NCBI GenBank assembly: GCA_963729535.1
Contig: CAVSOL010000025.1
Coordinates: 1,646-65,645 of the forward strand
Length of the DNA stretch: 64,000 nt
Direction: 5' to 3'
DNA from: an uncultured Pseudomonadota bacterium
Lineage (GTDB): Bacteria; Myxococcota_A; Polyangia; Fen-1088
Shown: in pieces, positions 1 to 64,000 of the stretch
Layout: each line of letters begins with the position of its first letter
How positions within the stretch are numbered: position 1 is the stretch's first letter
Made by a program: the position numbers and the translations under genes
Notes under the pieces: model-generated
Told to the model about the DNA's origin: nothing
What the model saw: only the letters and a program-made list of their open reading frames with translations
Databases searched by the model: none

Positions 1-2
1 AG

Positions 3-143
3 GGGCAATACGTCGACGGCGCCAGGTCGACCAACGGCAAGCTGCTCACCACGCTGATCACCGCGGCGGGCGGCCGTAGCAACGGCGGCGCCTACACCTC
101 GTTCGCAAACGCCGGCAGCGTTCTCTCCCCGATCGTGGCGTGA
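3..143 (+). CDS. 3' end of a gene entering from the left edge (partial, unknown function)
   Basis: Open frame from the window edge ending at TGA 141-143 (...GSVLSPIVA*); no domain recognised. Confidence 0.3.
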   Translation, partial: GQYVDGARSTNGKLLTTLITAAGGRSNGGAYTSFANAGSVLSPIVA

Positions 144-171
144 GGCAGCCGCTCACGTCCGTCGAGATGCC

Positions 172-975
172 GTGAAGTCCGAGACGCCGGCCAGAGGTTC
201 CTCGCAGGCGCGACAGGTGCGCATGCGCGCGATCGTCGACGAGTACTTCTATTTCGTCGCGCGCACACTCCAGAAAGCCGGCGTGCCTCAGTCCGAGCTG
301 GACGACGCGATTCAACGCACGTTCATCGCTGTCGCAAACCGGCTCCAGGATCTGCACGTCGGCGCGGAGCGGAACTTCGTGTTTCAGGTCGCCCACAACG
401 TGGCTGCGCATGCACGCCGCAACGTGGCGCGTCGCCGCGAAGTGTACTCTGATGAGCTGATCGACATAGTTCAGGTGCCCACAACGCCCGAACATCTCGC
501 CGAACGCAAGGAGATGCGGAAGCTCGTCAACGACATTGTGGACAGCATGAACGACAACTTACGTTCGGTATTCACGCTCTACGAGCTCGAAGGAATGAGC
601 ATCGTCGAGATCGCCGCGCTCGTCGGCGTTCCCCTCGGTACCGTTGCATCGCGGCTGCGTCGCGCACGGGCGCGTTTCCGGCAGCACCTCGGAGCAATCG
701 AGCTTGCTTTGGATCTCGGAACGGTAGGCTGTGAGCAAATCGATGGGCCGGCTCGGCTACGGCGCGAAGAGACAGGTGCTCTCGGGCGCGCGTTGCTCGA
801 TGCCGGATCGGGCGCGTTCAACTCGGCATCGGCGCGAATCAAGACGCTCGCGGCGCTCGGCGTGTGTGATGCCCCCGCGCGTTCGAACAGGTCTTCACGA
901 CAAACACCGGCTCAGGTTCGTAACCGCGCCAGGCGAAAGACCAGGACCGCCCTGCAGGTCACCTCGCGAAGGTAG
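172..975 (+). CDS. ECF-type sigma-70 factor with about 70-aa C-terminal tail
   Basis: Region 2 (NFVFQVAHNVAAHARR) and region 4 HTH (LYELEGMSIVEIAALVGVPLGTVASRLRRARARF) motifs. Start is GTG 172 or ATG 223. The tail (ALLDAGSGAFNSASARIKTLAALGV) resembles N-termini of myxobacterial anti-sigma factors. Confidence 0.8.
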   Translation: MKSETPARGSSQARQVRMRAIVDEYFYFVARTLQKAGVPQSELDDAIQRTFIAVANRLQDLHVGAERNFVFQVAHNVAAHARRNVARRREVYSDELIDIVQVPTTPEHLAERKEMRKLVNDIVDSMNDNLRSVFTLYELEGMSIVEIAALVGVPLGTVASRLRRARARFRQHLGAIELALDLGTVGCEQIDGPARLRREETGALGRALLDAGSGAFNSASARIKTLAALGVCDAPARSNRSSRQTPAQVRNRARRKTRTALQVTSRR

Positions 976-1064
976 CTCGCGCACCCAGGCGGGGCGGAAG
1001 GAATAACGCGGCGCCTGGCTCACATTTTAGTTCCAATATCCTCGCCCGCCGACAATCCCTAATC

Positions 1065-2651
1065 GTGATCAACTCTGATCGGACGCCTAGCCATATTTCG
1101 CTTCTGGCCGCTGCCTGGCTGTTGGTCGCGGCGCCGGCGCTGGCAGCGCCCGGGCCCGGCATCGGAAACATCGACTGCACCGAGGCCGAGCGGTTCAAGC
1201 CGCTAGCTTTCCTCGAGAACACGCAGGGCGGGCCCACCGGCGCGAACGTCGTGATCATGACCGGCGGCTACTTGATGCTGAACTACGCCAACGACAGCGG
1301 CGGCCCGCCGGGCATTCTCACGTTCTTCGACGTCTCGAACCCGCGCCAGCCCCGCGCCATGCGGCGCATCGACAGCACCGACACCCGTCAGTTCCGTGAA
1401 TCCCACTCGTTTCCGGTCGCGCTGATCGGCGGCAAGCACTACGTCGCGATCCAGACCATCCGCGGCATCCAGTTCTGGGACGTGACCGACGTCGATACCG
1501 CCGCCAAGGTCGGCAACATCGACCTTCCGGGCGTCAATTCCGGCGACTACGAGAATGTCGCGTGGCAGACGTCGTGGCAGGGGCGGTACCTGTTCGTCTC
1601 CGGAGGAAACCTCGGCGTGTTTGTGGTCGACGCCGCGAACCCGGCGCAGCCCAAGCTGGTGAAGACCGTGACGACCGGCGCGACCGGCGGGTTTCGGGTC
1701 GGGCCGCTGTACGCGGTCGGCGACTACCTCGTCTACTCGAACATGGATCAGAACGGCTCGCTCGGTGTGCTCGACATCAGCAAGGCGGACACCCCGACGC
1801 TGCTGACGACCAAGACCGGACTGCCGCGCATGTACGCCTTCATCGTTTCGGGAGATCGCATCTACGGCGCGGGACGCGACGGCGACTTCACGATCCACTC
1901 GTGGGCCGAACGGACCAGGATTACAGACGTGAAGATCGCGCGTATCGAGCAGGATTCGCTGTACGTCGCGACGCTGGACAACTTCGCGTTTTCCGGCCGG
2001 CAGGAGAACTTCGTCAAGATCGATCTCACGGACGAGAGGAATCCGCGCGTGATCGGTGAAGGTACGCTGGGCCGCGACCATCAGGACCACGGTCAGGTCA
2101 CGCCGATGGGAAACCTGATCTTCATCGGCAATGACCACGGCAGCGGCAGCGCGTTCTTTTGCCACCAGACCGGCAAAGACGTGACCGCGCCCACCATCGT
2201 CAATGTGTATCCGGCGGACGGAGCCACCTTTCAACCGGTGACCAGCCGGATCACCATCGCCTTCTCCGACTTCATCGACATGCGCACGGTCAGCTCGACC
2301 ACGATCGCGATCCGACCCGCGGGCGGCTCTCCGCTGTCCGGCATCTACAACCACACGTTCAACACGCTGTCATTCGGGCCGGACCAGCCGCTTGCCGCGA
2401 ACACGACATACGAGATCGTCATCCGCGCGGGCGGCGTCAAGGACGTGATGGGCAACGCCGTCGCGTCGGAGCGCACCGTCCGCTTCTCCACCGGAGGGTC
2501 GATCGTACCGATGCCGGACGCGGGTGTGGACGGCGCGAGCGATGCGAGCGGCTCGGGAGGCGCGGCGGGCGGCGGGGGCAGCGGGGGCCGGGGCGGTGCT
2601 GGTGGCGGGGCCGGCAACGGGGGCAGGGGCGGGCGGCGGCAACGCAGGTAG
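1065..2651 (+). CDS. Secreted LVIVD-repeat beta-propeller protein with SbsA-Ig-like module and Gly-rich tail. The ORF as written stops at 2651, but the coding signal continues to 2930.
   Basis: Signal peptide (LLAAAWLLVAAPALA). Repeated blades (FFDVSNPRQP, GVFVVDAANPAQP, LGVLDISKADTP). Ig-like module (VYPADGATFQPVTSRITIAFSDFID...TTYEIVIRAGGVKDVMGN). The Gly-rich linker continues in frame 1 and a MYXO-CTERM tag lies in frame 0 at 2823-2930. Confidence 0.85.
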   Translation: MINSDRTPSHISLLAAAWLLVAAPALAAPGPGIGNIDCTEAERFKPLAFLENTQGGPTGANVVIMTGGYLMLNYANDSGGPPGILTFFDVSNPRQPRAMRRIDSTDTRQFRESHSFPVALIGGKHYVAIQTIRGIQFWDVTDVDTAAKVGNIDLPGVNSGDYENVAWQTSWQGRYLFVSGGNLGVFVVDAANPAQPKLVKTVTTGATGGFRVGPLYAVGDYLVYSNMDQNGSLGVLDISKADTPTLLTTKTGLPRMYAFIVSGDRIYGAGRDGDFTIHSWAERTRITDVKIARIEQDSLYVATLDNFAFSGRQENFVKIDLTDERNPRVIGEGTLGRDHQDHGQVTPMGNLIFIGNDHGSGSAFFCHQTGKDVTAPTIVNVYPADGATFQPVTSRITIAFSDFIDMRTVSSTTIAIRPAGGSPLSGIYNHTFNTLSFGPDQPLAANTTYEIVIRAGGVKDVMGNAVASERTVRFSTGGSIVPMPDAGVDGASDASGSGGAAGGGGSGGRGGAGGGAGNGGRGGRRQRR

Positions 2652-2926
2652 CGCTGGCAACGCGGCGACCGGCGGCAACGGGGCCACCGGCGGCAACGGG
2701 GCCAGCGGCGGCGTCGGTGTGGCTGGCGCAGCGGGCGCCGGAGCGGCCGGCCGGGGTGGCAGCGGCGGCGCAACGGCCAGCGACGGCGGCGCAAACAATG
2801 ACGGCCCTGGTGGGGGGGCGATGGATCCACGGGTTGCGGCTGCAGCACTGGGGCCGGCGGCACGACGAGCGGGAGCATGTTCTCGCTCCTGTTCGTGCTC
2901 GGGTTGCTCTGGCGACGGCGGCGGCG

Positions 2927-5224
2927 GTGATCCGCGGCTCGCGAGCGCTCGCTACCGCGCTCCTGGCAGCGATCACGACCGCCGCGGTCCCGGCGCGCGC
3001 GGTCACCGTCGAGGTCGACGCCAACCCGGCGGCGGAGGTCGGGCGCGCGGTGACGTTTTCAGCGCGCGCCACCGGCAGCGGTGCGATCACCTACAGCTGG
3101 AACTTCGGTGACGGCACGACCACCGAGGCGAGCGCCGAGGCATCGGCGTCGCACGTGTACGCGGCGCCCGGACACTACGCGGTGATCGTGATCGCCCGCG
3201 ATGAGACCGGTCCGCGCAGCGCCAGCTTCCTGCAGACGATCCACCGGCCGACCACGGCCATGAGCCCGACGGCTTCGAGCACGATCGTCCACGATGCTGC
3301 GCGACATCGCGTCTGCAACGTCAACGCCGACAACGACAGCGTGAGCTGCATCGACACCGAGCGCCTCGAGCGCACGTTCGAAGCGCCGGCCGGCGCTCAC
3401 CCGCGTACGCTGGCGATCGTCGCCGACGGATCGATCTGGGTGGCCAACCAGGACGACGGGACGATCAGCGTGCTCGACGCGAACGGGGGTCCGCAGCGAA
3501 CGATCAAGCTCGGCGTCGCCGCGGCGCCGTTCGGCGTCGTGACGAATCCAGCTCGCGACAGGGTGTTCGTGACGTTGCAGGGTCCGGGCGAGGTCGTCGC
3601 GTTCGACGCCGCCAGCGGCCAGGAGGTCGCGCGCGGCAAGGCCGGAAACCTGCCCGCCGGCATCGCCGTCAGCGCGGACGGCAGCCGCGTGCTCGTCACG
3701 ACCTTCATCTCGCCGCAAGATCATGGCGAGGTCCACGAGCTCGACGGCAGCACGCTGGCCAGCGTCCGCGTTCACGCGCTGGCGCTCGACCCCGGACCGG
3801 ACGGGGAAGGGGGCAGCCGCGGTGTGCCGAACTACCTGCGACAGGTGGTGATCTCACCGGACGGCGCGAGCGCGATCGTGCCCTCGAAGAAGGACAACGT
3901 GTTGCGCGGCGGCGCCCGCGACGGCTTGGCCCTGACGTTCGAGACCTCGGTGCGCACGATCGTGTCGCGGCTCGATCTCACGAACAACGTCGAGCTTCTG
4001 GACCAACGCATGGACTTCAACAACCGTGCGCTCGGCCTCGCCGCGGCGTACAGCCCGCTCGGCGACTACTTCTTCGTGGCGATGCTCGGCAGCGGCGGCA
4101 TCTCCATGATCGACACCTACAACGGCAACTCGGTGGGTGGCCTGCTGAAGGTCGCGCTCGCGCCGGACGGCGTCGCGATCGACGGCGCCGGACGGCTGTT
4201 CGTACACGCGTTCCTGTCGCGCAAGGTCATCGTGATCGACGCCGCCGCGGCGCTGGCCGGCACCGCGTTCGATCTACCCACGGTCACCGAGATCGCCACC
4301 ATCGGCACCGAGAAGCTCGCGCCGGCGGTACTTTCGGGGAAGAAGATCTTCTACGACGCTTCGGATCCGCGGATGACGCAACACGGGTACATCAGCTGCG
4401 CAAGCTGTCACCTCGACGGCTTCGAGGACGGGCGGGTCTGGGACTTCACCGATCGTGGCGAGGGGCTGCGCAACACCACGAGCCTGCTGGGCAAGCGCGG
4501 CATCGGCCAGGGGCGCCTGCACTGGTCCGCAAACTTCGACGAGGTTCAGGACTTCGAGCACGACATTCGCAACGCCTTCAACGGCACCGGCTTCATGACC
4601 GACGCCGACTTCATGACGGGCACCCGGAACACCACGCTCGGCGACAGCAAGGCTGGCGTGTCGCGCGAGCTCGACGATCTGTCCGAGTACGTGACGTCGC
4701 TCGACCGCGTCCGCCCGAGCCCGTTCCGCGCCACGGACGGCGGGCTGACCGCGGACGGCCGGGCTGGCCGCGAAATCTTCGCCCGCGCCGGCTGCGCCGA
4801 GTGCCACAGTGGCCCCGACCTCACCGACAGCAACGCGGGCCTGTTGCACGACGTCGGAACGTTGCGGCCGACGTCGGGCAAACGTCTGAACGGCGCGCTG
4901 GACGGCATCGACACGCCGACCCTGCGCGGGGTCTGGGCCACGGCGCCGTACCTTCACGACGGCTCTGCCGCGACCCTGCTCGATGTCATCAGCGCTCGAA
5001 ATCTCGACGATCGCCACGGGCGAACCAGCGCGCTCAGCGACAGCGAGCGAAGCTCCCTGGTGTCGTACCTGCTCCAGCTCGACAACAGCGAGGACGAACG
5101 CGAAGCCGGCGGCTGCGGCTGCCGGGCTGCCGGGTCGCCGCGCGGTTCGACGGATGGGGTTCTCGTCCTGCTGCTCGGCTTTGGCTTGGCGCGAGCGAGG
5201 CGTGGCCGGCGGCGCGCCCTGTAG
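2927..5224 (+). CDS. PKD / beta-propeller / di-haem cytochrome c peroxidase-like protein with MYXO-CTERM tag
   Basis: GTG 2927 overlaps TGA 2928-2930 that closes the upstream MYXO-CTERM frame. PKD motif (ITYSWNFGDGTT...HVYAAPGHYAV). Propeller-type repeats. Two CxxCH sites (CASCH, CAECH) in CCP/MauG-like context. C-terminal GGCGC followed by a hydrophobic stretch and RRGRRR. Confidence 0.85.
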   Translation: MIRGSRALATALLAAITTAAVPARAVTVEVDANPAAEVGRAVTFSARATGSGAITYSWNFGDGTTTEASAEASASHVYAAPGHYAVIVIARDETGPRSASFLQTIHRPTTAMSPTASSTIVHDAARHRVCNVNADNDSVSCIDTERLERTFEAPAGAHPRTLAIVADGSIWVANQDDGTISVLDANGGPQRTIKLGVAAAPFGVVTNPARDRVFVTLQGPGEVVAFDAASGQEVARGKAGNLPAGIAVSADGSRVLVTTFISPQDHGEVHELDGSTLASVRVHALALDPGPDGEGGSRGVPNYLRQVVISPDGASAIVPSKKDNVLRGGARDGLALTFETSVRTIVSRLDLTNNVELLDQRMDFNNRALGLAAAYSPLGDYFFVAMLGSGGISMIDTYNGNSVGGLLKVALAPDGVAIDGAGRLFVHAFLSRKVIVIDAAAALAGTAFDLPTVTEIATIGTEKLAPAVLSGKKIFYDASDPRMTQHGYISCASCHLDGFEDGRVWDFTDRGEGLRNTTSLLGKRGIGQGRLHWSANFDEVQDFEHDIRNAFNGTGFMTDADFMTGTRNTTLGDSKAGVSRELDDLSEYVTSLDRVRPSPFRATDGGLTADGRAGREIFARAGCAECHSGPDLTDSNAGLLHDVGTLRPTSGKRLNGALDGIDTPTLRGVWATAPYLHDGSAATLLDVISARNLDDRHGRTSALSDSERSSLVSYLLQLDNSEDEREAGGCGCRAAGSPRGSTDGVLVLLLGFGLARARRGRRRAL

Positions 5225-5256
5225 GCGGTCGACCGCATCGTTCGGGTATAACTGGA

Positions 5257-5271
5257 GGCCCGCTTCGGGCC
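5257..5271 (+). terminator. Small GC hairpin after the peroxidase-like gene
   Basis: GGCCCG-CTT-CGGGCC, 33 nt after stop 5224; no U tract. Confidence 0.3.
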
Positions 5272-5339
5272 GATCGTGGCGGCGTATTCCCCCAATCGCC
5301 AGTGCGGCAACTTCAGTGCGGCAACTTCCGGAGGCAGCA

Positions 5340-6677
5340 ATGACAGCATCGCTTACACGAGCCTCGACCGTCGTCGTCCCGTGTGCATTCGTCGCGGTCG
5401 CGGCGCTGTGCGCCACGCTGGGCGCGCTCGGGTGCGGGTCGTCCGGAACGGCCGACGCTCCCGACGCTCCCGGGACGGCCGGAACGACGGGAAGTGTGGG
5501 TACCGCCGGGACCGGCGCAGGGGGGACGGGCGTGGCCGGCGCGTCGGGCGCCGCCGGGACGGCCGGTGTGGCCGGGACGACCGGCGCGGCCGGTACGACA
5601 GGAGCGGCGGGCACGACCGGCACGGCGGGCTCCCCCGGTGGGCGCGGTGGCACGACCGGCGCGGCGGGCGCCGGTGGGTCGCTGGGTGGCCGCGGCGGCA
5701 CCACCGGCGTCGCGGGCGCGGGCGGCTCCAGCGGCGGTCGCGGCGGGACGACCGGTGGCGTGGGCGGCACGACCGGTACGGGCGGGTCCGGGCAGGCGCG
5801 CGTCTTCAGTCAGTGCCGGTTCCACTTCGGGGCGATCGATACCATCGCCAAGCAAAACGGCGGCGCGCTGATCCCGCAGCTCGACATGTTCACCTCGGGC
5901 TGGATCGGGTCGGGCGAGAACTTCAACCTGGGTGGCGTCTGCACGGATCTGAACGGCGCGCTGTCGGGCAAGGTGCCGGCCCTCGTCGCGTACATCATCG
6001 CCTTCACTGCGCGGCGCGACGAGAACCTGCAGGACTGCAACGTCAGCGGCAGCAACAACCTGTGCAATCACGGCGCGACGTACATCCGGGCGCACCTCGA
6101 GGACCGCATCCTCCCGCAATATCGTAAGTACGCGATGGGATTCGCCAGCGCCTGCGGCACGACGCGCCCGATGATCTGGATGATGGAGCCCGACTACTAC
6201 CAGTACAACGCGGGCGGCGATCCGAACTCCCTGACGCCGCAGGAGGCGGGGCAGATCATGGGGCGCATCGTCTCCACCGTGCGGGCGATCCTGCCCAATG
6301 TCGTCTTCTCGCTGGACATCTCGCCATGGATCCCGGACAACGGCTCGAACTGGTACTCGAGCTTCAACATGGCGGACTTCACCTTCATCAGCACCTCGGG
6401 TGGCGGAACGGACGCGAACAACGCGCGCATTCGCCCGGCCAACACGATGACCTGGGCCGGCGTGCGGAGTGTGACCGGCAAGCCGATCCTCGCCGACACG
6501 GGCTACGGCGCCGCCGGTCAGTCGGCTGGACACGATGCCCAGTGGGACATCGTTAGCAATATCAACGCCCGCATCACGGACGGCGTCATCTCGATCACCC
6601 AGTACAACCCGAATTCGAGCTGGACGAACACCATCTCGCAGATCCGCTCCCAGCTCAGCGCGGTGAACTGCTACTAG
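5340..6677 (+). CDS. Lipoprotein with long Gly/Thr/Ala linker and a C-terminal globular domain, possibly glycoside-hydrolase-like (function uncertain)
   Basis: GGAGG 5330-5334 then ATG 5340. Lipobox LGALGC. About 150 aa of GTxG-type linker. About 280-aa domain with acidic motif MIWMMEPDYYQY. Confidence 0.8.
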   Translation: MTASLTRASTVVVPCAFVAVAALCATLGALGCGSSGTADAPDAPGTAGTTGSVGTAGTGAGGTGVAGASGAAGTAGVAGTTGAAGTTGAAGTTGTAGSPGGRGGTTGAAGAGGSLGGRGGTTGVAGAGGSSGGRGGTTGGVGGTTGTGGSGQARVFSQCRFHFGAIDTIAKQNGGALIPQLDMFTSGWIGSGENFNLGGVCTDLNGALSGKVPALVAYIIAFTARRDENLQDCNVSGSNNLCNHGATYIRAHLEDRILPQYRKYAMGFASACGTTRPMIWMMEPDYYQYNAGGDPNSLTPQEAGQIMGRIVSTVRAILPNVVFSLDISPWIPDNGSNWYSSFNMADFTFISTSGGGTDANNARIRPANTMTWAGVRSVTGKPILADTGYGAAGQSAGHDAQWDIVSNINARITDGVISITQYNPNSSWTNTISQIRSQLSAVNCY

Positions 6678-6694
6678 CCGCACCGCTTAGACGC

Positions 6695-7765
6695 GTGTGC
6701 GGTTGTCTCGAGATGTGCGCTGGTCCGCCGAACGTCAGCCGCGCGGCCCGGTGGCGATTCCTGATCGGCGCGTTCGTCGTCGCGCTGGGCGCGCTGGCAT
6801 GTCGAGCGAAGACTGCGCCGGGCCCGGCGGCGGGCTCCCGACTGGTGAGCGATGCCTCCTCGCACGACTTCGGACGCGTCGTGGAAGGCGACGGGCTGAA
6901 ACACGTCTTCACGCTCACCAACGCCGGCGCGTCTCCCGCGCACGTGACGCGTGTGGAACGCTCCCCGAGCTGCGTCGCGGGAACGGTCCCGTCGTCGATT
7001 GCCCCGGGCGCGTCCGCGGGCGTCGAGATCGACTGTGCCAGCCGGGGCCGGACCGGCAAGCTCGCTGACTTCGTGGCCGTCTATTCCGACGATCCGACAG
7101 GCCCGCTTCGCCTGCAGCTGCGCGCGACCATCGAACCCCGCCTGGCCTTCGAGACGAACATGATCGAGATGGAGGTGACGGCCGGCGAGCGGCAAACGCG
7201 CGAGATACGGTTGGTGGGGCCGCTGGCGACGCGCGCGCGGATTGCGGTGAAGTCGATCGACGCCGGTGGTCCCGCCGCCGCGATCCTGCCGGCGCAAGGC
7301 GAGCGGCCGGGGGGCCTGGCGCTGACGCTGGTCGGCGACAACGTCCGGGTGAGCGTCGGTCGCGTCCTGGTGTCGACGGGTCTCGCCGAGCCGGCGGAGG
7401 TGGGCTTGCCCTACACAATGAAGGTCACCGGCAACGTCCGCGTGTCGCCGACGAACCCCACCTTCAACCTGCGCGATCCCGACGGGCGATTCGAGATTCT
7501 CACCGTCACGAGCGCGCGCGCGGACTTTCGCCTGCTGGCTGCCGATGTCGTCGAAGGCCCGTTCGCGGCCGTCATCGAGCGCGGGGAGGGCGCGGGCGGC
7601 GGTTACGCGGTTCGCGTATCGGTCGTCACGGCGCGCGTCGCCCCGGGGGAACACGGCGTCACGGGCAAGCTGATGCTGGTCAGCAACGATCCGGCCGAGC
7701 CGCGCAAGGAGATCCCGCTGTTCGGCATGGGCGCGCTCACGCCGCTCGCGCCCCTACCACGATGA
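6695..7765 (+). CDS. DUF1573 (ASH/HYDIN-like) domain lipoprotein
   Basis: Lipobox LGALAC. DUF1573 signature (HDFGRVVEGDGLKHVFTLTNAGASPAHVTRVERSPSC). Start GTG 6695 or ATG 6713. Confidence 0.8.
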   Translation: MCGCLEMCAGPPNVSRAARWRFLIGAFVVALGALACRAKTAPGPAAGSRLVSDASSHDFGRVVEGDGLKHVFTLTNAGASPAHVTRVERSPSCVAGTVPSSIAPGASAGVEIDCASRGRTGKLADFVAVYSDDPTGPLRLQLRATIEPRLAFETNMIEMEVTAGERQTREIRLVGPLATRARIAVKSIDAGGPAAAILPAQGERPGGLALTLVGDNVRVSVGRVLVSTGLAEPAEVGLPYTMKVTGNVRVSPTNPTFNLRDPDGRFEILTVTSARADFRLLAADVVEGPFAAVIERGEGAGGGYAVRVSVVTARVAPGEHGVTGKLMLVSNDPAEPRKEIPLFGMGALTPLAPLPR

Positions 7766-7774
7766 TCGTCGGAA

Positions 7775-8263
7775 CTACCTCAAAGGCGTCTGCGAGCCGT
7801 CGTCCGTGAAGGGCGCGCACACCGGACGGTCATCGGCGTCGAACGTGGCCCAGTACCTGACAAGCATAGACTGCTCCGACGAGGTCACGGTGAAATCGTC
7901 GCGCTTTCCGGAGTCGAAGAAGGGCTCGTCGTAGACCTTCTCGACCACCTCCTGACCTTTGTCGGTGACCTCCACGACGACGGTGTCGTCGACCGCCGTC
8001 TCGCTCACCACGAACGGTAACTCGCTGGCGCTCCACCCGCCACCTGAAGAGCTGCCGGGGCCTCCCGGGTTGAGCTGGTAGGTGACGCAGCCGCTGCCCA
8101 ACGGTGTCATCGACGGGGACGCGAAGAGTCGGTGGTTCAGGGCGACTGCCAGGGGCGGGACGATTGCGGGCTGTTCCCCCACCAGGGTGTTGCCGGAGCA
8201 CGCTACCAAGACCAAAGGCATCCAGCCGATTGCAACGAACCTCAGACGTCTCTGAATCGACAT
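7775..8263 (-). CDS. Small lipoprotein, last gene of the ECF operon
   Basis: GGAGGAG RBS then ATG 8263; signal MSIQRRLRFVAIGWMPLVLVAC; 43 nt downstream of the anti-sigma gene. Confidence 0.7.
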   Translation of the reverse strand: MSIQRRLRFVAIGWMPLVLVACSGNTLVGEQPAIVPPLAVALNHRLFASPSMTPLGSGCVTYQLNPGGPGSSSGGGWSASELPFVVSETAVDDTVVVEVTDKGQEVVEKVYDEPFFDSGKRDDFTVTSSEQSMLVRYWATFDADDRPVCAPFTDDGSQTPLR

Positions 8264-8306
8264 GCTGTCTCCTCCTGCCGCTCCTGTGTCGCGCGGCCCT
8301 GCGAAA

Positions 8307-9635
8307 TTACGGCGCCCCGTCCGATTTCCGCAGCAACGCTCGGGCCTGGTCAGCAAAGGGCCGTCCTGGAAACACGCGGACGTAGAGGTCCAGATCCGCT
8401 CGGGCCGCGCTCAACCCGCTCGCGGCGAACAGACAAGCGCCCCGGCCACGCAGCGCCCGTTCATCCTCGTCGTCGTGAGGGAAGGTGGACAACACCGATT
8501 GGAAATCGGCGATGGCTTCAGCGCAGCGGTTCTGATCGGCGCGCAACTCGCCCCGCGCGACGTGCAAGCGACGATTGAAGGCGGGGGCACCTGTCGGTAG
8601 CAAGTCGAGCACGCGCAGCGCCTGTTTCTTGTCTCCCACCGCCAGCAAGGCTTCAGCGCGCAGGGTTGCCCACTCGGTCTGAAGCTCTGCGCGAGGGAAG
8701 CGCGCCCCGGCCTGATCCAGCAGTCGCAGCGCGCCGCGAGGATCGGCGTGCCGCCTGAGCGCCGTGACGGCCGCCTCCAGCGCCGCCGTTTCGGTGGCCG
8801 CCGTTGACACAACATCAACTTCTGGAATGCCCGGTCGCAAGGCGGGGACAAACGCCGACGGCTCGGCGGCCGGGGCGTGCGCGGCGGGCGCCTCTGCCCC
8901 CGTGTCTGGCGGATCCTCGGAGGACTGCAAAGGCCGGCGGCGCGGCGGGCGCTGCGCCGGCAACTTGGACGCAGGTACGTCCGCGGGCATTGCCGCCGCT
9001 TGAGCGGCCTCCATCGCGGGCTCGCTGGGTGACGGCGGCGCGGTCGACCACGCAGTGGCTTCGCCAGTGATCTGCCGTCCGAGCATTTGCACGCGCGGCG
9101 CCTGCGCCTCGTCCATCTCGACACGCGCTGACCCGCCAGCCGCCACATGCACTTGGCGCGCGCCCGCCCAGACGGCGACAGGTCCCCCCTCCGCCGTGAG
9201 CACGAGCGTCCCGGCGCTGAGGCGGATGATATCGGCGTCGCCTGCCGCCACGGATGCCCCGCCCGGGCCCAGGAGGGTGCCGCGCCACCGTCCCCGTCGA
9301 CCCATGCGCAGCGTCGACCCGGCGGGCACCTCGAGCACGTCATCCGGACCGCGAACTGACGCCGGCTTCCGCGACTGCGGCCACCAGCCCGTCGTCACGG
9401 CCCCGGCGGTCAAGGTCATCCCGAAGAGCACCCAGGCTGCTGCCCAAGCCGCACTTCGTCGCGTCCACCGAACCCTCGACGACCTCACCTGGTGCCGCGC
9501 GTATGTCGCCGAGAGCTCCCGTGGATCCAGGGTCTTGGCCAGCCGCAGACGTTCACCGGCGCGAGCTTCGGGCAGATCTCCACGTGGGTTAGAGGTCCAC
9601 CTCGGCGGATCGTCTGACAGAGGTGTAACTTTCAA
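8307..9635 (-). CDS. Anti-sigma factor: single TM, FecR-like domain, C-terminal TPR-like region
   Basis: TTG 9635 overlaps the sigma stop (TTGA). TM segment AAWAAAWVLFGMTLTAGAV. FecR-like strands (LEVPAGSTLRMG...IIRLSAGTLVLTAEGGPVAVWAG). Helical repeats at the C-terminus. Confidence 0.75.
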   Translation of the reverse strand: MKVTPLSDDPPRWTSNPRGDLPEARAGERLRLAKTLDPRELSATYARHQVRSSRVRWTRRSAAWAAAWVLFGMTLTAGAVTTGWWPQSRKPASVRGPDDVLEVPAGSTLRMGRRGRWRGTLLGPGGASVAAGDADIIRLSAGTLVLTAEGGPVAVWAGARQVHVAAGGSARVEMDEAQAPRVQMLGRQITGEATAWSTAPPSPSEPAMEAAQAAAMPADVPASKLPAQRPPRRRPLQSSEDPPDTGAEAPAAHAPAAEPSAFVPALRPGIPEVDVVSTAATETAALEAAVTALRRHADPRGALRLLDQAGARFPRAELQTEWATLRAEALLAVGDKKQALRVLDLLPTGAPAFNRRLHVARGELRADQNRCAEAIADFQSVLSTFPHDDEDERALRGRGACLFAASGLSAARADLDLYVRVFPGRPFADQARALLRKSDGAP

Positions 9636-10255
9636 GGTTCGTTCTCCTGCTCTTTGTTGCGGCGCTGCTCGGTCAGGCGCTGTTCGGCCAGGAAGCGAGC
9701 CCGGGCGCGGAACAACCACACCCGCACAGTGCTGATCTTGGTGTCCAGGAGGTCGGCGATCTCGGCGGCTGAGAGCTCCTCCATCTCGAAGAGCACGATG
9801 ACGTTTCGCTCCTTCTCCGACAGGCGGTTCAAGATCTCGAACGCCAGCTGCGCCTCTTGCCGCGCCGCCAGCACCTCGAACGGCCCTGACGAATACGAGG
9901 GCGCCCTGCGCGCCGCGGGCTCGGACCACGGCAACAAGAACCGCCGCGTCAGGGCACGGCGCCGGTGGTTACGGACCGTCTTGTCGGTGATGCGAAACAA
10001 CCAGGTGGTGAGCTTGGCGTCGCCGCGAAAGCTGCCGAGCTTGCGGTCGACCACCGAGAACACGTCCTGAACGACGTCTTCCACGTCGACGCGTAGCGCA
10101 CCCAGGCGAGCCGCCCATCGGGCCACGTCGCCGGCATGGCGTCGATAGATCTCGCTGGCGGTCTGCGGTTCTTCGCTTCCGGGCGGACGGGGCAGTGGCA
10201 AGACCGGAGACACGGGTGGCTCGCGAGCCTCTTGTGTCGAGGGGGCTGGTTTCAT
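9632..10255 (-). CDS. ECF sigma-70 factor
   Basis: Region 2 (DVVQDVFSVVDRKL...TWLFRITDKTVRNHRR) and region 4 (IVLFEMEELSAAEIADLLDTKISTVRVWLFRARARF). Confidence 0.9.
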   Translation of the reverse strand: MKPAPSTQEAREPPVSPVLPLPRPPGSEEPQTASEIYRRHAGDVARWAARLGALRVDVEDVVQDVFSVVDRKLGSFRGDAKLTTWLFRITDKTVRNHRRRALTRRFLLPWSEPAARRAPSYSSGPFEVLAARQEAQLAFEILNRLSEKERNVIVLFEMEELSAAEIADLLDTKISTVRVWLFRARARFLAEQRLTEQRRNKEQENEP

Positions 10256-10256
10256 T

Positions 10257-11288
10257 TCACGGCGTCAGTGAAAAAGTTCCGCCCAGCGCCAAACGCCCTT
10301 CGAGCACGGGCAAGGTCCGGGTGTTCGCAACGTTGCCCGCCGAAAGAACTTGCTGGCCAGGCCAGGCCACGGCGGAGACGTCGAGCCAGATGCTGGCCTG
10401 TGGCGACAACGAACGCTGCACGCGCAAACCAAGGTCCGCCCCCGCCTGCCAAACCGTTCCCTGCCGGTTGGAGGTGAACCCGTCACCTTGAACGGAGACC
10501 CGGGACACCAGGACATCGCCGCGCAGCGATGTCCCCAGCCATCCCGTTCCCACATCTATCACGGCGCCCACGCCTGCCGTGAGACGGGCCCACCTGGCAT
10601 TGCCGGGCTCCAGTGCGACTGACTTTTCCCCCGTGTCCTCGACGGTCAGTCGGCCCCAGACGCGTCCGGCCCACGGTTGCGCTTGAAGCTCGAGTATCCC
10701 CAGCGGGGCCAGACCCGCGGCGTCCACGGAAGCCACCAGCGCGGCACCCAACCTCGCCGCCGGCCCTCCTCGATGGATGTCCTGCCGTTCGGGCGCAGTG
10801 ACCGTCGCAGCCGGCGGCCGCGGGCTTGCGATCGCCGCCGGTGCTGCGACGCTCAAACGCGTCTGCCAGATCGCGAGCAGGACGGCGGCGCGGTGGGCCC
10901 GTTCCTCGCACGAGCCTTCGAGCACACTTTCACCGACGATCGTCCCGTGGGCGTCTGTCAGCCGCACCGCCGTCTCGAGGCCGCGGGCGATGACTTCGCC
11001 GTGGTCGCCGCCTGCGGCGACAGGACCGGGACCGGACGTGGTCGGATTCCCAGCATCCTCGGGCAACATCGTTGCCAGCAGCGCTGCGACTTCGTCCGGA
11101 CGAGGGCACGAAGCGTCCCCGCTCACCGTGGGCCCCGCCGCCGTCGCCAGCCACGCACTCCAAAGCGTCAGGAAGAGGGTCAACGGAACGAATGGTAGCC
11201 ACCGCCGCAGGCGATCTTCAACGACAACCGCCTTCGCGTCGTGCGTGGGATCAGCGCGAGGCCGCCGGCGATCAAACTGGCGGCGCAA
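10257..11288 (-). CDS. Secreted or outer-membrane beta-rich protein, first gene of the ECF operon (unknown function)
   Basis: Hydrophobic signal (LPFVPLTLFLTLWSAWLATAAG). C-terminal half of alternating beta-strand-like segments ending ...RLALGGTFSLTP. Its stop lies 1 nt before the sigma ATG. Confidence 0.65.
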   Translation of the reverse strand: MRRQFDRRRPRADPTHDAKAVVVEDRLRRWLPFVPLTLFLTLWSAWLATAAGPTVSGDASCPRPDEVAALLATMLPEDAGNPTTSGPGPVAAGGDHGEVIARGLETAVRLTDAHGTIVGESVLEGSCEERAHRAAVLLAIWQTRLSVAAPAAIASPRPPAATVTAPERQDIHRGGPAARLGAALVASVDAAGLAPLGILELQAQPWAGRVWGRLTVEDTGEKSVALEPGNARWARLTAGVGAVIDVGTGWLGTSLRGDVLVSRVSVQGDGFTSNRQGTVWQAGADLGLRVQRSLSPQASIWLDVSAVAWPGQQVLSAGNVANTRTLPVLEGRLALGGTFSLTP

Positions 11289-11379
11289 TCATACGGTTGC
11301 GGGTGCAGCGCCTCGTCGGATTACATCCTGATTGCTTGGCGGAGTCCGCCGCGACGCTGTAAAGCCAGCCCTCACAAGT

Positions 11380-11395
11380 GTGCGGAGGTCCGCAC
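11380..11395. promoter_or_regulatory. Perfect 16-bp palindrome in a divergent intergenic region (candidate operator)
   Basis: GTGCGGA-GG-TCCGCAC, between the minus-strand ECF operon start (11288) and the plus-strand regulator gene. Confidence 0.3.
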
Positions 11396-11436
11396 GCTTC
11401 CGTGCCGCGGGCGCTGAACAACCGCTGTCCGGCGCG

Positions 11437-12723
11437 ATGCTGATCGGTGGCACGCCTGATGAAGAGAGTCACCGCCATGACTCGAAGCCCCCCAAGAGCC
11501 GGCGGCGGATTGCCGCGCACGCGTGTCACGTGACGGCCGAAGCGCGCGACACGGCCCGACAGGCTGCGGGCAGCCACCCGCTGGCGGCGGTTGACGGCCA
11601 CCGCGGACCCAGCTGCGAAGATGAAAGAACCACGGTGCTCGTGTTCGCAGAAGCGCCCGTGTTGCGCGGTAAGGCGTGCGCGCGGCTGACCGACGAGCAC
11701 GATGTCCTGCTGGCCGAGCGACCGATCGACCTCGTCGAGCAAACCCGCCGCTACCTGCCCGAGGTGGTGGTGCTGGCCATGGATGCTACGGACCGCGTCC
11801 GGTTCGTCGACCTGTTGAGCGGGTTGCGCGCTCATGCCGATCTCGCGCCCATTGCCGTGATGGCTCTGACCACGCGAGGCGAGGCGGCCGAGCGTGCCCG
11901 CCTGCTCGATGGCGGCGCCGACGACTGCATGACGTGGGATTGCTCCGATATCGAGCTGCGCGCTCGCCTTCGGGCGCTGGCGCGCGGGCGGCGGCTCCAC
12001 CGCGACCTCGAACACGCGAAACGCCACCTCGCTCTCAGGCTACACCGCCAGGCGAGCGAGCTCGCGCGTCTCACCGAGCTGACGCGTTTGGTGCCCGTTT
12101 CCGTCGCGACACAGCAAGCGTTCCGGTGCGAAGGGGAATACTGGACGATCACGTACGCAGGCGCCGCCGTGCGCCTCAAGCAATCGGTCGGGCTGCGTTA
12201 CCTGGCTCAGCTCCTGGCGCGCCCTCACGTTGAAGTCCCTGCCGTCGTGCTCGCCGCCTCGACCTCGGACTCGCCTTCGCCAGCGCCAACGCGGGCTCGG
12301 CTCGATGCCGGTGGCTTCGGCGGGGCGTCGCGCAGGATGCCCGCGGGCGACGCGACCGGGTTTGCGCTCATCGATGCGCGCGCTCAGGCGGCGTACCGGC
12401 GGCGACTGGACGATCTGCGCGAGCTTCGCGACGAGGCGGATGCTTTCGGCGACGACGAACGAAAGGCGCGCGTCGGCCAGGAGATCGAGGCGCTGTCCCG
12501 CGAGCTGGCCCGCGCGATCGGGTTGGGCGGCCGCGACCGCCGGACGGCGCACGCCGCAGAGAAGGCACGTCTCAACGTCACCCGCGCGATCCGCACCGTC
12601 ATCGCCAGGATGAAAGCGCATCACCAACCGTTGGCCTGGCAACTGTCGGCCAGCGTGCGAACCGGCACATTCTGCTGTTACGAGCCGCCGCCCGGGACCG
12701 AAGCGCGCTGGGACATCGGCTGA
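11437..12723 (+). CDS. Regulator with atypical (pseudo-)receiver domain and C-terminal helical/putative DNA-binding region; start uncertain
   Basis: Receiver-like layout (VLVFAEAP...VVVLAMDATD...IAVMALTT...GADDCMTWDC). Then FRCEGEYWTITYAGAAVRLKQSVGLRYLAQLL and a coiled-coil-like tail. ATG 11437 or a GTG near 11634. Confidence 0.6.
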   Translation: MLIGGTPDEESHRHDSKPPKSRRRIAAHACHVTAEARDTARQAAGSHPLAAVDGHRGPSCEDERTTVLVFAEAPVLRGKACARLTDEHDVLLAERPIDLVEQTRRYLPEVVVLAMDATDRVRFVDLLSGLRAHADLAPIAVMALTTRGEAAERARLLDGGADDCMTWDCSDIELRARLRALARGRRLHRDLEHAKRHLALRLHRQASELARLTELTRLVPVSVATQQAFRCEGEYWTITYAGAAVRLKQSVGLRYLAQLLARPHVEVPAVVLAASTSDSPSPAPTRARLDAGGFGGASRRMPAGDATGFALIDARAQAAYRRRLDDLRELRDEADAFGDDERKARVGQEIEALSRELARAIGLGGRDRRTAHAAEKARLNVTRAIRTVIARMKAHHQPLAWQLSASVRTGTFCCYEPPPGTEARWDIG

Positions 12724-12804
12724 TGTTCAAGCGCGGCGAACGTCGTTCAGCGAAAACGAACGCCTTGCTGATGGAAGTCCGACTCAACGAAAGGACCAGA
12801 CATC

Positions 12805-13749
12805 ATGCGAACCACGAAGACACTTACAGGGAGCCTGACCCTCGCACTGCTCGCGCCACTCGGCGCGTTCTCCGCCGGTTGCTCGACCTCGCCGTCCACC
12901 GAAACCGGTGCGCCGATCGAGGGTGAGCAAGCGGCCGTCACCAGCCTCGCGACCCTCAATGTCGGCTACGGGACGATCGAGTTCCAGAAGCTCACCGCCC
13001 CCGACGGCTCGTTCCACATCGGCATGCAGGAGTTCGCGCCGAACACGGCCATCAGCACGCCCGTCGACAGCCTGCTCACGGGCCGCCGCCTGACATCACT
13101 GGAGGTCTTCCGGGCCATCGCCCCCGACCAGCAGGCGCCGACGCTGATCACCGAGATGCACCCCGTCGAAGCGGGTGCCCTGGGCCGCAGCGACGCGACC
13201 GTCTTGTCGGTGGCGTTCGATCGCAATGCGCCCGTCGAGAAGTCCGCCGCCTCGTGCGACGCCTGGGCCCTCCAGGACACGAACGAGTTCGAGGACTGGG
13301 ACAAGGTGCGGAAGGTCAACAGCGTGTCGGGCGACAAGTGGCTGGCGGTCGGCAACTCGGTGGCGGATTGGAGTTTCCCGACCACCGCCCGCGTCACCAT
13401 GGGCGTCTGCAACGAGAGCAACGTCGCGATCCAGGGCCGCATCGCATGGGACACGGACGCTGACTCCGTGGGCTGGATCTACAGCGGCTTCTCCACCATC
13501 AACGTGGGCATCAGGTGGCGCTGGTGGAACTTCTCCAAGTCGACGCCGAATTGCGCGAACGTCCCCCCGGGCCTCATCTGCGTGAGCCAGTTCGCGGTTC
13601 GCTACGGCGTCAACGGCGTGTCCCCGGCGGGCAAGCTCTATCACCAGCGCTCGGCCGTGATCGGGCCGGAGAAGTGCACGACCGTGGCGGACTGCCCGGG
13701 GAGCTTCTACCGCTGCTCGGCTGGCATCTGCGTGCCTGAGCCTCACTAA
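12805..13749 (+). CDS. Lipoprotein, unknown function, Cys-rich C-terminus
   Basis: ATG with lipobox FSAGC; ends CTTVADCPGSFYRCSAGICVPEPH. Confidence 0.75.
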   Translation: MRTTKTLTGSLTLALLAPLGAFSAGCSTSPSTETGAPIEGEQAAVTSLATLNVGYGTIEFQKLTAPDGSFHIGMQEFAPNTAISTPVDSLLTGRRLTSLEVFRAIAPDQQAPTLITEMHPVEAGALGRSDATVLSVAFDRNAPVEKSAASCDAWALQDTNEFEDWDKVRKVNSVSGDKWLAVGNSVADWSFPTTARVTMGVCNESNVAIQGRIAWDTDADSVGWIYSGFSTINVGIRWRWWNFSKSTPNCANVPPGLICVSQFAVRYGVNGVSPAGKLYHQRSAVIGPEKCTTVADCPGSFYRCSAGICVPEPH

Positions 13750-13775
13750 CCCGAACCATCACCGAACATGCCGAG

Positions 13776-14606
13776 GTGGTTGTGAAGTTGGGGGCGAGGC
13801 CAGGGCTCGCCCCCGTGTTACGGGCGCCCGCCGCGAGGACACGACCCCTCGCGCGCGGGCGCTGCGCGTTGGTCACGCTGCTTTGCTGTCTGCCTTGGGC
13901 CGGCGGCTGCGGCGCGGCCTCCGCCGGTGACGCCTGCGTCGAATCGGCGGCGATACTCGGCTCCACGGTGGCCAGCAACGCGTCCGGCGCGGGGCTCGAA
14001 AGCGACGTCGGTTACCTGCGCGTCGAGGCGGACGTCGAAGCGTCGCCGTCGCGAACCGTGACCCTGACCCGGATCTGTTCCGTCGCCCGGATCGCACCCG
14101 GGCTCGCGCTCAGCGCCGCCCACTGCGTCGACGACCTGCTTTCGTTCCGGGCCGAGGTCGGCTTCGGCGCTGCCGTACCGGCGCCGGATCCATCGGGCTG
14201 CCATTCGAGTCTCGCGGGCGCCGTGACGGCGGTGAGCCGTGGTACGGGTGATCTCATGGCGGTTCGGTTCGAAGACGCGAACGACGCCCCCGGTCTGACC
14301 ATACACACCGCGCCGATCGCCGTCGGGACGGCGGTGTTGCTCGCGGGGTATGGCGTCGCGGAGCAGGGCATCGGCGTTCGCCTGTTTGCCGACGCCGTCG
14401 TCACGGGAGTCGGCGACGCCACCTACCTTGTCGAGGTGCCGGGAGGCGGTGCTTGCACGGGCGACTCGGGGGGACCGATGTTGGTCCGAGACCCGACCGG
14501 CCGCTTCGAGGTCGGCGGTGTCTTATGGCGAGGTAGCCTGAGCTGCAGGGGGCAAGACGAGTACACGTCCACCTCGGGTGTGTCTATCGACGTCGACGAC
14601 TTCTAG
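13776..14606 (+). CDS. Trypsin-like (S1) serine protease, probable lipoprotein
   Basis: LSAAHCV (His) and CTGDSGGPM (Ser) motifs; lipobox-like WAGGC. Confidence 0.8.
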   Translation: MVVKLGARPGLAPVLRAPAARTRPLARGRCALVTLLCCLPWAGGCGAASAGDACVESAAILGSTVASNASGAGLESDVGYLRVEADVEASPSRTVTLTRICSVARIAPGLALSAAHCVDDLLSFRAEVGFGAAVPAPDPSGCHSSLAGAVTAVSRGTGDLMAVRFEDANDAPGLTIHTAPIAVGTAVLLAGYGVAEQGIGVRLFADAVVTGVGDATYLVEVPGGGACTGDSGGPMLVRDPTGRFEVGGVLWRGSLSCRGQDEYTSTSGVSIDVDDF

Positions 14607-14633
14607 CGAACGCAGTCCAGCACGGCGTGGCGG

Positions 14634-16922
14634 TCAGGGGCAGCCAGCGCCCGCGCCTCGATCGGCGCACAGCGCCCGCAGCGTCGCCTGGATCTGTCGG
14701 TTGTCGGGGAACCGCGCCCGAGCATCCGACAGCGTCGCCAGCGCGCGCTCTAGCTGGCGCGTGGAGTAGAGGCCCACGCCGTAGGCGTAGGCGTAGTGGC
14801 TGTTCCCGGGCGCCAGCTCCGCGGCGCGAGCCAGCTGGCGGACGCCCTGCTCGGCCTGCTTGCGGCGCACCAGCGCCAGCCCCAGCGCGTGGTGCGCGTC
14901 CGCCGATTCGGGATAGAGCGCGCAGGCCTTTCGCAGCAGCGCCTCCGCGGTCGCGTCGTCGCCCGCGCCGCGCAGGTGATCGGCGAAGTTCAGGTAGGCG
15001 ACGATGGAGGTGTCGTCCAGGCGCAGCGCCCGCTCGAACGCCGCCTGCGCCGCCGCCCCGTCCCCTTCCGCCCGGTGCACACCCGCCTGCGCGACCACCG
15101 CCTCGGCCCGGTCGCCGTTCGCGGCCAGCCAGGCGCGGTGCTCGGCGAACACGGCGTCGACGTCGCGGCGTTCGTCGGGCCCCATCGCAGTCCGGTCCGC
15201 GCCGGCGAGCAGGGGCGCGGCGGCGAGGCGCACGGCGCGCGCCGGATCCGCGGCCAGCGGCGCGACGGCCGACACCCGCGCCGTCAGCGGCGCGCCCGCG
15301 AGCGCCTGGACCGCGCCCAGCCGCAGCCACGGATCGGCGGCGCGCAGGTGCGGCGGCGCGAGCGCCAGCGCCTCGGACGGCGCCACAGATGCCAGCGCGG
15401 TGGCCTTGGCGATCCCCGCGGCCGCAGGGTCGGCCAGCAGCGCGCCCAGCGCCGCCGCGGCGTCGTGCTCTTCGCCGCGCACCCGCGTCAGCGCCGGGCC
15501 CAGCGCCTCGGCGGCGGACGGTCCCTGTCGCCGGCCCGTCGCGTGACTGCGGATCGCCGCCGCCGCCCACGCGGGGCCGCGATCCGCGTGGCACGCGCTG
15601 CACGCGTCCGGCGTCCCCAGTGCCGTGGCCAGATCGGGGCGCGGGACGGCGATGCGGTGATCGCGGCGGGCGTGCACCACCATGTACGTGCGCGACGGCA
15701 TGTGGCAGCTCACGCAGCGCGCGCCGTCGGTGCCGGCACGGTGGAAGTGGTGCTGGCCGCTGTCGAACGTCTGCCGGTCGTGGCACTGCGTGCACAGCGC
15801 GTTGCCCTCGGCGCGCAGCTTGGCGGTGTGCGGATCGTGGCACTGGCTGCACGTGACCCCGCGCGCGGCCATCTTGCTCTGAAGAAAAGAGCCGATCTCG
15901 AACACCTCGTCCTTGATCTGGCCGTCGACGAAGTAGAGGCCGTCGCCGAGCAGCTCCGGACGCCAGGTGTCGTGCATCCGCTCGCGCGACGGGTCTTCGC
16001 GCAGGCGGACGCGGCGCGCGTGGCAGACGCCGCATTGATCGAGCTGCTCAGCCTGGCTGTGCAGGCCGTTGACCAGGGCGCGTGCGGCAAGGGTGGGCGT
16101 CGCGGGCTTGCCGGCGGCGGCGTCGCCTCGCTGCTCCGTCGCCGCGACGTGCGCCGATCCGGCGCCGTGGCAGCTCTCGCAGCCGTTGCCGACCTCGCTC
16201 CAGCGGCTGTCGAACCGACCCAATCCATCCAAACCACTTTCCGGCTTGCCCGCCGCCGCGGAGAAGCGCTTGCTGAAGGCGGTGGTGTGGCAGTCGCCGC
16301 ACATGTGATTCCAGTTCTGCCGCGGCCGCGTCCAGAACAGCGGATCCGCCGGGCCGACATCGGTGTCGGGGTAGAGGTGGAACCAGCGCTCGCCGCCCTG
16401 CGCGCGCGGGCGCGTGTCCCAGGCGAACGGCAGCGCCTGCAACCGCCCGTCGGGGAACGCCACCAGGTACTGCTGCAGCGGCGCGTACCCCAGCGTGTAC
16501 GCCACGGTGAAGGTCTCGGTCCGGCCCTGCTGGTTCTCGGTCGTCACCTGGAACGCGCCTCCGCTGCGCGAGAAGCGCGTCTCGCGTCCGAAGTAGCGAA
16601 ACGTGGCGCCGTCGAAGTCGCCGCGCACGCTGCGCGCGTCGGCCGGCTCCATCGCGTGGCGGTGGTGGGATGTGCTCCACGCGGCGTGCTGGGTGGCGTG
16701 ACAGCCCGCGCAGGCCTGTGAGCCCACGAAGTGGCTGTCGGGTGGGGGACCGGGCTCGGCGCTCGGCGTCGCGGGCGCGCCGGCTCGATCGGCGCGGACG
16801 CGCGTCAGCGCCACCAGGACGATCGCCACCGCCGCGGCCACCCCGATCGCCACGACCGCCGCCGCGCCGACGCGACGGCGCGTGCTGGGACTGGATCTGA
16901 ATCTGGGCTGGCGTGGGCTCAT
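14634..16922 (-). CDS. Membrane-anchored multihaem (8 x CxxCH) cytochrome c with C-terminal TPR repeats
   Basis: CAGCH, CGDCH, CESCH, CGVCH, CSQCH, CTQCH, CVSCH, CSACH. N-terminal anchor AAAVVAIGVAAAVAIVLVAL. TPR-like helices in the last 250 aa or so. Confidence 0.9.
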   Translation of the reverse strand: MSPRQPRFRSSPSTRRRVGAAAVVAIGVAAAVAIVLVALTRVRADRAGAPATPSAEPGPPPDSHFVGSQACAGCHATQHAAWSTSHHRHAMEPADARSVRGDFDGATFRYFGRETRFSRSGGAFQVTTENQQGRTETFTVAYTLGYAPLQQYLVAFPDGRLQALPFAWDTRPRAQGGERWFHLYPDTDVGPADPLFWTRPRQNWNHMCGDCHTTAFSKRFSAAAGKPESGLDGLGRFDSRWSEVGNGCESCHGAGSAHVAATEQRGDAAAGKPATPTLAARALVNGLHSQAEQLDQCGVCHARRVRLREDPSRERMHDTWRPELLGDGLYFVDGQIKDEVFEIGSFLQSKMAARGVTCSQCHDPHTAKLRAEGNALCTQCHDRQTFDSGQHHFHRAGTDGARCVSCHMPSRTYMVVHARRDHRIAVPRPDLATALGTPDACSACHADRGPAWAAAAIRSHATGRRQGPSAAEALGPALTRVRGEEHDAAAALGALLADPAAAGIAKATALASVAPSEALALAPPHLRAADPWLRLGAVQALAGAPLTARVSAVAPLAADPARAVRLAAAPLLAGADRTAMGPDERRDVDAVFAEHRAWLAANGDRAEAVVAQAGVHRAEGDGAAAQAAFERALRLDDTSIVAYLNFADHLRGAGDDATAEALLRKACALYPESADAHHALGLALVRRKQAEQGVRQLARAAELAPGNSHYAYAYGVGLYSTRQLERALATLSDARARFPDNRQIQATLRALCADRGAGAGCP

Positions 16923-16953
16923 TGCGTACGGAGATCTTGTATAGTGAATCTGT

Positions 16954-16969
16954 GTCTTGATTGCAAGAC
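16954..16969. promoter_or_regulatory. Inverted repeat in the AT-richer divergent region between the cytochrome and sulfatase genes
   Basis: GTCTTG-ATTG-CAAGAC, with a related half-site (TCTTGCATTGG) about 85 nt downstream. Confidence 0.3.
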
Positions 16970-17168
16970 CAAGCGCGGGCGAGCCAAGCGCAGGCGCCTC
17001 GGTGGTTCACGACGAAGCACGCCGCCCTGGCGCCTGTATTTGATTTATCTTGCATTGGAGAAGTCTGTCTATTATCAAGGACACCGCCGTGACCATCGAT
17101 CCCTGTCGTTAGCGCCCGAGCCAGCCCGAGTGGGCGGGCCGGACGCTTACAAGCGAAAGGGATTTCCG

Positions 17169-19273
17169 ATGAAAAGAAGCTGGCAGGGCAGGTCCGGGCC
17201 GTTCGCGCGGCTCGGTACGGTTCCTCTCATCTGGCTGGCGATCGCCGCGAGCGGACCGATCGCGGGATGCTCGAGCGAACGGAGCAACCACGTTGATGTC
17301 GAGCAGACCGGTTCGATCGGCTTCAACTTGACGGCGGCTCCGGGCGTCACGCTGAGCTCCGTCACGTACACCATCACCGGCAATGGTTTCACCAAGACCG
17401 GCGCCATCGACACCAGCGGCTCGCCGACCATCAGCGGGACGATCGGCGGCATACCCGCCGGCAAGGGCTACACCATCACGCTGACGGCGACGTCGTCCGA
17501 GGGCGACACGACGTTCACCGGATCGGCCGCGTTCGACGTGACCGCCGGGGGAACGTCGTCGGTGACGGTCCGTCTGACGGGCACCAGCAGGACCGGCAAC
17601 GGCAGCGTGACGGTGAACGGCACCATCAACGTGGCCCCGCGCATCGATGCGGTGACCGTGACACCCCTGACGGTGTTCGTCGGCGGCGCCATCACGCTCT
17701 CGGCGGTTGGCACCGACCCAGACGGGACGCCGTCGCCGCTGAGCTACTACTGGTCGACCACCGGCGGAGTCATCGACAACCCGATCGGACCGAACGCGAC
17801 GCTGACCAGCGCGAGCCCCGGCACCTTCACGATCAACCTGACCGTCTCGGACGGGGACGCGACCGACACCGCGACCACGACGGTGACATTCGTCAAGCCG
17901 TCCGCCGGTGGCGGTAGCGGCGGTGCCGGCGGCGGCGGCGGTGCCGGCGGCGCGCCGGTCGCGAGCAAGCCCAACGTCTTGTTGATCATCGCCGACGATC
18001 TGGGGGCCGAGTCCACCAGCGCTATATCCCGCCCTCGCGGGGACTCAGGGCCAGGTGTCGATCCCGAACATCGAGGCGCTCGCACAGAACGGCCTCGTGT
18101 TCGACAACGCGTGGGCGAGCCCCGTGTGCTCGCCGACCCGCGGCACCATCGTCAGCGGCCTCTACGGCTATCGCACCGGCGTGACGACGGTGGGCAACGT
18201 GCTGCCGACGTCGACCGTCACGCTCTTCGACCGCCTCACCGCCGACAGCCCCACCTACTCGCACGCTTTCTTCGGCAAGTACCACGTCGGCGGCGGCAGC
18301 ATCGATCCACGCGCGGGCGTCTCGTTCCCGACCGCCCCCGCGATTCTCCAGCACGTGCGTGACCTGGGGATCACGACGTTCCGAGGAATCCTCGGCGGCG
18401 GCGTCGTCGACTACTTCAACTGGGTGGCGTACGACATCAACGGGCCCGCGGTCGCCAACACGACGTACGCGACGACCGCCCTCACGGACTACGCGATCGA
18501 CTACATTCGCCAGCACGAGGCCACGAAGCCCGACGAGCCGTGGTTCGTCTACCAGGCGTACAACGCACCTCACGCCGCCAACGGCGGCAACAATCCGTAC
18601 CAGGTGCCCCCGGCCAACCTCCACCACGTCGACCTCAGCTCGGTCGGCAACCCCGCACCGGGCGCCTACGCGACCAACATTCCGATCTACCAGGCCGATA
18701 TCCAGAGCCTGGACACCGAGCTCGGCAGATTGCTGGCCGCGGTCGACCTCGACGAAGACGACGGTCATCTTCGTCGGCGACAACGGCGTCCCGCCCCCCG
18801 TGAAGGATACGGGCACCGGGCTGCGCGACGCCAAGGGGAGCGTGTACGAGGGCGGGGTGCGGGTGCCGCTCATCGTCGCGGGTGCCGGCGTGACGCGCCG
18901 GGGTCGGGAGGACAACCTCTTCGTGACCACCGATCTCTACGCGACCGTTCTGGATCTCGCCGGGGTGCCCGTCAGCCACGTCAACAACAGCTACAGCATC
19001 AAGCCGGTGCTCAGCGACGAGGCCGCCGCGAGCGGACGCACGCACTCCTTCTCGGAGGTCTCGAACGGCACGAACCAGCGCCGGTACGGGCTCCGTGACA
19101 CGCGCTTCAAGCTGATCAACAACGTCGGGCGGTGGGAGCTGTACGACCTCGTCGCCGATTCGCACGAGGCGACCAACTTGTACGACAACGGACAGTACGC
19201 GGCGGTGCGCGCCGCCCTCCAGGCCGAGATCGCGGTGCTGAAGACCGACGCGCCTCCCGGCTACTTCCAGTGA
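17169..19273 (+). pseudogene. Lipoprotein sulfatase with N-terminal Ig/PKD-like modules, interrupted by two +1 frame breaks
   Basis: Lipobox IAGCSS and PKD-like module (SAVGTDPDGTPSPLSYYWS). Sulfatase motifs are split over three frames: NVLLIIADDLGAES (frame 0), CSPTRGTIVSG (frame 1), TTVIFVGDNG and KGSVYEGGVRVPLIV (frame 2). Breaks lie near 18020 and 18755. Confidence 0.85.
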
Positions 19274-19297
19274 GGCGCTAGCGCGCCTTCGGCGCTC

Positions 19298-19322
19298 GTG
19301 GGGGGCTGATGCAAGCCCCCAC
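19298..19322. terminator. GC-rich hairpin between convergent genes
   Basis: GTGGGGG(G)CT-GATGCA-AGCCCCCAC between the sulfatase stop (19273) and the RND stop (19451). Confidence 0.5.
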
Positions 19323-19450
19323 GGGCCGCCGCCCCGCGCTCTACTTACCGTCGCAACTACCGGTCCGTGACGACGGCGACCGTATACGGTCTCTGCGCCG
19401 CCGATCGACTAGCGCAGGCCAGGGGGCTCCCGCGGTGCTGGGGATCTCCG

Positions 19451-22400
19451 TCATCGCGCCCACGACGGCGGCGGACCCACCACCTCGGCGATCGGGACGC
19501 CCATGCGCTGCGCCCGCCGGAGCTGCCGGTGCCGCCACAACGTGTAGAGCACGGGCAGCACCTCCAGCGTCAGGAACGCGCTGGTCGCGAGCCCACCCAG
19601 CATCGGCGCCGCGACCCGCTTCATGATCTCGGCGCCCGCGCCCGTCGCCCACAGCAGCGGCGCCAGCGCCGCCGCCATCGTCACGACCGTCATCAGCTTC
19701 GGGCGCAGCCTGAGCACCGTCCCCTCGGCGTGCGCGGCGACGATGTCGTCGCGGCTCGCGAGTCGCCCTTCGCGCACACGCCGGAAGAACGCGTGATCGA
19801 TGTAGACCACCATCACGACGCCCATCTGCATCGCCAGCCCGACGACCGACAGCAGCCCGACCCACACCGGCGCCGACATGCGATACCCGAGCAGGAACAC
19901 CAACCAGAAGCTCCCCACCAGCGCGAACGGAACCGAGCTGAGCACGATCAGCGCCTCGGTGAGGTTGCGAAACTGGAAGTAGAGCAGGAGCAGCATCGAC
20001 AGCAACACGAGCGGGGCGATCACCAGCAGGCGCCGCTGCCCGGCCTTCCACAGCTCTAGCTGTCCGACCCACTCGATGCGCTCGCCCGAGCGCATCAGCC
20101 CGGCGATGTCGCTGCCGACCTGGCGCCGCGCGCGGTCGACGTAGCCGCCCAGGTCCGTACCCTCCGCGACGCCGACGTGGACGTAGCCGACCAGCTCGCC
20201 GCGCTCCGCGCGCACGACGGCCGGCTGCTTGACCCGGGCCACGCGCCCGAGGAACGCCAGCGGCACGGGCCCGCCGCCGCCCGCCGGCGCCGATGTGGAC
20301 GATCGGACCGTCGTCTCGCGCACCAGCTCGTCGGCGCGGCGGACGTCCTCTCGGCGCCGCGGGACGGCGTCGGGCACCACGCGCACGCGCACGCGCCGAC
20401 CGCCGACGCTCACCTCCCCGATCTCGCCGCCGCTGACGACGACACCGGCGGTGCTCTGCACCAGCGCGGGATCGACGGCGTGCGCGGCGATGGCGTCGTC
20501 GTCGGGGATAAACGTCAGCCGCGTCTCCTCGCCCGCCGACTCCGCGAACGCGCTGCTGGTGCCGTCGACGCGCGACACCGACGCGCGCACCGCCGCCGCC
20601 AGCGCCTCGATGCGCGACGGGTCGGCGGCGACGACGCGCACGCCCACCGGCGTCGTCACCCCCGTCGACAGCATGTCCATGCGCGCGCGGATGGGCGCCG
20701 TCCAGGCGTTGCTCCAGCCCGCCAGCCGGACCATGCCGTCCAGCTTGCGCGCGACGTCGCGCGCCGGCGCCCCGCCTGGATCGTCGCGCGGGCGCAAACG
20801 GATCGTCGTCTCCGCCATCGAATACGGCGCCGGATCGGTCGCGGTGTCGGCCCGGCCGACCTTGCCGAACACCGACTCGACCTCGCGCGCGCTGCGGATG
20901 ATCTGATCCTGGCGCCCCAGATCCGCGGCCGCCTGCTCGGGCGGCACGCCGGCCGCGGTGGTCGGCATGTACAGCAGGTCGCCCTCGTCGATGCGCGGCA
21001 GGAACTCGGGGCCGAGGCGGCCGGCGATGGGCACCGCCGACGCCACCGCCAGGACCGCGGTCGCCAGCGTGAACGCCGGCCGGCGCAGCGCGAAGTCGAC
21101 GAATGGGCGGTAGACCGCCACCAGCGACCGCGTCAGCGGGTTGGCGAGCTCGGGGATGACGCGCCCGCGGCTGAACAGCCGATCGCGCAGCGCGGGCGCG
21201 ACGGTCAGCGCGACCAGCGCCGCCGCCGCGAACACCAGCGTCTTGCTCAGCGCCAGCGGGCGCAGCAGCCGCCCGGTTTCGCCCGTGAACGCCAGCACGG
21301 GGAGAAAGCTCAGCGCCGCGATCATCAACGACGTCAGGATCGCGGGACCGAACGACGCGCCGGCAGCGACGATCGCGCGGCGGCGCTCGTGTGCGCCGCG
21401 CCTGCCGGCGGCGGCTTCCTGCTCGAGTCGCCGGTGACAGCCCTCCAGCGCCACGACGTCGGCGTCGACGGCCATCCCCAGCGCGATGCCGATCCCCGCC
21501 AGGCTCATCACCGTGACCGGTACGCGCAGTAGCCACATCGCCCCGAACGTGAACAGCACCACCAGCGGCAGCGTCAGCAACGGTACCAGCGCGCTGCTCG
21601 CGTGCAACAAGAACACCAGCACGACGACGGCGACCGCGGCTATCTCCTCGACCAGCGCGCGCATCTCGGTGCGCTCGACGGCGCGCACCAGCTCGGAGCG
21701 GTCGTAGACCACTGTCACGCCGACGCCTTTGGGCAGCCGCCGCTGCTCTTGGTCGAGCACACGCTTGACGCCGGCGATGGTGCTGGCGACGTCCGCCCCG
21801 GGACGCGCGATGACGATGCCGCCCACCGTGGGGATGAAGGCGTTGAAGTCGACGGCGCCGCCGGTCATGTCGGCCGCGAGGCGCACGCCCGCCAGCTCGG
21901 GATCCGCGGCGCGCGCGACGTCTTCCACCGTGGCGTGTGGCTTCGCGGCCAGCGCGCCGCGCACCGCCGCGACCACATCGGAGAACGCGGCGTGGCGGGC
22001 ACGCAGCCCGTCGGGCCGCGCTTCGACCAGCAGCTGTTCGCCCTCTCCACCCACGGACGCGACCTCGGCGACCCCGGCAACGCCGGCCAGCGCCGGGCGG
22101 AGCACGTCATCCTGAAACCGGCGCAGGTTGTACAGCGACTCCGGCGACACGCGGTCGTCGCTGGCGTGTGTCCCGTGCTGGCGCACCGCGGGTACGATCA
22201 GCGCGTACTGAAACACCCAGCCGGTCGCCGAGGCTGCCGGCCCCACCTGCACGCGCGCGCTCTGCGGCAGCATCGCGCGTGCCCGCTCGACCCGCGCGAC
22301 GATCTCGGCCCGGCCGCTGGCAAGCTCGTCCGCCGACGCGAACAGCACCTCGACGTACGCCATCCCCGACATCGACGTGCCGCGCACCGCGATCGCGCCC

Positions 22401-22630
22401 GTGATCCCGGCGAGCCCGGCGGTGAGCGGCTTGGTCACGCCCTCCGCCACGTCCAGGGCGCCGTGGCCCATCCACTCGGCGACCAGCGCGACGCGCGCGT
22501 CGGCGAGATCGGGGATCGCGTCGCGGGGAAGCGCGCGCCAGCCGCACGCGGCAGCGAACGCGGCGACCAGCGCCGCCGCGATCACCGCGGCGGGGCGGCG
22601 CGCGCACGCGGCGATCACCCGCGCGATCAA
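19451..22630 (-). CDS. Heavy-metal-efflux RND permease (CusA/CzcA family)
   Basis: 1059 aa. N-terminus LIARVIAAC...LPRDAIPDLADARVALV matches the HME-RND DA(I/L)PDLSD motif. 12-TM/two-loop layout. TTG 22630 overlaps the adaptor stop (TTGA). Confidence 0.85.
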   Translation of the reverse strand: MIARVIAACARRPAAVIAAALVAAFAAACGWRALPRDAIPDLADARVALVAEWMGHGALDVAEGVTKPLTAGLAGITGAIAVRGTSMSGMAYVEVLFASADELASGRAEIVARVERARAMLPQSARVQVGPAASATGWVFQYALIVPAVRQHGTHASDDRVSPESLYNLRRFQDDVLRPALAGVAGVAEVASVGGEGEQLLVEARPDGLRARHAAFSDVVAAVRGALAAKPHATVEDVARAADPELAGVRLAADMTGGAVDFNAFIPTVGGIVIARPGADVASTIAGVKRVLDQEQRRLPKGVGVTVVYDRSELVRAVERTEMRALVEEIAAVAVVVLVFLLHASSALVPLLTLPLVVLFTFGAMWLLRVPVTVMSLAGIGIALGMAVDADVVALEGCHRRLEQEAAAGRRGAHERRRAIVAAGASFGPAILTSLMIAALSFLPVLAFTGETGRLLRPLALSKTLVFAAAALVALTVAPALRDRLFSRGRVIPELANPLTRSLVAVYRPFVDFALRRPAFTLATAVLAVASAVPIAGRLGPEFLPRIDEGDLLYMPTTAAGVPPEQAAADLGRQDQIIRSAREVESVFGKVGRADTATDPAPYSMAETTIRLRPRDDPGGAPARDVARKLDGMVRLAGWSNAWTAPIRARMDMLSTGVTTPVGVRVVAADPSRIEALAAAVRASVSRVDGTSSAFAESAGEETRLTFIPDDDAIAAHAVDPALVQSTAGVVVSGGEIGEVSVGGRRVRVRVVPDAVPRRREDVRRADELVRETTVRSSTSAPAGGGGPVPLAFLGRVARVKQPAVVRAERGELVGYVHVGVAEGTDLGGYVDRARRQVGSDIAGLMRSGERIEWVGQLELWKAGQRRLLVIAPLVLLSMLLLLYFQFRNLTEALIVLSSVPFALVGSFWLVFLLGYRMSAPVWVGLLSVVGLAMQMGVVMVVYIDHAFFRRVREGRLASRDDIVAAHAEGTVLRLRPKLMTVVTMAAALAPLLWATGAGAEIMKRVAAPMLGGLATSAFLTLEVLPVLYTLWRHRQLRRAQRMGVPIAEVVGPPPSWAR

Positions 22631-23466
22631 GGCGTCGCTCCCGCGCGCGGCTCGTCGGCGTCTCGCAGGCGCGCCTGCTCGGCGGCCAGAGCGAAAGCTC
22701 TCGAGACGGCGACGCGCTCGCCTTCGTTCACCCCCGACACCACGACCGCGTGCCCGAAGTGCGTGCGCCCGAGCTCCAGCTTGCGCCTGGTGAACGTGCG
22801 GCCGTTCGCCGACGCCAGGAAGACGAACGTCCCGTCGGGCGTCTCGAACACGGCCGCTTGCGGGACGGTCACCGTGTCGACGGCTGCACGTTCGAACACG
22901 ATCCACCCGGTCTGGCGCGGCGCGAACGCCGGCCCGCCGCGCGCCAGCTCGAACCGCATCGTGACGACGCCGCCGTTCTCTCGTTGCGGCGGATCGCCCG
23001 TGAAGTGGACGTCGCTGCCCGCGCTGTCCGCGCGGGCCGCTGGGTGGAACCGCGCGCGCTGGCCCGCCGCCGCCTCGCCGGCATAGAGCACCGCGACGCC
23101 GCTGCGCTCGCCGTCGATCCGGGCGGGCGCCGTGATCTGACCAGCCACGCGCTTGCGCTTCGCCAGCGCCATATCCTGCTCGGTCAGGCGTGGCGTTCCC
23201 GCCGGCAGTGAAAACGTCGCGCTCCCGCCGGCGGCCACCGGACGCCGCGGCTCGAGCGCCATGCGGCAGATCGGACACTCGCCCGGGAAAGGAGCGACCA
23301 CCTGCTCGTGCATCGGGCAGTAGAACGCCGCGTCGGTGTCGCCGCCGACGCGGGTTTCGATGCGCGCGCGACCGTGAACCGTCAGCGCCGCGATCAGACC
23401 CACCGCTGCTGCCGCCAACAGCACAACCCGCCCCGCCACCACCCTCGCCGGCGCCGGCATCGCCAT
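22627..23466 (-). CDS. Short CusB-like RND periplasmic adaptor with N-terminal heavy-metal-binding domain
   Basis: FYCPMHEQVVAPFPGECPICRMALEP (YxCPMH...CPxCxM motif) after a signal anchor. Beta-barrel/membrane-proximal-like C-terminus (TVPQAAVFETPDGTFVFLA). The ATG shares one nt with the upstream stop. Confidence 0.75.
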   Translation of the reverse strand: MAMPAPARVVAGRVVLLAAAAVGLIAALTVHGRARIETRVGGDTDAAFYCPMHEQVVAPFPGECPICRMALEPRRPVAAGGSATFSLPAGTPRLTEQDMALAKRKRVAGQITAPARIDGERSGVAVLYAGEAAAGQRARFHPAARADSAGSDVHFTGDPPQRENGGVVTMRFELARGGPAFAPRQTGWIVFERAAVDTVTVPQAAVFETPDGTFVFLASANGRTFTRRKLELGRTHFGHAVVVSGVNEGERVAVSRAFALAAEQARLRDADEPRAGATP

Positions 23467-25064
23467 CAGGGTGGGTACTGGACCAGGAAGACGTTGCTGC
23501 CGCCGACCAGTGTCGCGGTAGCCGATGGGAACGCCCCGCCCGCCGGGAATCCCCCGGTCACCAGCAAGTTGCCCGCAGGCGCGATGGCGATCTGTCCGCT
23601 CCGCGCCGGCAGGTGCCGGCTCCACACCCCCGTGCCGCCCGCGTCGAGCCGGGCCGAAAACGTATCGGCTAGCGTGCCGCTGGTGAGCGGCCCCTTGCCG
23701 AAGTCGATCGTGCTCGAGAAGTCGCCGCTGACGAAGACGTTTCCCGCGCCATCCACTGCGATGCTGTTACCGGCCTGGTCCCCTTCGGCGTCCCCGAACT
23801 TCCGGCTCCAGACATGGGCCCCCGCAGCCGCCTCCAGCTTGGCGACGAAGACGTCGCGCGACACCACGGTCCGCGTCGGGGACGGAAGGCTGACCAGCGG
23901 CCCGCCGCCAAAGTCGACGGTGTCGTCGAAGAACCCGGTCACCAGGACGTTGCGCTGCGCGTCCGCCGCGACCGCCAGCGCCGCCGCGGATCCGACGTCG
24001 CCGTAGCGTTTGCTCCACCTATGATCTCCGTTGGCGGCGAGCACCACGACAAACGCATCGGTACGACCCGCGCTCGTCAAAGCGCCACCGCCGAAGTCGA
24101 CAACATTTGCAAACGCTCCCGCAACGATCACGTTGTCCGCGGAATCAACGGCAAGGGAAACGACCTGTGCTCCAGGCCACATTTTGGACCACACCCTGTT
24201 TCCGGAACTATCAAGAACAACGACCGACGAAGTAACGCTGGCGGTCCCCACGCCGCCGTCGGGGCTGGCGTTGCCAAAATCGAACGGCGTCATGGAATGA
24301 GCGGCGGCCACGAAGCGGCCGGTCGAATCGACCGCGGCACCGGTCGCCCACTGCAGGGAAGCGTTTCCGAAGCGCTGGCTCCATTGATGCCTGCCATCCG
24401 CATCGAGCTTCGCAAGGCAGATGTCGGTGGACCCGGCGCTGGCGAGCGCGCCGCCGCCCAGATCGAGTTGTCCGGCGAAGCTGGTTGCGACAAACACGTT
24501 GCCTGATCGATCGACGGCCACCGCGCCTTCCCCTTGCGAGGTGGCGTCGCCCCAGCGCTGGCTCCACAGCGTGCTGCCGGCCCCGTTGAAAGCTGCCATC
24601 ACGAGGTCCCCGACGCCCGCGCTGCGGAGCGGGCCCGTCCCCAGATCGACGGTGCCGTCGAGCATGCCGACGATAACGACGGTACCAGACGACGCCACGG
24701 CGACGTCGGAAGCCCGGATCCATCCGGACGCACCGCCGCCGCCGCCGGGCGCCGCATCCCGCGGTCCGTCATCGCCACCGCCGCTGCCGGACGGCGCGTC
24801 GCGCGGCCCGTCGTCACCGCCACCAACACCGCCGGCGTCGGCGCCCGCAGCGCCCGTGCCGGCCGCCCCGCCCACATCGGCGCCGCCGGCGGCGTCAGCT
24901 CCTCCATCGACGGTGCTTGCGTGGCTGGAACATCCCGCGATCACCGCACAGCCGATCAACAAACATGTAACGACTCGATAATTCGCCACCGAAAACGATG
25001 ATGCTTTCGTCGCTACTGAAATTGCCGGCAATTTATTGCCCAATTCGGTTGCTGTGTTTCGCAT
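23466..25064 (-). CDS. SBBP-type beta-propeller repeat lipoprotein
   Basis: Lipobox VIAGCSS and a Gly/Asp linker. About 8 repeats of the form G...D.A.AVAVD..GNV.V.G.F.G..DFGGG.L.S.G..D.F(V/L)AKL...G...WS..FG. Confidence 0.85.
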   Translation of the reverse strand: MRNTATELGNKLPAISVATKASSFSVANYRVVTCLLIGCAVIAGCSSHASTVDGGADAAGGADVGGAAGTGAAGADAGGVGGGDDGPRDAPSGSGGGDDGPRDAAPGGGGGASGWIRASDVAVASSGTVVIVGMLDGTVDLGTGPLRSAGVGDLVMAAFNGAGSTLWSQRWGDATSQGEGAVAVDRSGNVFVATSFAGQLDLGGGALASAGSTDICLAKLDADGRHQWSQRFGNASLQWATGAAVDSTGRFVAAAHSMTPFDFGNASPDGGVGTASVTSSVVVLDSSGNRVWSKMWPGAQVVSLAVDSADNVIVAGAFANVVDFGGGALTSAGRTDAFVVVLAANGDHRWSKRYGDVGSAAALAVAADAQRNVLVTGFFDDTVDFGGGPLVSLPSPTRTVVSRDVFVAKLEAAAGAHVWSRKFGDAEGDQAGNSIAVDGAGNVFVSGDFSSTIDFGKGPLTSGTLADTFSARLDAGGTGVWSRHLPARSGQIAIAPAGNLLVTGGFPAGGAFPSATATLVGGSNVFLVQYPP

Positions 25065-25079
25065 GCAACAAAAAGGTGT

Positions 25080-25109
25080 TTGACGGTTGTGCTGACCGGG
25101 GAGTAATTA
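25080..25109 (+). promoter_or_regulatory. Candidate sigma-70-like promoter for the giant gene
   Basis: TTGACG-N18-TAATTA in the 96-bp divergent intergenic region; a CCGGAC-N7-GTCCGG hairpin follows in the putative 5' UTR. Confidence 0.3.
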
Positions 25110-25160
25110 AACCACGATCCGGACTGCTGTGGTCCGGTTAGATCGGATGGGAGGTCGGTG

Positions 25161-28100
25161 ATGGGAAGACTGGTATCGCCTCGGACGTGTGGCGCGGTTG
25201 GTGTTGCCGCCTTGTCCGTGCTCCTGCTGTCGGACGCGCGCGCGGAGCATTGCTGGGAGTACGTCGACGGCTTCGACCCATTGACCGGCAACGTAAACTT
25301 CTCGGGTTTCGAGTTCACGAAGACGCCGTTTCAGTGCGTGCAGCAGGGCAACCTGAGCAACGCCTGCTCGTGGGGGCCAGGGCAATCGTGCACGGTCGGC
25401 GGCACGTGCTGCACCTCGATCCCGGAGCCGGCGTCGCAGCAGACCGTGCTCGACATGCACTCGGAGTGGCACGAATGCTTCGGCCCCGTCGGCCAGCGCG
25501 GCTCCGGCGATCCGCCGCCGTTCGCCGGCCGCAGCGCGCGCTGGCTCGCGTTCCACCGCCAGTTCGAGCTCGACTTCGATCTGATGCGGGAATCGTTGTT
25601 CGGCTGCGGCCCCGGCCGCTGCGTGACGGGGACTTGCAGCAACAGTAGCTCGATCAGCTGCACCACGGACGACCAGTGCAGCGCGCGCGACGGCTGCTTC
25701 TTCGAGGCGCTGGACTGGCGCACGGACATGGTTCACCCCTATGGCCACTTCGGCGGGGGCCTGCAGGTCGGCCAGCATCCGAACAACTGCGGCATCGGTC
25801 CCAGTCGGCCCAACGACGTGATCTGCACCGCCTGCCAGCCGCTCCCTGCGTGTCTCTACAACGCGGGCGCCGGGCCGCTCAACGGCCAGGCGCCGACCAC
25901 GTCGACCGCCGCGAACTGCCTCGGCTTCCAGGCGGAGACGCTGAACACGCTCCCCAACCTCGAGGTCGTGGCCCAGATCCTCGATTCGTCTCACCACGGC
26001 AACTTCCACGGTGAGGTCGGCGCCCCCCTGGCGGGCGCGTGCACCAGCAACGCCGAATGCGTGGCGCGCGCGGCGGCCGCCCCTCCGACATCGCCGCCGT
26101 GCAATACGGCGACGGGCGAGTTCTGTCCGATCTGCGACGGCACCTGCGTCTACGTCTCCGACGTGTTCCAACCGGCCTGCTCGCCGCGCGATCCGATGTT
26201 CTGGCGGCTGCACAAGCGCCTCGACGACACCGTGCGCGCCTGGCAGGAAACCCACCCGATCGACCTCAGCGTCGTCATCGATCGTTCGGGCAGCATGAGC
26301 GAGACCGACAGCTCGGGCGCCACGAAGATCCAGGTCGCCACCGAGGCGCTGCGCATGCTCGCCGACCTGGTCCCCGACGGGCAATCGAGCCGCGTCGGCG
26401 TCGTTTCGTATTCGACCGACGTCACCGCTGACATGCCGATGACCTCGGCGACGACCGCCAAGACGGCGATTGAAGCCGTGGCAGACGGCCTCGAGTCACG
26501 CGTCGGCGGCTGCACGTCGATCGGCTCCGGCTTGCAGGGCGCGGTCAACCAGCTGTGCCACGGTGTCTCGACCGATCCGGCGCCGTCGGCGGGCAAGACC
26601 TCCTGCAACCCGAACCACAATCAGATCCCGGGCGGCGGCGAGAACGAACGCAAGGGCATCTTGTTGCTCACCGACGGGCTCGAGAACCGCGCGCCCTGCC
26701 TGCGCTCCGCTGGCGCGACCCCGACGGCGACGTGCGGTGACACGTGCGGCGGCGAGCAGTTCGACTTCAGGCTGCTCGGCCAGCACACGCAGATGTGCGC
26801 GATCGGCTTCGGGCAGGCGCAGTCCATCAACGGCAACCTGCTGACGCTGGTCGCGGAGCAGCAAGGCGGCATCTACATGCAGAGCCCCGCGAAGGGCCCC
26901 GACGATCAGGAAGGCGTCAACGGCACCGGCCGCTGGGTCGACCTCAAGGACTTCTTCGTCAAGTGCTTCGCCCAGCTGTCGAACGAGTTCGTCGGCATCG
27001 ATCCCAAGGGGACGCTGACCGCCGACGAGTTCTCGACGCCGCCGGTCCCCTACGGCACGTGCGACGACGACCGGCTGACGTTCGTCGGCGGCTGGAACCG
27101 CCCCGGCAGCGGCATCCGCCTGCTGGTCAACGCGCCGTCGGGCGCGCTGGTCCGCCCGGGCGATCCGGCGGTGGAGTCGTCGGGGCAAGACACCTGGGGC
27201 TTCATGCGCACGCCGCTGCCGCTCAACGGCGAGCGCGCGGGCACGTGGACCGCGCAGCTGATTCGCCAGCACGACTCGTACGTCAACGGCTTCACCACCG
27301 ACGCGCTGGCGCCCGACGTCGCGGTGCCGATGGTGCGCAAGCAGATCCAGCGCATCTGTCCGACGGGCTGCGACAGCGTGCTGTACTTCGAGGACGGCCG
27401 CCTCGGTCCGCGCTCGTCGTATGAAGACGCGCTGGCGGCCGAGCTGGCGACCGGCCTCATCGGATCGGTGGTGCGTGCGACGGACGCGAGCGACTTCCAC
27501 GCCAAGCTGAACTCGGTGCCGGTGTGGCCGCTGGTCGTCTACGCGCACCAGATGACCGAGGGGGATGAGCCCTACGACCTCGACTTCCTCGGCGACGTCT
27601 GCGGCGGCCGCCAGCGTGCGATCGTCACCGAGACGCGCGGTCTCGACAACATCAACCAGACGCCGGCGCCCGGGGATGCCAATTTCATCCCCTGGAACAT
27701 CAACCGTTGCACAGGCGGGGAGCCGTTCGGCGAGACAAACTTCACGCACATCGACGGTGACGACCGGCTGCTCACCGGATCGCACACGCTGACCAACCAC
27801 GGCTACGCGCGCTTCAGCTACGGCCAGGTGCTGGCCACGCTGGGCGGCGGAACGCAGGCGACGGCGTCGTCGTACGCGCTGGCCATGGGCGCGGTGTCGG
27901 CCGAAGGCGGCACCCCCTGCCTGTACGAGGGGTGCGAGACGCCCCCGACGCAGAACTGGTTCATCAACATCCTGGTCCGCGGCATGTCCCAGCTGGAGGA
28001 CGTCGCCACGCGCTTCAGCTACCGCACGGGCGAATCAGGGATCCAGGCGAGCGCACGCGTGTTGCCCGCCAACCTCCCCGTCGGTGGCTACGACGTATCC

Positions 28101-29702
28101 GACGTCCGCGTCACCGTCGAACGTCCGACGACCGGGGTCGGTCAGACGCTGCTCAACACAGGGCCGCAGGCCTCCGGCGCCACGCCGACCGCGGATGGTC
28201 CCGCGGGCCGCGCCGCCGCGCTGGGCGTCGCCACGCGCATCCCGACCACGACGCAAAGCTACGTGCTCAACGACGAAGGCGTCGACGGCGATGTCGAGCC
28301 GCGCAACGCCTACTGGAGCCGGACCATCCCCGACTCCGATACGCCCGGACAGTGTCTGGTCGACGGCATGTACAAGATGCACTTCACGGCCAACTTCACC
28401 AAGAACGGCTGCACCACGCGGCGCGAGCTGGTGCGCTCCACCTTCGTCGACGTCGGCGTCGACCCGCGGGTCAGCAACCTGGTCATCACGCCGCAGACCA
28501 ACGGCATGGTGGTGAACGTCTGTCCGCAGGACCGCTGCGGCAACAAGTCGGGTTGGGGGCGGCGCATCAGCTGCAACCCGAGCCCCGGCTGCAGCTGCGC
28601 ACCGTCGGACATCGTCGACCACGGCAACGGCTGCTATTCGATCACCGTTCACTCGAGCCCGGGCGTCGGCACCTGCACCATCGACGGCACCGGCAAGCCG
28701 ATCGACGTCAAGGTGCCTGTCGTCGCCAACGCGGGACCCGATCAGCTCCTGCAGTGCTCGGGTGGTGGCGCCAACGCCCAGCTCGACGGGCGGCAGTCGT
28801 TCGATTCGAACGGCGCGCAGCTGACCTACCTGTGGACGGCGTCCGGGATCACGTTCAGCAATCCGGCCAGCGCGACGCCGACCGCCCGCTTCCCGATCGG
28901 GACGACGGTGGTAACGCTGCGGGTGACCAGCCCCAGCGGCGGCATCGCCACCGACACGGTCCTGATCACGGTCGTCGACACGCAGCCTCCCGTGCTGGTG
29001 GTTCCGCCCGACATCACGATCTCGCAGTGCAACAGCCCGAACGTCGGAACCGCGACCGTGAGCGACGTCTGCGGTGGCACTGTGACGCTCACCAACAACA
29101 AGCCCACGCGCTTCCCGCTGGGGACGACGGTGGTGACGTACTTCGCGGTCGATCGCTTCGGCAACGCGACGTCGGCAACACAGCGGGTGACCGCCGTGCT
29201 CGGCGACGACACGTCGTGCTGCCCGCCGGGGACGACGATAAGGGTCGGGACGCCCAGCAACGACACGCTGACCGGCACCGCCGGCTCGGACTGCATCCTG
29301 GGCCGCGGCGCGCAGGACACCATCAACGGCCTGGGTGGCAACGACTTCATCTCGGGCGGCGAGGGGAACGACGTCATCGACGGCGGCTCGGGCAACGACT
29401 GGCTGTTCGGCGGCGGCGGTCAGGACACGCTGCGCGGCGGTCTGGGCAACGACACCCTCGACGGCCTCGACGGTGACGACCAGTGCTTCGGCGGTGACAA
29501 CGAAGACACCATCCGAGGCGGGCAAGGGCAGGACAGGCTGTTCGGGGAGAACGGAAACGATCAGCTGTCCGGCGACGACGGCGACGATCGCCTGGAGGGC
29601 GGCGCCGGCAACGACGCGCTCAACGGCGGTGGGCTGCACGACACCTGCATCGGCGGAGCGGGCACCGACACCTTCGCGCTGTGCGAATCGGTGACGCAAT
29701 GA
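25161..29702 (+). CDS. Giant secreted multidomain protein: type-3-copper (tyrosinase-like) domain, VWA, large unknown region, PKD/HYR-like modules, C-terminal RTX Ca-binding repeats
   Basis: GGGAGG RBS and signal peptide (VGVAALSVLLLSDARA). CuB-like HHGNFHGEVG...SPRDPMFWRLHKRLDDTVRAW and WLAFHRQFELDFD. VWA MIDAS VVIDRSGSMS...LLLTDGLEN. HYR-like PPVLVVPPDITI...FPLGTTVVTYFAVDRFGN. At least 9 GGxGxD-type nonapeptides (GGEGNDVIDGGSGNDWLFGGGGQDTLRGGLGND...). Confidence 0.9.
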   Translation: MGRLVSPRTCGAVGVAALSVLLLSDARAEHCWEYVDGFDPLTGNVNFSGFEFTKTPFQCVQQGNLSNACSWGPGQSCTVGGTCCTSIPEPASQQTVLDMHSEWHECFGPVGQRGSGDPPPFAGRSARWLAFHRQFELDFDLMRESLFGCGPGRCVTGTCSNSSSISCTTDDQCSARDGCFFEALDWRTDMVHPYGHFGGGLQVGQHPNNCGIGPSRPNDVICTACQPLPACLYNAGAGPLNGQAPTTSTAANCLGFQAETLNTLPNLEVVAQILDSSHHGNFHGEVGAPLAGACTSNAECVARAAAAPPTSPPCNTATGEFCPICDGTCVYVSDVFQPACSPRDPMFWRLHKRLDDTVRAWQETHPIDLSVVIDRSGSMSETDSSGATKIQVATEALRMLADLVPDGQSSRVGVVSYSTDVTADMPMTSATTAKTAIEAVADGLESRVGGCTSIGSGLQGAVNQLCHGVSTDPAPSAGKTSCNPNHNQIPGGGENERKGILLLTDGLENRAPCLRSAGATPTATCGDTCGGEQFDFRLLGQHTQMCAIGFGQAQSINGNLLTLVAEQQGGIYMQSPAKGPDDQEGVNGTGRWVDLKDFFVKCFAQLSNEFVGIDPKGTLTADEFSTPPVPYGTCDDDRLTFVGGWNRPGSGIRLLVNAPSGALVRPGDPAVESSGQDTWGFMRTPLPLNGERAGTWTAQLIRQHDSYVNGFTTDALAPDVAVPMVRKQIQRICPTGCDSVLYFEDGRLGPRSSYEDALAAELATGLIGSVVRATDASDFHAKLNSVPVWPLVVYAHQMTEGDEPYDLDFLGDVCGGRQRAIVTETRGLDNINQTPAPGDANFIPWNINRCTGGEPFGETNFTHIDGDDRLLTGSHTLTNHGYARFSYGQVLATLGGGTQATASSYALAMGAVSAEGGTPCLYEGCETPPTQNWFINILVRGMSQLEDVATRFSYRTGESGIQASARVLPANLPVGGYDVSDVRVTVERPTTGVGQTLLNTGPQASGATPTADGPAGRAAALGVATRIPTTTQSYVLNDEGVDGDVEPRNAYWSRTIPDSDTPGQCLVDGMYKMHFTANFTKNGCTTRRELVRSTFVDVGVDPRVSNLVITPQTNGMVVNVCPQDRCGNKSGWGRRISCNPSPGCSCAPSDIVDHGNGCYSITVHSSPGVGTCTIDGTGKPIDVKVPVVANAGPDQLLQCSGGGANAQLDGRQSFDSNGAQLTYLWTASGITFSNPASATPTARFPIGTTVVTLRVTSPSGGIATDTVLITVVDTQPPVLVVPPDITISQCNSPNVGTATVSDVCGGTVTLTNNKPTRFPLGTTVVTYFAVDRFGNATSATQRVTAVLGDDTSCCPPGTTIRVGTPSNDTLTGTAGSDCILGRGAQDTINGLGGNDFISGGEGNDVIDGGSGNDWLFGGGGQDTLRGGLGNDTLDGLDGDDQCFGGDNEDTIRGGQGQDRLFGENGNDQLSGDDGDDRLEGGAGNDALNGGGLHDTCIGGAGTDTFALCESVTQ

Positions 29703-30132
29703 ACCGCTCGCGACTGCTCGCCACCGCGCTCGCCGTCGGCTTCGTCGCCGCCGGGGCGGTGATGTACTTCGCCGTCGGGAGGGCGCCGCGGCAGGAACGA
29801 GCGCTGATCGAACGACGCGCCCACGCAAAGCAAACCAACGGTGCCAGGCCGCCGCACGCGAAGCGGGTAGCGCCGGGTGACGAGGCGCCGCCGTTCCAGG
29901 CGCCCGCCGAGCCCGACATGCCGGAGGGGGATCGCCGGCGCGCGTCCCCTACCTGCAGGCGATGATCGCCGGCGACGAAAACGCGTTGCAGCTCGCGCGC
30001 GACGGGCTGGTCGCGGCGCAGGCGGGCCCGGGCCCCGCCTCACCCGGCCACCTCCGCAACCTGCACGAGATGGAGCGGATCTACGCCGAGCGCCTGGCGC
30101 GCCATCAGCGCGCGCTCGCGGAATCAAACTAG
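29699..30132 (+). pseudogene. Small single-TM protein translationally coupled (ATGA) to the giant gene; one frame break in a G5 run
   Basis: MNRSRLLATALAVGFVAAGAVMYFAV.... The frame stops at 29965, but the coding-like frame resumes (...VPYLQAMIAGDENALQLARDGLVAAQ...ERLARHQRALAESN*) if one G is added to G5 at 29926-29930. Confidence 0.55.
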
Positions 30133-30211
30133 AGCGCTGTCGGCACCCGCCCGCGCGACAATGCTCGGTGGCGTGCAGCTCGTGCACCAGCCGCCGGGCG
30201 ACGTGAAACAC

Positions 30212-30239
30212 GTCTAGTCGACCGAATGGTCGACTAGAC
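30212..30239. terminator. Perfect 12-bp-stem hairpin/palindrome
   Basis: GTCTAGTCGACC-GAAT-GGTCGACTAGAC, 80 nt after stop 30132; no U tract. Confidence 0.45.
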
Positions 30240-30437
30240 CCACGCGTCATTGGCCCAGATAACGCGTTCCGCCCACTCGCCCCGGTCCCAGATCGCCCGT
30301 GTGCACTTGGCCCGCCGCCCGATGCCTCGGTCGTCGCGGTTTCGTCGCTCACCCCACCTTTTCTGTAAAAAAGCCGCTGGCAGCCAGCAGTGTAGCGTAG
30401 GCGCGCATTGCATCGCCCAGAGCGCCTAGGAGTGACC

Positions 30438-32204
30438 ATGAGCCTGATCGCGTGCAAACGTTCTTGGCGGGTGCCCTTTGGAGGAAACCTCGCGGGACTG
30501 CTCGCTATTCTGCTGTCGGGCTGTGTGGGACAGGTCGGGCAGCAATCCCCGCCGCAGGGAGCCGGCGGAACCGGTGCACCACAGGGAGCTGGCGGAACCG
30601 GCGTACCGCAGGGATCTGGCGGCGGCGGGATCATGCCGACGGGAGCCGCGGGTGCATCCGGCATGCCGCTGGACTGCACCGGGCCGCACCTCGAGGCATC
30701 GCCGATTCGCCGCCTGACCCGCCGCGAGTACAACACCGTCGTCAACCATCTACTCGGCGACACCACCAGGCCGGCCGACCAGTTCGTGTCGGAGACCGCG
30801 CAATCTGGCTTTCTCAACGGCGCCGACAGCACGCCTTTGAGTCCGGTCGTCGTCGATGACTTCGAGCGCGCAGCAACGACGCTGGCCAAAAACGCGACGG
30901 CGGCGGCCAACCTGAGGAATCTGCTCGGTTGCGATCCGAACGCGACTGCCGGACAGGATACCTGCGCGACCAACTTCATCCGCAGCTTCGGAGCGCGCGC
31001 GTTCCGCAGGACCCTCGATGATGCGCAGGTCGCCGACTATCAGTCGCTCTACATGACCCGGAAGGCAGACGGGTTCGCGGTGGCCATCGAGCTGGTCGTC
31101 CGCGCCATCTTGCAGTCGCCGTATTTCCTTTACCGAGTCGAGTTCGGCGAGGCGAATCCCAGCGGCGCTGCCATCGTGAAACTGACGCCGGAGGAGACGG
31201 CGGCGCGGCTGGCCTTGCTGTTCTGGGGCGGCCTTCCCGACGCGACGCTCACGCAGGCCGCGAAAGACGGGAAACTGAACACGTCGGCTGACGTGCGGGC
31301 GCAGGCCAACCGCATGCTCACGGACGCAAAGGGCAGCGCCGTGTTCACCGACTTTCACGTCCAGTGGGGACAGCTCGAAGGCCTGCCAAACCTCACCAAG
31401 CCTGCGCCGTTCACGCCCGACGTCGGCCGACTGCTCATCGAAGAGACGAAGGAGTTCGTCGACCAGACCTTGCGCAAGGGCGACGGGCTGCTCACGACCC
31501 TGTTTACCAGCCCCGTCACGTACCTCAATCAACAGCTCGCGACGTATTACGGTGTCACAGGCGTAACCGGGACAACTTTCGTGCCGGTGACGCTGCCGGC
31601 CGGTCAACGCGCCGGGCTTCTGACACAGGGGAGCATCGCCGCGAACTTCGCCCACGGAACGGAGTCGTCGCCGGTGCTGCGCGGCAAGTTCATCCTCTCG
31701 CAAGTGTTGTGCTCGCCGCCCCAGCCGCCGCCCGACAACATCGACACCAGCCTGCCTGCCCCGGATCCCACGAAGACCGCACGGCAGCAGTTGACCGAGC
31801 TAACGGGCACCGGCGTCTGCGCCTCCTGCCACTCGCTGCTGAATCCGATCGGCTTCGCCCTCGATCACTTTGATGGTCTGGGGCGCTATCGCGCGACCGA
31901 TCGCGGGATGGCCATCGATACGAGCGCGCAGGTGGTGTTCCCGGCCGATCTGAGGGGGACCTACACCGGTCATGAAGACTTCTTGCGCGGGCTCGCGAAC
32001 AGCAACGCCGCCCGGAGCTGCCTGTCGTCGAAATGGTTCATCTACAGCCACGGCCGTGTGCCCGGGGCCGAAGATGCCTGCTCGCTGTCAGCGGCGGCCA
32101 CCGCTTTCAAGAACGACGGCAACGTTCGTGAGCTGCTGCTCAGCATCACCGAGACACCCGCCTTTCTCTACCTCCGGACCACCCCGCAAGGAGTTTCGCC
32201 GTGA
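30438..32204 (+). CDS. DUF1587/DUF1592/DUF1595/DUF1588/DUF1585-family lipoprotein
   Basis: AGGAG RBS then ATG 30438; lipobox LLSGC. Family hallmarks: IRRLTRREYNTVVNHLLGD, LQSPYFLYRVE, SSPVLRGKFILSQVLC, CASCHSLLNPIGFALDHFDGLGRYR. Confidence 0.85.
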   Translation: MSLIACKRSWRVPFGGNLAGLLAILLSGCVGQVGQQSPPQGAGGTGAPQGAGGTGVPQGSGGGGIMPTGAAGASGMPLDCTGPHLEASPIRRLTRREYNTVVNHLLGDTTRPADQFVSETAQSGFLNGADSTPLSPVVVDDFERAATTLAKNATAAANLRNLLGCDPNATAGQDTCATNFIRSFGARAFRRTLDDAQVADYQSLYMTRKADGFAVAIELVVRAILQSPYFLYRVEFGEANPSGAAIVKLTPEETAARLALLFWGGLPDATLTQAAKDGKLNTSADVRAQANRMLTDAKGSAVFTDFHVQWGQLEGLPNLTKPAPFTPDVGRLLIEETKEFVDQTLRKGDGLLTTLFTSPVTYLNQQLATYYGVTGVTGTTFVPVTLPAGQRAGLLTQGSIAANFAHGTESSPVLRGKFILSQVLCSPPQPPPDNIDTSLPAPDPTKTARQQLTELTGTGVCASCHSLLNPIGFALDHFDGLGRYRATDRGMAIDTSAQVVFPADLRGTYTGHEDFLRGLANSNAARSCLSSKWFIYSHGRVPGAEDACSLSAAATAFKNDGNVRELLLSITETPAFLYLRTTPQGVSP

Positions 32205-33712
32205 AGCCGATCAGCCGACGGACCCTGTTGCGTACGGCCACCGGCTTCGCCGTTGGTCTCCCCTTCCTCGAGGCGATGCGTCCGAGCGGAGCGCGTGCCC
32301 AGTCGTTGACGCCGCCCAAGCGGTTCCTCGTCTGGTACACGCCGGTCGGCACGGTCCTGAGCGCGTGGAAACCGACGGGCACCGGCACGGCCTGGACCGC
32401 CGGACGAATCTTGAAGCCGCTCGATGTTCCGGCGATCCGCGAGCGCATGACGATCCTGTCCGGGGTTCACGCGGCAGCCGCGGAGAAGCTCGCGGGCAAC
32501 GGTCACGCGAAAGGCATGACCCACGTCCTCACAGCGCGCCCCTACGTCGAGGTCAAAGGAACCCAGTTCGGCAACGAAGGGTGGGGCGGCGGAATCAGCA
32601 TCGACCAGTTCCTTGCCGCGAAGATGGCGACGGCGGGCCGTCTCAACTCCGTCGAGGCCGGCGTCGTGTCGTTCTACTCGGGCGGTCCCAGCCGGTACAT
32701 GAGCTATTCCGGCGCCGGCCAGGCCAACATCGTGCCGGTCGAATCGGATCCCCGGAAGCTGTTCGCGCGGCTATTCACGGCGGGGATGTCGACGGGGGCG
32801 GGTGGTACGTCGGGCATGATGCCTGAAATCGACCGTCTGGCGGTTCAGCGCAAGAGCGTCCTCGACACGGTGCTCAAGGATCTCACTCGCTTGAAAGGCA
32901 AGCTGGGGGGAGTCGACAGGGAGCGCGTCGAAAAGCATTTCGATCTCGTCCGGCAGGTCGAGCAGAGAATCCAGATCACCGGCGCGGGCGGCGCCGGCGG
33001 CAGTGGCGGGAGCACGCGTCCCCCCGGGTGCACAACGCCCGCGTCGCCGAGCTACACGAACGATCAGGTCAGGGCCAACAATCAGTTGCCGGCGATCGCC
33101 AAGACGACCATGGACCTGATGGCGCTCGGGTTGGCTTGCGATACGGTGCGCGTCGGTTCACTCCTGTGGTCAGCGGGTGAATCCGAATACAACTTCGCCG
33201 AGATTCTGCCGAGCGCGCCCTGGAAGGACCTGTCCTGCCCGCCCAACGTCGACACATGCACGGATGGCAAGAATTTGCCTGCGACGTTTCTGCACGTCAT
33301 GTCGCATTTTCCGCCGTCGACGGCCAACGGTGTGCCTGGAAACCTGAACACCGTTCAGAAGGCGGCTCTCGAATGCCTCACGGTCGTCGAGGAGTGGTTC
33401 TCGCAGCAACTGGCGTATTTCGCGCAGAAGCTCATCGACATCAAGGAAGCGGACGGCAGCAGCATTCTCGACAATACGGTCTTGCTGTCCGTGAAAGACA
33501 TCAGCGAAGGCGTGACGCATGGTTACCGCGACGTGCCTCACGTCTTGCTGGGTGGAAAGGGTCTGTTCAAGCCAGGCCATTTCAGCCTGCAGAATCGCAA
33601 GACCTCGGGTGATCTATACGCGACGATCGCGCAGGCGCTGGGCTACAGCGACGTCGCGAGCTTCGGTGACCCGGCGTACTTCACTGGACCCATCACCGAA
33701 GTCCGCGCGTGA
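32201..33712 (+). CDS. DUF1552 domain protein with twin-arginine signal
   Basis: GTGA overlap with the upstream gene; MKPISRRTLLRTATGFAVGLPFLEAM is the typical DUF1552 N-terminus. Confidence 0.85.
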   Translation: MKPISRRTLLRTATGFAVGLPFLEAMRPSGARAQSLTPPKRFLVWYTPVGTVLSAWKPTGTGTAWTAGRILKPLDVPAIRERMTILSGVHAAAAEKLAGNGHAKGMTHVLTARPYVEVKGTQFGNEGWGGGISIDQFLAAKMATAGRLNSVEAGVVSFYSGGPSRYMSYSGAGQANIVPVESDPRKLFARLFTAGMSTGAGGTSGMMPEIDRLAVQRKSVLDTVLKDLTRLKGKLGGVDRERVEKHFDLVRQVEQRIQITGAGGAGGSGGSTRPPGCTTPASPSYTNDQVRANNQLPAIAKTTMDLMALGLACDTVRVGSLLWSAGESEYNFAEILPSAPWKDLSCPPNVDTCTDGKNLPATFLHVMSHFPPSTANGVPGNLNTVQKAALECLTVVEEWFSQQLAYFAQKLIDIKEADGSSILDNTVLLSVKDISEGVTHGYRDVPHVLLGGKGLFKPGHFSLQNRKTSGDLYATIAQALGYSDVASFGDPAYFTGPITEVRA

Positions 33713-35130
33713 TTCACCGTAGCGGCAGCGGACACCTGCTCCGCTGCATGATGGGACTGTGGGTGGCGACCGCTTCGCTGCTCGGAAGTGGCTGTCTACC
33801 GAGCGCGTCCGGCGGTAACGATGGGCCAAGAGGAGGTACCACCGGGAGCGCGGGCGCGGGCGGCGCCCCGGCAGGTGCGGCGGGAGCAGGTCCGGGCGGA
33901 GCGACTGGTTCGATGGCGGGTGGCGGAGGTGCGCCGGCAACCGGCGGCAGCGGACTGGGTGGCGGCGGCAGCGGACTCGCTGGCAGCGGTAGCGGACTTG
34001 GTGGCAGCGGCAGCGGACTCGCTGGCACGGGCGGCACATCCGGGGCGGGCGGCGCCGCCGATGGAGGCGCGAGCATCGGTGGGCAGGGGGGACGCGCCGG
34101 CAGCGGCGGCGCGGTCGGGGCGGGCGGGGCCGGGGGCGGTGCGGCAGGCGGTGGCGGCCAGGCGGGCCGACCCGATCCAGGCAACGAAGGCGACGGTGAT
34201 TTCAACATCGGTCCGACCTACGTCACGCAACCGGATCTGATGGACCGCGGCGCGCCCAAAGGGCGGAGCTTCCAATTCTCGATGACGCTGGCGAGCAGCA
34301 CCATCTTCGACGGCAAGGATGCAACTCTGGATCGCGCCAAGCCGGTCAACACGACACGCACCATCTCGGTGTACGTGCCGGCCCAATATCAGGACGGCAC
34401 CGCCGCGCCCGTCCTCGTCATTCAGGATGGACCGGGCGACATCAACCTCGTCAAATACGCGCTGGACAACCTGACGGTTGCGCAGGATCCGGCGCGGCGA
34501 ATCCCACCTTTCGTTGCGGTCGCCGTTCAGAACGGCGGCAATGACAGCAAAGGCAGCGAGCGTGGCCTCGAGTACGACACGATGTCCGACCGCTATGCCC
34601 GCTTCATCCACCAGGAGGTTCTGCCCGCGGTGGTGAGCAATTCAATGATCAAGGCCGCGTATCCGAATCTCAAGATCACCGACGACCCGCAGGGCCGGGC
34701 GACGCTGGGTTGTAGCTCCGGCGCGGCCGCTGCCGTGACCATGGCTTGGTTTCGCCCGGACCTGTTCAGCAAAGTCATTTCGTATTCGGGAACGCTCGTC
34801 GATCAACAAGACGACGATGCGCCCGAAGAAGCGATGTATCCGTTCGGTGCCTGGGAATATCACTCGAGCAAGGCGCTCATCGCGAGCTCGCCGAAGAAGG
34901 ATCTGCGAGTCTTCTTGAACGTTGCCGAGAACGATCTGAGCTCCAGTGATGCCGAGTCGACCCATCACAACTGGGTCCTGGCCAATCAGCGGACGGCCGC
35001 GGCGCTCAAAGCGAAGGGCTACCACTATCGCTATGTCTTCGCGCGCGGCGTGGGCCACTGCGACAGCCGCGTGCGCGGCGCGACCCTGGCCGATGCCCTG
35101 ATCTGGGTGTGGCGGGGCTACCAGCCGTGA
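33709..35130 (+). CDS. Lipoprotein esterase (putative esterase / esterase-D-like alpha/beta hydrolase) with Gly-rich linker
   Basis: GTGA overlap; lipobox LGSGC. About 130 aa Gly/Ala linker. GxSxG nucleophile elbow LGCSSGAAAA and a His near the C-terminus (RGVGHCD). Confidence 0.8.
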   Translation: MIHRSGSGHLLRCMMGLWVATASLLGSGCLPSASGGNDGPRGGTTGSAGAGGAPAGAAGAGPGGATGSMAGGGGAPATGGSGLGGGGSGLAGSGSGLGGSGSGLAGTGGTSGAGGAADGGASIGGQGGRAGSGGAVGAGGAGGGAAGGGGQAGRPDPGNEGDGDFNIGPTYVTQPDLMDRGAPKGRSFQFSMTLASSTIFDGKDATLDRAKPVNTTRTISVYVPAQYQDGTAAPVLVIQDGPGDINLVKYALDNLTVAQDPARRIPPFVAVAVQNGGNDSKGSERGLEYDTMSDRYARFIHQEVLPAVVSNSMIKAAYPNLKITDDPQGRATLGCSSGAAAAVTMAWFRPDLFSKVISYSGTLVDQQDDDAPEEAMYPFGAWEYHSSKALIASSPKKDLRVFLNVAENDLSSSDAESTHHNWVLANQRTAAALKAKGYHYRYVFARGVGHCDSRVRGATLADALIWVWRGYQP

Positions 35131-35376
35131 TGGACGTCCCGAGCACCGACGGAGCATTGAAGAAGGCCAAGGCAGCCGCGGGACCGAAAGACGTTTCTTC
35201 TTAAAACAACGGCCGCTCCCGACAATACAGGCAATGACTTGCGCGAATGCCGGCGGTCCGGATGTTCGGACAGCTCATTCCGACCGCATCTGTCGGGCGA
35301 CGATGCCCGTCGCGTACTACGGCGCCGTCTCGCAAAGCCCGTGAACGTGACGTCATTGAAGATCGAGAGGAACACC

Positions 35377-36687
35377 ATGCCTGCATACGCCCACGTTAAA
35401 GGCTCGTCGAAATTCCGTTCCCGCACGATCGCCAGAGGGCTGGTTTTCCTCGTCGGGTGCGCGATGTCCGGCTGTGGCGCCGGATCGGGTGACGGGGCGG
35501 GCGCGGCGGGTGCGTCGGGAACCGCCGGCAGCACGGGAGGCACGTCCAGCGGCGGCCGGGGAGGGACGACGGGCGGCGCCGGGACAGGGCAAGCTGGCAC
35601 GGCTGGCGGCGCCGCGGGCGCGATCGGCACCGCGGGCATCGGCGCGGCCGGGACAAGCGGGAACGCCGGCGCGACCGGTGCGGCAGGTTCCAGCGCGGGC
35701 ACGGCAGGTCAGGGCGGCGGAATGGGCGGCGACGGTGGTAGAGCCACGGGAGCGGCCGGCCGAGGCGGAGGGGCCGGGACAGGGACAGCCGGGCGCGGTG
35801 GCGCTTCCGGGACCGGAGTGGCTGGAGCGGGCGCCGGTGGCGGCGCTGGCGGATCAGGGGCCGCCGTGCCCAGCGCTGGCTGCAGCAAGGCGCCCACCCT
35901 GAAGAACAGCCCAGCAACAGCGATCAACTACAACATGGTAACGAGCGGCGGCATGAGCCGCCGGTACATCCTCCGCTACCCCAGCAACTACGACAATACG
36001 CATCCCTACCGGTTGGTCATCGCGTATCACTGGAACACCGGCAGCGCGTCGCAGGTGTTCGACTGCACCACCGAATCGAGCAGGTGCTACACGACGCAGA
36101 GTCCGTTCTACGGGCTGTGGAATCTGTCGAACAACACCACGATCTTCGTGGCCCCCGACGGGCTCAACGCCGGCTGGGCCAACAGCAATGGCCGCGACGT
36201 CACCTTCACCGACGACATCCTCAAGCAGGTCGAGGACGATCTCTGCATCGACAAGTCGCGGATCTTCGCCAACGGGTTCAGCTACGGCGCGGGCATGTCG
36301 TTCGCGCTCGCCTGCGCGCGTCCGGATGTTTTCCGGGCGGTCGGAATCTACGCTGGCGGGCAGCTCAGCGGCTGCAGCGGAGGCAACTCGCCCGTGGCGT
36401 ACTACGCCACGCACGGGCTGGACGACGGGATTCTCAACATCTCCGGCGGACGCACCATGCGCGACAGGTTCGTGAAGAACAACGGCTGCACGGCCATGAC
36501 TCCGCCGGAGCCGGCCAACAACAGCGGCTCGCACATCTGCACGTCCTACCAGGGATGCTCGGCTGGGCACCCCGTCCGTTGGTGCGCGTTCGATGGCAGC
36601 AACGGTCACGACCCGTCACCCAAGGACCCAGGCCAGTCAATGACCTGGAATCCCGAGGAAGCGTGGAAGTTTTTCACGCAGTTCTGA
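35377..36687 (+). CDS. Lipoprotein esterase of the PHB-depolymerase/feruloyl-esterase-like type with Gly-rich linker
   Basis: GAGAGG then ATG 35377; lipobox AMSGC and a long Gly linker. Also RIFANGFSYGAGMSFALAC (GxSxG), THGLDDG, and a Cys-rich C-terminus. Confidence 0.8.
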   Translation: MPAYAHVKGSSKFRSRTIARGLVFLVGCAMSGCGAGSGDGAGAAGASGTAGSTGGTSSGGRGGTTGGAGTGQAGTAGGAAGAIGTAGIGAAGTSGNAGATGAAGSSAGTAGQGGGMGGDGGRATGAAGRGGGAGTGTAGRGGASGTGVAGAGAGGGAGGSGAAVPSAGCSKAPTLKNSPATAINYNMVTSGGMSRRYILRYPSNYDNTHPYRLVIAYHWNTGSASQVFDCTTESSRCYTTQSPFYGLWNLSNNTTIFVAPDGLNAGWANSNGRDVTFTDDILKQVEDDLCIDKSRIFANGFSYGAGMSFALACARPDVFRAVGIYAGGQLSGCSGGNSPVAYYATHGLDDGILNISGGRTMRDRFVKNNGCTAMTPPEPANNSGSHICTSYQGCSAGHPVRWCAFDGSNGHDPSPKDPGQSMTWNPEEAWKFFTQF

Positions 36688-36702
36688 CCGACCGAACGAT
36701 TC

Positions 36703-38019
36703 ATGAATCTGAGAATGTCGAGTCGAACAGTTTGTCTGGCGGCCGCGATGGTTGTGCTGTCAGGTGCGTGCACCTCCAACACTGGCGCGCCGGCCGGCGG
36801 TAGCGGGGGACAGGCACAAGGGGGCTCTGGTGGGAAAGGCGGGCAGGGTGGGCAGACCACAGCGGCGGGAGGAAGCCCCGGCGGCACGGGTGGCAAGTCC
36901 GGTCAGGGCGGGCAGACCACAGGCAACGGTGGTAACTCCGGCAGCACTGGCGGGACGTCCAGTGAGGATGGCGGGTCGATCGAACCACGAGCCGACGCAG
37001 CGGCTGGCGCCGGGGGCAGCGGCGGCCAGGGTGGCACGTCGCGGCCGCAAGGCGACGCCTCGGACACGGCGCCAGCGGATGCGGGCGGCGGCGACGGCAC
37101 CGACGGTGCCGTCGCGGTCGGCAATCCCCGCCGCGTGCTCCTGGGCGACGAAGGCAACCGGCGTGTCCTCCTTGTGGACTTGCAGAACCCCAGCAGCGCG
37201 GTCTGGAGCACGCAGCTCAACGATGCAAACAAGTACGGGGACGGCCTGCGCGACATCCAGCTCGTGGGAGGCGATCGTGTCGCGGTGTCGGTCCCCAAGG
37301 GCTATGTCGAGCTCGACGTAAAGACCGGCGCGATTCGCAAGGAGGTCAGCAGGTTCACCGGCGTCGAGAGCATGCGCCGTCTTCCCAACGGCAACACCGT
37401 TCTCGGCGGAAATTCCGATGGCGGGGTCACGTTGCAGGAGCTGGATAGCCAGGACGTAGCCGTGGCGGGGCGCAAGGTGACGTTCACGAACCACAGCCAG
37501 CTGCGCTTGCTCCGGCGAACGCCCGAGGGCACCTTCCTGATTGGAGTGGCGAACAAGCTGGCCGAGGTCAACTGGGACAGGCAGACCGTTTGGGAGATGA
37601 TCATCCCCAACGGCGACTACGTGTATCAAGGCCTGCGTCTGCCGGACAAGACCATCGCGGTCACGTCAGGGTATGGCGCGGCGCTGCTGCGCATCGACGC
37701 AGCGACCAAGAGGGTGCTGACGACCATCGGCGGCAAGAGCCAAGCCAATGCAGCGACCATCGTTCCGAACTTCTATGCCGGATACCAGATCCTGCCCAAC
37801 GGCCACTTCGTGGTCACCAACTGGGAAGGCCATGGCGGCGGGAACGGCGGCAAGGGTGTCCAGCTCCTGGAATACGACGCATCAGGAGCGCTGGTGTGGA
37901 GCTGGAAGCAGAATCCCAACCTGGTGTCCTCGCTACACGACGTCATCGTCCTCGACGGGCTTGACACCACCAAGCTCCACGACGACGTCAATGGTGTGCT
38001 GGCCCCGGCTACGCAGTAG
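36703..38019 (+). CDS. Lipoprotein with Gly-rich linker and beta-propeller-like domain (unknown function)
   Basis: Lipobox LSGAC and a Gly/Gln linker. Repeated strand-rich units (RVLLVDL..., VAVSVPKGYVELD, FVVTNWEGHGG). Confidence 0.8.
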   Translation: MNLRMSSRTVCLAAAMVVLSGACTSNTGAPAGGSGGQAQGGSGGKGGQGGQTTAAGGSPGGTGGKSGQGGQTTGNGGNSGSTGGTSSEDGGSIEPRADAAAGAGGSGGQGGTSRPQGDASDTAPADAGGGDGTDGAVAVGNPRRVLLGDEGNRRVLLVDLQNPSSAVWSTQLNDANKYGDGLRDIQLVGGDRVAVSVPKGYVELDVKTGAIRKEVSRFTGVESMRRLPNGNTVLGGNSDGGVTLQELDSQDVAVAGRKVTFTNHSQLRLLRRTPEGTFLIGVANKLAEVNWDRQTVWEMIIPNGDYVYQGLRLPDKTIAVTSGYGAALLRIDAATKRVLTTIGGKSQANAATIVPNFYAGYQILPNGHFVVTNWEGHGGGNGGKGVQLLEYDASGALVWSWKQNPNLVSSLHDVIVLDGLDTTKLHDDVNGVLAPATQ

Positions 38020-38191
38020 TCGGGACGGACACTGAGCTGAGACGCGGGGGGCACCGCCGCCTGCGGCGAAACGCTACCGCCCCGTCGACGGCGCGATCCA
38101 CAGGTGGGAGGACGTGTTCCGGTATCCGCGAGAACGAGTAAACGCCGACTGGGATTGACCTTCTGTTGAAGAAGGAAAAGAATCGGGGTGC

Positions 38192-40156
38192 GTGGCGAAG
38201 GTTGTGGGGCTGCTGTTGGCGACCATTGTGGTGGGGGCGGCGGCGGGCAGCTCGGTGCTAGTCGAGACGAACCGCAAGAAGGCGGCAGGACAGCGAGCCG
38301 GCAGCGCGGCAGAGTCGGCGAGGACGCGGACCCGACAGGCCCTGGCGGCCCACGTCGCCCAGCTCGAACGCGAGGTGAAGGATGCGGCGGCGAATCCCCG
38401 GCTGGTCACCGCGCTGAGGGGGCGCGTCGACAGAGCGACGCTGGAGGATCTGTTCCGCAGCGAGCAGTGGAGCGAGGCGTTTCAGGCCGAGTTCAAGATG
38501 TACGCGATCGCCGTCGAGAGCGAGCTCCGCATCGTGCACGGTGGGATCAAGGGGGCGGAAGTCTCGGGCGATCTCTTGGTGCGCCTGGCGCGCGAGCAGC
38601 GCCGGTCGGTGTCGGAGATCGCCTTGAGCAAAGGCTTCGCATACGTCGCGGCGGCGACAGTGGTCTCCATTCCGGAACGCTCGGTCTCGCCGGTATTGGT
38701 GCTGACAAAGCCGCTAGATGACGCCGCGCTGACAAAGCTGTCGGAGACCGCACACGGCGCGGTGCTGCTCAGCGATGGCCAAACGGCAGTGATCGAGGCG
38801 GGCAGCGAGCCCGAGCGCGAGTTGTTACGCGGCGTGGTCGGCTCGGAGCGGCGAACGCCGCTCTACGTGCCGGCGGACGGCGGCTGGGCGGCTCGCGTCG
38901 ATCGACTGGCGCCTGAACTGTGGATGTGGACGTACGCGAGCGCCACCGCCGAGAGCTCTGCGGTGGTGCGCCACGTGGCGATCTGGGCGGTCGCATTGAC
39001 GGCGTTGATCGTCTTGCTTCTCGGATACAAGCGGGCCGCCGTCGGGCGGGAACAAGCCCCGCGGACGACCGACGGCCCGCGGCCGATCGTCGGTCTCCCG
39101 AGCTCGGCATCGCGGGCCCCCATCTCCGAAGCCTACGGCAACCACACCGGTCTTACCTTCGGCCGCTACCGCCTGATCGACCGGTTGGGCTCAGGCGGAA
39201 TGGCCGAGGTGTACACTGCGGTCACGTTCGGCGCCGAAGGTTTTCGCCGCACGTTCGTGGTCAAGCGCCTCCACGCCGAGTTGGCGCGCCACCCCGCCGC
39301 GGTGGCGCAGTTCATCGACGAGGCGAACCTGGGTTCGACGCTCGTGCACTCGAACATCGTTCCCGTGTTCGACTTCGGCAAAGTTGGTGACGAGTATTTT
39401 CTGGCGCAGGAATACATCCTCGGTCGTGACCTGGGCCGCGTCACGGCGCGAATCATCGAACGCCACCGCAAGCCCCTGTCCGCTCCCTTGGTGTTGTACA
39501 TCGCGCGCGAGACGTGCAAGGCGCTCGAGTACGCGCACGCCAAACTCGACAAGACGGGCAAGCCGATGGGCCTCGTGCATCGCGATGTGTCGCCCGAAAA
39601 CGTGCTGATCTCAGCGCTGGGCGAGGTCAAGCTGCTCGACTTCGGGATCGTCAAGGCCGACGGGCGCGTCAGCAAGACCCAGGACGGCCTCGTGAAGGGG
39701 ACCGCCAGGTTCATGTCCCCCGAGCAGGCGCGCGCGAGCGCGATCGACGCGCGCGCCGACCTGTTTTCGTTGGGGCTGGTGATCTTCTATTGCTTGACCG
39801 GCGAAACGCTGTACAGCGGAGACGCAACCCACGAAGTTCTGTTCAGAGCCTCCCAGGGACCGCGTGCCGAGGAGCTCGCGCGTTTGGCCGACCTCCCGGC
39901 TCCCTTCCCGGCGATTCTGCTCAAGGCACTGCGGACGGATCCGGCGGAGCGCTATCAGACGGCCGCGGCGTTCGGAGCGGCGCTCAGCCCCCACGCTGGC
40001 GACGTTGCCCGCGACCTGGTGGATTTGATGCACACCCTTTTCGCCGCCGATCTCCAGCAGGAGGAGACGCACTTCGCCGCGGCGGTTCCGAACAGCGGAG
40101 CCGCCGCGGATGATCACGAGCGGGCGAGACAAACGACGCCCACGACCCGGTCGTGA
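38192..40156 (+). CDS. Receptor Ser/Thr protein kinase: TM, about 270-aa extracytoplasmic domain, TM, Hanks kinase
   Basis: LGSGGMAEVY, VVKRL (Lys), HRDVSPENVLI, DFGIVK, GTARFMSPEQ. TM1 is VGLLLATIVVGAAAGSSVLV and TM2 is IWAVALTALIVLLLGY. Confidence 0.9.
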   Translation: MAKVVGLLLATIVVGAAAGSSVLVETNRKKAAGQRAGSAAESARTRTRQALAAHVAQLEREVKDAAANPRLVTALRGRVDRATLEDLFRSEQWSEAFQAEFKMYAIAVESELRIVHGGIKGAEVSGDLLVRLAREQRRSVSEIALSKGFAYVAAATVVSIPERSVSPVLVLTKPLDDAALTKLSETAHGAVLLSDGQTAVIEAGSEPERELLRGVVGSERRTPLYVPADGGWAARVDRLAPELWMWTYASATAESSAVVRHVAIWAVALTALIVLLLGYKRAAVGREQAPRTTDGPRPIVGLPSSASRAPISEAYGNHTGLTFGRYRLIDRLGSGGMAEVYTAVTFGAEGFRRTFVVKRLHAELARHPAAVAQFIDEANLGSTLVHSNIVPVFDFGKVGDEYFLAQEYILGRDLGRVTARIIERHRKPLSAPLVLYIARETCKALEYAHAKLDKTGKPMGLVHRDVSPENVLISALGEVKLLDFGIVKADGRVSKTQDGLVKGTARFMSPEQARASAIDARADLFSLGLVIFYCLTGETLYSGDATHEVLFRASQGPRAEELARLADLPAPFPAILLKALRTDPAERYQTAAAFGAALSPHAGDVARDLVDLMHTLFAADLQQEETHFAAAVPNSGAAADDHERARQTTPTTRS

Positions 40157-40162
40157 CGGATC

Positions 40163-40498
40163 ATGGCCGCGTCACTGACGCGGACCAGGAGCTCCGCACA
40201 CGTGCGACGGGTTCTGAGCGTGCAGCTGTCGCGCGTCGAAGACGCCGTGCGCGTCGAGCTGCTGAGCGCGCGCGGTGACCGGCTCGGCGAGCGGGACCTC
40301 GCCGCTGGTGACAGCGGCAGTGATCCGGCGGGGCCGATCGCGGTTGTCATCGCTGCCTGGGAGGCCGGTCTCGGTGCGTGGGCGCTCGGCCGCATCGAGC
40401 GCCATGCGGGTGGTTCCTCGCTGAGGGCGCGCGCGCCGAAGTCCCTGGCGCCGCGCGGCAATCCTCGCCGTTTGTGCGGGCCGGACGATCGTCGATAA
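40163..40498 (+). CDS. Small hypothetical protein resembling the N-terminal module of the 10257-11288 protein
   Basis: VRVELLSARGDRLGERDLAAGDSGSDPAGPIAVVIAAWEAGL versus AVRLTDAHGTIVGESVLEGSCEERAHRAAVLLAIWQTRL. Confidence 0.4.
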   Translation: MAASLTRTRSSAHVRRVLSVQLSRVEDAVRVELLSARGDRLGERDLAAGDSGSDPAGPIAVVIAAWEAGLGAWALGRIERHAGGSSLRARAPKSLAPRGNPRRLCGPDDRR

Positions 40499-40508
40499 TG
40501 ATGCGCGC

Positions 40509-42656
40509 ATGGGCGGCGGCGTGACCCGATCCTGGTTGGTTGTGCTGTGCGTTTTCGTGGGGTGCGGTGGCGGCGCGGGCCAGACCGACGGCGGCCGCGA
40601 CACCCCAGGGAGCAGCGACCACGCGGGCGACATGGCGCCCGCCGGCGATGCGCCCGGCGACGGTCTCGTTGCGGTCGACGGCGCCGCGGACGTGCCGGCG
40701 GCGGACGCGCCCGGCGACACCGCGCCGGACGTGCCAGCGGGCGACGCGCCCGAAGGCGGCGCGCCGGACGTGCCAGCGGGCGACGGCAGCGACGCTTCGC
40801 CCGACGGCAGCGACGCCTCGCCCGACGCCAGCGACGGGCCCCCGGGCGACACGGGCGGGTCGGATACCGGAGGCGTCTGCGAGGTGGTGCGCACGCTGTC
40901 CGCATCGCAGAGCCTGGCGTACGCGCCGATGGCGATCGGCGATCGCTGGACGTACCAGGGCCGTTCGTGGCTGACCAGCTTTCCCCAGTACCCGGTCGAG
41001 TATCAGCAACGCCTGGAGGTCACGGGAACGAAGACGATCAACGGCGTCGAAGCGTTCGTCGTCAACGATTCGAGCCCCGACGGCAACCCGACGCCGGCCG
41101 ACGAGTACTTCGCGGTCACCGCGGCCGGCCTCGTCAACGAAGGGCTGGCGGCGACGGGCAACCCGCCGCCGACTGGCTGGTTCCCCGCCGCCCCTTATGT
41201 CGAGGTCCCGTTCCCGGTGCGGGTCTGCTCCGCGTTCCAGAAGTTTCAGATGACGGGCAGCAGCGGCAAGGCGACCGGCACCTCGGTGGCGCGCGCTGTC
41301 GAGACCACGGCCGTGTCGGGCATGAGCTTTCCCGATGCCCTGCGCATGGAGGAAAACGTGACGATCGAGACCGCCGCGCCCGACGGTGGCGCGCCGGTTG
41401 TCCGCCCCTACTCCAGCACCGTCGACTGGTACGCGCCGGGCTTCGGGCGGATCAAGCGGACGGTGAACCTGTCCGACCGCGAGTACCACTACGACATCAC
41501 GGGCGCGCTCATCGGCGGCGTCGGGCACGGCGTCCTGCCCGGGGGCAACATCGCTCAGCTCGACGTCATCTCCTCGTTCCTCGGCAGCTCCGATCGTCCC
41601 GCGGTCGCGTCGGATGGCCAGCGCTTCCTTGTCGTGTCGTCCACCAGCACGGACCTCTATGTTGGAGGCCTGGCGGCGATCCTGGTCGGGCCCGACGGAA
41701 AAACCATCAAGACCACGCCCATCGTCCAGGGCGGGCGCGTCCCGACCACCGCCGCCGTGGCTTACGGTGACGGGCGCTACCTGGTCGCCTACCCGACCTG
41801 GAACAGCACGATCAAGGCGGTGATGCTGTCATCCGACGGGACGCAGATGGGATCGGCGTTCGACATCTGGGGCGGCGGATCGGTCGCGGTCGCTTATGGC
41901 AAGGGCGTGTTCCTGGTCGCGAGCAACCAGAGCGCCAGCCTCGGGATCAGCGTCGTCAGCAGCCAAGGTGCCGTGACGAGCGAGGCGATCCCGTACCCTG
42001 GGCAGCAGCAGCAGGGCGCGCCCGCGCTGGCCTTTGACGGCAAGAACTTCCTGATGGCGTGGCTCAACACCACCAGCGAGCTTCCGAACGGCCTGAGCAA
42101 ACACGTCTCCGCCGGCCGCGTGAACGCGGACGGCAACGCGATCGATGTCGCGATCACGCAGGTCACCACCGCGCCGCCGTTGCAGGTAGACGTCGACGTG
42201 GCGTTCGACGGCACTCGCTACGTCGTCGCCTGGGGCCACGCCAAGTTCGCATCCGAAATCGGCGCCAACGAGGTACGCATCGCGCGCATCGGCACCGACG
42301 GTGTGCTGCTGGATCCGGGTGGTCGCGTGATCGCCCCCGCCCGCGGCGAGACCGGCAAGGCCAATCCGCGCATCACGCGCCTGGGCTCACAGACCCTCGT
42401 CGTCTGGCGGCGCACCAATTATCAGGAGCGCGGCCCGTCGATCTGGATCGCCGGTACGCGCGTCGACGCCGACGGCAACTCGCTCGACAGCTCGGCGACC
42501 TCCGACGGTCTCTTCATCTCTGGGCCGTCGAGCAGCGAAACCATCTTGCCAGCGGTCGCGTGGAGCGGCGATCGCGCGTTGCTCGTCTACATCGACCGCG
42601 GCGGCGAATCGATGATGAAGCGCAAGCTCGACGCCAGCCTGGTATTCCCGTGGTAA
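40509..42656 (+). CDS. Lipoprotein with Asp/Ala/Pro repeat linker and large beta-rich domain (unknown function)
   Basis: Lipobox FVGCGG and DVPAGDAP-type repeats. Repeated strands in the C-terminal half (RFLVVSS, RYLVAYP, VFLVASN, NFLMAWL, RYVVAWG, TLVVWRR, ALLVYID). Confidence 0.85.
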   Translation: MGGGVTRSWLVVLCVFVGCGGGAGQTDGGRDTPGSSDHAGDMAPAGDAPGDGLVAVDGAADVPAADAPGDTAPDVPAGDAPEGGAPDVPAGDGSDASPDGSDASPDASDGPPGDTGGSDTGGVCEVVRTLSASQSLAYAPMAIGDRWTYQGRSWLTSFPQYPVEYQQRLEVTGTKTINGVEAFVVNDSSPDGNPTPADEYFAVTAAGLVNEGLAATGNPPPTGWFPAAPYVEVPFPVRVCSAFQKFQMTGSSGKATGTSVARAVETTAVSGMSFPDALRMEENVTIETAAPDGGAPVVRPYSSTVDWYAPGFGRIKRTVNLSDREYHYDITGALIGGVGHGVLPGGNIAQLDVISSFLGSSDRPAVASDGQRFLVVSSTSTDLYVGGLAAILVGPDGKTIKTTPIVQGGRVPTTAAVAYGDGRYLVAYPTWNSTIKAVMLSSDGTQMGSAFDIWGGGSVAVAYGKGVFLVASNQSASLGISVVSSQGAVTSEAIPYPGQQQQGAPALAFDGKNFLMAWLNTTSELPNGLSKHVSAGRVNADGNAIDVAITQVTTAPPLQVDVDVAFDGTRYVVAWGHAKFASEIGANEVRIARIGTDGVLLDPGGRVIAPARGETGKANPRITRLGSQTLVVWRRTNYQERGPSIWIAGTRVDADGNSLDSSATSDGLFISGPSSSETILPAVAWSGDRALLVYIDRGGESMMKRKLDASLVFPW
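40722..40841 (+). repeat. In-frame tandem repeats inside the linker of the 40509 gene
   Basis: GCGCCGGACGTGCCAGCGGGCGACG at 40722 and again at 40761 (39-nt period). GACGGCAGCGACGC(T/C)TCGCCC x2 at 40782-40823, plus a partial third unit. Confidence 0.8.
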
Positions 42657-44155
42657 CGGCGCCGCCGCGCCGAGCGGTCGCCTCGCTCCGCTTGGCCGTC
42701 GCCCTCGCTCTGACCGGCGGGTGCGGCGGGACGACGCTCGGCGTGGACGCGGGGCCGCGAGACGCGAACAGGAGCGCCGACGTCGCCGCGGCCGATGCTT
42801 CGCGCGATGTCGTCGGAGAAGAGCCGGTCGATGCGCCCGCCGATGGGCAACCCGACGTGGCCGGGGACGGTGCGGGCGGCGACGCGCCCGCCGGTGACGC
42901 GCCGGACGCCATCGGCCCGACTGACGCGCCGGCGGAGAGCCTCGCGGACACGTCGGCCGAGCGAGCCTCGGACGCCACCGGCGCCGACGCGCAGCCGGAC
43001 GTCGCCGCCGACCTGCCCCCCGACGTCTCCGGCGACGCTGGCCCCGATCTCCCCACCGACGTCGCGCCGGATATGCCGCTCGACGGCGGTCCTTGCATGC
43101 CCCGCCGATGCGGGATCGAGATCGCGTGCGGCGTGGCGGCCGATGGCTGCGGCGACAGCGTCACCTGCGATCCCTGCCCCGACATCGGCCGCGTGCTGCG
43201 CCTGCCCGGCGCCCGTCACATGGTCGTCGACAAGGCCCGGAACCTCATCTACGTCACCACCGCCGGGAGCAACCCGACCTACCCGAATGCGGTCGTCATC
43301 GTCCAGCCGACGCCGACCACGCCCAAGATCGTCGGCTCCATCGCGGTCGGGCGCGAGCCGAACGTGCTCGCGCTGTCGGACGACGGTACTCGGTTGTGGG
43401 TCGGCACCGACGGCGACTTTGCGATCCGGAAGGTCGAGCTCGGCGCCGGCGCGCCGGTCCTGGGCGCACAGTACAAGCTCCCGTTCGGCGCGAACTACCC
43501 GTACCAGACCATGGTCGGGTCCATGAAACCGCTACACGGCAGCGCTGATTCGGTGATCGTCGTGCTGGCGAGCTCGACCGAGAGCGTCGGCGTCGTCGTG
43601 ATCGACAACGGCGTTCCGCGCGCGGCGGCGACGCGCTCCTTTGCGTCGTGTGTGGTCCCGGGGCGCGGCGACACCGTCTTCGGCGCCAACGGTCGCATCA
43701 CCTCGTACGAGTTCTACACGATGCAGCTGTCGTCCACGGGGCTCGCTCAAACGACGTTTGACCGGTTGCTCACTAACTTCACGCGCGATCTCGTGTTCGC
43801 GCACGATCGCGTCTACTCGGAGGGGGGCGAGGTTGTCGACGTCACCACGCCCGGCGCTCCGGTGAACCTCGGCAAGCTTCCGACGTGGGGCTGGCCGCGG
43901 CCGCTCCCGAACGATCCGACGCGCGTGTTGCTCCTGTCGGGCGGCCCGCGCGACGGCTACGCGGTGCTGCGCACGGTCGACACCGCGACGCGGGCCACGA
44001 AGGCGATGGTCTCGATCACGGGCGCGACCGGCTACTACATGCGTGACCTGGACCTGGTCGGAACAGATTCGATCGCCTTCATCGCCGAGGAGACGACACC
44101 CGACGCCACGCACCCGAACCTGTTGATCGTCGCGCGTACGTCGCTCCTCCCCTGA
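42650..44155 (+). CDS. Lipoprotein with Asp/Ala/Pro linker, Cys-rich knot and propeller-like domain (unknown function)
   Basis: GTG 42650 overlaps the upstream stop; lipobox LTGGCGG. Also CMPRRCGIEIACGVAADGCGDSVTCDPCP and then YVTN-like strands (LIYVTTAG, VLALSDDGTRLWVG). Confidence 0.8.
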   Translation: MVTAPPRRAVASLRLAVALALTGGCGGTTLGVDAGPRDANRSADVAAADASRDVVGEEPVDAPADGQPDVAGDGAGGDAPAGDAPDAIGPTDAPAESLADTSAERASDATGADAQPDVAADLPPDVSGDAGPDLPTDVAPDMPLDGGPCMPRRCGIEIACGVAADGCGDSVTCDPCPDIGRVLRLPGARHMVVDKARNLIYVTTAGSNPTYPNAVVIVQPTPTTPKIVGSIAVGREPNVLALSDDGTRLWVGTDGDFAIRKVELGAGAPVLGAQYKLPFGANYPYQTMVGSMKPLHGSADSVIVVLASSTESVGVVVIDNGVPRAAATRSFASCVVPGRGDTVFGANGRITSYEFYTMQLSSTGLAQTTFDRLLTNFTRDLVFAHDRVYSEGGEVVDVTTPGAPVNLGKLPTWGWPRPLPNDPTRVLLLSGGPRDGYAVLRTVDTATRATKAMVSITGATGYYMRDLDLVGTDSIAFIAEETTPDATHPNLLIVARTSLLP

Positions 44156-44373
44156 GCGCGGGCAGGCGTTCGGCAGGACTCTGCGCTGCGCAAAATCTGG
44201 CTGCCCGACTGCAGGGGCTCGAAAACGGCGATCTCAGCGTGCGTGGCGACTCCGAAAAAGCGCCAGCAGCGTGGATGAATGCTGCATGATGGTCACGTGC
44301 GCGGCACCCACGCGCTCCACGAGGGCTCGATCGTCGCCGGCCTAGCGTTCGCGGTCCGGATCGCCGACTGGCC

Positions 44374-44901
44374 GTGATCACGATGCAGCACAATCGAACT
44401 TGGCGTCTCGCTGCTGTCGCGCTGCTTGCGGCGCTTGGCGCGTGCGACCGCGTGTGGGTCTATCGCGTCCCCGATCGTCCCCATAGCGGTACGGACGCTC
44501 GGCCCGAATATGTGCTGAGCGCCGCCCCCGGCGTCGCGTACAGCGTGGGGTTCATGTGGTTCGCTGGCCGTCTCTGCGCCCATGGTGAGGTCCACAACGG
44601 AACGCCCAACGCGATCGTGTTCCATGCCGACCGCTTCTTTTTCCAGGACGGTTCAGGACGCCGGTATCACCCCGGCAAGCCGTCCGGCGGCCGCACGTTC
44701 CCGGATCCAGTCGACATCGCGCCAGGGCGGTCGTTCAAGGTTGAGCAGTGGTCCCAGGACGGCCCCTCGACGGACGGATCGTTTGGGGCGCAGCGACTTC
44801 ATCCCGAGGGACGCCGGCTGCTGTTCGAGCAACACGGGATCGTCGTCGACGGACAGAGCGCGCCCGTCAAAGTGAGCATGGAGTTGCAGGATCCGGCTTG
44901 A
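44374..44901 (+). CDS. Small lipoprotein (unknown function)
   Basis: Lipobox LAALGAC; intact 175-aa ORF. Confidence 0.65.
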   Translation: MITMQHNRTWRLAAVALLAALGACDRVWVYRVPDRPHSGTDARPEYVLSAAPGVAYSVGFMWFAGRLCAHGEVHNGTPNAIVFHADRFFFQDGSGRRYHPGKPSGGRTFPDPVDIAPGRSFKVEQWSQDGPSTDGSFGAQRLHPEGRRLLFEQHGIVVDGQSAPVKVSMELQDPA

Positions 44902-45024
44902 TGCCGTCTCGATAGACTCCGCGGCGCATCAATCGGCGCGGTTGCCACATCTCAGGGCAATAACGCGCCGCCAAGGCGCACGCGCTGGTGTTTGTTCCTT
45001 CGAGCGTCGACGCGAGAGCTCGTC

Positions 45025-45651
45025 CTATTTCCGGTCGGCGCGACTACCCTCCATGAACGCGCGGAAACAACCGGCGGGGTAGTCCTTCAGGTACGCACTC
45101 ACCCAGAAATCGCGGCGAGCGAGATCGGTTCGTGCTGCTGCGGCTTCCACCGCCAACGCCATCGCCTCTTCGCGAAGGGCTCCGCGCGGATACTTCGCCA
45201 AGTAATCTTCGAGAAGAACGCCAGCGCGCCGGAAATCCCGAGTGTGCCGGACGGCCAACATCGCGTCGACCAGGAGCTGATGTCCCGCCTGCTCCTTTTT
45301 ATCGACTACCGATCGGGCGACCGATCTCTCGTTTCTGCCGTCGCGCCCTTTCCGCCGAAGATCTGGCGGAAGGCCGACTCCAGCGCATTTCCGTAGCTGG
45401 CGAGAGGTCGCCCGTCGCGCACGTCCGTCCGGAGCGCTTTCAGGAAGCGCTCGCGCATGTCGAAGCGCCCCATCTCGAGGCCGAACACGATGGTCGTGAA
45501 CGGCGGACCGGCGGAATCCCCGGGTCGCGCCGTTCCCGAGAAACGTTTGGGACATGACTTCTCGCGGACCGTGAAGTTGCGGGCGTAGGCAATCCCGTGG
45601 TGATCGACCTGCAGATGCTTCGGATGTGCGAGCCTTCTCGAGGCGGAGCAT
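45025..45651 (-). pseudogene. Disrupted gene; the C-terminal half is a TPR-like helical tail of the type found in myxobacterial anti-sigma proteins
   Basis: The in-frame tail is LLVDAMLAVRHTRDFRRAGVLLEDYLAKYPRGALREEAMALAVEAAAA. The plausible upstream protein sequence (HHGIAYARNFTV...TTIVFGLEMGRFDMRERFLKALRTDVRDGRPLASYGNALESAFRQIFGGKG) lies in a different frame. Confidence 0.45.
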
Positions 45652-45666
45652 CCGTGGAGGCTATCC

Positions 45667-45721
45667 CGGCAGGGCCCGTAGGGCCCAGGGGAGAGAGTTG
45701 CCGGAGGGCCCTTCTATCGGC
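45667..45721 (+). repeat. Copy 1 of a 55-bp direct repeat
   Basis: CGGCAGGGCCCGTAGGGCCCAGGGGAGAGAGTTGCCGGAGGGCCCTTCTATCGGC; contains a GGGCCC-GTA-GGGCCC hairpin. Confidence 0.85.
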
Positions 45722-46464
45722 CAAAGGGCCGCTTGAAAGTCCTATCCCCAACAAGGCGAGGATTGGCGCGTTCACTCGGCAGTCATCCGGAGCTGGTCGG
45801 TGATCAGCGCAGCCCCGGGCACTCGAGCGGCGTTTTCGACGAAGGCGCAGGCAGTCATCGGCGCCAGCCTCCGCTCAGGCCCCAGCCGATGATCGCGACG
45901 GCCCCACCGACCAACCAGATGAGCCAGGCCAGTCCGTCACCCATGCTCGAGCCTTTGCCGCCGTTGCCGAGGCGGGGCTTCACCCCTCGGCGCGCGAGCT
46001 CCTGCAGGAACCCTGCAGGTCTCCGCTTCGTCGCTGAGAGCAAGGCCCTTCCTGGGAATGCTCACGGCGAACCGTTCCCGGTCGAATCCCATCTCGGGCT
46101 CCAGGCGCTCCAGCCAACGCGCTTCTGCGAGCTCCTGCCAGGAGACGTGCTGTGCGGTGCTACATTCTTCCGCACTTCGACGCCGTCGCTCAGGGCGTGC
46201 ACCTGCAGCCGCGGGCCCGGTGCACGATGCGCCGAAATCGAATCGACATCGCCAGTCGAAAACCTGCCCACGCTGGCCACGTGACCACCGCGAGCACCAC
46301 GGCCAGCACGACCTTCCAGCGCGCCCATTCAGCCGGATCCTCGCGCGCCATCGTCGAGGTCACAGTATAGGGGCATTGCAGCGGGGGGCGAGCCGCTAGA
46401 CTCATATGCGGACCCGTACGTTGGTGCTTCCGAGACGCGTACCCTCGAAGAAGCGTTGGCGCCG

Positions 46465-47141
46465 CTACCGCCCACCGATGTGCGGTGACACCGGTCCGCC
46501 GTGACGAGGTCTACTTGGTTCGCCGCAACCTGGCGGCGGATTGATGCCGAGGATGAACACGTTCTGTTTCAGCTCAGCGTCCCACACCACGCGCTTGACG
46601 TCCGGGGCCTTGGGGCCGTCAGACTGCCAGTGAAACTGAGTCCAGTGCCCGTGGTCCAGCGCCCAGAGACGAATCCCCACGTCACCGGATTCTGCCCACA
46701 GTCGATCGTCGGCATCCCATTGGATCCGCAAGCGGAACCAAGTTGCGAAGGTGGTGACTGACTCGAACGCCGGCTGTCCCAACGTGGTTGGCACGATGCG
46801 TACGCGCAGCATTCGTCAATCAGCGGGCGCCTGAGCGTCGACCGGACCAGTTCGGCGTAGTACCTTCCCGAAGGCGAAGGCGAAGGCGCTCCTTTGGCAA
46901 TGGCTGCGCCCGAATCCCCAGTATCTTTGGTGGTTCCGGAGTTTGTCTGTTGGTCCATTGTTGGTTGCCGATGCTGGCTAGATGAGTGCCGACTGCAGCC
47001 CGGGGCGACCAGCAAGAGAGCGGCAAGCTGCAGCCACACCCATCGCGCCAGCCACTCTGCTCGTCGCCTGCGCGCGACGGCGGCGACCCGGTAGGGGCCC
47101 TGGACGTCGATGCGGTGACAGCCGTGTAGGGTCAGCCGCAT
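46465..47141 (-). pseudogene. Lipoprotein-like gene read in two frames (frame change near 46812), or two short overlapping genes
   Basis: Signal WLQLAALLLVAPGCS, then ...GRYYAELVRSTLRRPLID in one frame. LRVRIVPTTLGQPAFESVTTFATWFRLRIQWDADDRLWAESGDVGIRLWALDHGHW follows in another frame. Confidence 0.4.
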
Positions 47142-47295
47142 CGGCGGATAGGACTTCAAGCGGCCTCTTGGGCCGATAATAGTCCCTTCCCTTCCGTCAA
47201 CCCACTGCCCCTCGTTCGTGAAGACGTCGGTGCCGTACCTGCCACGGTGGGCGCGCCACCTGGCGGCGATCGACTGCACCTGTCCGTGAGGCCCT

Positions 47296-47828
47296 TCAGT
47301 CTCGGTTGATCCGCAGCACGAAGAGGTCGTCGCTGGTGGCCACGCCTATCTCGCCGGCGTCGGGCGAGAACGCCCAGAGTCATCGAACGTCGCGATCGAT
47401 GAGTCACGCTGCAACACCATCACAATCCGCTGCCCGTTCGTCGCGAGCGCGACGTCCGCGGGCAGGTCGCCGTAGACGACGCTCGCGACGACGCCCCCGC
47501 CGCGCACGGTCGTCAGGCGAACGCCGGCCGCGTCCTCGCAGCGGACGACCACGCCGTCCGCTGCCGGTGCCGCCGCCACCCCCGTGATGCGATGGCGCAC
47601 GGGCGCCGCGTAGCTCGCGGTCGTCCGGAGGTCGGGGAAACCGGAGTCGGCTTGCGGTTCGGAGGCAATCGCGAGCCGGACGGAGTCGTAGTGCGCGCGC
47701 ACGAGGACGCACGGCGCCGTCGTCCAGAACAGCTTCGCGGTGTCGCCGCCCGGCGATCCACACCAGCGCGACACGACCAGCCGTTTGCCGGACCGATAGC
47801 GATCGAGGCGTTGCGGGATGCGAGTCAT
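47296..47828 (-). pseudogene. Beta-strand-rich hypothetical gene with one frame break near 47370
   Basis: MTRIPQRLDRYRSGKRLVVSRWCGSPGGDTAKLFWTTAPCVLV...IVMVLQRDSSIATFDDS, then WAFSPDAGEIGVATSDDLFVLRINRD* in the adjacent frame. Confidence 0.4.
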
Positions 47829-47898
47829 CGGGTTTCCTACGCCGCGATCCTACAGCACGAGCGGTTGACCATCGCCACGCGTTCGCGTCACCCTGTCG

Positions 47899-47953
47899 CG
47901 GCAGGGGCCGTAGGGCCCAGGGGAGAGAGTTGCCGGAGAGCCCTATTATCGGC
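47899..47953 (+). repeat. Copy 2 of the 55-bp direct repeat
   Basis: CGGCAGGGGCCGTAGGGCCCAGGGGAGAGAGTTGCCGGAGAGCCCTATTATCGGC; about 5 mismatches to copy 1, same orientation, 2.2 kb away. Confidence 0.85.
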
Positions 47954-48192
47954 TCGACGGACCGTCGCTACGACTTCGCGCTCGTTCACGTAGACGTTTG
48001 AGAGCGATCCGGATCGGACGTACGTCGAGACCGACACCGTCGCGCCGGAGACGGCGTACGGCCGGTCGAAGGCGGCGGCGTTCCTGTTCGCCAACCTGGA
48101 GCGTATCACCGTCCTGCGCACGTTGGTGTTTGTGCGGCTACGTGCACCCACGGCGGCGCAACACGATCGACGATGTTCTGCAGTTCGCCGGC

Positions 48193-48291
48193 AAAGTGGT
48201 GTGCGAGGTCGCGTTCACGGAGTGGACCGGCCGCGGCCGCATCCGCCATCCATCGTTCCAGGACATGCGCGTCGACAAGAGACCACGGGAC
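48193..48291 (+). pseudogene. Fragment of the C-terminal OB-fold end of an ATP-dependent DNA ligase (LigD/LigC-like)
   Basis: KVVCEVAFTEWTGRGRIRHPSFQDMRVDKRPRD matches the conserved ligase C-terminus (aEV.F.EwT.dG.lRHPsF.glR.DK). No adenylation domain lies upstream. Confidence 0.5.
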
Positions 48292-49281
48292 GGTGAAACG
48301 CGAAGTATCATCCGAGCTCGAATGACTTCCGGCCGGAGGCGTGTCTTCGTGGCGATGCTCCCGATACTGCTGCTGCTGGTGCTGGAGAGCGGATGTTCGT
48401 TCCTGTTCGTTCGGGCCCGCCGCCGCCTGCCGAACGCATGCGAGGTTACGACTGCACGCGCAGCAGGGTGGTGCCAGTGATCGACGTCGGATTGGCGGCG
48501 CTCGCGCTGGCGGTCGCCAGCTATGCCGCGCTGGCAAGCGACGAGGAATGGAGCCGCATGTCTCCCAATTCAAGATCGGTCGCGATTCCGCTCGGCATGG
48601 CGTGGACAGCGGTCTACGGAGTTCCGCGATCATCGGTTTTCGTCGCACCGACAGTTGCCGGGAAGCCGTGAGCCTCGACCCTGGCAACTACCAGCGAGCC
48701 CGACACCTGCGGCGCCAGCGGCGCGCCGAGGAGGCCGCCGAGGAGGAAGCCGTGCAACAGCGGCTCGAGGAACAACAGGAGGCCGAGGAAGCCGACGAAG
48801 CGAAGGCCAGGTGATGGCGGCCGCGGCCCAGCCCGTTGAACACTCAGGGTGGAAACGATAGTTGAGAAGCGCCGCCCAGGCCGGAGCAGGTGTATGAGCT
48901 ACAGGCCAGCCTGCCGGGGCGGCGGCCCCGCCCGCGCAATCCCGTCAATGGCGCTGTCACCCTGCGCCTCTGCCGGAGCAGTTCTCGGGCCTTCCGGAGC
49001 CGGCGCGCCCGTCGATGCGTACTGGAACCGAATGCAGTACGCGCCGCGGTTTCAGTGGACCTTGACGTCCGACTCGGGCACCAACCACCGGCGCGCCATC
49101 CATCGATTCGCGCACGATCGAGGACTTGCCGGCCGCGCTGGCCTTCTCAGCGCGTCGGCCGGGATCTTCCCGACATCAGGACCACGAACGACCCCTTCGA
49201 TTCCGTCTTGCAGAACTTGATGAAGCGAACGTCGCGATCAAAATCGATTCCCGTCAGCGCAGCGCCGTTTGCACCGGACGA

Positions 49282-49491
49282 TTAGATCAGGCGGCCGGCG
49301 ATCTCTCGAAGCGGTCCCAGCGCCGCGCGATCGAGCGTGGCCGCGACCGTGCACCCGGTCGGCAAGCTGCCTTCGGCGTTGACGGGGTGCCTGAACGCGC
49401 GGAAAGAACCGGTCGACCGGCCGCCGCCCCGCTTGCAAGCCGCGCCCGCGATCGCCAGAACGGCAAGCAAGACGACGGCCTCACGTCCCAA
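49282..49491 (-). CDS. Small lipoprotein-like ORF; protein-like sequence continues past its TAA stop
   Basis: TTG start overlapping the upstream gene; LLAVLAIAGAAC lipobox. After the stop the same frame reads SGANGAALTGIDFDRDVRFIKFCKTESKGSFVVLM. Confidence 0.35.
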   Translation of the reverse strand: MGREAVVLLAVLAIAGAACKRGGGRSTGSFRAFRHPVNAEGSLPTGCTVAATLDRAALGPLREIAGRLI

Positions 49492-49942
49492 CGGGATCCC
49501 CTTCGGTAACACGGCACCCGAGCGCCGCCGGACATTGGTCGTTCGAATACTGGTCGCAGAACTTCTTGACGGGAATCCCGGTGCACGCGGACCAGACGCA
49601 CGGGAAGTTGCGGTCCGGATACGGGGCCTGAACGAAGGAAAAGTCATCGCACGCCTGCGGATCGGTTATCGAGGGACATACGCTCGTACACTGCTGACCC
49701 GCCCAGGCACAGGCCGAGGTGGTGGTCGCCTCGCAGGTTTGTTGCGACCCCTGCTCCTGACACTTCGTATCGACGGCCGTGAAGGCGAACAGGCATCCGG
49801 GCACGGGCATGCAGCCCGGGACGGTCTGGCAGTGGTCGGCCTGGTTCGCGCACGTGATGGGCTGCCCGGAACAACGCTTCGTGCTGCAACCCGAGACGAT
49901 GCCCAACCAGGCGACGAGCGCGAAGTACGAGGCCGTTCGCAT
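49481..49942 (-). CDS. Cys-rich lipoprotein (unknown function)
   Basis: MRTASYFALVAWLGIVSGC lipobox; about 20 Cys in 135 mature residues. Confidence 0.6.
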   Translation of the reverse strand: MRTASYFALVAWLGIVSGCSTKRCSGQPITCANQADHCQTVPGCMPVPGCLFAFTAVDTKCQEQGSQQTCEATTTSACAWAGQQCTSVCPSITDPQACDDFSFVQAPYPDRNFPCVWSACTGIPVKKFCDQYSNDQCPAALGCRVTEGDPVGT

Positions 49943-49955
49943 GAGATCACTGTAG

Positions 49956-50323
49956 CTCACAAGCTTTCCAACGGGCTCAGCTCGGCCCCGGGCTCCCACA
50001 CACACCGGGGTTCCCCAGCGCTCACCGTCGGAGCTGGTGTTCCCGCGGCCCGACGGGAAGATGTATCCGGATACGACGAAGCTCGAACCCGTCCTGCGGC
50101 GCGCGCTCCGCCGCGCCGGCATCATCGTCGGCTATCGACACAATTGCCGGAAGCAGGCCTGCGGCCACGTCGAGGCGGCGACGGATTCCAGCATCCGCCG
50201 CTGTCCCACGCACGGCACCTGATGTGGGTGACGAGCTTCGTCCGCCCGATCCGTTTCCATGACCTGCGCCACACGACGGGCAGCTTGCTCGCGATGCTTG
50301 GAGTGATTGGTGTGGACGGCTGA
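49956..50323 (+). mobile_element. Remnant of a tyrosine recombinase/integrase (C-terminal catalytic region only, frame-broken, lacks the Tyr motif)
   Basis: ELVFPRPDGKMYPDTTKLEPVLRRALRRAGIIVGYRHNCRKQACGHVEAATDSSIRRCPTHG, then in the next frame VRPIRFHDLRHTTGSLLAMLGV (the HxLRHT box). The ORF ends shortly after, and no N-terminal domains are present. Confidence 0.6.
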
Positions 50324-50380
50324 TTGTCTGTAGTGACTCGGCGACCAACCAGCCAGCTTTCAGATCGATCAGGCGGGCTG

Positions 50381-50700
50381 CTATGCAGCTCGCGCACCTA
50401 CACGAGCTCGATTGACACCCGCGGCCTGCACCAGCTTCCGGGCCCGCCGAATGTGCGAAGCGACGGTGCCGTCCGGAAGCTTCAAGAGCGCCGCGACCTC
50501 GCTGCGGGGCATCTCTTCGAGTTCGTGAAGAACGAATACCTCGCGCAAGGACTCGAGATGGAGCGTTTCGTCCACGCCCATGGTCGCAAGATTGCCCAGT
50601 TCCAGCAAGAGTCCGCGGAGAGGTGCGGCGAAAATCCGCTGGTGTTGCGTAAACAAATACCGAATGGCGAGTTGGAAGATCGCTCCATGGTCGCCGTCAT
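50381..50700 (-). pseudogene. N-terminally truncated ECF sigma factor remnant
   Basis: Region 4 HTH (VFVLHELEEMPRSEVAALLKLPDGTVASHIRRARKL) and region 2.4-like AIFQLAIRYLFTQHQR are present. Regions 2.1-2.2 and a credible start are absent, and the 5' end runs into the protease gene start. Confidence 0.5.
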
Positions 50701-50706
50701 TAGGGC

Positions 50707-53700
50707 ATGTCCGACCCCAAGCTCGCCCCGCGCTCGCGCGCTCACAATTCCGTTTCACTCCAAATCGCCGCTTTCGCCTTCGCCTTGATCCCGTTCGCGA
50801 ACGGGTGCAGGGGGCCCGCCGCCGACGAGCCTGCCGTGACAGTCGAGACTTCAGCCCTCGTGGCGCCGAACGCGAGCGCCCCTCCTGCGAATGGCGTGCC
50901 CGCTGCCGCTCCCGCGAAGACCCCTCCCGGAAAGGCGGCCCTCGCCGCGCCACCGAGCACCGCTCCCGCGAAACCGACCGTCTGGGTCATCCTGAAGAGC
51001 CAGGTGAACCCGGCTCCGGCCGCGCAGGGGAAGGACTGGAAGGGGAAGGGCCAGGCCGTCTTCAACACGTTGACCGCCAACGCGTCGAGCTCGCAGGCCA
51101 GCCTGAAAGGCTTTCTCGGCACGCGAAACGCGAAGTTCAAGAGCTTCTGGATCGTGAACACCGTGAAGGTGACGGCCGATCAGCAGACGATCGATGAGAT
51201 CGCGAAGCGCTCGGACGTCGCCCGCGTCGTGCCCGACTCGAAGTTCACGCTCCCGCCGCTGCAGCCCAACGCGGGCCAAATCAACGTCGTCGAATGGAAC
51301 ATCGCCAACATCCATGCGCCGGAGGTGTGGGAGCAGTTCGGGGCGCGCGGCGATGGCATCGTGGTCGCGAACATCGATACCGGCGTCCAGTTCGATCACC
51401 CGGCGCTGGTCAACCAGTATCGCGGCAACCTCGGCGACGGGATCTTCAATCACAACTACAGCTGGTTCGATCCGGCGAACGTCTGCGGGTTCCCGTCGGT
51501 GGTCCCGTGCGACAACGTCTTCCACGGCACGCACACCATGGGCACCATGGTCGGCGACGATCTGAGCGGCAATCAGATCGGTGTTGCGCCGGCTGCGCGC
51601 TGGATCGCGGCGAAGGGCTGCGAGACCAACTCGTGCTCGTTCGATTCGCTCCTCAGCGCCGGTCAGTGGGTGCTGGCGCCCACTGACTTGAATGGCCAGA
51701 ATCCCCGGCCCGACCTGCGGCCGCACATCGTGAACAACTCCTGGGGCGGCGGACCCGGCGACGTGTTCTACCAGGCGACCGTCCAGGCCTGGGTCGCGGC
51801 AGGCATCTTCCCCGCTTTCTCGAACGGGAATGCGGGACCGAGCTGCGGCAGCGCAGGGTCGCCCGGCGACTACCCGGAGTCGTACGCGGTCGGCGCCTAC
51901 GACATCAACAACTTCCTCGGGTCCTTCTCCAGCCGCGGTCCCGGATTCGACGGCGGGATCAAGCCGAACATCGCTGCGCCCGGCGTCGACGTTCGCAGCA
52001 GCGTGCCGGGCAACGGGTATGAAATCGTCTCGGGGACGTCGATGGCGGCCCCGCACGTCGCCGGATCGATCGCGCTGCTGTGGTCGGCGGCGCCCACGTT
52101 GGTGGGTGATATAGCGGCGACGCGCGCGCTGCTCGATCAGACGGCCATCGACACGCCAGATTTCAGCTGCGGCGGCACGGCAGAGAACAACAACGCATTT
52201 GGCCAGGGGCGCCTCGACGTCCTCGCCGCCATGAACCAGGCGCCGACCGGGCCCACCGGCACGCTGCAGGGAACGGTGACCGCGAACGGGACTCCGATCG
52301 CGCGCGCTTCGATCCATGCGCAGGGACCGGCCGACCGGACGACGGTCAGCGATCCGGCCGGTGCGTATCGTCTCAGGCTGCCGGCCGGAGCTTACACGCT
52401 CACGGTGGATGCGTTTGGGTACGAGACGCTGACGATCCCGGGCGTGAACATCGTGGCCGACACCACGACCACCCGGGACGCAGCGCTGGTCCCGGTGCCG
52501 TCGTTCCGACTGTCGGGCACGCTCGTGGACAACACCGGCGTCCCCGTCGTGGGCGGCCAGGTGTCAGTGGTCGGCACGCCGCTGGCTCCCGCGGTGACGG
52601 ACGCAGCGGGGCACTACAACTTCCCGGCCATTCCAGCCGGAACTTACGACGTCACCGGTTCGGCTCCGGGCGGGTGTTACACGTCGTCCACCACAGTGGT
52701 GACGCTCACCGCCGACACGACGGCGAACTTCACCATCGATCTACGCCCTGACCCCTTCGGCTACTTCTGTCGGCTCACAACGAGCGACTATTTTCAGGCG
52801 AACACGCCGACGGGGCTGTTCGGGGACGACGCGCTGGCGGAGGTGCCGCTGCCGTTCAACTTCCCGTTCTACAGCTCCAGCTTTTCGTCGGTGAACGTCA
52901 CGACAAACGGGGTCGTGAACTTCCAGCCGACGTTCGCGTACTACGGCAACGTCGGCATTCCCGACCCGTTCGAGCCGAACGCGGCGATCTTCACCTTCTG
53001 GGACGACCTGTTCGTCGACAGCACGTCCATGGTCAACACCGATACGTTCGGTACCGCACCGAACCGCGTGTTCGTCGTCGAATGGCGAGACGTCTCGCCG
53101 CTCGGACGGCCGGACCTGCGTATGAGCTTCGAGGTCCAGCTCGGCGAAAGCGGCAGCATCGTCATGCGGTATCAGAACGTCGAGCCCGATCCGTTCCAGC
53201 GCGGCGGCTCCGCGTCGATCGGTATCGAAGACGAGACCGGTACGACGGGGCTCCAGTTCGCCTTCATGCAGCCGATCCTCGCCAACAACCTGGCGGTCTC
53301 GTACATCTTGCCTCCGTCGGGCTTCGTGCGCGGAACAATCACAGACGCGGACGCGGGGACGCCGGTGCCGGGCGCGACCGTGACGGCGCTGCAGGGGACT
53401 GCGGTGATCCGGCAGACCAGCGCCGACGGAAATGGCGCGTACGTGCTGCATCTTCCGGTCGGCGCCTACACCATCGAGGCGACCGCCACGAACTACAGCG
53501 TCGAGCGCCGGTCGGTGAACGTGACCTTGAACGCCGACGTGCAGGCCAACTTCGCGCTGCATACCGGGCGCGCCGCTGTCACACCGCCAAACATTCAGCT
53601 GACCGTGCCGGTCAACCAGTCGCGCACCCGCCAGCTGACCTTGTCGAACACGGGCTCGGCGGGCTTCACGTTCACGATCAACGAGTCCGGCGGCGCGCGG

Positions 53701-55185
53701 CAAACGACGGTATCCACCGTACGTCTGGCGAAGAACCCGAGCTTCAGCCCCAACGCGAGGGACACCCGTGCGCTGTTCGCGCCGGGGATCCAGGCGACCG
53801 GGATGGCGCCGCTGGCAGCGGGCGACGTCCTCAAGTCTTTCCCGCCCACGGGCATGGGGTTTGCCTGGGGCGTCGGGTTCACGTCCAACCTCTGGCTCAG
53901 TGACGTCGCGACGCCGTTCCGCGACGTCGAGTTCACCGTCGACGGCGCTGCGACGGGCCGTCAGTTCCTCATACCCTGGGTGGATCCGTTGGGCTTCGGC
54001 GCTGACCTGGCGTACGTGCCGAACCGTGGGCTGCTTTGCCAGGTCAACGTGGGCGGCGACAACGGGATCTACTGCATGGATCCCGCCACGGGGAACGTCG
54101 TCAGCTCGATTACCGGCGCGTTCGCGTGGACCGGGGTCTCTCAGCGCGGCCTCGCCTATCGATCGGACGACGACAGCTTCTACATCGCCGGCTGGAACGA
54201 CGGCACCGTCTATCACGTCGCCGGCCTGGCGAGCGCGCAACCGGGCGAGGTGCTCGGGACGTGCCGGCCGGGAGACGGCAACATCTCCGGCCTGGCGTAC
54301 AACTCCTCGGCCGGGGTGCTGTGGGCGGCCACCAACAGCCCGACTGACACCATCTACGAGCTCAATCCGAGCGACTGCACGGTCTTGTCGACGCTTGCCC
54401 ACCCGCAGCCCGGCTTCCAGGGCGGCGGTCTCGAGATGGATGACGCGGGCAATCTGTGGATGATCGCTCAGTCGCCAAACCGCGTGTTCCTCGTCGACAG
54501 CGGCGTACCCGCGTTCTCCGACGTCCCCTGGCTTTCGGTGAGCCCGACGACGGGGACGGTGGCGCCCGGCACGCAGCGGTCGCTGACCGTCAGCGTAAAC
54601 ACGACCGGCCTCACGCCCGGGCTCTACCTCGCGAGCATCTTCGTGGGGACGACCGCAGCGCACCAGACGCAGATCCGAGTCCCCGTCAGCCTGTACGTTC
54701 CCGACTACCAGCAGTCGGTCAATGCTGGCAGCGGCGTCTACGTCGACACGCTGGGAGATCCGTGGGCCGCGGACCAGAAGTACGCGACCGGGAGCTGGGG
54801 CTACGTCCAGAAGGGCAAGGTCGTGACCACCAGCAAGAACATCACCGGCACACCGGATCAGCCCCTGTTCAGGACCCAGCGCAGCGATCCCTACGGGTAT
54901 CGCTACGACAACGTTCCCAATGGGACGTACCAGGTCGAGCTGCGCTTCGCCGAGCTGGAACCGAAGGAGAAGATCGGCAAGCGGCTGTTCGACGTCATCG
55001 TCGAGGACTCGCTGATTCTCCCCGCGCACGACATCGTGTACGAGGTCGGCACGCTCGCCGCCGAGAGCCGCACGTTCTTCCTGAACGTCACGGACGGCCG
55101 GATGGATATCCGCCTGATTCCGCGGGCCGGCTCGGATGCGCCCGTGATCAACGCTGCACGCATCACCCACCGAACGGATCGATAG
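50707..55185 (+). CDS. Subtilisin-like (S8) serine protease with I9-like propeptide, CarboxypepD_reg-like modules, large beta-rich region and C-terminal malectin-like domain
   Basis: VVANIDTGVQFDHPAL (Asp), HGTHTMGTMVG (His), NSWGG, SGTSMAAPHVAGSIALL (Ser). GTVTANGTPIARASIHAQGP...AGAYRLRLPAGAYTL repeats. C-terminus DPWAADQKYATGSWGYV...YRYDNVPNGTYQVELRFAELE...RLFDVIVED. Confidence 0.9.
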   Translation: MSDPKLAPRSRAHNSVSLQIAAFAFALIPFANGCRGPAADEPAVTVETSALVAPNASAPPANGVPAAAPAKTPPGKAALAAPPSTAPAKPTVWVILKSQVNPAPAAQGKDWKGKGQAVFNTLTANASSSQASLKGFLGTRNAKFKSFWIVNTVKVTADQQTIDEIAKRSDVARVVPDSKFTLPPLQPNAGQINVVEWNIANIHAPEVWEQFGARGDGIVVANIDTGVQFDHPALVNQYRGNLGDGIFNHNYSWFDPANVCGFPSVVPCDNVFHGTHTMGTMVGDDLSGNQIGVAPAARWIAAKGCETNSCSFDSLLSAGQWVLAPTDLNGQNPRPDLRPHIVNNSWGGGPGDVFYQATVQAWVAAGIFPAFSNGNAGPSCGSAGSPGDYPESYAVGAYDINNFLGSFSSRGPGFDGGIKPNIAAPGVDVRSSVPGNGYEIVSGTSMAAPHVAGSIALLWSAAPTLVGDIAATRALLDQTAIDTPDFSCGGTAENNNAFGQGRLDVLAAMNQAPTGPTGTLQGTVTANGTPIARASIHAQGPADRTTVSDPAGAYRLRLPAGAYTLTVDAFGYETLTIPGVNIVADTTTTRDAALVPVPSFRLSGTLVDNTGVPVVGGQVSVVGTPLAPAVTDAAGHYNFPAIPAGTYDVTGSAPGGCYTSSTTVVTLTADTTANFTIDLRPDPFGYFCRLTTSDYFQANTPTGLFGDDALAEVPLPFNFPFYSSSFSSVNVTTNGVVNFQPTFAYYGNVGIPDPFEPNAAIFTFWDDLFVDSTSMVNTDTFGTAPNRVFVVEWRDVSPLGRPDLRMSFEVQLGESGSIVMRYQNVEPDPFQRGGSASIGIEDETGTTGLQFAFMQPILANNLAVSYILPPSGFVRGTITDADAGTPVPGATVTALQGTAVIRQTSADGNGAYVLHLPVGAYTIEATATNYSVERRSVNVTLNADVQANFALHTGRAAVTPPNIQLTVPVNQSRTRQLTLSNTGSAGFTFTINESGGARQTTVSTVRLAKNPSFSPNARDTRALFAPGIQATGMAPLAAGDVLKSFPPTGMGFAWGVGFTSNLWLSDVATPFRDVEFTVDGAATGRQFLIPWVDPLGFGADLAYVPNRGLLCQVNVGGDNGIYCMDPATGNVVSSITGAFAWTGVSQRGLAYRSDDDSFYIAGWNDGTVYHVAGLASAQPGEVLGTCRPGDGNISGLAYNSSAGVLWAATNSPTDTIYELNPSDCTVLSTLAHPQPGFQGGGLEMDDAGNLWMIAQSPNRVFLVDSGVPAFSDVPWLSVSPTTGTVAPGTQRSLTVSVNTTGLTPGLYLASIFVGTTAAHQTQIRVPVSLYVPDYQQSVNAGSGVYVDTLGDPWAADQKYATGSWGYVQKGKVVTTSKNITGTPDQPLFRTQRSDPYGYRYDNVPNGTYQVELRFAELEPKEKIGKRLFDVIVEDSLILPAHDIVYEVGTLAAESRTFFLNVTDGRMDIRLIPRAGSDAPVINAARITHRTDR

Positions 55186-55196
55186 ACGCCGAAGGT

Positions 55197-55227
55197 GCGC
55201 GCCCCGGTCGTTCCGGGCGGGGCGCGC
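55197..55227 (+). terminator. GC-rich hairpin after the S8 protease gene
   Basis: GCGCGCCCC...GGGGCGCGC 9-bp stem beginning 12 nt after stop 55185. Confidence 0.5.
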
Positions 55228-55462
55228 GCGACTGTGACCTGTGCGTCGCAGCGCGTGTCAGGTACGACACGGCCGTCAGATCCCGGACGGGCACCATCGG
55301 TCAGGCGGGTGTGCGCCATCACCGCAAAGCTAGGCGTTGAGCCCGAATGAGCTTGATTGTGAATCGCTAGTGTTGTGAGACTCCCTGTTGACTGGTCCGG
55401 CAGATGGATTGCATGGGATCTCTGCCGACAGAACGTTTGGTCAACAGCGGTGTGGGGAGTCC

Positions 55463-56089
55463 ATGTATCAGCGTCGTGGTGGTGCTTCGTTCGATGTCGT
55501 CGACGAGTATCGGCTGGCGGGAGTAGGACCGGGCGACGACGGGGCCCTGAGTTATGACGCACGAACCGTCGGCGATGTGTTGGTCGCCGAGTACGGAGCG
55601 CTCATGACCTACGCGCGTCGCCTGACCGCCAACGGTCCAGAAGCGAGAGACCTGGTGCAGATGCTCTGTGCCAGGGTCCTCTCACAAGGCGCGACCGTCG
55701 TGAGGCTCGACAATGTGTCGGCCTGGCTCCGCACGGTATTGTTCAGGCTCTTCGTCGACTTCAGGCGACGTGCCAAACGGGAGATTCCTACCCATCTTGC
55801 CGCTGTCGAGCTGCTCGCACCGGACGTCGATCCTGACGTCCATCGTGAACCGGCGCCGACCGTCGACGATGTCCGAGCGTTGCTGACTGCGCTTCCGAGG
55901 CATTACCGCGTGCCCTACGAGATGTTTTCATTCGAAGGGAAGTCATACGAGGAGATCTCCAGTCAGCTGGGGCTTCCATGCCGAACCGTGGGAACGCGGA
56001 TCAACCGCGCGCGAAAGAAGCTGCGCGGCCTACTCCAAGTACGCGACGTGCAGTCGCTCGGCGCAGCGGCTCCGGGCCGTCCGCGATGA
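55463..56089 (+). CDS. ECF sigma-70 factor
   Basis: Region 2 (ARDLVQMLCARVL...AWLRTVLFRLFVDFRRR) and region 4 (EMFSFEGKSYEEISSQLGLPCRTVGTRINRARKKL); start ATG 55463 or upstream. Confidence 0.8.
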   Translation: MYQRRGGASFDVVDEYRLAGVGPGDDGALSYDARTVGDVLVAEYGALMTYARRLTANGPEARDLVQMLCARVLSQGATVVRLDNVSAWLRTVLFRLFVDFRRRAKREIPTHLAAVELLAPDVDPDVHREPAPTVDDVRALLTALPRHYRVPYEMFSFEGKSYEEISSQLGLPCRTVGTRINRARKKLRGLLQVRDVQSLGAAAPGRPR

Positions 56090-56140
56090 AACCTACGGAC
56101 CGGGCCGTCGCAAGTACCTGCTACGAATTAGCTTTTCGAG

Positions 56141-56165
56141 CGCGGGATATCGGGTTCGAACCGAC
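56141..56165 (-). other. tRNA-like 3' fragment (T-arm plus 3' acceptor strand), no complete tRNA
   Basis: Minus strand reads GTCGG-TTCGAAC-CCGAT-ATCCCGC-G. No matching 5' acceptor, D or anticodon arm could be folded upstream. Confidence 0.3.
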
Positions 56166-56401
56166 GACATTCAGCTTGGGAAAACGAAAACAGCCGTTTC
56201 GGGCCGTTACGGGCAGTGCCAAGTAGTTGAACCAAGGACCGAGGCGTAACCTGGACGTCCAGCCCGTTACGCCGGCAGGGTGGGACAAGTGGTGGGAAAA
56301 AGAGCCGTCGGATCGATGGAGTGATTGGTGAAAACGGCTGATTGTCCGTCGGTGACGAGGGCCGCGAGCGACACGGCCGCGGCGGGGGTACACTTCGAGC
56401 C

Positions 56402-56632
56402 ATGGGCAAGGCCGTGACCGTCAAGGGCAGGCTCTCCGATCCCCGGCACGTCGAGCTGGAGGAGCCCGTCACCGATCTGCTCGGAGCTGTCGAGGTCGTT
56501 CTGCGTTCCGCGATTGAACCCGCGAACGACTCACCTGCGAAGCGGGTCGAGCGAGCGCGTGCGCTCCAGGGGAGCGCACGAAGGCAGGAAACGGATAGCG
56601 TCGATCTTCTCCGAGAAGATCGGCAGCGATGA
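56402..56632 (+). CDS. Putative antitoxin of a type II TA pair
   Basis: 76-aa ORF whose stop overlaps the ATG of the PIN gene (ATGA). Confidence 0.6.
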   Translation: MGKAVTVKGRLSDPRHVELEEPVTDLLGAVEVVLRSAIEPANDSPAKRVERARALQGSARRQETDSVDLLREDRQR

Positions 56633-57048
56633 GCAAGCTGGTCGTCGACGCGAGCGTCGCGGCGAAATGGCTGGTGACGGAGCCGCTCTCGGACAAGGCG
56701 CTCGACGTTCTCGGCTCGTCGGACAATCTGTGTGCACCCGATCTGCTGCTTGCCGAGGTCGGCAACATCCTCTGGAAGAAGGCGAGGGCGGGCAATCTCG
56801 CTCCCGCAGCCGCCCAGGAGCGATTCCGAGCGCTGCTATCGATGGGCGTGACGTTGGTGCCCGCGTCGGGCCTTGGGGAACGGGCCGTTGCCTTGGCGCT
56901 CGAGCTCGGGCGAACGGTCTACGATTCGCTTTACCTCGCGCTCGCCGAGGCGGAGAGCTGCGACTTCGTCACGGCCGATGAGCGCCTGGTCAACGCGGTT
57001 GCTCACACCCCGATCGCCGCACGCGCCAAGTGGTTGGGCGCGCGCTGA
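56629..57048 (+). CDS. vapC: PIN-domain toxin (VapC family)
   Basis: MSKLVVDASVAAKW (Asp 7), YDSLYLALAEAE, FVTADERL acidic motifs; 139 aa. Confidence 0.85.
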   Translation: MSKLVVDASVAAKWLVTEPLSDKALDVLGSSDNLCAPDLLLAEVGNILWKKARAGNLAPAAAQERFRALLSMGVTLVPASGLGERAVALALELGRTVYDSLYLALAEAESCDFVTADERLVNAVAHTPIAARAKWLGAR

Positions 57049-57769
57049 GCGCTCGGTAGCGCGCGACCACAAGTTCCTCGTCGAGGGCGACATCGCTACG
57101 TTCGGCGATCGGGTACTCTCCGTGGAAGCGATCACCCAGAAGCGCGTCGGCGCGATCACCGGGCGCGCGACGTTGTTCAGCGCACCGAGCTCCGGAAAGC
57201 GCGACAGGTTCGATGGTCCACGATCGCGCACGTCGCGCTTGCGATCCGGCGCTTCTCAACGATCGTCTCCACGCTAACACGCGCGCGTGATGAGTCTCGG
57301 CGCCGCAATCGAAGCAGAAGACTGACCGGCCGCGCCGCCTGATGTCGTGAAGCGTGGCGATGCACAGAATGGGACTCCTTTGGGCGTTCACGATCTCGCA
57401 GCAATGCGGGCGGAGCCAAAAGGGCGCATTGGAGCGCCGATGGTTGAAATTCGGACATGGTGGCATCTGAGGTCTTTCTCGGCTGATGCGAGTCGGGCGA
57501 ATGCCTGACGCCTTCGCCCTGTAAAACCGCTGACCCGTACAGCGGCAACGTTCAGGACGGCCGCCTGTCGGCTGACTGCTCTAGACGATACATGACAGCT
57601 AGTGGAACGTCCGATAAGACGTCTCCGTCAAATTGAGCGAGGTCGTACGTCATTGTGATTGAACTGCGACGCCGCTCCAGTTGTGCGCCCAGGCAAGTGC
57701 GCGCGTTTGTTCAAGTCAATGCCGTGGCCCGAAAGGTGCTTTGGAAGACTGACTGACGGGGAGGGCTTC

Positions 57770-58111
57770 ATGGAATCGAGTGAAGGCGAAGTACAAAGTT
57801 GCGGAAATGCGCTAGAGGCGCCACGACCGGCTGCCCAGGGACGTGTTCTAGATTCCGTTCCAGATGCCAGGCGTTCGTGGTTCCGTGCCACGGTTGCAGC
57901 AATCCAACGCGAGATCTCGCGGCTCGAACGTAAGGTCTCACTGCTGGCCGCCGCGGGCTCGCACGACAACGGTGTGAGCCCGGCGGACGTCCACGCTGAG
58001 AGGCCACTGGTGGACGAAGCTGACACCTCCACCTCTTCTACAGGAACAGGTCGGGCAGCAGCGGCGCGTCGGAGACGACGGCGTAGCGCGCGTCCCGAGC
58101 GACGTCTGTGA
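57770..58111 (+). CDS. Small hypothetical protein
   Basis: GGGGAGGG 5 nt upstream of ATG 57770; coiled-coil-like ATVAAIQREISRLERKVSLL. Confidence 0.4.
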   Translation: MESSEGEVQSCGNALEAPRPAAQGRVLDSVPDARRSWFRATVAAIQREISRLERKVSLLAAAGSHDNGVSPADVHAERPLVDEADTSTSSTGTGRAAAARRRRRRSARPERRL

Positions 58112-58113
58112 CG

Positions 58114-58372
58114 CTAGGACGAGCTCTTCGTCGCGAGCGTGATCCAAGAGACGACGCTGCCGGTGTCGAGCGGCTTGTCCATGGTGTCGCTCCCCGCGAG
58201 CTCCTCCGACAAATGCGCGCGGAGCTCGTCGGCATAGCCGGAGATGAACAGGAGGCGAATGGCCGGATCGCGGGCGCGCAGCGTCGGGCCGCAGCGGGCC
58301 GACCGACTCCTCGACGAGCACAGCCGGCAGCGCGAGGTCTTGGGCGGCCTTCACCGTGAGGCGTGCGCTCAT
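58114..58372 (-). pseudogene. Fragment of a response-regulator receiver domain (C-terminal half, one frame break)
   Basis: ...RDPAIRLLFISGYADELRAHLSEELAGSDTMDKPLDTGSVVSWI matches the beta4-alpha5 part of REC. Only 18 nt separate its ATG from the divergent USP start. Confidence 0.45.
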
Positions 58373-58390
58373 CCGGAGTTTCCGACGACC

Positions 58391-59775
58391 ATGAAGATCC
58401 TCTGTCCCACCGATTTCAGCATGCCCGCCCGGGCCGCGGCCCAGCTCGCGGTCGCGCTTGCCCGGCCGACCATCGGGTCCGTCGAGCTTCTCCATGTCGT
58501 CCCGCCGCGGACGACCGACATCGGCGCCGTGGCGACCGGCGCTTCCGTGCGCGAGGACAAGGTTTCGCAGCGACGCACGGGCGCGGCTGGCAGCCGAATG
58601 CCGCGAGCTGGCGACCGATGGCGTGGAGGTTACGTCTTGGCTCGACGAAGGGGAGGTCGAGTCCTCGATCCTGTCCCGGGCGAAGGCCATCGGCGCAGAG
58701 CTGATCGTGATGGGAGCGCACAGCCGACCCATGCTCGAGCGCTTCGTCCTCGGCAGCGCCGCCGAGCGAACCGTGCGCCGCGCCGATCGGCCGGTGCTCA
58801 TCGTGCCACCCGGCGCGGCACTGCCCGACAGGCGAGCAAACGGGGAGGGGCAGCTCCGTCTCGTGGTGGCGCTCGACGGCCGGCCCGCAAGCCGCGGCGC
58901 GCTCGACTTCGTGAGATCGCTGCGAAACCAGATCGCGTGCGACGTGACCTTCCTGAGGCTCTACTGGCCGACGGAGGAGTACGTGCGCCTCGGACTCACC
59001 GGCATGCGAGATCTCTCCAAGCCCGATCCTGAGGTCACGGCGGATCTGATGCGGACCTTGGCTCTGGAGGTAGGCGTGTTGCCCGGGTCCGGTCAGATGT
59101 CATTCGCCATCGAGGCCACCTGGGGTGATCCGGCGAGCGCCATCCTCGACTTCGCCCGCGGCCGGGAGTGCAATCTCGTCGTGATGGGCGCGGAGAGCCG
59201 CCGGGGTCTGGCGCGCATCGCTCACGTGCCCGTCGCGAGCCGCGTCGCCCGACACGCGTCGGGTGTTCCGGTGGTGTTCGTACCGCCGCCGGCTACCACC
59301 CGGGGCCCGGCTGACGTGCCCACGATCTTCACGGTCCTTGCACCAACGGATCTTCTCCGCGGTCGGGAACCGGGCCGTTCCCTTCGCGTACTCGCTGCTC
59401 GCGCAACATGGGGGCGTCGTCGAGCTTTGCTACGTCCACGAGCGCGCGCTTCCGTCCCCGCCATACGCCTACGACCGACCCGAGGGCAAGCTCAGTGACG
59501 CGGACCAAGCACGCGTGGTCGCCGAGCTCCACACCCTCGTGCCAATCGAGGCCGAGCGGTTGGGAATCACGACTCACGTCTCGGTGATCGACGGAGGAAA
59601 GGCGGCGCAGGCGATCCTGCAGGCGGCCGAACGTCTGCTGGCCGACTCGATCGTGCTCGGATCGCACGGCAAGGGTGGGGCGTACCGCGCGCTTCTGGGC
59701 TCGGTTTCCGAGGAGGTCGTGCGCCCGTCGCACCGTCCCGTCCTCGTCGTTCCAAGCTCGAAGGAGGCGTCATGA
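58391..59775 (+). pseudogene. Triple universal-stress-protein (UspA) domain protein read across three frames (two +1 breaks)
   Basis: Three units each starting (I)LCPTDFS / LVVALDG / VLAPTD(F)S and ending ELIVMGAHSR...RPVLIVP, NLVVMGAESRRG...VPVVFVP, SIVLGSHGKGG...RPVLVVP. Breaks lie near 58560 and 59352. Confidence 0.8.
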
Positions 59776-60844
59776 CTGTCACGATGAACGCGGCCGTGTT
59801 TCAGGGGAAAGGGAAGATCGGGCTCCGTGAGGTGCCGAGACCGGAGCCGGGCGTGGGCCAGGCGCTCGTCAAGGTGACGCTGACGACCATTTGCGGGACG
59901 GACGTCCACATCCTCAAGGGCGAGTACCCGGTCCGAGACGGCCTGATCGTCGGCCACGAGCCGGTCGGCGTGATCGAAGCGCTGGGACCGGGCGTCACCG
60001 GGATACGCCGTCGGCGATCGCGTGATCGTCGGCGCGATCACGCCCTGCGGCCAGTGCCGCGCCTGTCTGTCGGGTGACGCGTCCCAATGCGGCCACGGCG
60101 GCGACGGCTACGAGGCGATCGGCGGCTGGCGCTTCGGCAACACGATCGACGGCTGCCAGGCCGAATACGTCCTCGTCCCGACGCTCAGGCGAACCTGGCG
60201 AAGATCCCGGACGGGCTCGCGGACGAGGAGGTCCTGCTCTGCCCGGACATCATGTCGACGGGGTTTTCGGCCGCGGAGCGCGGGCACGTCCGGCTCGGCG
60301 ACGCCGTCGCGGTGTTCGCGCAGGGGCCGATCGGGCTGTGCGCGACCGCGGGCGCGCGCCTCGCCGGCGCGTCGCTGGTGATCGGCAGTCGACAGCGTGC
60401 CCAAGCGGCTCGAGTTCGCGCGGCGCATGGGCGCCGACGTCGTCCTCAACTTCAAGGAGCAGGACGTCGTCGCGGAGATCAAGCGGCTGACCGGCGGCGG
60501 CGCCGACGTCGCCATCGAGGCGCTGGGCACGCGGGCCGACGTTCGAGAACTGCCTGCGCAGCGTCCGCCCCGGCGGAACGGTGTCGAGCCTCGGCGTCTA
60601 CTCCGGCCACCTGACCGTGCCGCTCGACGCGTACGCCGCCGGCCTCGGCGACCACACGATCGTGACCTCGCTCTGCCCGGGCGGAAAGGAGCGCATGCGG
60701 CGGCTCATGAGCATCGTCGCGGCGAAGCGGTTCCCGTTCCGCGATCTCGTCACGCACTCGTTCCGGCTCGCCGACATCGAGGCGGCGTACGACCTGTTCG
60801 CGCACCAGCGCGACGGCGTCATGAAGGTCGCCATCAGGCCCTGA
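59772..60844 (+). pseudogene. Zn-dependent alcohol dehydrogenase (MDR family) with four frame breaks
   Basis: ICGTDVHILKGEYP, GHEPVGVIEALG, CGQCRACLSGDASQC, AVFAQGPIGL (GxGxxG), VMKVAIRP*. These are spread over frames 0,1,0,1,2, with breaks near 60002, 60180, 60390 and 60545. ATGA overlap with the USP gene. Confidence 0.8.
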
Positions 60845-60849
60845 CCGCC

Positions 60850-62061
60850 ATGCGCTGCCGGCGTCGCACATATTTCTGGCTCGCCGCGAGCCTACGCGAG
60901 AGTCTGCTCTCCACCGGGCTGATGGTCGTCGCCGTCGCGGTCGGGGTAGGGTTCGCAGGTCCCGAGCACCGCGAACCTGGAAGGCTATCGGGCCGAGCTG
61001 CTCGATCGCAGTACGCTCGACGGCGGCTCCGGCGACGTGCGCGTCCGCCCGAGCAGAGCGCGGGGTCATTCGTCAGGGACGCCGACGCGATGGCGAGTGC
61101 GGATTGGCGCGATCCGCGCCGGCGTGCGCGCAGGTCGCTCCCGTGCTCGGCGGCGCCGGCCAGCGTGCGCGCGCACGGAAAGGCCGTGAGCCTGTTGCTG
61201 GTCCTGGGCGACGAGCCGGGCGCCGCCCTTCACCCCTACAGCGTGGCCTCACGGCGCGGCCTGACTAACGCGCCAGGGACGAAGGCATATTGCTGGGCGT
61301 CTCGGTGGCAGGGCGCCTCGGGCGTTGCGGTCGGCGACGAGGTCGAAGTCACCGTGCTGCTGTCGACCTACCCGCGTCTGGTTCTCGACGATGCCGGCTA
61401 CGAGACCTACAAGCTGCACCGTGCGCGGTCTCGTCGGCTTCGGGGGCTCGGACTACGGCCTACGTCACGCGCTCCTTCCTGGCCCGCGAGCTGGGCGACG
61501 AGACGATCTGCGTCGGCGCTCATCCTTCACGCTGCGTGACCACGAGATCGCGCCGGCGACGTCGCGGCTGCGGTCGAACCGCAGCCGAGCGCGGCGTGCG
61601 CGCACGCGCTTGGATGGACGGACAGCCCCTACCTGCGCAGCTCGGTGAAGGCGGCGCGAGACGCTCGCGGGCGCGTCCTCGTCCATGGGCGTGCTTGCGG
61701 TCGGCATCCCCGTCCTCGCGCTGCTCTACATCAGCACGCTCCACAGGCGCCGCCAGATCGGTCTTCTGACAGCGATGGGGTGGACGCGCGCCGATCTCTT
61801 CGTCACCTTCCTGCTGCAGGCCTTCCTTCTGGGGGCCGCCGGCGTCCTGGTCGGCGGCGTCATCGCGGTCTCGGTGGTCCAGTACCTGGTCGCTCACCCG
61901 ATCTTCAACTGGCAGGGCTTCGTGGTGCGCCCGGTGCTCGCGGCGACGGACCTCGCCCGGACGGCCGGAGCGATTCTCGTGACCGCCGTCGTGGCCGGCA
62001 CCTACCCGGCCTGGCGGCGTCGCGGCTCGACCCGTCGCGCATCCTGCGGGGCATCGAATGA
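60850..62061 (+). pseudogene. FtsX/MacB-LolC-type ABC transporter permease, multiple frame breaks
   Basis: N-terminal TM LLSTGLMVVAVAVGVGF. C-terminal FtsX domain (RRRQIGLLTAMGWTRADLFVTFLLQAFLLGAAGVLVGGVIAV...VVAGTYPAW) and, in another frame, [11 protein letters not shown]. Confidence 0.7.
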
Positions 62062-62763
62062 CCGCGACACCGGCCTTGGTCGCCGAGAGCCTGGTGCGAC
62101 GCTATGGCGACCGCACGGTCGTCGACCGCGTGTCGCTGTCGATCGCCGCGGGCGAGAGCGTGAGCCTGATGGGCGCGAGCGGCTGCGGCAAGACGACGCT
62201 TCTCCACATGCTCGGCACGCTGGACCGACCCGACGAGGGGCAGGTCTTGATCGAGGGGCGCGGATCCCGCGCAACTCTCGGACGCGGCCCGATCAGATCT
62301 TCGGCGCACCCGCCTCGGCTTCGTGTTCCAACAGAGCAACTTGCTGCCGGCGCTCACCGCTCGAGAGAACGTGGCGCTTCCCGCTTGGCGCTCCACCGGC
62401 CGTCGCCGCGAGTCGCTGGAGCGTGCCGATGTGCTCCTGGCTCGCTTTGGGCTGACGGCACGGGCGAACGCGCGCGCGCACGTATTGTCGCTGGGTGAGG
62501 CGCAGCGCGTGGCCGTCGCCCGCGCTCTCATCAATCGACCGCGGCTGGTCCTCGCGGACGAGCCGACGGGGAGCCTCGACTCCGAGGCGACCAGCGCCGT
62601 GCTCGATGCGCTCGGCGAGGTGTGCACCAGCGGTGCGGCCCTCTTGGTCGTGACCCACGATCCCGCCGTCGCGGCGCGGTGCGGGCGGCAGCTCGTGATG
62701 CACGACGGCCGGCTGCAACTGGCCGGGAGCCCACCTCGACTAGGCGTCGTAGGCAGCGCCTAA
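62058..62763 (+). pseudogene. ABC transporter ATP-binding protein (MacB/LolD-type), one frame break near 62260
   Basis: Walker [12 protein letters not shown]. In the next frame: [20 protein letters not shown], signature [15 protein letters not shown], Walker B LVLADEPTGSLD. ATGA overlap with the permease. Confidence 0.8.
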
Positions 62764-62936
62764 GGACCGTTCGGCTTCAACCGCTACTTCTACATGTGGA
62801 TAGGCCTCGAGGTACACAGCCCCGTGCGCAATGCGTCCGGATCGCGTTAGCCATCGCCGGAAGCTGGGGGCACCTTTGCGGATTCGAGCACGCTTCACCA
62901 GCTTCGACCGGCGGGCCTGAACGAGAGGACGACAAT

Positions 62937-63069
62937 ATGGGAAGAAGACACTTCGTGGTTCGTAGAAGGTCCTGTCTGCGGCATGACGGTGCCCGCCAGC
63001 CCGGCCCGCAACGCCCCTCACGCAGGGCACGCTAACTTCATTTGCGCATGCCAACCCCGATTCGGATGA
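62937..63069 (+). pseudogene. Small YHS/TRASH-like metal-binding protein upstream of the P-type ATPase (frame break after the ATG)
   Basis: GAGAGGA RBS then ATG 62937. The adjacent frame reads EGPVCGMTVPA...FICACQPRFG*, resembling the DPVCGM.V...FCS..C..F YHS motif. Confidence 0.35.
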
Positions 63070-63115
63070 TGCCATTCCAAATTCGGCGCCGCCGGCACCA
63101 ACCCGGTCCAGCGAC

Positions 63116-64000
63116 GTGAGCGAGCTCCCAAAGACTGGATTCCCATTGCCCGTACAGACGCTACCCATCACCAACGTCCTCCAAATTGAAGGGTTCGCCG
63201 GACTCAGGGAGGTGGATGCGCGCACTCGCTTAGAGCAGGAGGGACCGAACGAGCTCCCCGCGCAGCACAAGCGCAAGCTGCTGACCATCGTCTTCGAGGT
63301 GGTGCGCGAGCCGATGTTCCTCATGCTCGTCGCGGCAGCCGTCGTGTACCTCCTTCTCGGGGAGCCGGCCGATGCGCTGATGCTGCTCGGCTTCGTATTC
63401 GTGGTCATGGCGATCACCATCGTCCAAGCGCGACGCACGGAGCACGCGCTCGAGGCACTGCGCGATCTCTCGAGCCCGCGCGCCCTGGTGATCCGCGACG
63501 GCGTACGCCGGCGCATCGCGGGGCGTGAGGTCGTGCGCGGCGACCTCGTTGTCCTGGCCGAAGGTGATCGGGTCCCGGCCGACGGTCTGCTCCGGCAAGC
63601 GCTGCACCTTGCCACTGACGAGTCGCTGCTGACGGGTGAGTCGGTGCCCGTTCGCAAGGTGCCTGTCCGCTGACGCTCGCGCCGCTCGAAGCGACCCGGC
63701 GGCGACGATTTGCCCTCCGTGTTCTCAGGAACGCTTGGTCACCTCGGGCCAAGGCATCGTCGAGAGTGATAGCCACAGGCCCACGCACGGAGCTCGGCAA
63801 GATCGGCAAGGCGCTCGCAGCAGACGAAGGCAGAGCCGACGATGCTGCAGACCGAGACCCGGCGTATCGTGCGCCTTCTCGCGGTCACCGGACTAGCGGC
63901 TTGCTGCGTCGTGGTGGTGGCCTTTGCGCTCACCCGCGGTGGTAGTGCCGGCGTGTGGAAGCAAGGCTTCCTCGCCGGCATCGCGATGGCCATGGCGATT
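63116..64000 (+). pseudogene. Cation-transporting P-type ATPase, N-terminal part (continues beyond the window; frame breaks after 63650)
   Basis: Cation_ATPase_N-like LREVDARTRLEQEGPNELP, then TM1/TM2. Actuator motifs GDLVVLAEGDRVPADG and LLTGESVPVRK (TGES). Later segments VIATGPRTELGKIGKAL and LAVTGLAACCVVVVAF are in other frames. Confidence 0.75.

Follow-up and report, generated by a model that had tools for sequence, protein, structure and literature searches.

A rare bacterial family of putatively exported proteins joins a type-3 copper domain of hemocyanin-like CuA pattern to a MIDAS-containing VWA domain

A protein of 1,513 residues, encoded in the 64-kb stretch of DNA that we analyzed (the window), belongs to a rare and uncharacterized bacterial family whose conserved core, judged by its sequences, is a type-3 copper domain followed by a VWA domain with a full MIDAS and a stalk of ~600 amino acids; the RTX tail of this particular protein is an add-on of one clade. 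The copper ligands and the MIDAS are conserved across the family, and the CuA site has the pattern of arthropod hemocyanins and phenoloxidases. Our preferred reading, which we hold to be somewhat better than even, is that the protein is a Sec-exported, disulfide-rich extracellular protein, a tethered phenol oxidase with a target polymer or surface as its docking site.

The gene and its family

The gene occupies positions 25161 to 29702 of the plus strand (1,513 codons plus stop; ATG at 25161, stop at 29702). A Shine-Dalgarno-like GGGAGG, read directly from the sequence, lies at 25149 to 25154 (+), 6 nt 5′ of the ATG, and a GTG at 25158 offers an alternative start. The motifs listed in an earlier, sequence-only reading of this DNA are all present in the open reading frame: MHSEWH (residues 99 to 104), AFHRQF (130 to 135), HHGNFH (278 to 283), MFWRLHK (346 to 352), and DRSGS (374 to 378). 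The same reading gave the domain order as type-3 copper, VWA with MIDAS, an unassigned region (about 700 residues in that reading, 600 to 700 here), PKD/HYR, and RTX, an order that our analysis reproduces, and knew of no described architecture of this kind. Nor did we find one: NCBIfam and Pfam gave partial domain matches only, with no catalogued family covering the whole architecture, and no description of a bacterial tyrosinase-VWA fusion was found in the literature. One relative carries the NCBI name "vWA domain-containing protein."

An exhaustive search of 1.84 billion cluster representatives with a profile of the N-terminal domain returned 118 relatives. Full-length members, 38 in number, come from several phyla and keep a colinear domain order. 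Orthologues with the same domain order, which the earlier reading had proposed to seek, include a syntenic one (locus L001; 61 to 78% identity) and a representative sequence (P0016) at 83% identity to the 1,513-residue protein; the frame did not arise by chance.

The copper domain and its CuA site

The putative type-3 (binuclear) copper domain spans residues 29 to 366 (25245 to 26258, +) and is rich in cysteine (25 Cys). Its CuA site (residues 99 to 135; 25455 to 25565, +) reads H100-x3-H104-x27-H132 within MHSEWH...AFHRQF, and its CuB site (residues 278 to 355; 25992 to 26225, +) reads H279-x3-H283...F347-x3-H351-x3-D355. A match to a tyrosinase or hemocyanin HMM had been set in advance as a test of this assignment, and the outcome depended on the query. 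Alone, the 1,513-residue protein fell short of the cutoff of Pfam Tyrosinase PF00264 (E = 0.0037; 18.1 bits, cutoff 22.6), whereas 21 of the 38 full-length members matched PF00264 at E < 1e-3, the best at 3.9e-9. The remote matches of the family profile (n = 39) were to Tyrosinase in 35 cases and to Hemocyanin_M in 4. A PDB search with the single N-domain sequence aligned only the CuB tail (E = 0.017) and was superseded by a profile search, in which a Streptomyces tyrosinase ranked first (E = 0.0015), followed by hemocyanins and prophenoloxidases (PPOs); the top matches contained these three kinds of protein only.

H100, H104, H132, H279, and H351 are invariant in the 38-member alignment, and H283 is conserved in more than 90% of members. 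A 2013 survey (PMC3658974) gives as markers of the superfamily an aromatic residue 4 positions before H3 in both sites and an Asp 4 positions after H3 of CuB; the corresponding residues here, W128, F347, and D355, are all invariant, with Trp (W128) in CuA where the survey names Phe. Followed residue by residue through a chain of alignments, via relative P0121, the six ligands align one-to-one with those of Limulus hemocyanin: H100/H104/H132 with H173/H177/H204 and H279/H283/H351 with H324/H328/H364. The AlphaFold2 (AF2) model of the N-domain, built from 8 sequences, predicts long helices at all four ligand-bearing segments, at a pLDDT (39.6) that makes its geometry unreliable. Family profile, ligand conservation, and Limulus alignment together uphold the N-terminal type-3 copper domain with a CuB signature that had been proposed. 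On this evidence the assignment to the type-3 copper superfamily holds at the level of the family, although the single protein lies under the Pfam cutoff.

The CuA spacing had been called atypical, a description that we would replace. Because the six ligands map one-to-one onto Limulus hemocyanin, the CuA arrangement is, by sequence pattern, that of the arthropod hemocyanins and phenoloxidases (the beta subclass): H100-x3-H104-x27-H132 stands against H173-x3-H177-x26-H204 in Limulus. The alpha-subclass motif, H1(n)-H2(8)-H3, is absent; the position aligned with tyrosinase H54 is Gly123, and across the family it is G, N, A, or R. The first CuB histidine is followed by Gly. An Asn there is often linked to monophenolase activity, so true tyrosinase activity is doubtful, and catecholase or other chemistry is possible.

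Both subclasses offer comparisons. The arthropod hemocyanins and PPOs (Limulus hemocyanin II, PDB 1lla/1oxy; Manduca PPO, 3hhs) share the CuA pattern H-x3-H-x(~26)-H and the CuB pattern H-x3-H...F-x3-H-x3-D, and the likeness is detectable with profiles only. They are cytosolic proteins without a signal peptide and with Hemocyanin_N and Hemocyanin_C domains, whereas the 1,513-residue protein is bacterial, probably Sec-exported, cysteine-rich, and fused to a VWA domain, and neither Hemocyanin_N nor Hemocyanin_C was found in it by Pfam scan. The alpha-subclass bacterial tyrosinases (Streptomyces MelC2 with its caddie MelC1, 1wx2; Bacillus megaterium; Verrucomicrobium spinosum) provide the best PDB sequence match and have the CuB motif PRDP-x-FW-x-H and an extracellular location in common with our protein. 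In contrast to them, it has Gly123 at CuA H2, Gly rather than Asn after the first CuB histidine, no caddie gene (31 loci), and no Tat motif; it is ~five times larger and carries extra domains. In the 2013 survey the alpha subclass was the only one assigned to bacteria, and the hemocyanin/phenoloxidase-type CuA was not found there (PMC3658974).

The VWA domain and the stalk

The VWA domain (residues 367 to 580; 26259 to 26900, +) has a complete MIDAS, D374-x-S376-x-S378, T452, and D505, and scores above cutoff against both Pfam VWA_2 (E = 9e-12; 46 bits, cutoff 27) and Pfam VWA (E = 2e-9; 38.4 bits, cutoff 23.8). It is found in 38 of 38 full-length members, with D374, S376, G377, and S378 invariant and T452 and D505 conserved in more than 90%. 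An intact MIDAS (DRSGS) directly after the copper domain, as first read from the sequence, is therefore a feature of the family; in every member the VWA domain begins ~6 residues past the last copper-domain helix.

This tight junction bears on a different reading of the copper domain, in which it turns over no substrate and serves instead as a hemocyanin-like O2-binding or sensing module, or belongs to a latent pro-enzyme whose VWA domain replaces a caddie by shielding the site until activation. The short linker speaks for it, as does the beta (hemocyanin/PPO) type of CuA, and an adjoining domain commonly shields the site in other type-3 proteins (PMC3658974 and the abstract of PMC10526336). 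An extracellular O2 carrier would have no obvious use in bacteria, however, and the fully conserved MIDAS points to an external ligand rather than a purely intramolecular lid. We regard this reading as unlikely, but as one to be kept in mind.

The stalk, a conserved family-specific middle region of ~600 residues (581 to 1185; 26901 to 28715, +), had been described as about 700 residues with no recognizable motif, and it matched no Pfam family here, even in a scan of 24 members at E ≤ 0.1; PDB sequence relatives were not found either. AF2 modeled it with good scores (pLDDT 86.9, pTM 0.77) as a β-sandwich (residues ~608 to 709), an α/β module (~718 to 859), which is missing in about 11 members, and further β-sandwich or Ig-like structure (~863 to 1184). 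A Foldseek search with this model identified only generic Ig-like arrays (TM ≤ 0.17). A second enzymatic domain was considered and is not supported by the Pfam and PDB sequence searches or by Foldseek, which was run on the whole region with the α/β insert as part of it.

Neighboring genes

The immediate upstream neighbor, transcribed divergently, is an SBBP β-propeller lipoprotein-like gene (23466 to 25064, −; Pfam SBBP, with an NCBIfam LipL53-like match below cutoff). By tblastn it also stands beside the family gene in two Polyangia loci, L001 and L004, arranged as here and at 48 to 50% identity. Beyond the SBBP gene, ~2 kb upstream of the family gene, lies a CusA/CzcA-like heavy-metal RND pump (19451 to 23278, −; ACR_tran E = 6e-136; start codon uncertain), which scores 626 bits against TIGR00914, below the cutoff of 701, and recurs in syntenic L001. 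Downstream, a small open reading frame with one transmembrane (TM) helix (29681 to 29965, +) overlaps the stop codon of the 1,513-residue gene; only its first 30 residues match L001 (E = 4e-4), and its standing as a gene is uncertain. The pump and the small TM protein had been named as the flanking genes. Both are present, but the SBBP gene separates the pump from the family gene, and the TM frame is weakly conserved. A 472-residue antisense frame (29561 to 30979) was rejected as noncoding on its flat GC by codon position, the absence of a Pfam match, and the lack of conservation.

Clustering of neighbors at 31 loci gave no universally conserved partner, caddie or chaperone, or substrate gene; RND, CusBA, and MauG-like neighbors are clade-specific. 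In L014 and L029, two unrelated proteobacterial loci, the gene of the family adjoins a CusB that has a heavy-metal-binding domain and a CusA that passes its curated cutoff; in L029 a YtkA-like frame follows the family gene 3′. The RND pump is a possible contextual link, and it raises the alternative that the protein serves copper homeostasis or a copper response in the periplasm, sequestering or acting on copper beside Cus/Czc-type efflux, and is not a phenol oxidase. The pump here and in L001, and the CusBA genes and YtkA-like frame elsewhere, are what recommend it. The adjacency, however, is seen in no more than about 2 independent lineages across the 31 loci, with differing orientation, and two further Polyangia loci, L004 and L005, lack it; nor would metal handling readily account for a VWA domain, a stalk, and anchoring tails. 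Type-3 sites are O2-activating centers and not storage sites, and we know of no precedent for a role of such sites in metal storage or handling. We consider this alternative improbable.

The C-terminal tail and the route of export

Residues 1 to 28 (25161 to 25244, +) form a predicted Sec-type signal peptide, read from the sequence, with cleavage expected between ARA and EH; it has neither a twin-arginine motif nor a lipobox, and N-terminal hydrophobic leaders are found across the family. At the other end of the protein, the HYR/PKD modules reported earlier proved uneven. The HYR domain (residues 1272 to 1344; 28974 to 29192, +) scores above cutoff (PF02494, E = 3.8e-6; 27.6 bits, cutoff 21.7), whereas the PKD-like Ig module before it (residues 1186 to 1271; 28716 to 28973, +) stays below threshold (K319L-like_PKD, 16.2 bits, cutoff 27; PKD_4, 12.8 bits, also sub-cutoff); precomputed PKD matches exist on orthologue fragments. 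The RTX calcium-binding β-roll (residues 1372 to 1506; 29274 to 29678, +) matches HemolysinCabind in 7 stretches (E = 3e-29). Its nonapeptides, first put at no fewer than nine, number 13 when counted with a relaxed pattern, and the last of them ends only 7 residues short of the C terminus.

One Polyangia clade alone has the PKD/HYR/RTX tail, and RTX repeats occur in 4 of the 38 members. Tails elsewhere differ by lineage, among them a TM anchor (P0012), Por_Secre_tail, FlgD_ig, and cohesin; such variability is usual for proteins that are secreted or sit at the cell surface.

On its strong HemolysinCabind score, its 13 nonapeptides, and its partial NCBIfam matches to RTX toxins and to the tails of serralysins, the protein could be taken for a classical RTX adhesin or toxin, secreted by a type I secretion system (T1SS), with copper and VWA domains as passenger modules. 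It shares with T1SS RTX proteins (HlyA, serralysins, large RTX adhesins) the tandem GGxGxDxUx repeats, which should form a Ca2+-binding β-roll, but not the other hallmarks. The N terminus carries a canonical Sec signal peptide where a leader should be absent, and the 7 residues past the last repeat compare with an expected C-terminal secretion signal of ~50 residues. T1SS substrates are generally poor in cysteine, and this protein has 59. No HlyB-type ABC transporter, HlyD, or TolC was found in the 64-kb window, the scope of a search that combined Pfam on about 30 frames, a Walker-A/LSGGQ motif scan, and CusB tblastn; and 34 of the 38 family members have no RTX tail at all. This reading is therefore very improbable. 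The signal peptide and the absence of adjacent T1SS genes, both noted earlier as being at odds with the RTX repeats, were confirmed; together with the 59 cysteines and the short C terminus, these sequence features make Sec, not type I secretion, the most likely route of export.

That the long frame is an assembly or gene-fusion artifact uniting unrelated genes, as the spurious frames of high-GC genomes and the many frameshifts of the L001 contig might suggest, is ruled out for practical purposes by the colinear order in 38 proteins from several phyla, by a GC3 that is uniform along the coding sequence at 0.91, and by intact copies in long or complete assemblies, including that of the cultured Tahibacter soli.

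DISCUSSION

In the reading that we favor, a phenol oxidase tethered outside the cell, the N-terminal copper center of the hemocyanin/phenoloxidase kind (CuA H100/H104/H132, CuB H279/H283/H351) would be loaded with copper, bind O2, and most likely turn catechol or phenol groups into o-quinones. The VWA domain, fused rigidly behind it, would use a divalent cation held by the MIDAS to grip a macromolecular ligand at an acidic group, and the stalk, ~600 residues of β-sandwiches with an α/β insert, would project this copper-VWA head. In the Polyangia clade, the PKD-HYR-RTX tail may fold in a Ca2+-dependent manner and attach the protein to a surface or matrix. The outcome would be a target polymer or surface that is oxidized or cross-linked, or from which phenolics are removed.

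Two known arrangements resemble this one. Multidomain VWA surface and matrix proteins, with an integrin I-domain-like MIDAS, likewise place a complete-MIDAS VWA domain beside an N-terminal metallo-domain and follow it with β-sandwiches; the metazoan CLCA layout is of this kind, a catalytic domain, a VWA domain, and a β-sandwich, and its catalytic partner is a Zn protease. Here the partner would be a di-copper oxidase instead, and the likeness is one of layout and VWA fold. In mollusc shell matrix and byssus, secreted tyrosinase and separate VWA-domain matrix proteins occur in the same matrices, and DOPA made by tyrosinase underlies mussel adhesion (e.g., PMC5379566 and PMC11667028). There the two activities sit on separate eukaryotic proteins, whereas here they would share one bacterial polypeptide; the comparison is an analogy, not a homology.

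More tentatively, and with less confidence than in the tethered oxidase itself, we suggest that the family may be a new bacterial lineage of secreted type-3 proteins in which the copper domain, with its hemocyanin-type CuA, never occurs apart from a MIDAS VWA domain; capture and oxidation or cross-linking would then be carried on one chain, held at the cell surface by RTX, TM, or T9SS anchors. It would be a single-chain counterpart of the mollusc tyrosinase-plus-VWA systems.

Few metalloenzymes have been studied as closely as the type-3 copper proteins, and an exported bacterial family with a hemocyanin/PPO-type CuA bears on the origin of their subclasses. The ~600 family-conserved residues that match no catalogued domain are uncharted sequence. 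The intact copy in Tahibacter soli makes the hypothesis directly testable in a cultured organism. Bacterial tyrosinases have been proposed as regulators of soil carbon storage (PMC9454253, PMC8375020). If true, the permanent coupling of an oxidase to a domain that binds a ligand would be a new way of aiming quinone chemistry at a surface, with relevance to the hardening of biofilms and matrices, melanization, myxobacterial predation, and the turnover of phenolics in soil.

An intact ORF encodes a copper domain fused to a VWA domain

The ORF at 25161-29702 (+) runs unbroken from an ATG at 25161 to the stop at 29702 and encodes 1,513 amino acids; a ribosome-binding site (GGGAGG) lies 6 nt 5′ of the ATG, and a GTG at 25158 is an alternative start. 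Its GC3 of 0.91, in a genome of ~68% GC, is a strong coding signature. Between the gene and its divergent neighbor lie 96 nt, and immediately 5′ of the ribosome-binding site this stretch contains a perfect 6-bp inverted repeat (CCGGAC-N7-GTCCGG, 25119-25137) that could be a regulatory hairpin or operator. An antisense ORF overlapping the 3′ end of the gene (29561-30979, −; 472 aa) was rejected as most likely a spurious high-GC ORF; its GC by codon position is flat (0.67/0.69/0.71), and it has neither a Pfam or NCBIfam match nor conservation.

Each motif quoted in the sequence-only reading was located where that reading had placed it: MHSEWH (aa 99-104) and AFHRQF (aa 130-135) in the CuA segment, HHGNFH (aa 278-283) and MFWRLHK (aa 346-352) in the CuB segment, and DRSGS (aa 374-378) in the metal site (MIDAS) of the VWA domain. 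A Pfam scan of the protein matched HemolysinCabind (E = 3e-29), VWA_2 (9e-12), VWA (2e-9), and HYR (3.8e-6, exceeding its own cutoff); of the HYR, PKD, and RTX modules proposed earlier, the PKD type was found only below threshold. Tyrosinase (PF00264) scored 18.1 bits against a cutoff of 22.6, with the match limited to the CuB end of the model, and a PDB search with the single N-domain sequence (aa 29-366) gave a marginal match to Streptomyces tyrosinase (E = 0.017).

The N-domain belongs to a family of probable type-3 copper proteins

A word-indexed search of 5.8 billion sequences returned only 7 relatives of the N-domain, 4 of them with precomputed Tyrosinase and VWA matches. A clean N-domain profile, run exhaustively against 1.84 billion cluster representatives, gave 118 matches at E<1e-3, of which 33 passed E<1e-30. 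Full-length proteins (1,000-1,640 aa) that carry the copper domain N-terminally make up about 25 of the matches. Invariant columns in an alignment of 38 full-length members include H100, W103, H104, H132, H279, F347, H351, D355, and D374/S376/G377/S378, and H283, T452, and D505 are >90% conserved. Member-by-member Pfam scans detected VWA_2 in 38/38, Tyrosinase in 21/38 (best, 3.9e-9), HemolysinCabind in 4/38, and HYR in 3/38. The 39 weaker remote matches to the profile divide into 35 Pfam Tyrosinase and 4 Hemocyanin_M proteins; against the PDB, the profile's top entries are exclusively tyrosinases, hemocyanins, and phenoloxidases, and Streptomyces tyrosinase was matched at E = 0.0015 by an alignment spanning both copper sites. 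Together, the member scans, the remote matches, and the PDB profile search give good support, at the family level and as judged by homology, for placing the N-domain among the type-3 copper proteins; the tyrosinase match that the sequence-only reading had set as a check thus fell short for the single protein but emerged for the family.

A divergent subfamily (P0012, P0048, P0050, P0057, P0059, P0060, P0064, P0066, P0067, and P0069; about 900-1,280 aa) has a more compact copper domain (HRNWH...FHRQF...WHGSFH...RDPAFWMAHKK) and lacks the alpha/beta insert described below. In several metagenomic relatives (L001:10001-14582, the syntenic Polyangia orthologue; P0001, P0002, P0008, and P0010), frameshifts interrupt the gene and lead into out-of-frame tails rich in Arg and Pro; these breaks look like assembly indel errors. 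Gene callers divide one ~1,500-aa family gene into 3 to 5 pieces, so the family is probably undercounted in protein databases.

A motif scan (W[YLF]AFHRQF) across 185,579 species-representative genomes found 27 loci. Two are in Polyangia, the nearest at 58-60% identity, and many are in Acidobacteriota (Pyrinomonadaceae, Thermoanaerobaculia, Terriglobales); one is in Bradyrhizobium sp. TZ2, and further loci lie in Phycisphaera, Saprospiraceae, and Lysobacterales, including cultured Tahibacter soli, whose copy is intact with every motif present. The family is rare and patchy, and its carriers are mostly metagenome-assembled genomes. At the Bradyrhizobium locus (L024:9968-13562; complete genome, CP170752.1), the first ~70 codons seem to be out of frame with the remainder of the gene, which could reflect a pseudogene or a sequencing error.

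The predicted CuA site is of the hemocyanin/phenoloxidase type

In the alpha and gamma subclasses, CuA follows the pattern H1(n)-H2(8)-H3, whereas H2 is placed differently in the beta subclass, and the bacteria examined by Aguilera et al. (2013, PMC3658974) had the alpha subclass only. The second CuA histidine of Streptomyces tyrosinase (H54, 8 residues before H3) aligns with Gly123 here, and in place of the canonical alpha-type H2 the family carries H100-x3-H104 on a single helix. Among the remote matches, P0121 is clearly homologous to arthropod-type hemocyanins (E = 1e-68 to Limulus hemocyanin II, 1lla); counting across two alignments with P0121 as the bridge, all six histidines pair one-to-one with the Limulus ligands, H100/H104/H132 with H173/H177/H204 at CuA and H279/H283/H351 with H324/H328/H364 at CuB. 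The superfamily markers, an aromatic residue at H3-4 of both sites and Asp at CuB H3+4 (PMC3658974), are invariant as W128, F347, and D355. From this correspondence and these markers, the CuA spacing of this exported bacterial protein is predicted to be that of hemocyanins and phenoloxidases; the spacing previously called atypical does depart from the alpha type, but it follows this other pattern. Our literature searches found no bacterial description of the arrangement. It is not unique to the fusion family, since H-x2-W-H is common to many remote bacterial matches. Many tyrosinases have Asn after the first CuB histidine, a residue linked to monophenol hydroxylation. Throughout the family this residue is Gly, and the chemistry is therefore likely to be that of a phenol/catechol oxidase rather than a tyrosinase.

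A VWA domain, a conserved middle region, and variable tails follow the copper domain

As noted earlier from the sequence, the VWA domain lies directly behind the copper domain with its MIDAS complete; in every member it starts ~6 residues past the last copper-domain helix (WQETHP-IDLSVVIDRSGSM). We lean toward a model in which the protein is a binuclear-copper oxidase, exported by Sec and tethered at the surface or in a matrix, whose VWA/MIDAS would dock it onto a macromolecular ligand, so that the copper domain would oxidize phenolic or catecholic groups at the docking site; the purpose may be cross-linking, melanization, or detoxification. It is possible, though we doubt it, that the copper module is latent or does not turn over and that the VWA domain acts as a shielding domain.

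The middle region (aa 581-1185) is conserved across the family, although a module at ~736-900 is missing in ~11 members. It had no Pfam match in the 24 members scanned, even at E≤0.1, and no sequence relative in the PDB. A confident AF2 model built from 24 sequences (pLDDT, 86.9; pTM, 0.77) comprises a beta-sandwich (~608-709), an alpha/beta flavodoxin-like module (~718-859), and beta-sandwich/Ig-like domains to 1184. Foldseek against the PDB, run on the region as a whole, returned only generic tandem Ig-like arrays, all at TM ≤0.17 (Sap S-layer, invasin InvD, FnIII chains, and transglutaminase and alpha2-macroglobulin beta-domains). We read the modeled region as a stalk rather than a second enzyme.

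The PKD-like/HYR/RTX tail (1186-1513) is confined to the closest relatives: P0016 (83% identity), the frameshifted L001 orthologue, P0008, and P0009. Elsewhere in the family the C terminus is a TM anchor (P0012) or a module of the FlgD_ig, cohesin, P-domain, or PQQ-propeller type, and one remote match has a T9SS sorting tail (Por_Secre_tail). Variation of the tail between lineages is what surface or secreted proteins typically show. The RTX block is best read as a putative Ca2+-dependent beta-roll for folding or attachment.

Gene neighborhoods differ between lineages

Clustering of neighbors at 31 loci found no universal partner gene. In Polyangia, the window, L001, and L004 share an upstream, divergently oriented SBBP beta-propeller lipoprotein-like gene, and in the first two a CusA/CzcA-like RND pump comes after it, farther from the family gene; the pump reported earlier as a flanking gene is therefore present upstream, but the SBBP gene stands between. 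The pump ORF (19451-23278, −) is 1,275 aa long if translation begins at the first start codon, with a best aligned stretch of only ~460-1253 and 626 bits against a TIGR00914 cutoff of 701; its N terminus may be extended, its start may be miscalled, or the gene may be disrupted. No membrane-fusion gene was detected in the whole window.

At Lysobacterales-type loci, the next gene on the strand of the family gene encodes a di-heme cytochrome c peroxidase/MauG-like protein (CCP_MauG, E~1e-39); in L029 a YtkA-like ORF comes before it. Farther along lie convergent genes for CusA and for a CusB that has a heavy-metal-binding domain; neighbors lie at L011:13730-15043, L014:13728-15008, L020:13275-14795 (T. 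soli), L029:13201-13701, and L014:15016-19442. Upstream, L011 has a lipoxygenase gene (7358-9271) and L014 a gene for a BBE-type FAD oxidase (7437-8918), and the neighborhood may be an "oxidative" gene cluster. A heavy-metal pump thus adjoins the family gene in two unrelated lineages, which is suggestive of copper supply or coregulation and would also suit a role in copper homeostasis tied to Cus pumps; the adjacency is far from universal, however, and we treat it as a lead and such a role as unlikely.

Elsewhere in the window, 2159-5224 (+; 1,021 aa) combines PKD, SMP-30/gluconolactonase-like, di-heme cytochrome c peroxidase/MauG, and RoxA-like cytochrome c modules; this MauG class is the one adjoining the family gene in Lysobacterales, here 20 kb off. 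A 762-aa product (14634-16922, −) carries multiheme cytochrome c (paired CXXCH, cytochrome c7-like) and TPR repeats. The gene pair at 30408-33712 (+) encodes a PSCyt3/PSD2-5 (DUF1585/1587/1588/1592/1595) protein and a DUF1552 (HXXSHH) protein, with a putative esterase next (33709-35130). A second giant secreted protein (50707-55185, +; 1,492 aa; S8 subtilase, three CarboxypepD_reg, BACON, malectin) is unrelated to the copper-VWA protein.

Sequence features point to export by Sec

The N terminus is a standard Sec leader (predicted cleavage, ARA|EH), lacking twin arginine and lipobox. Of the 59 Cys in the mature protein, the copper domain contains 25, and only 7 residues lie beyond the last RTX repeat, leaving no room for a C-terminal type I secretion signal. 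As first remarked, no type I genes accompany the RTX tail: HlyB-type ABC transporter, HlyD, and TolC are absent from the ~30 annotated window ORFs, a Walker-A scan found one site, 32 kb away and adjoining an FtsX-type permease, and a CusB query found no membrane-fusion gene within the window. Together, these observations favor Sec as the probable export route, with the protein folding oxidatively once outside the cytoplasm, and they make a type I-secreted RTX adhesin or toxin highly improbable. An assembly artefact we regard as negligible.

The fusion is new, and its parts are known

The building blocks of this putative docked oxidase are known folds, not categorically new ones; what is new is that copper domain, VWA, and stalk are obligately fused, since no Pfam or NCBIfam family spans the three, a relative is named at NCBI only as "vWA domain-containing protein," and our literature searches found no description of the fusion, in line with the earlier remark that no such architecture was known. 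Those searches gave only mollusc matrices, in which tyrosinases and VWA proteins are separate, whereas here both are on one chain. We consider this a solid, testable bioinformatic finding, whose predicted copper site would be of a class unusual for bacteria.
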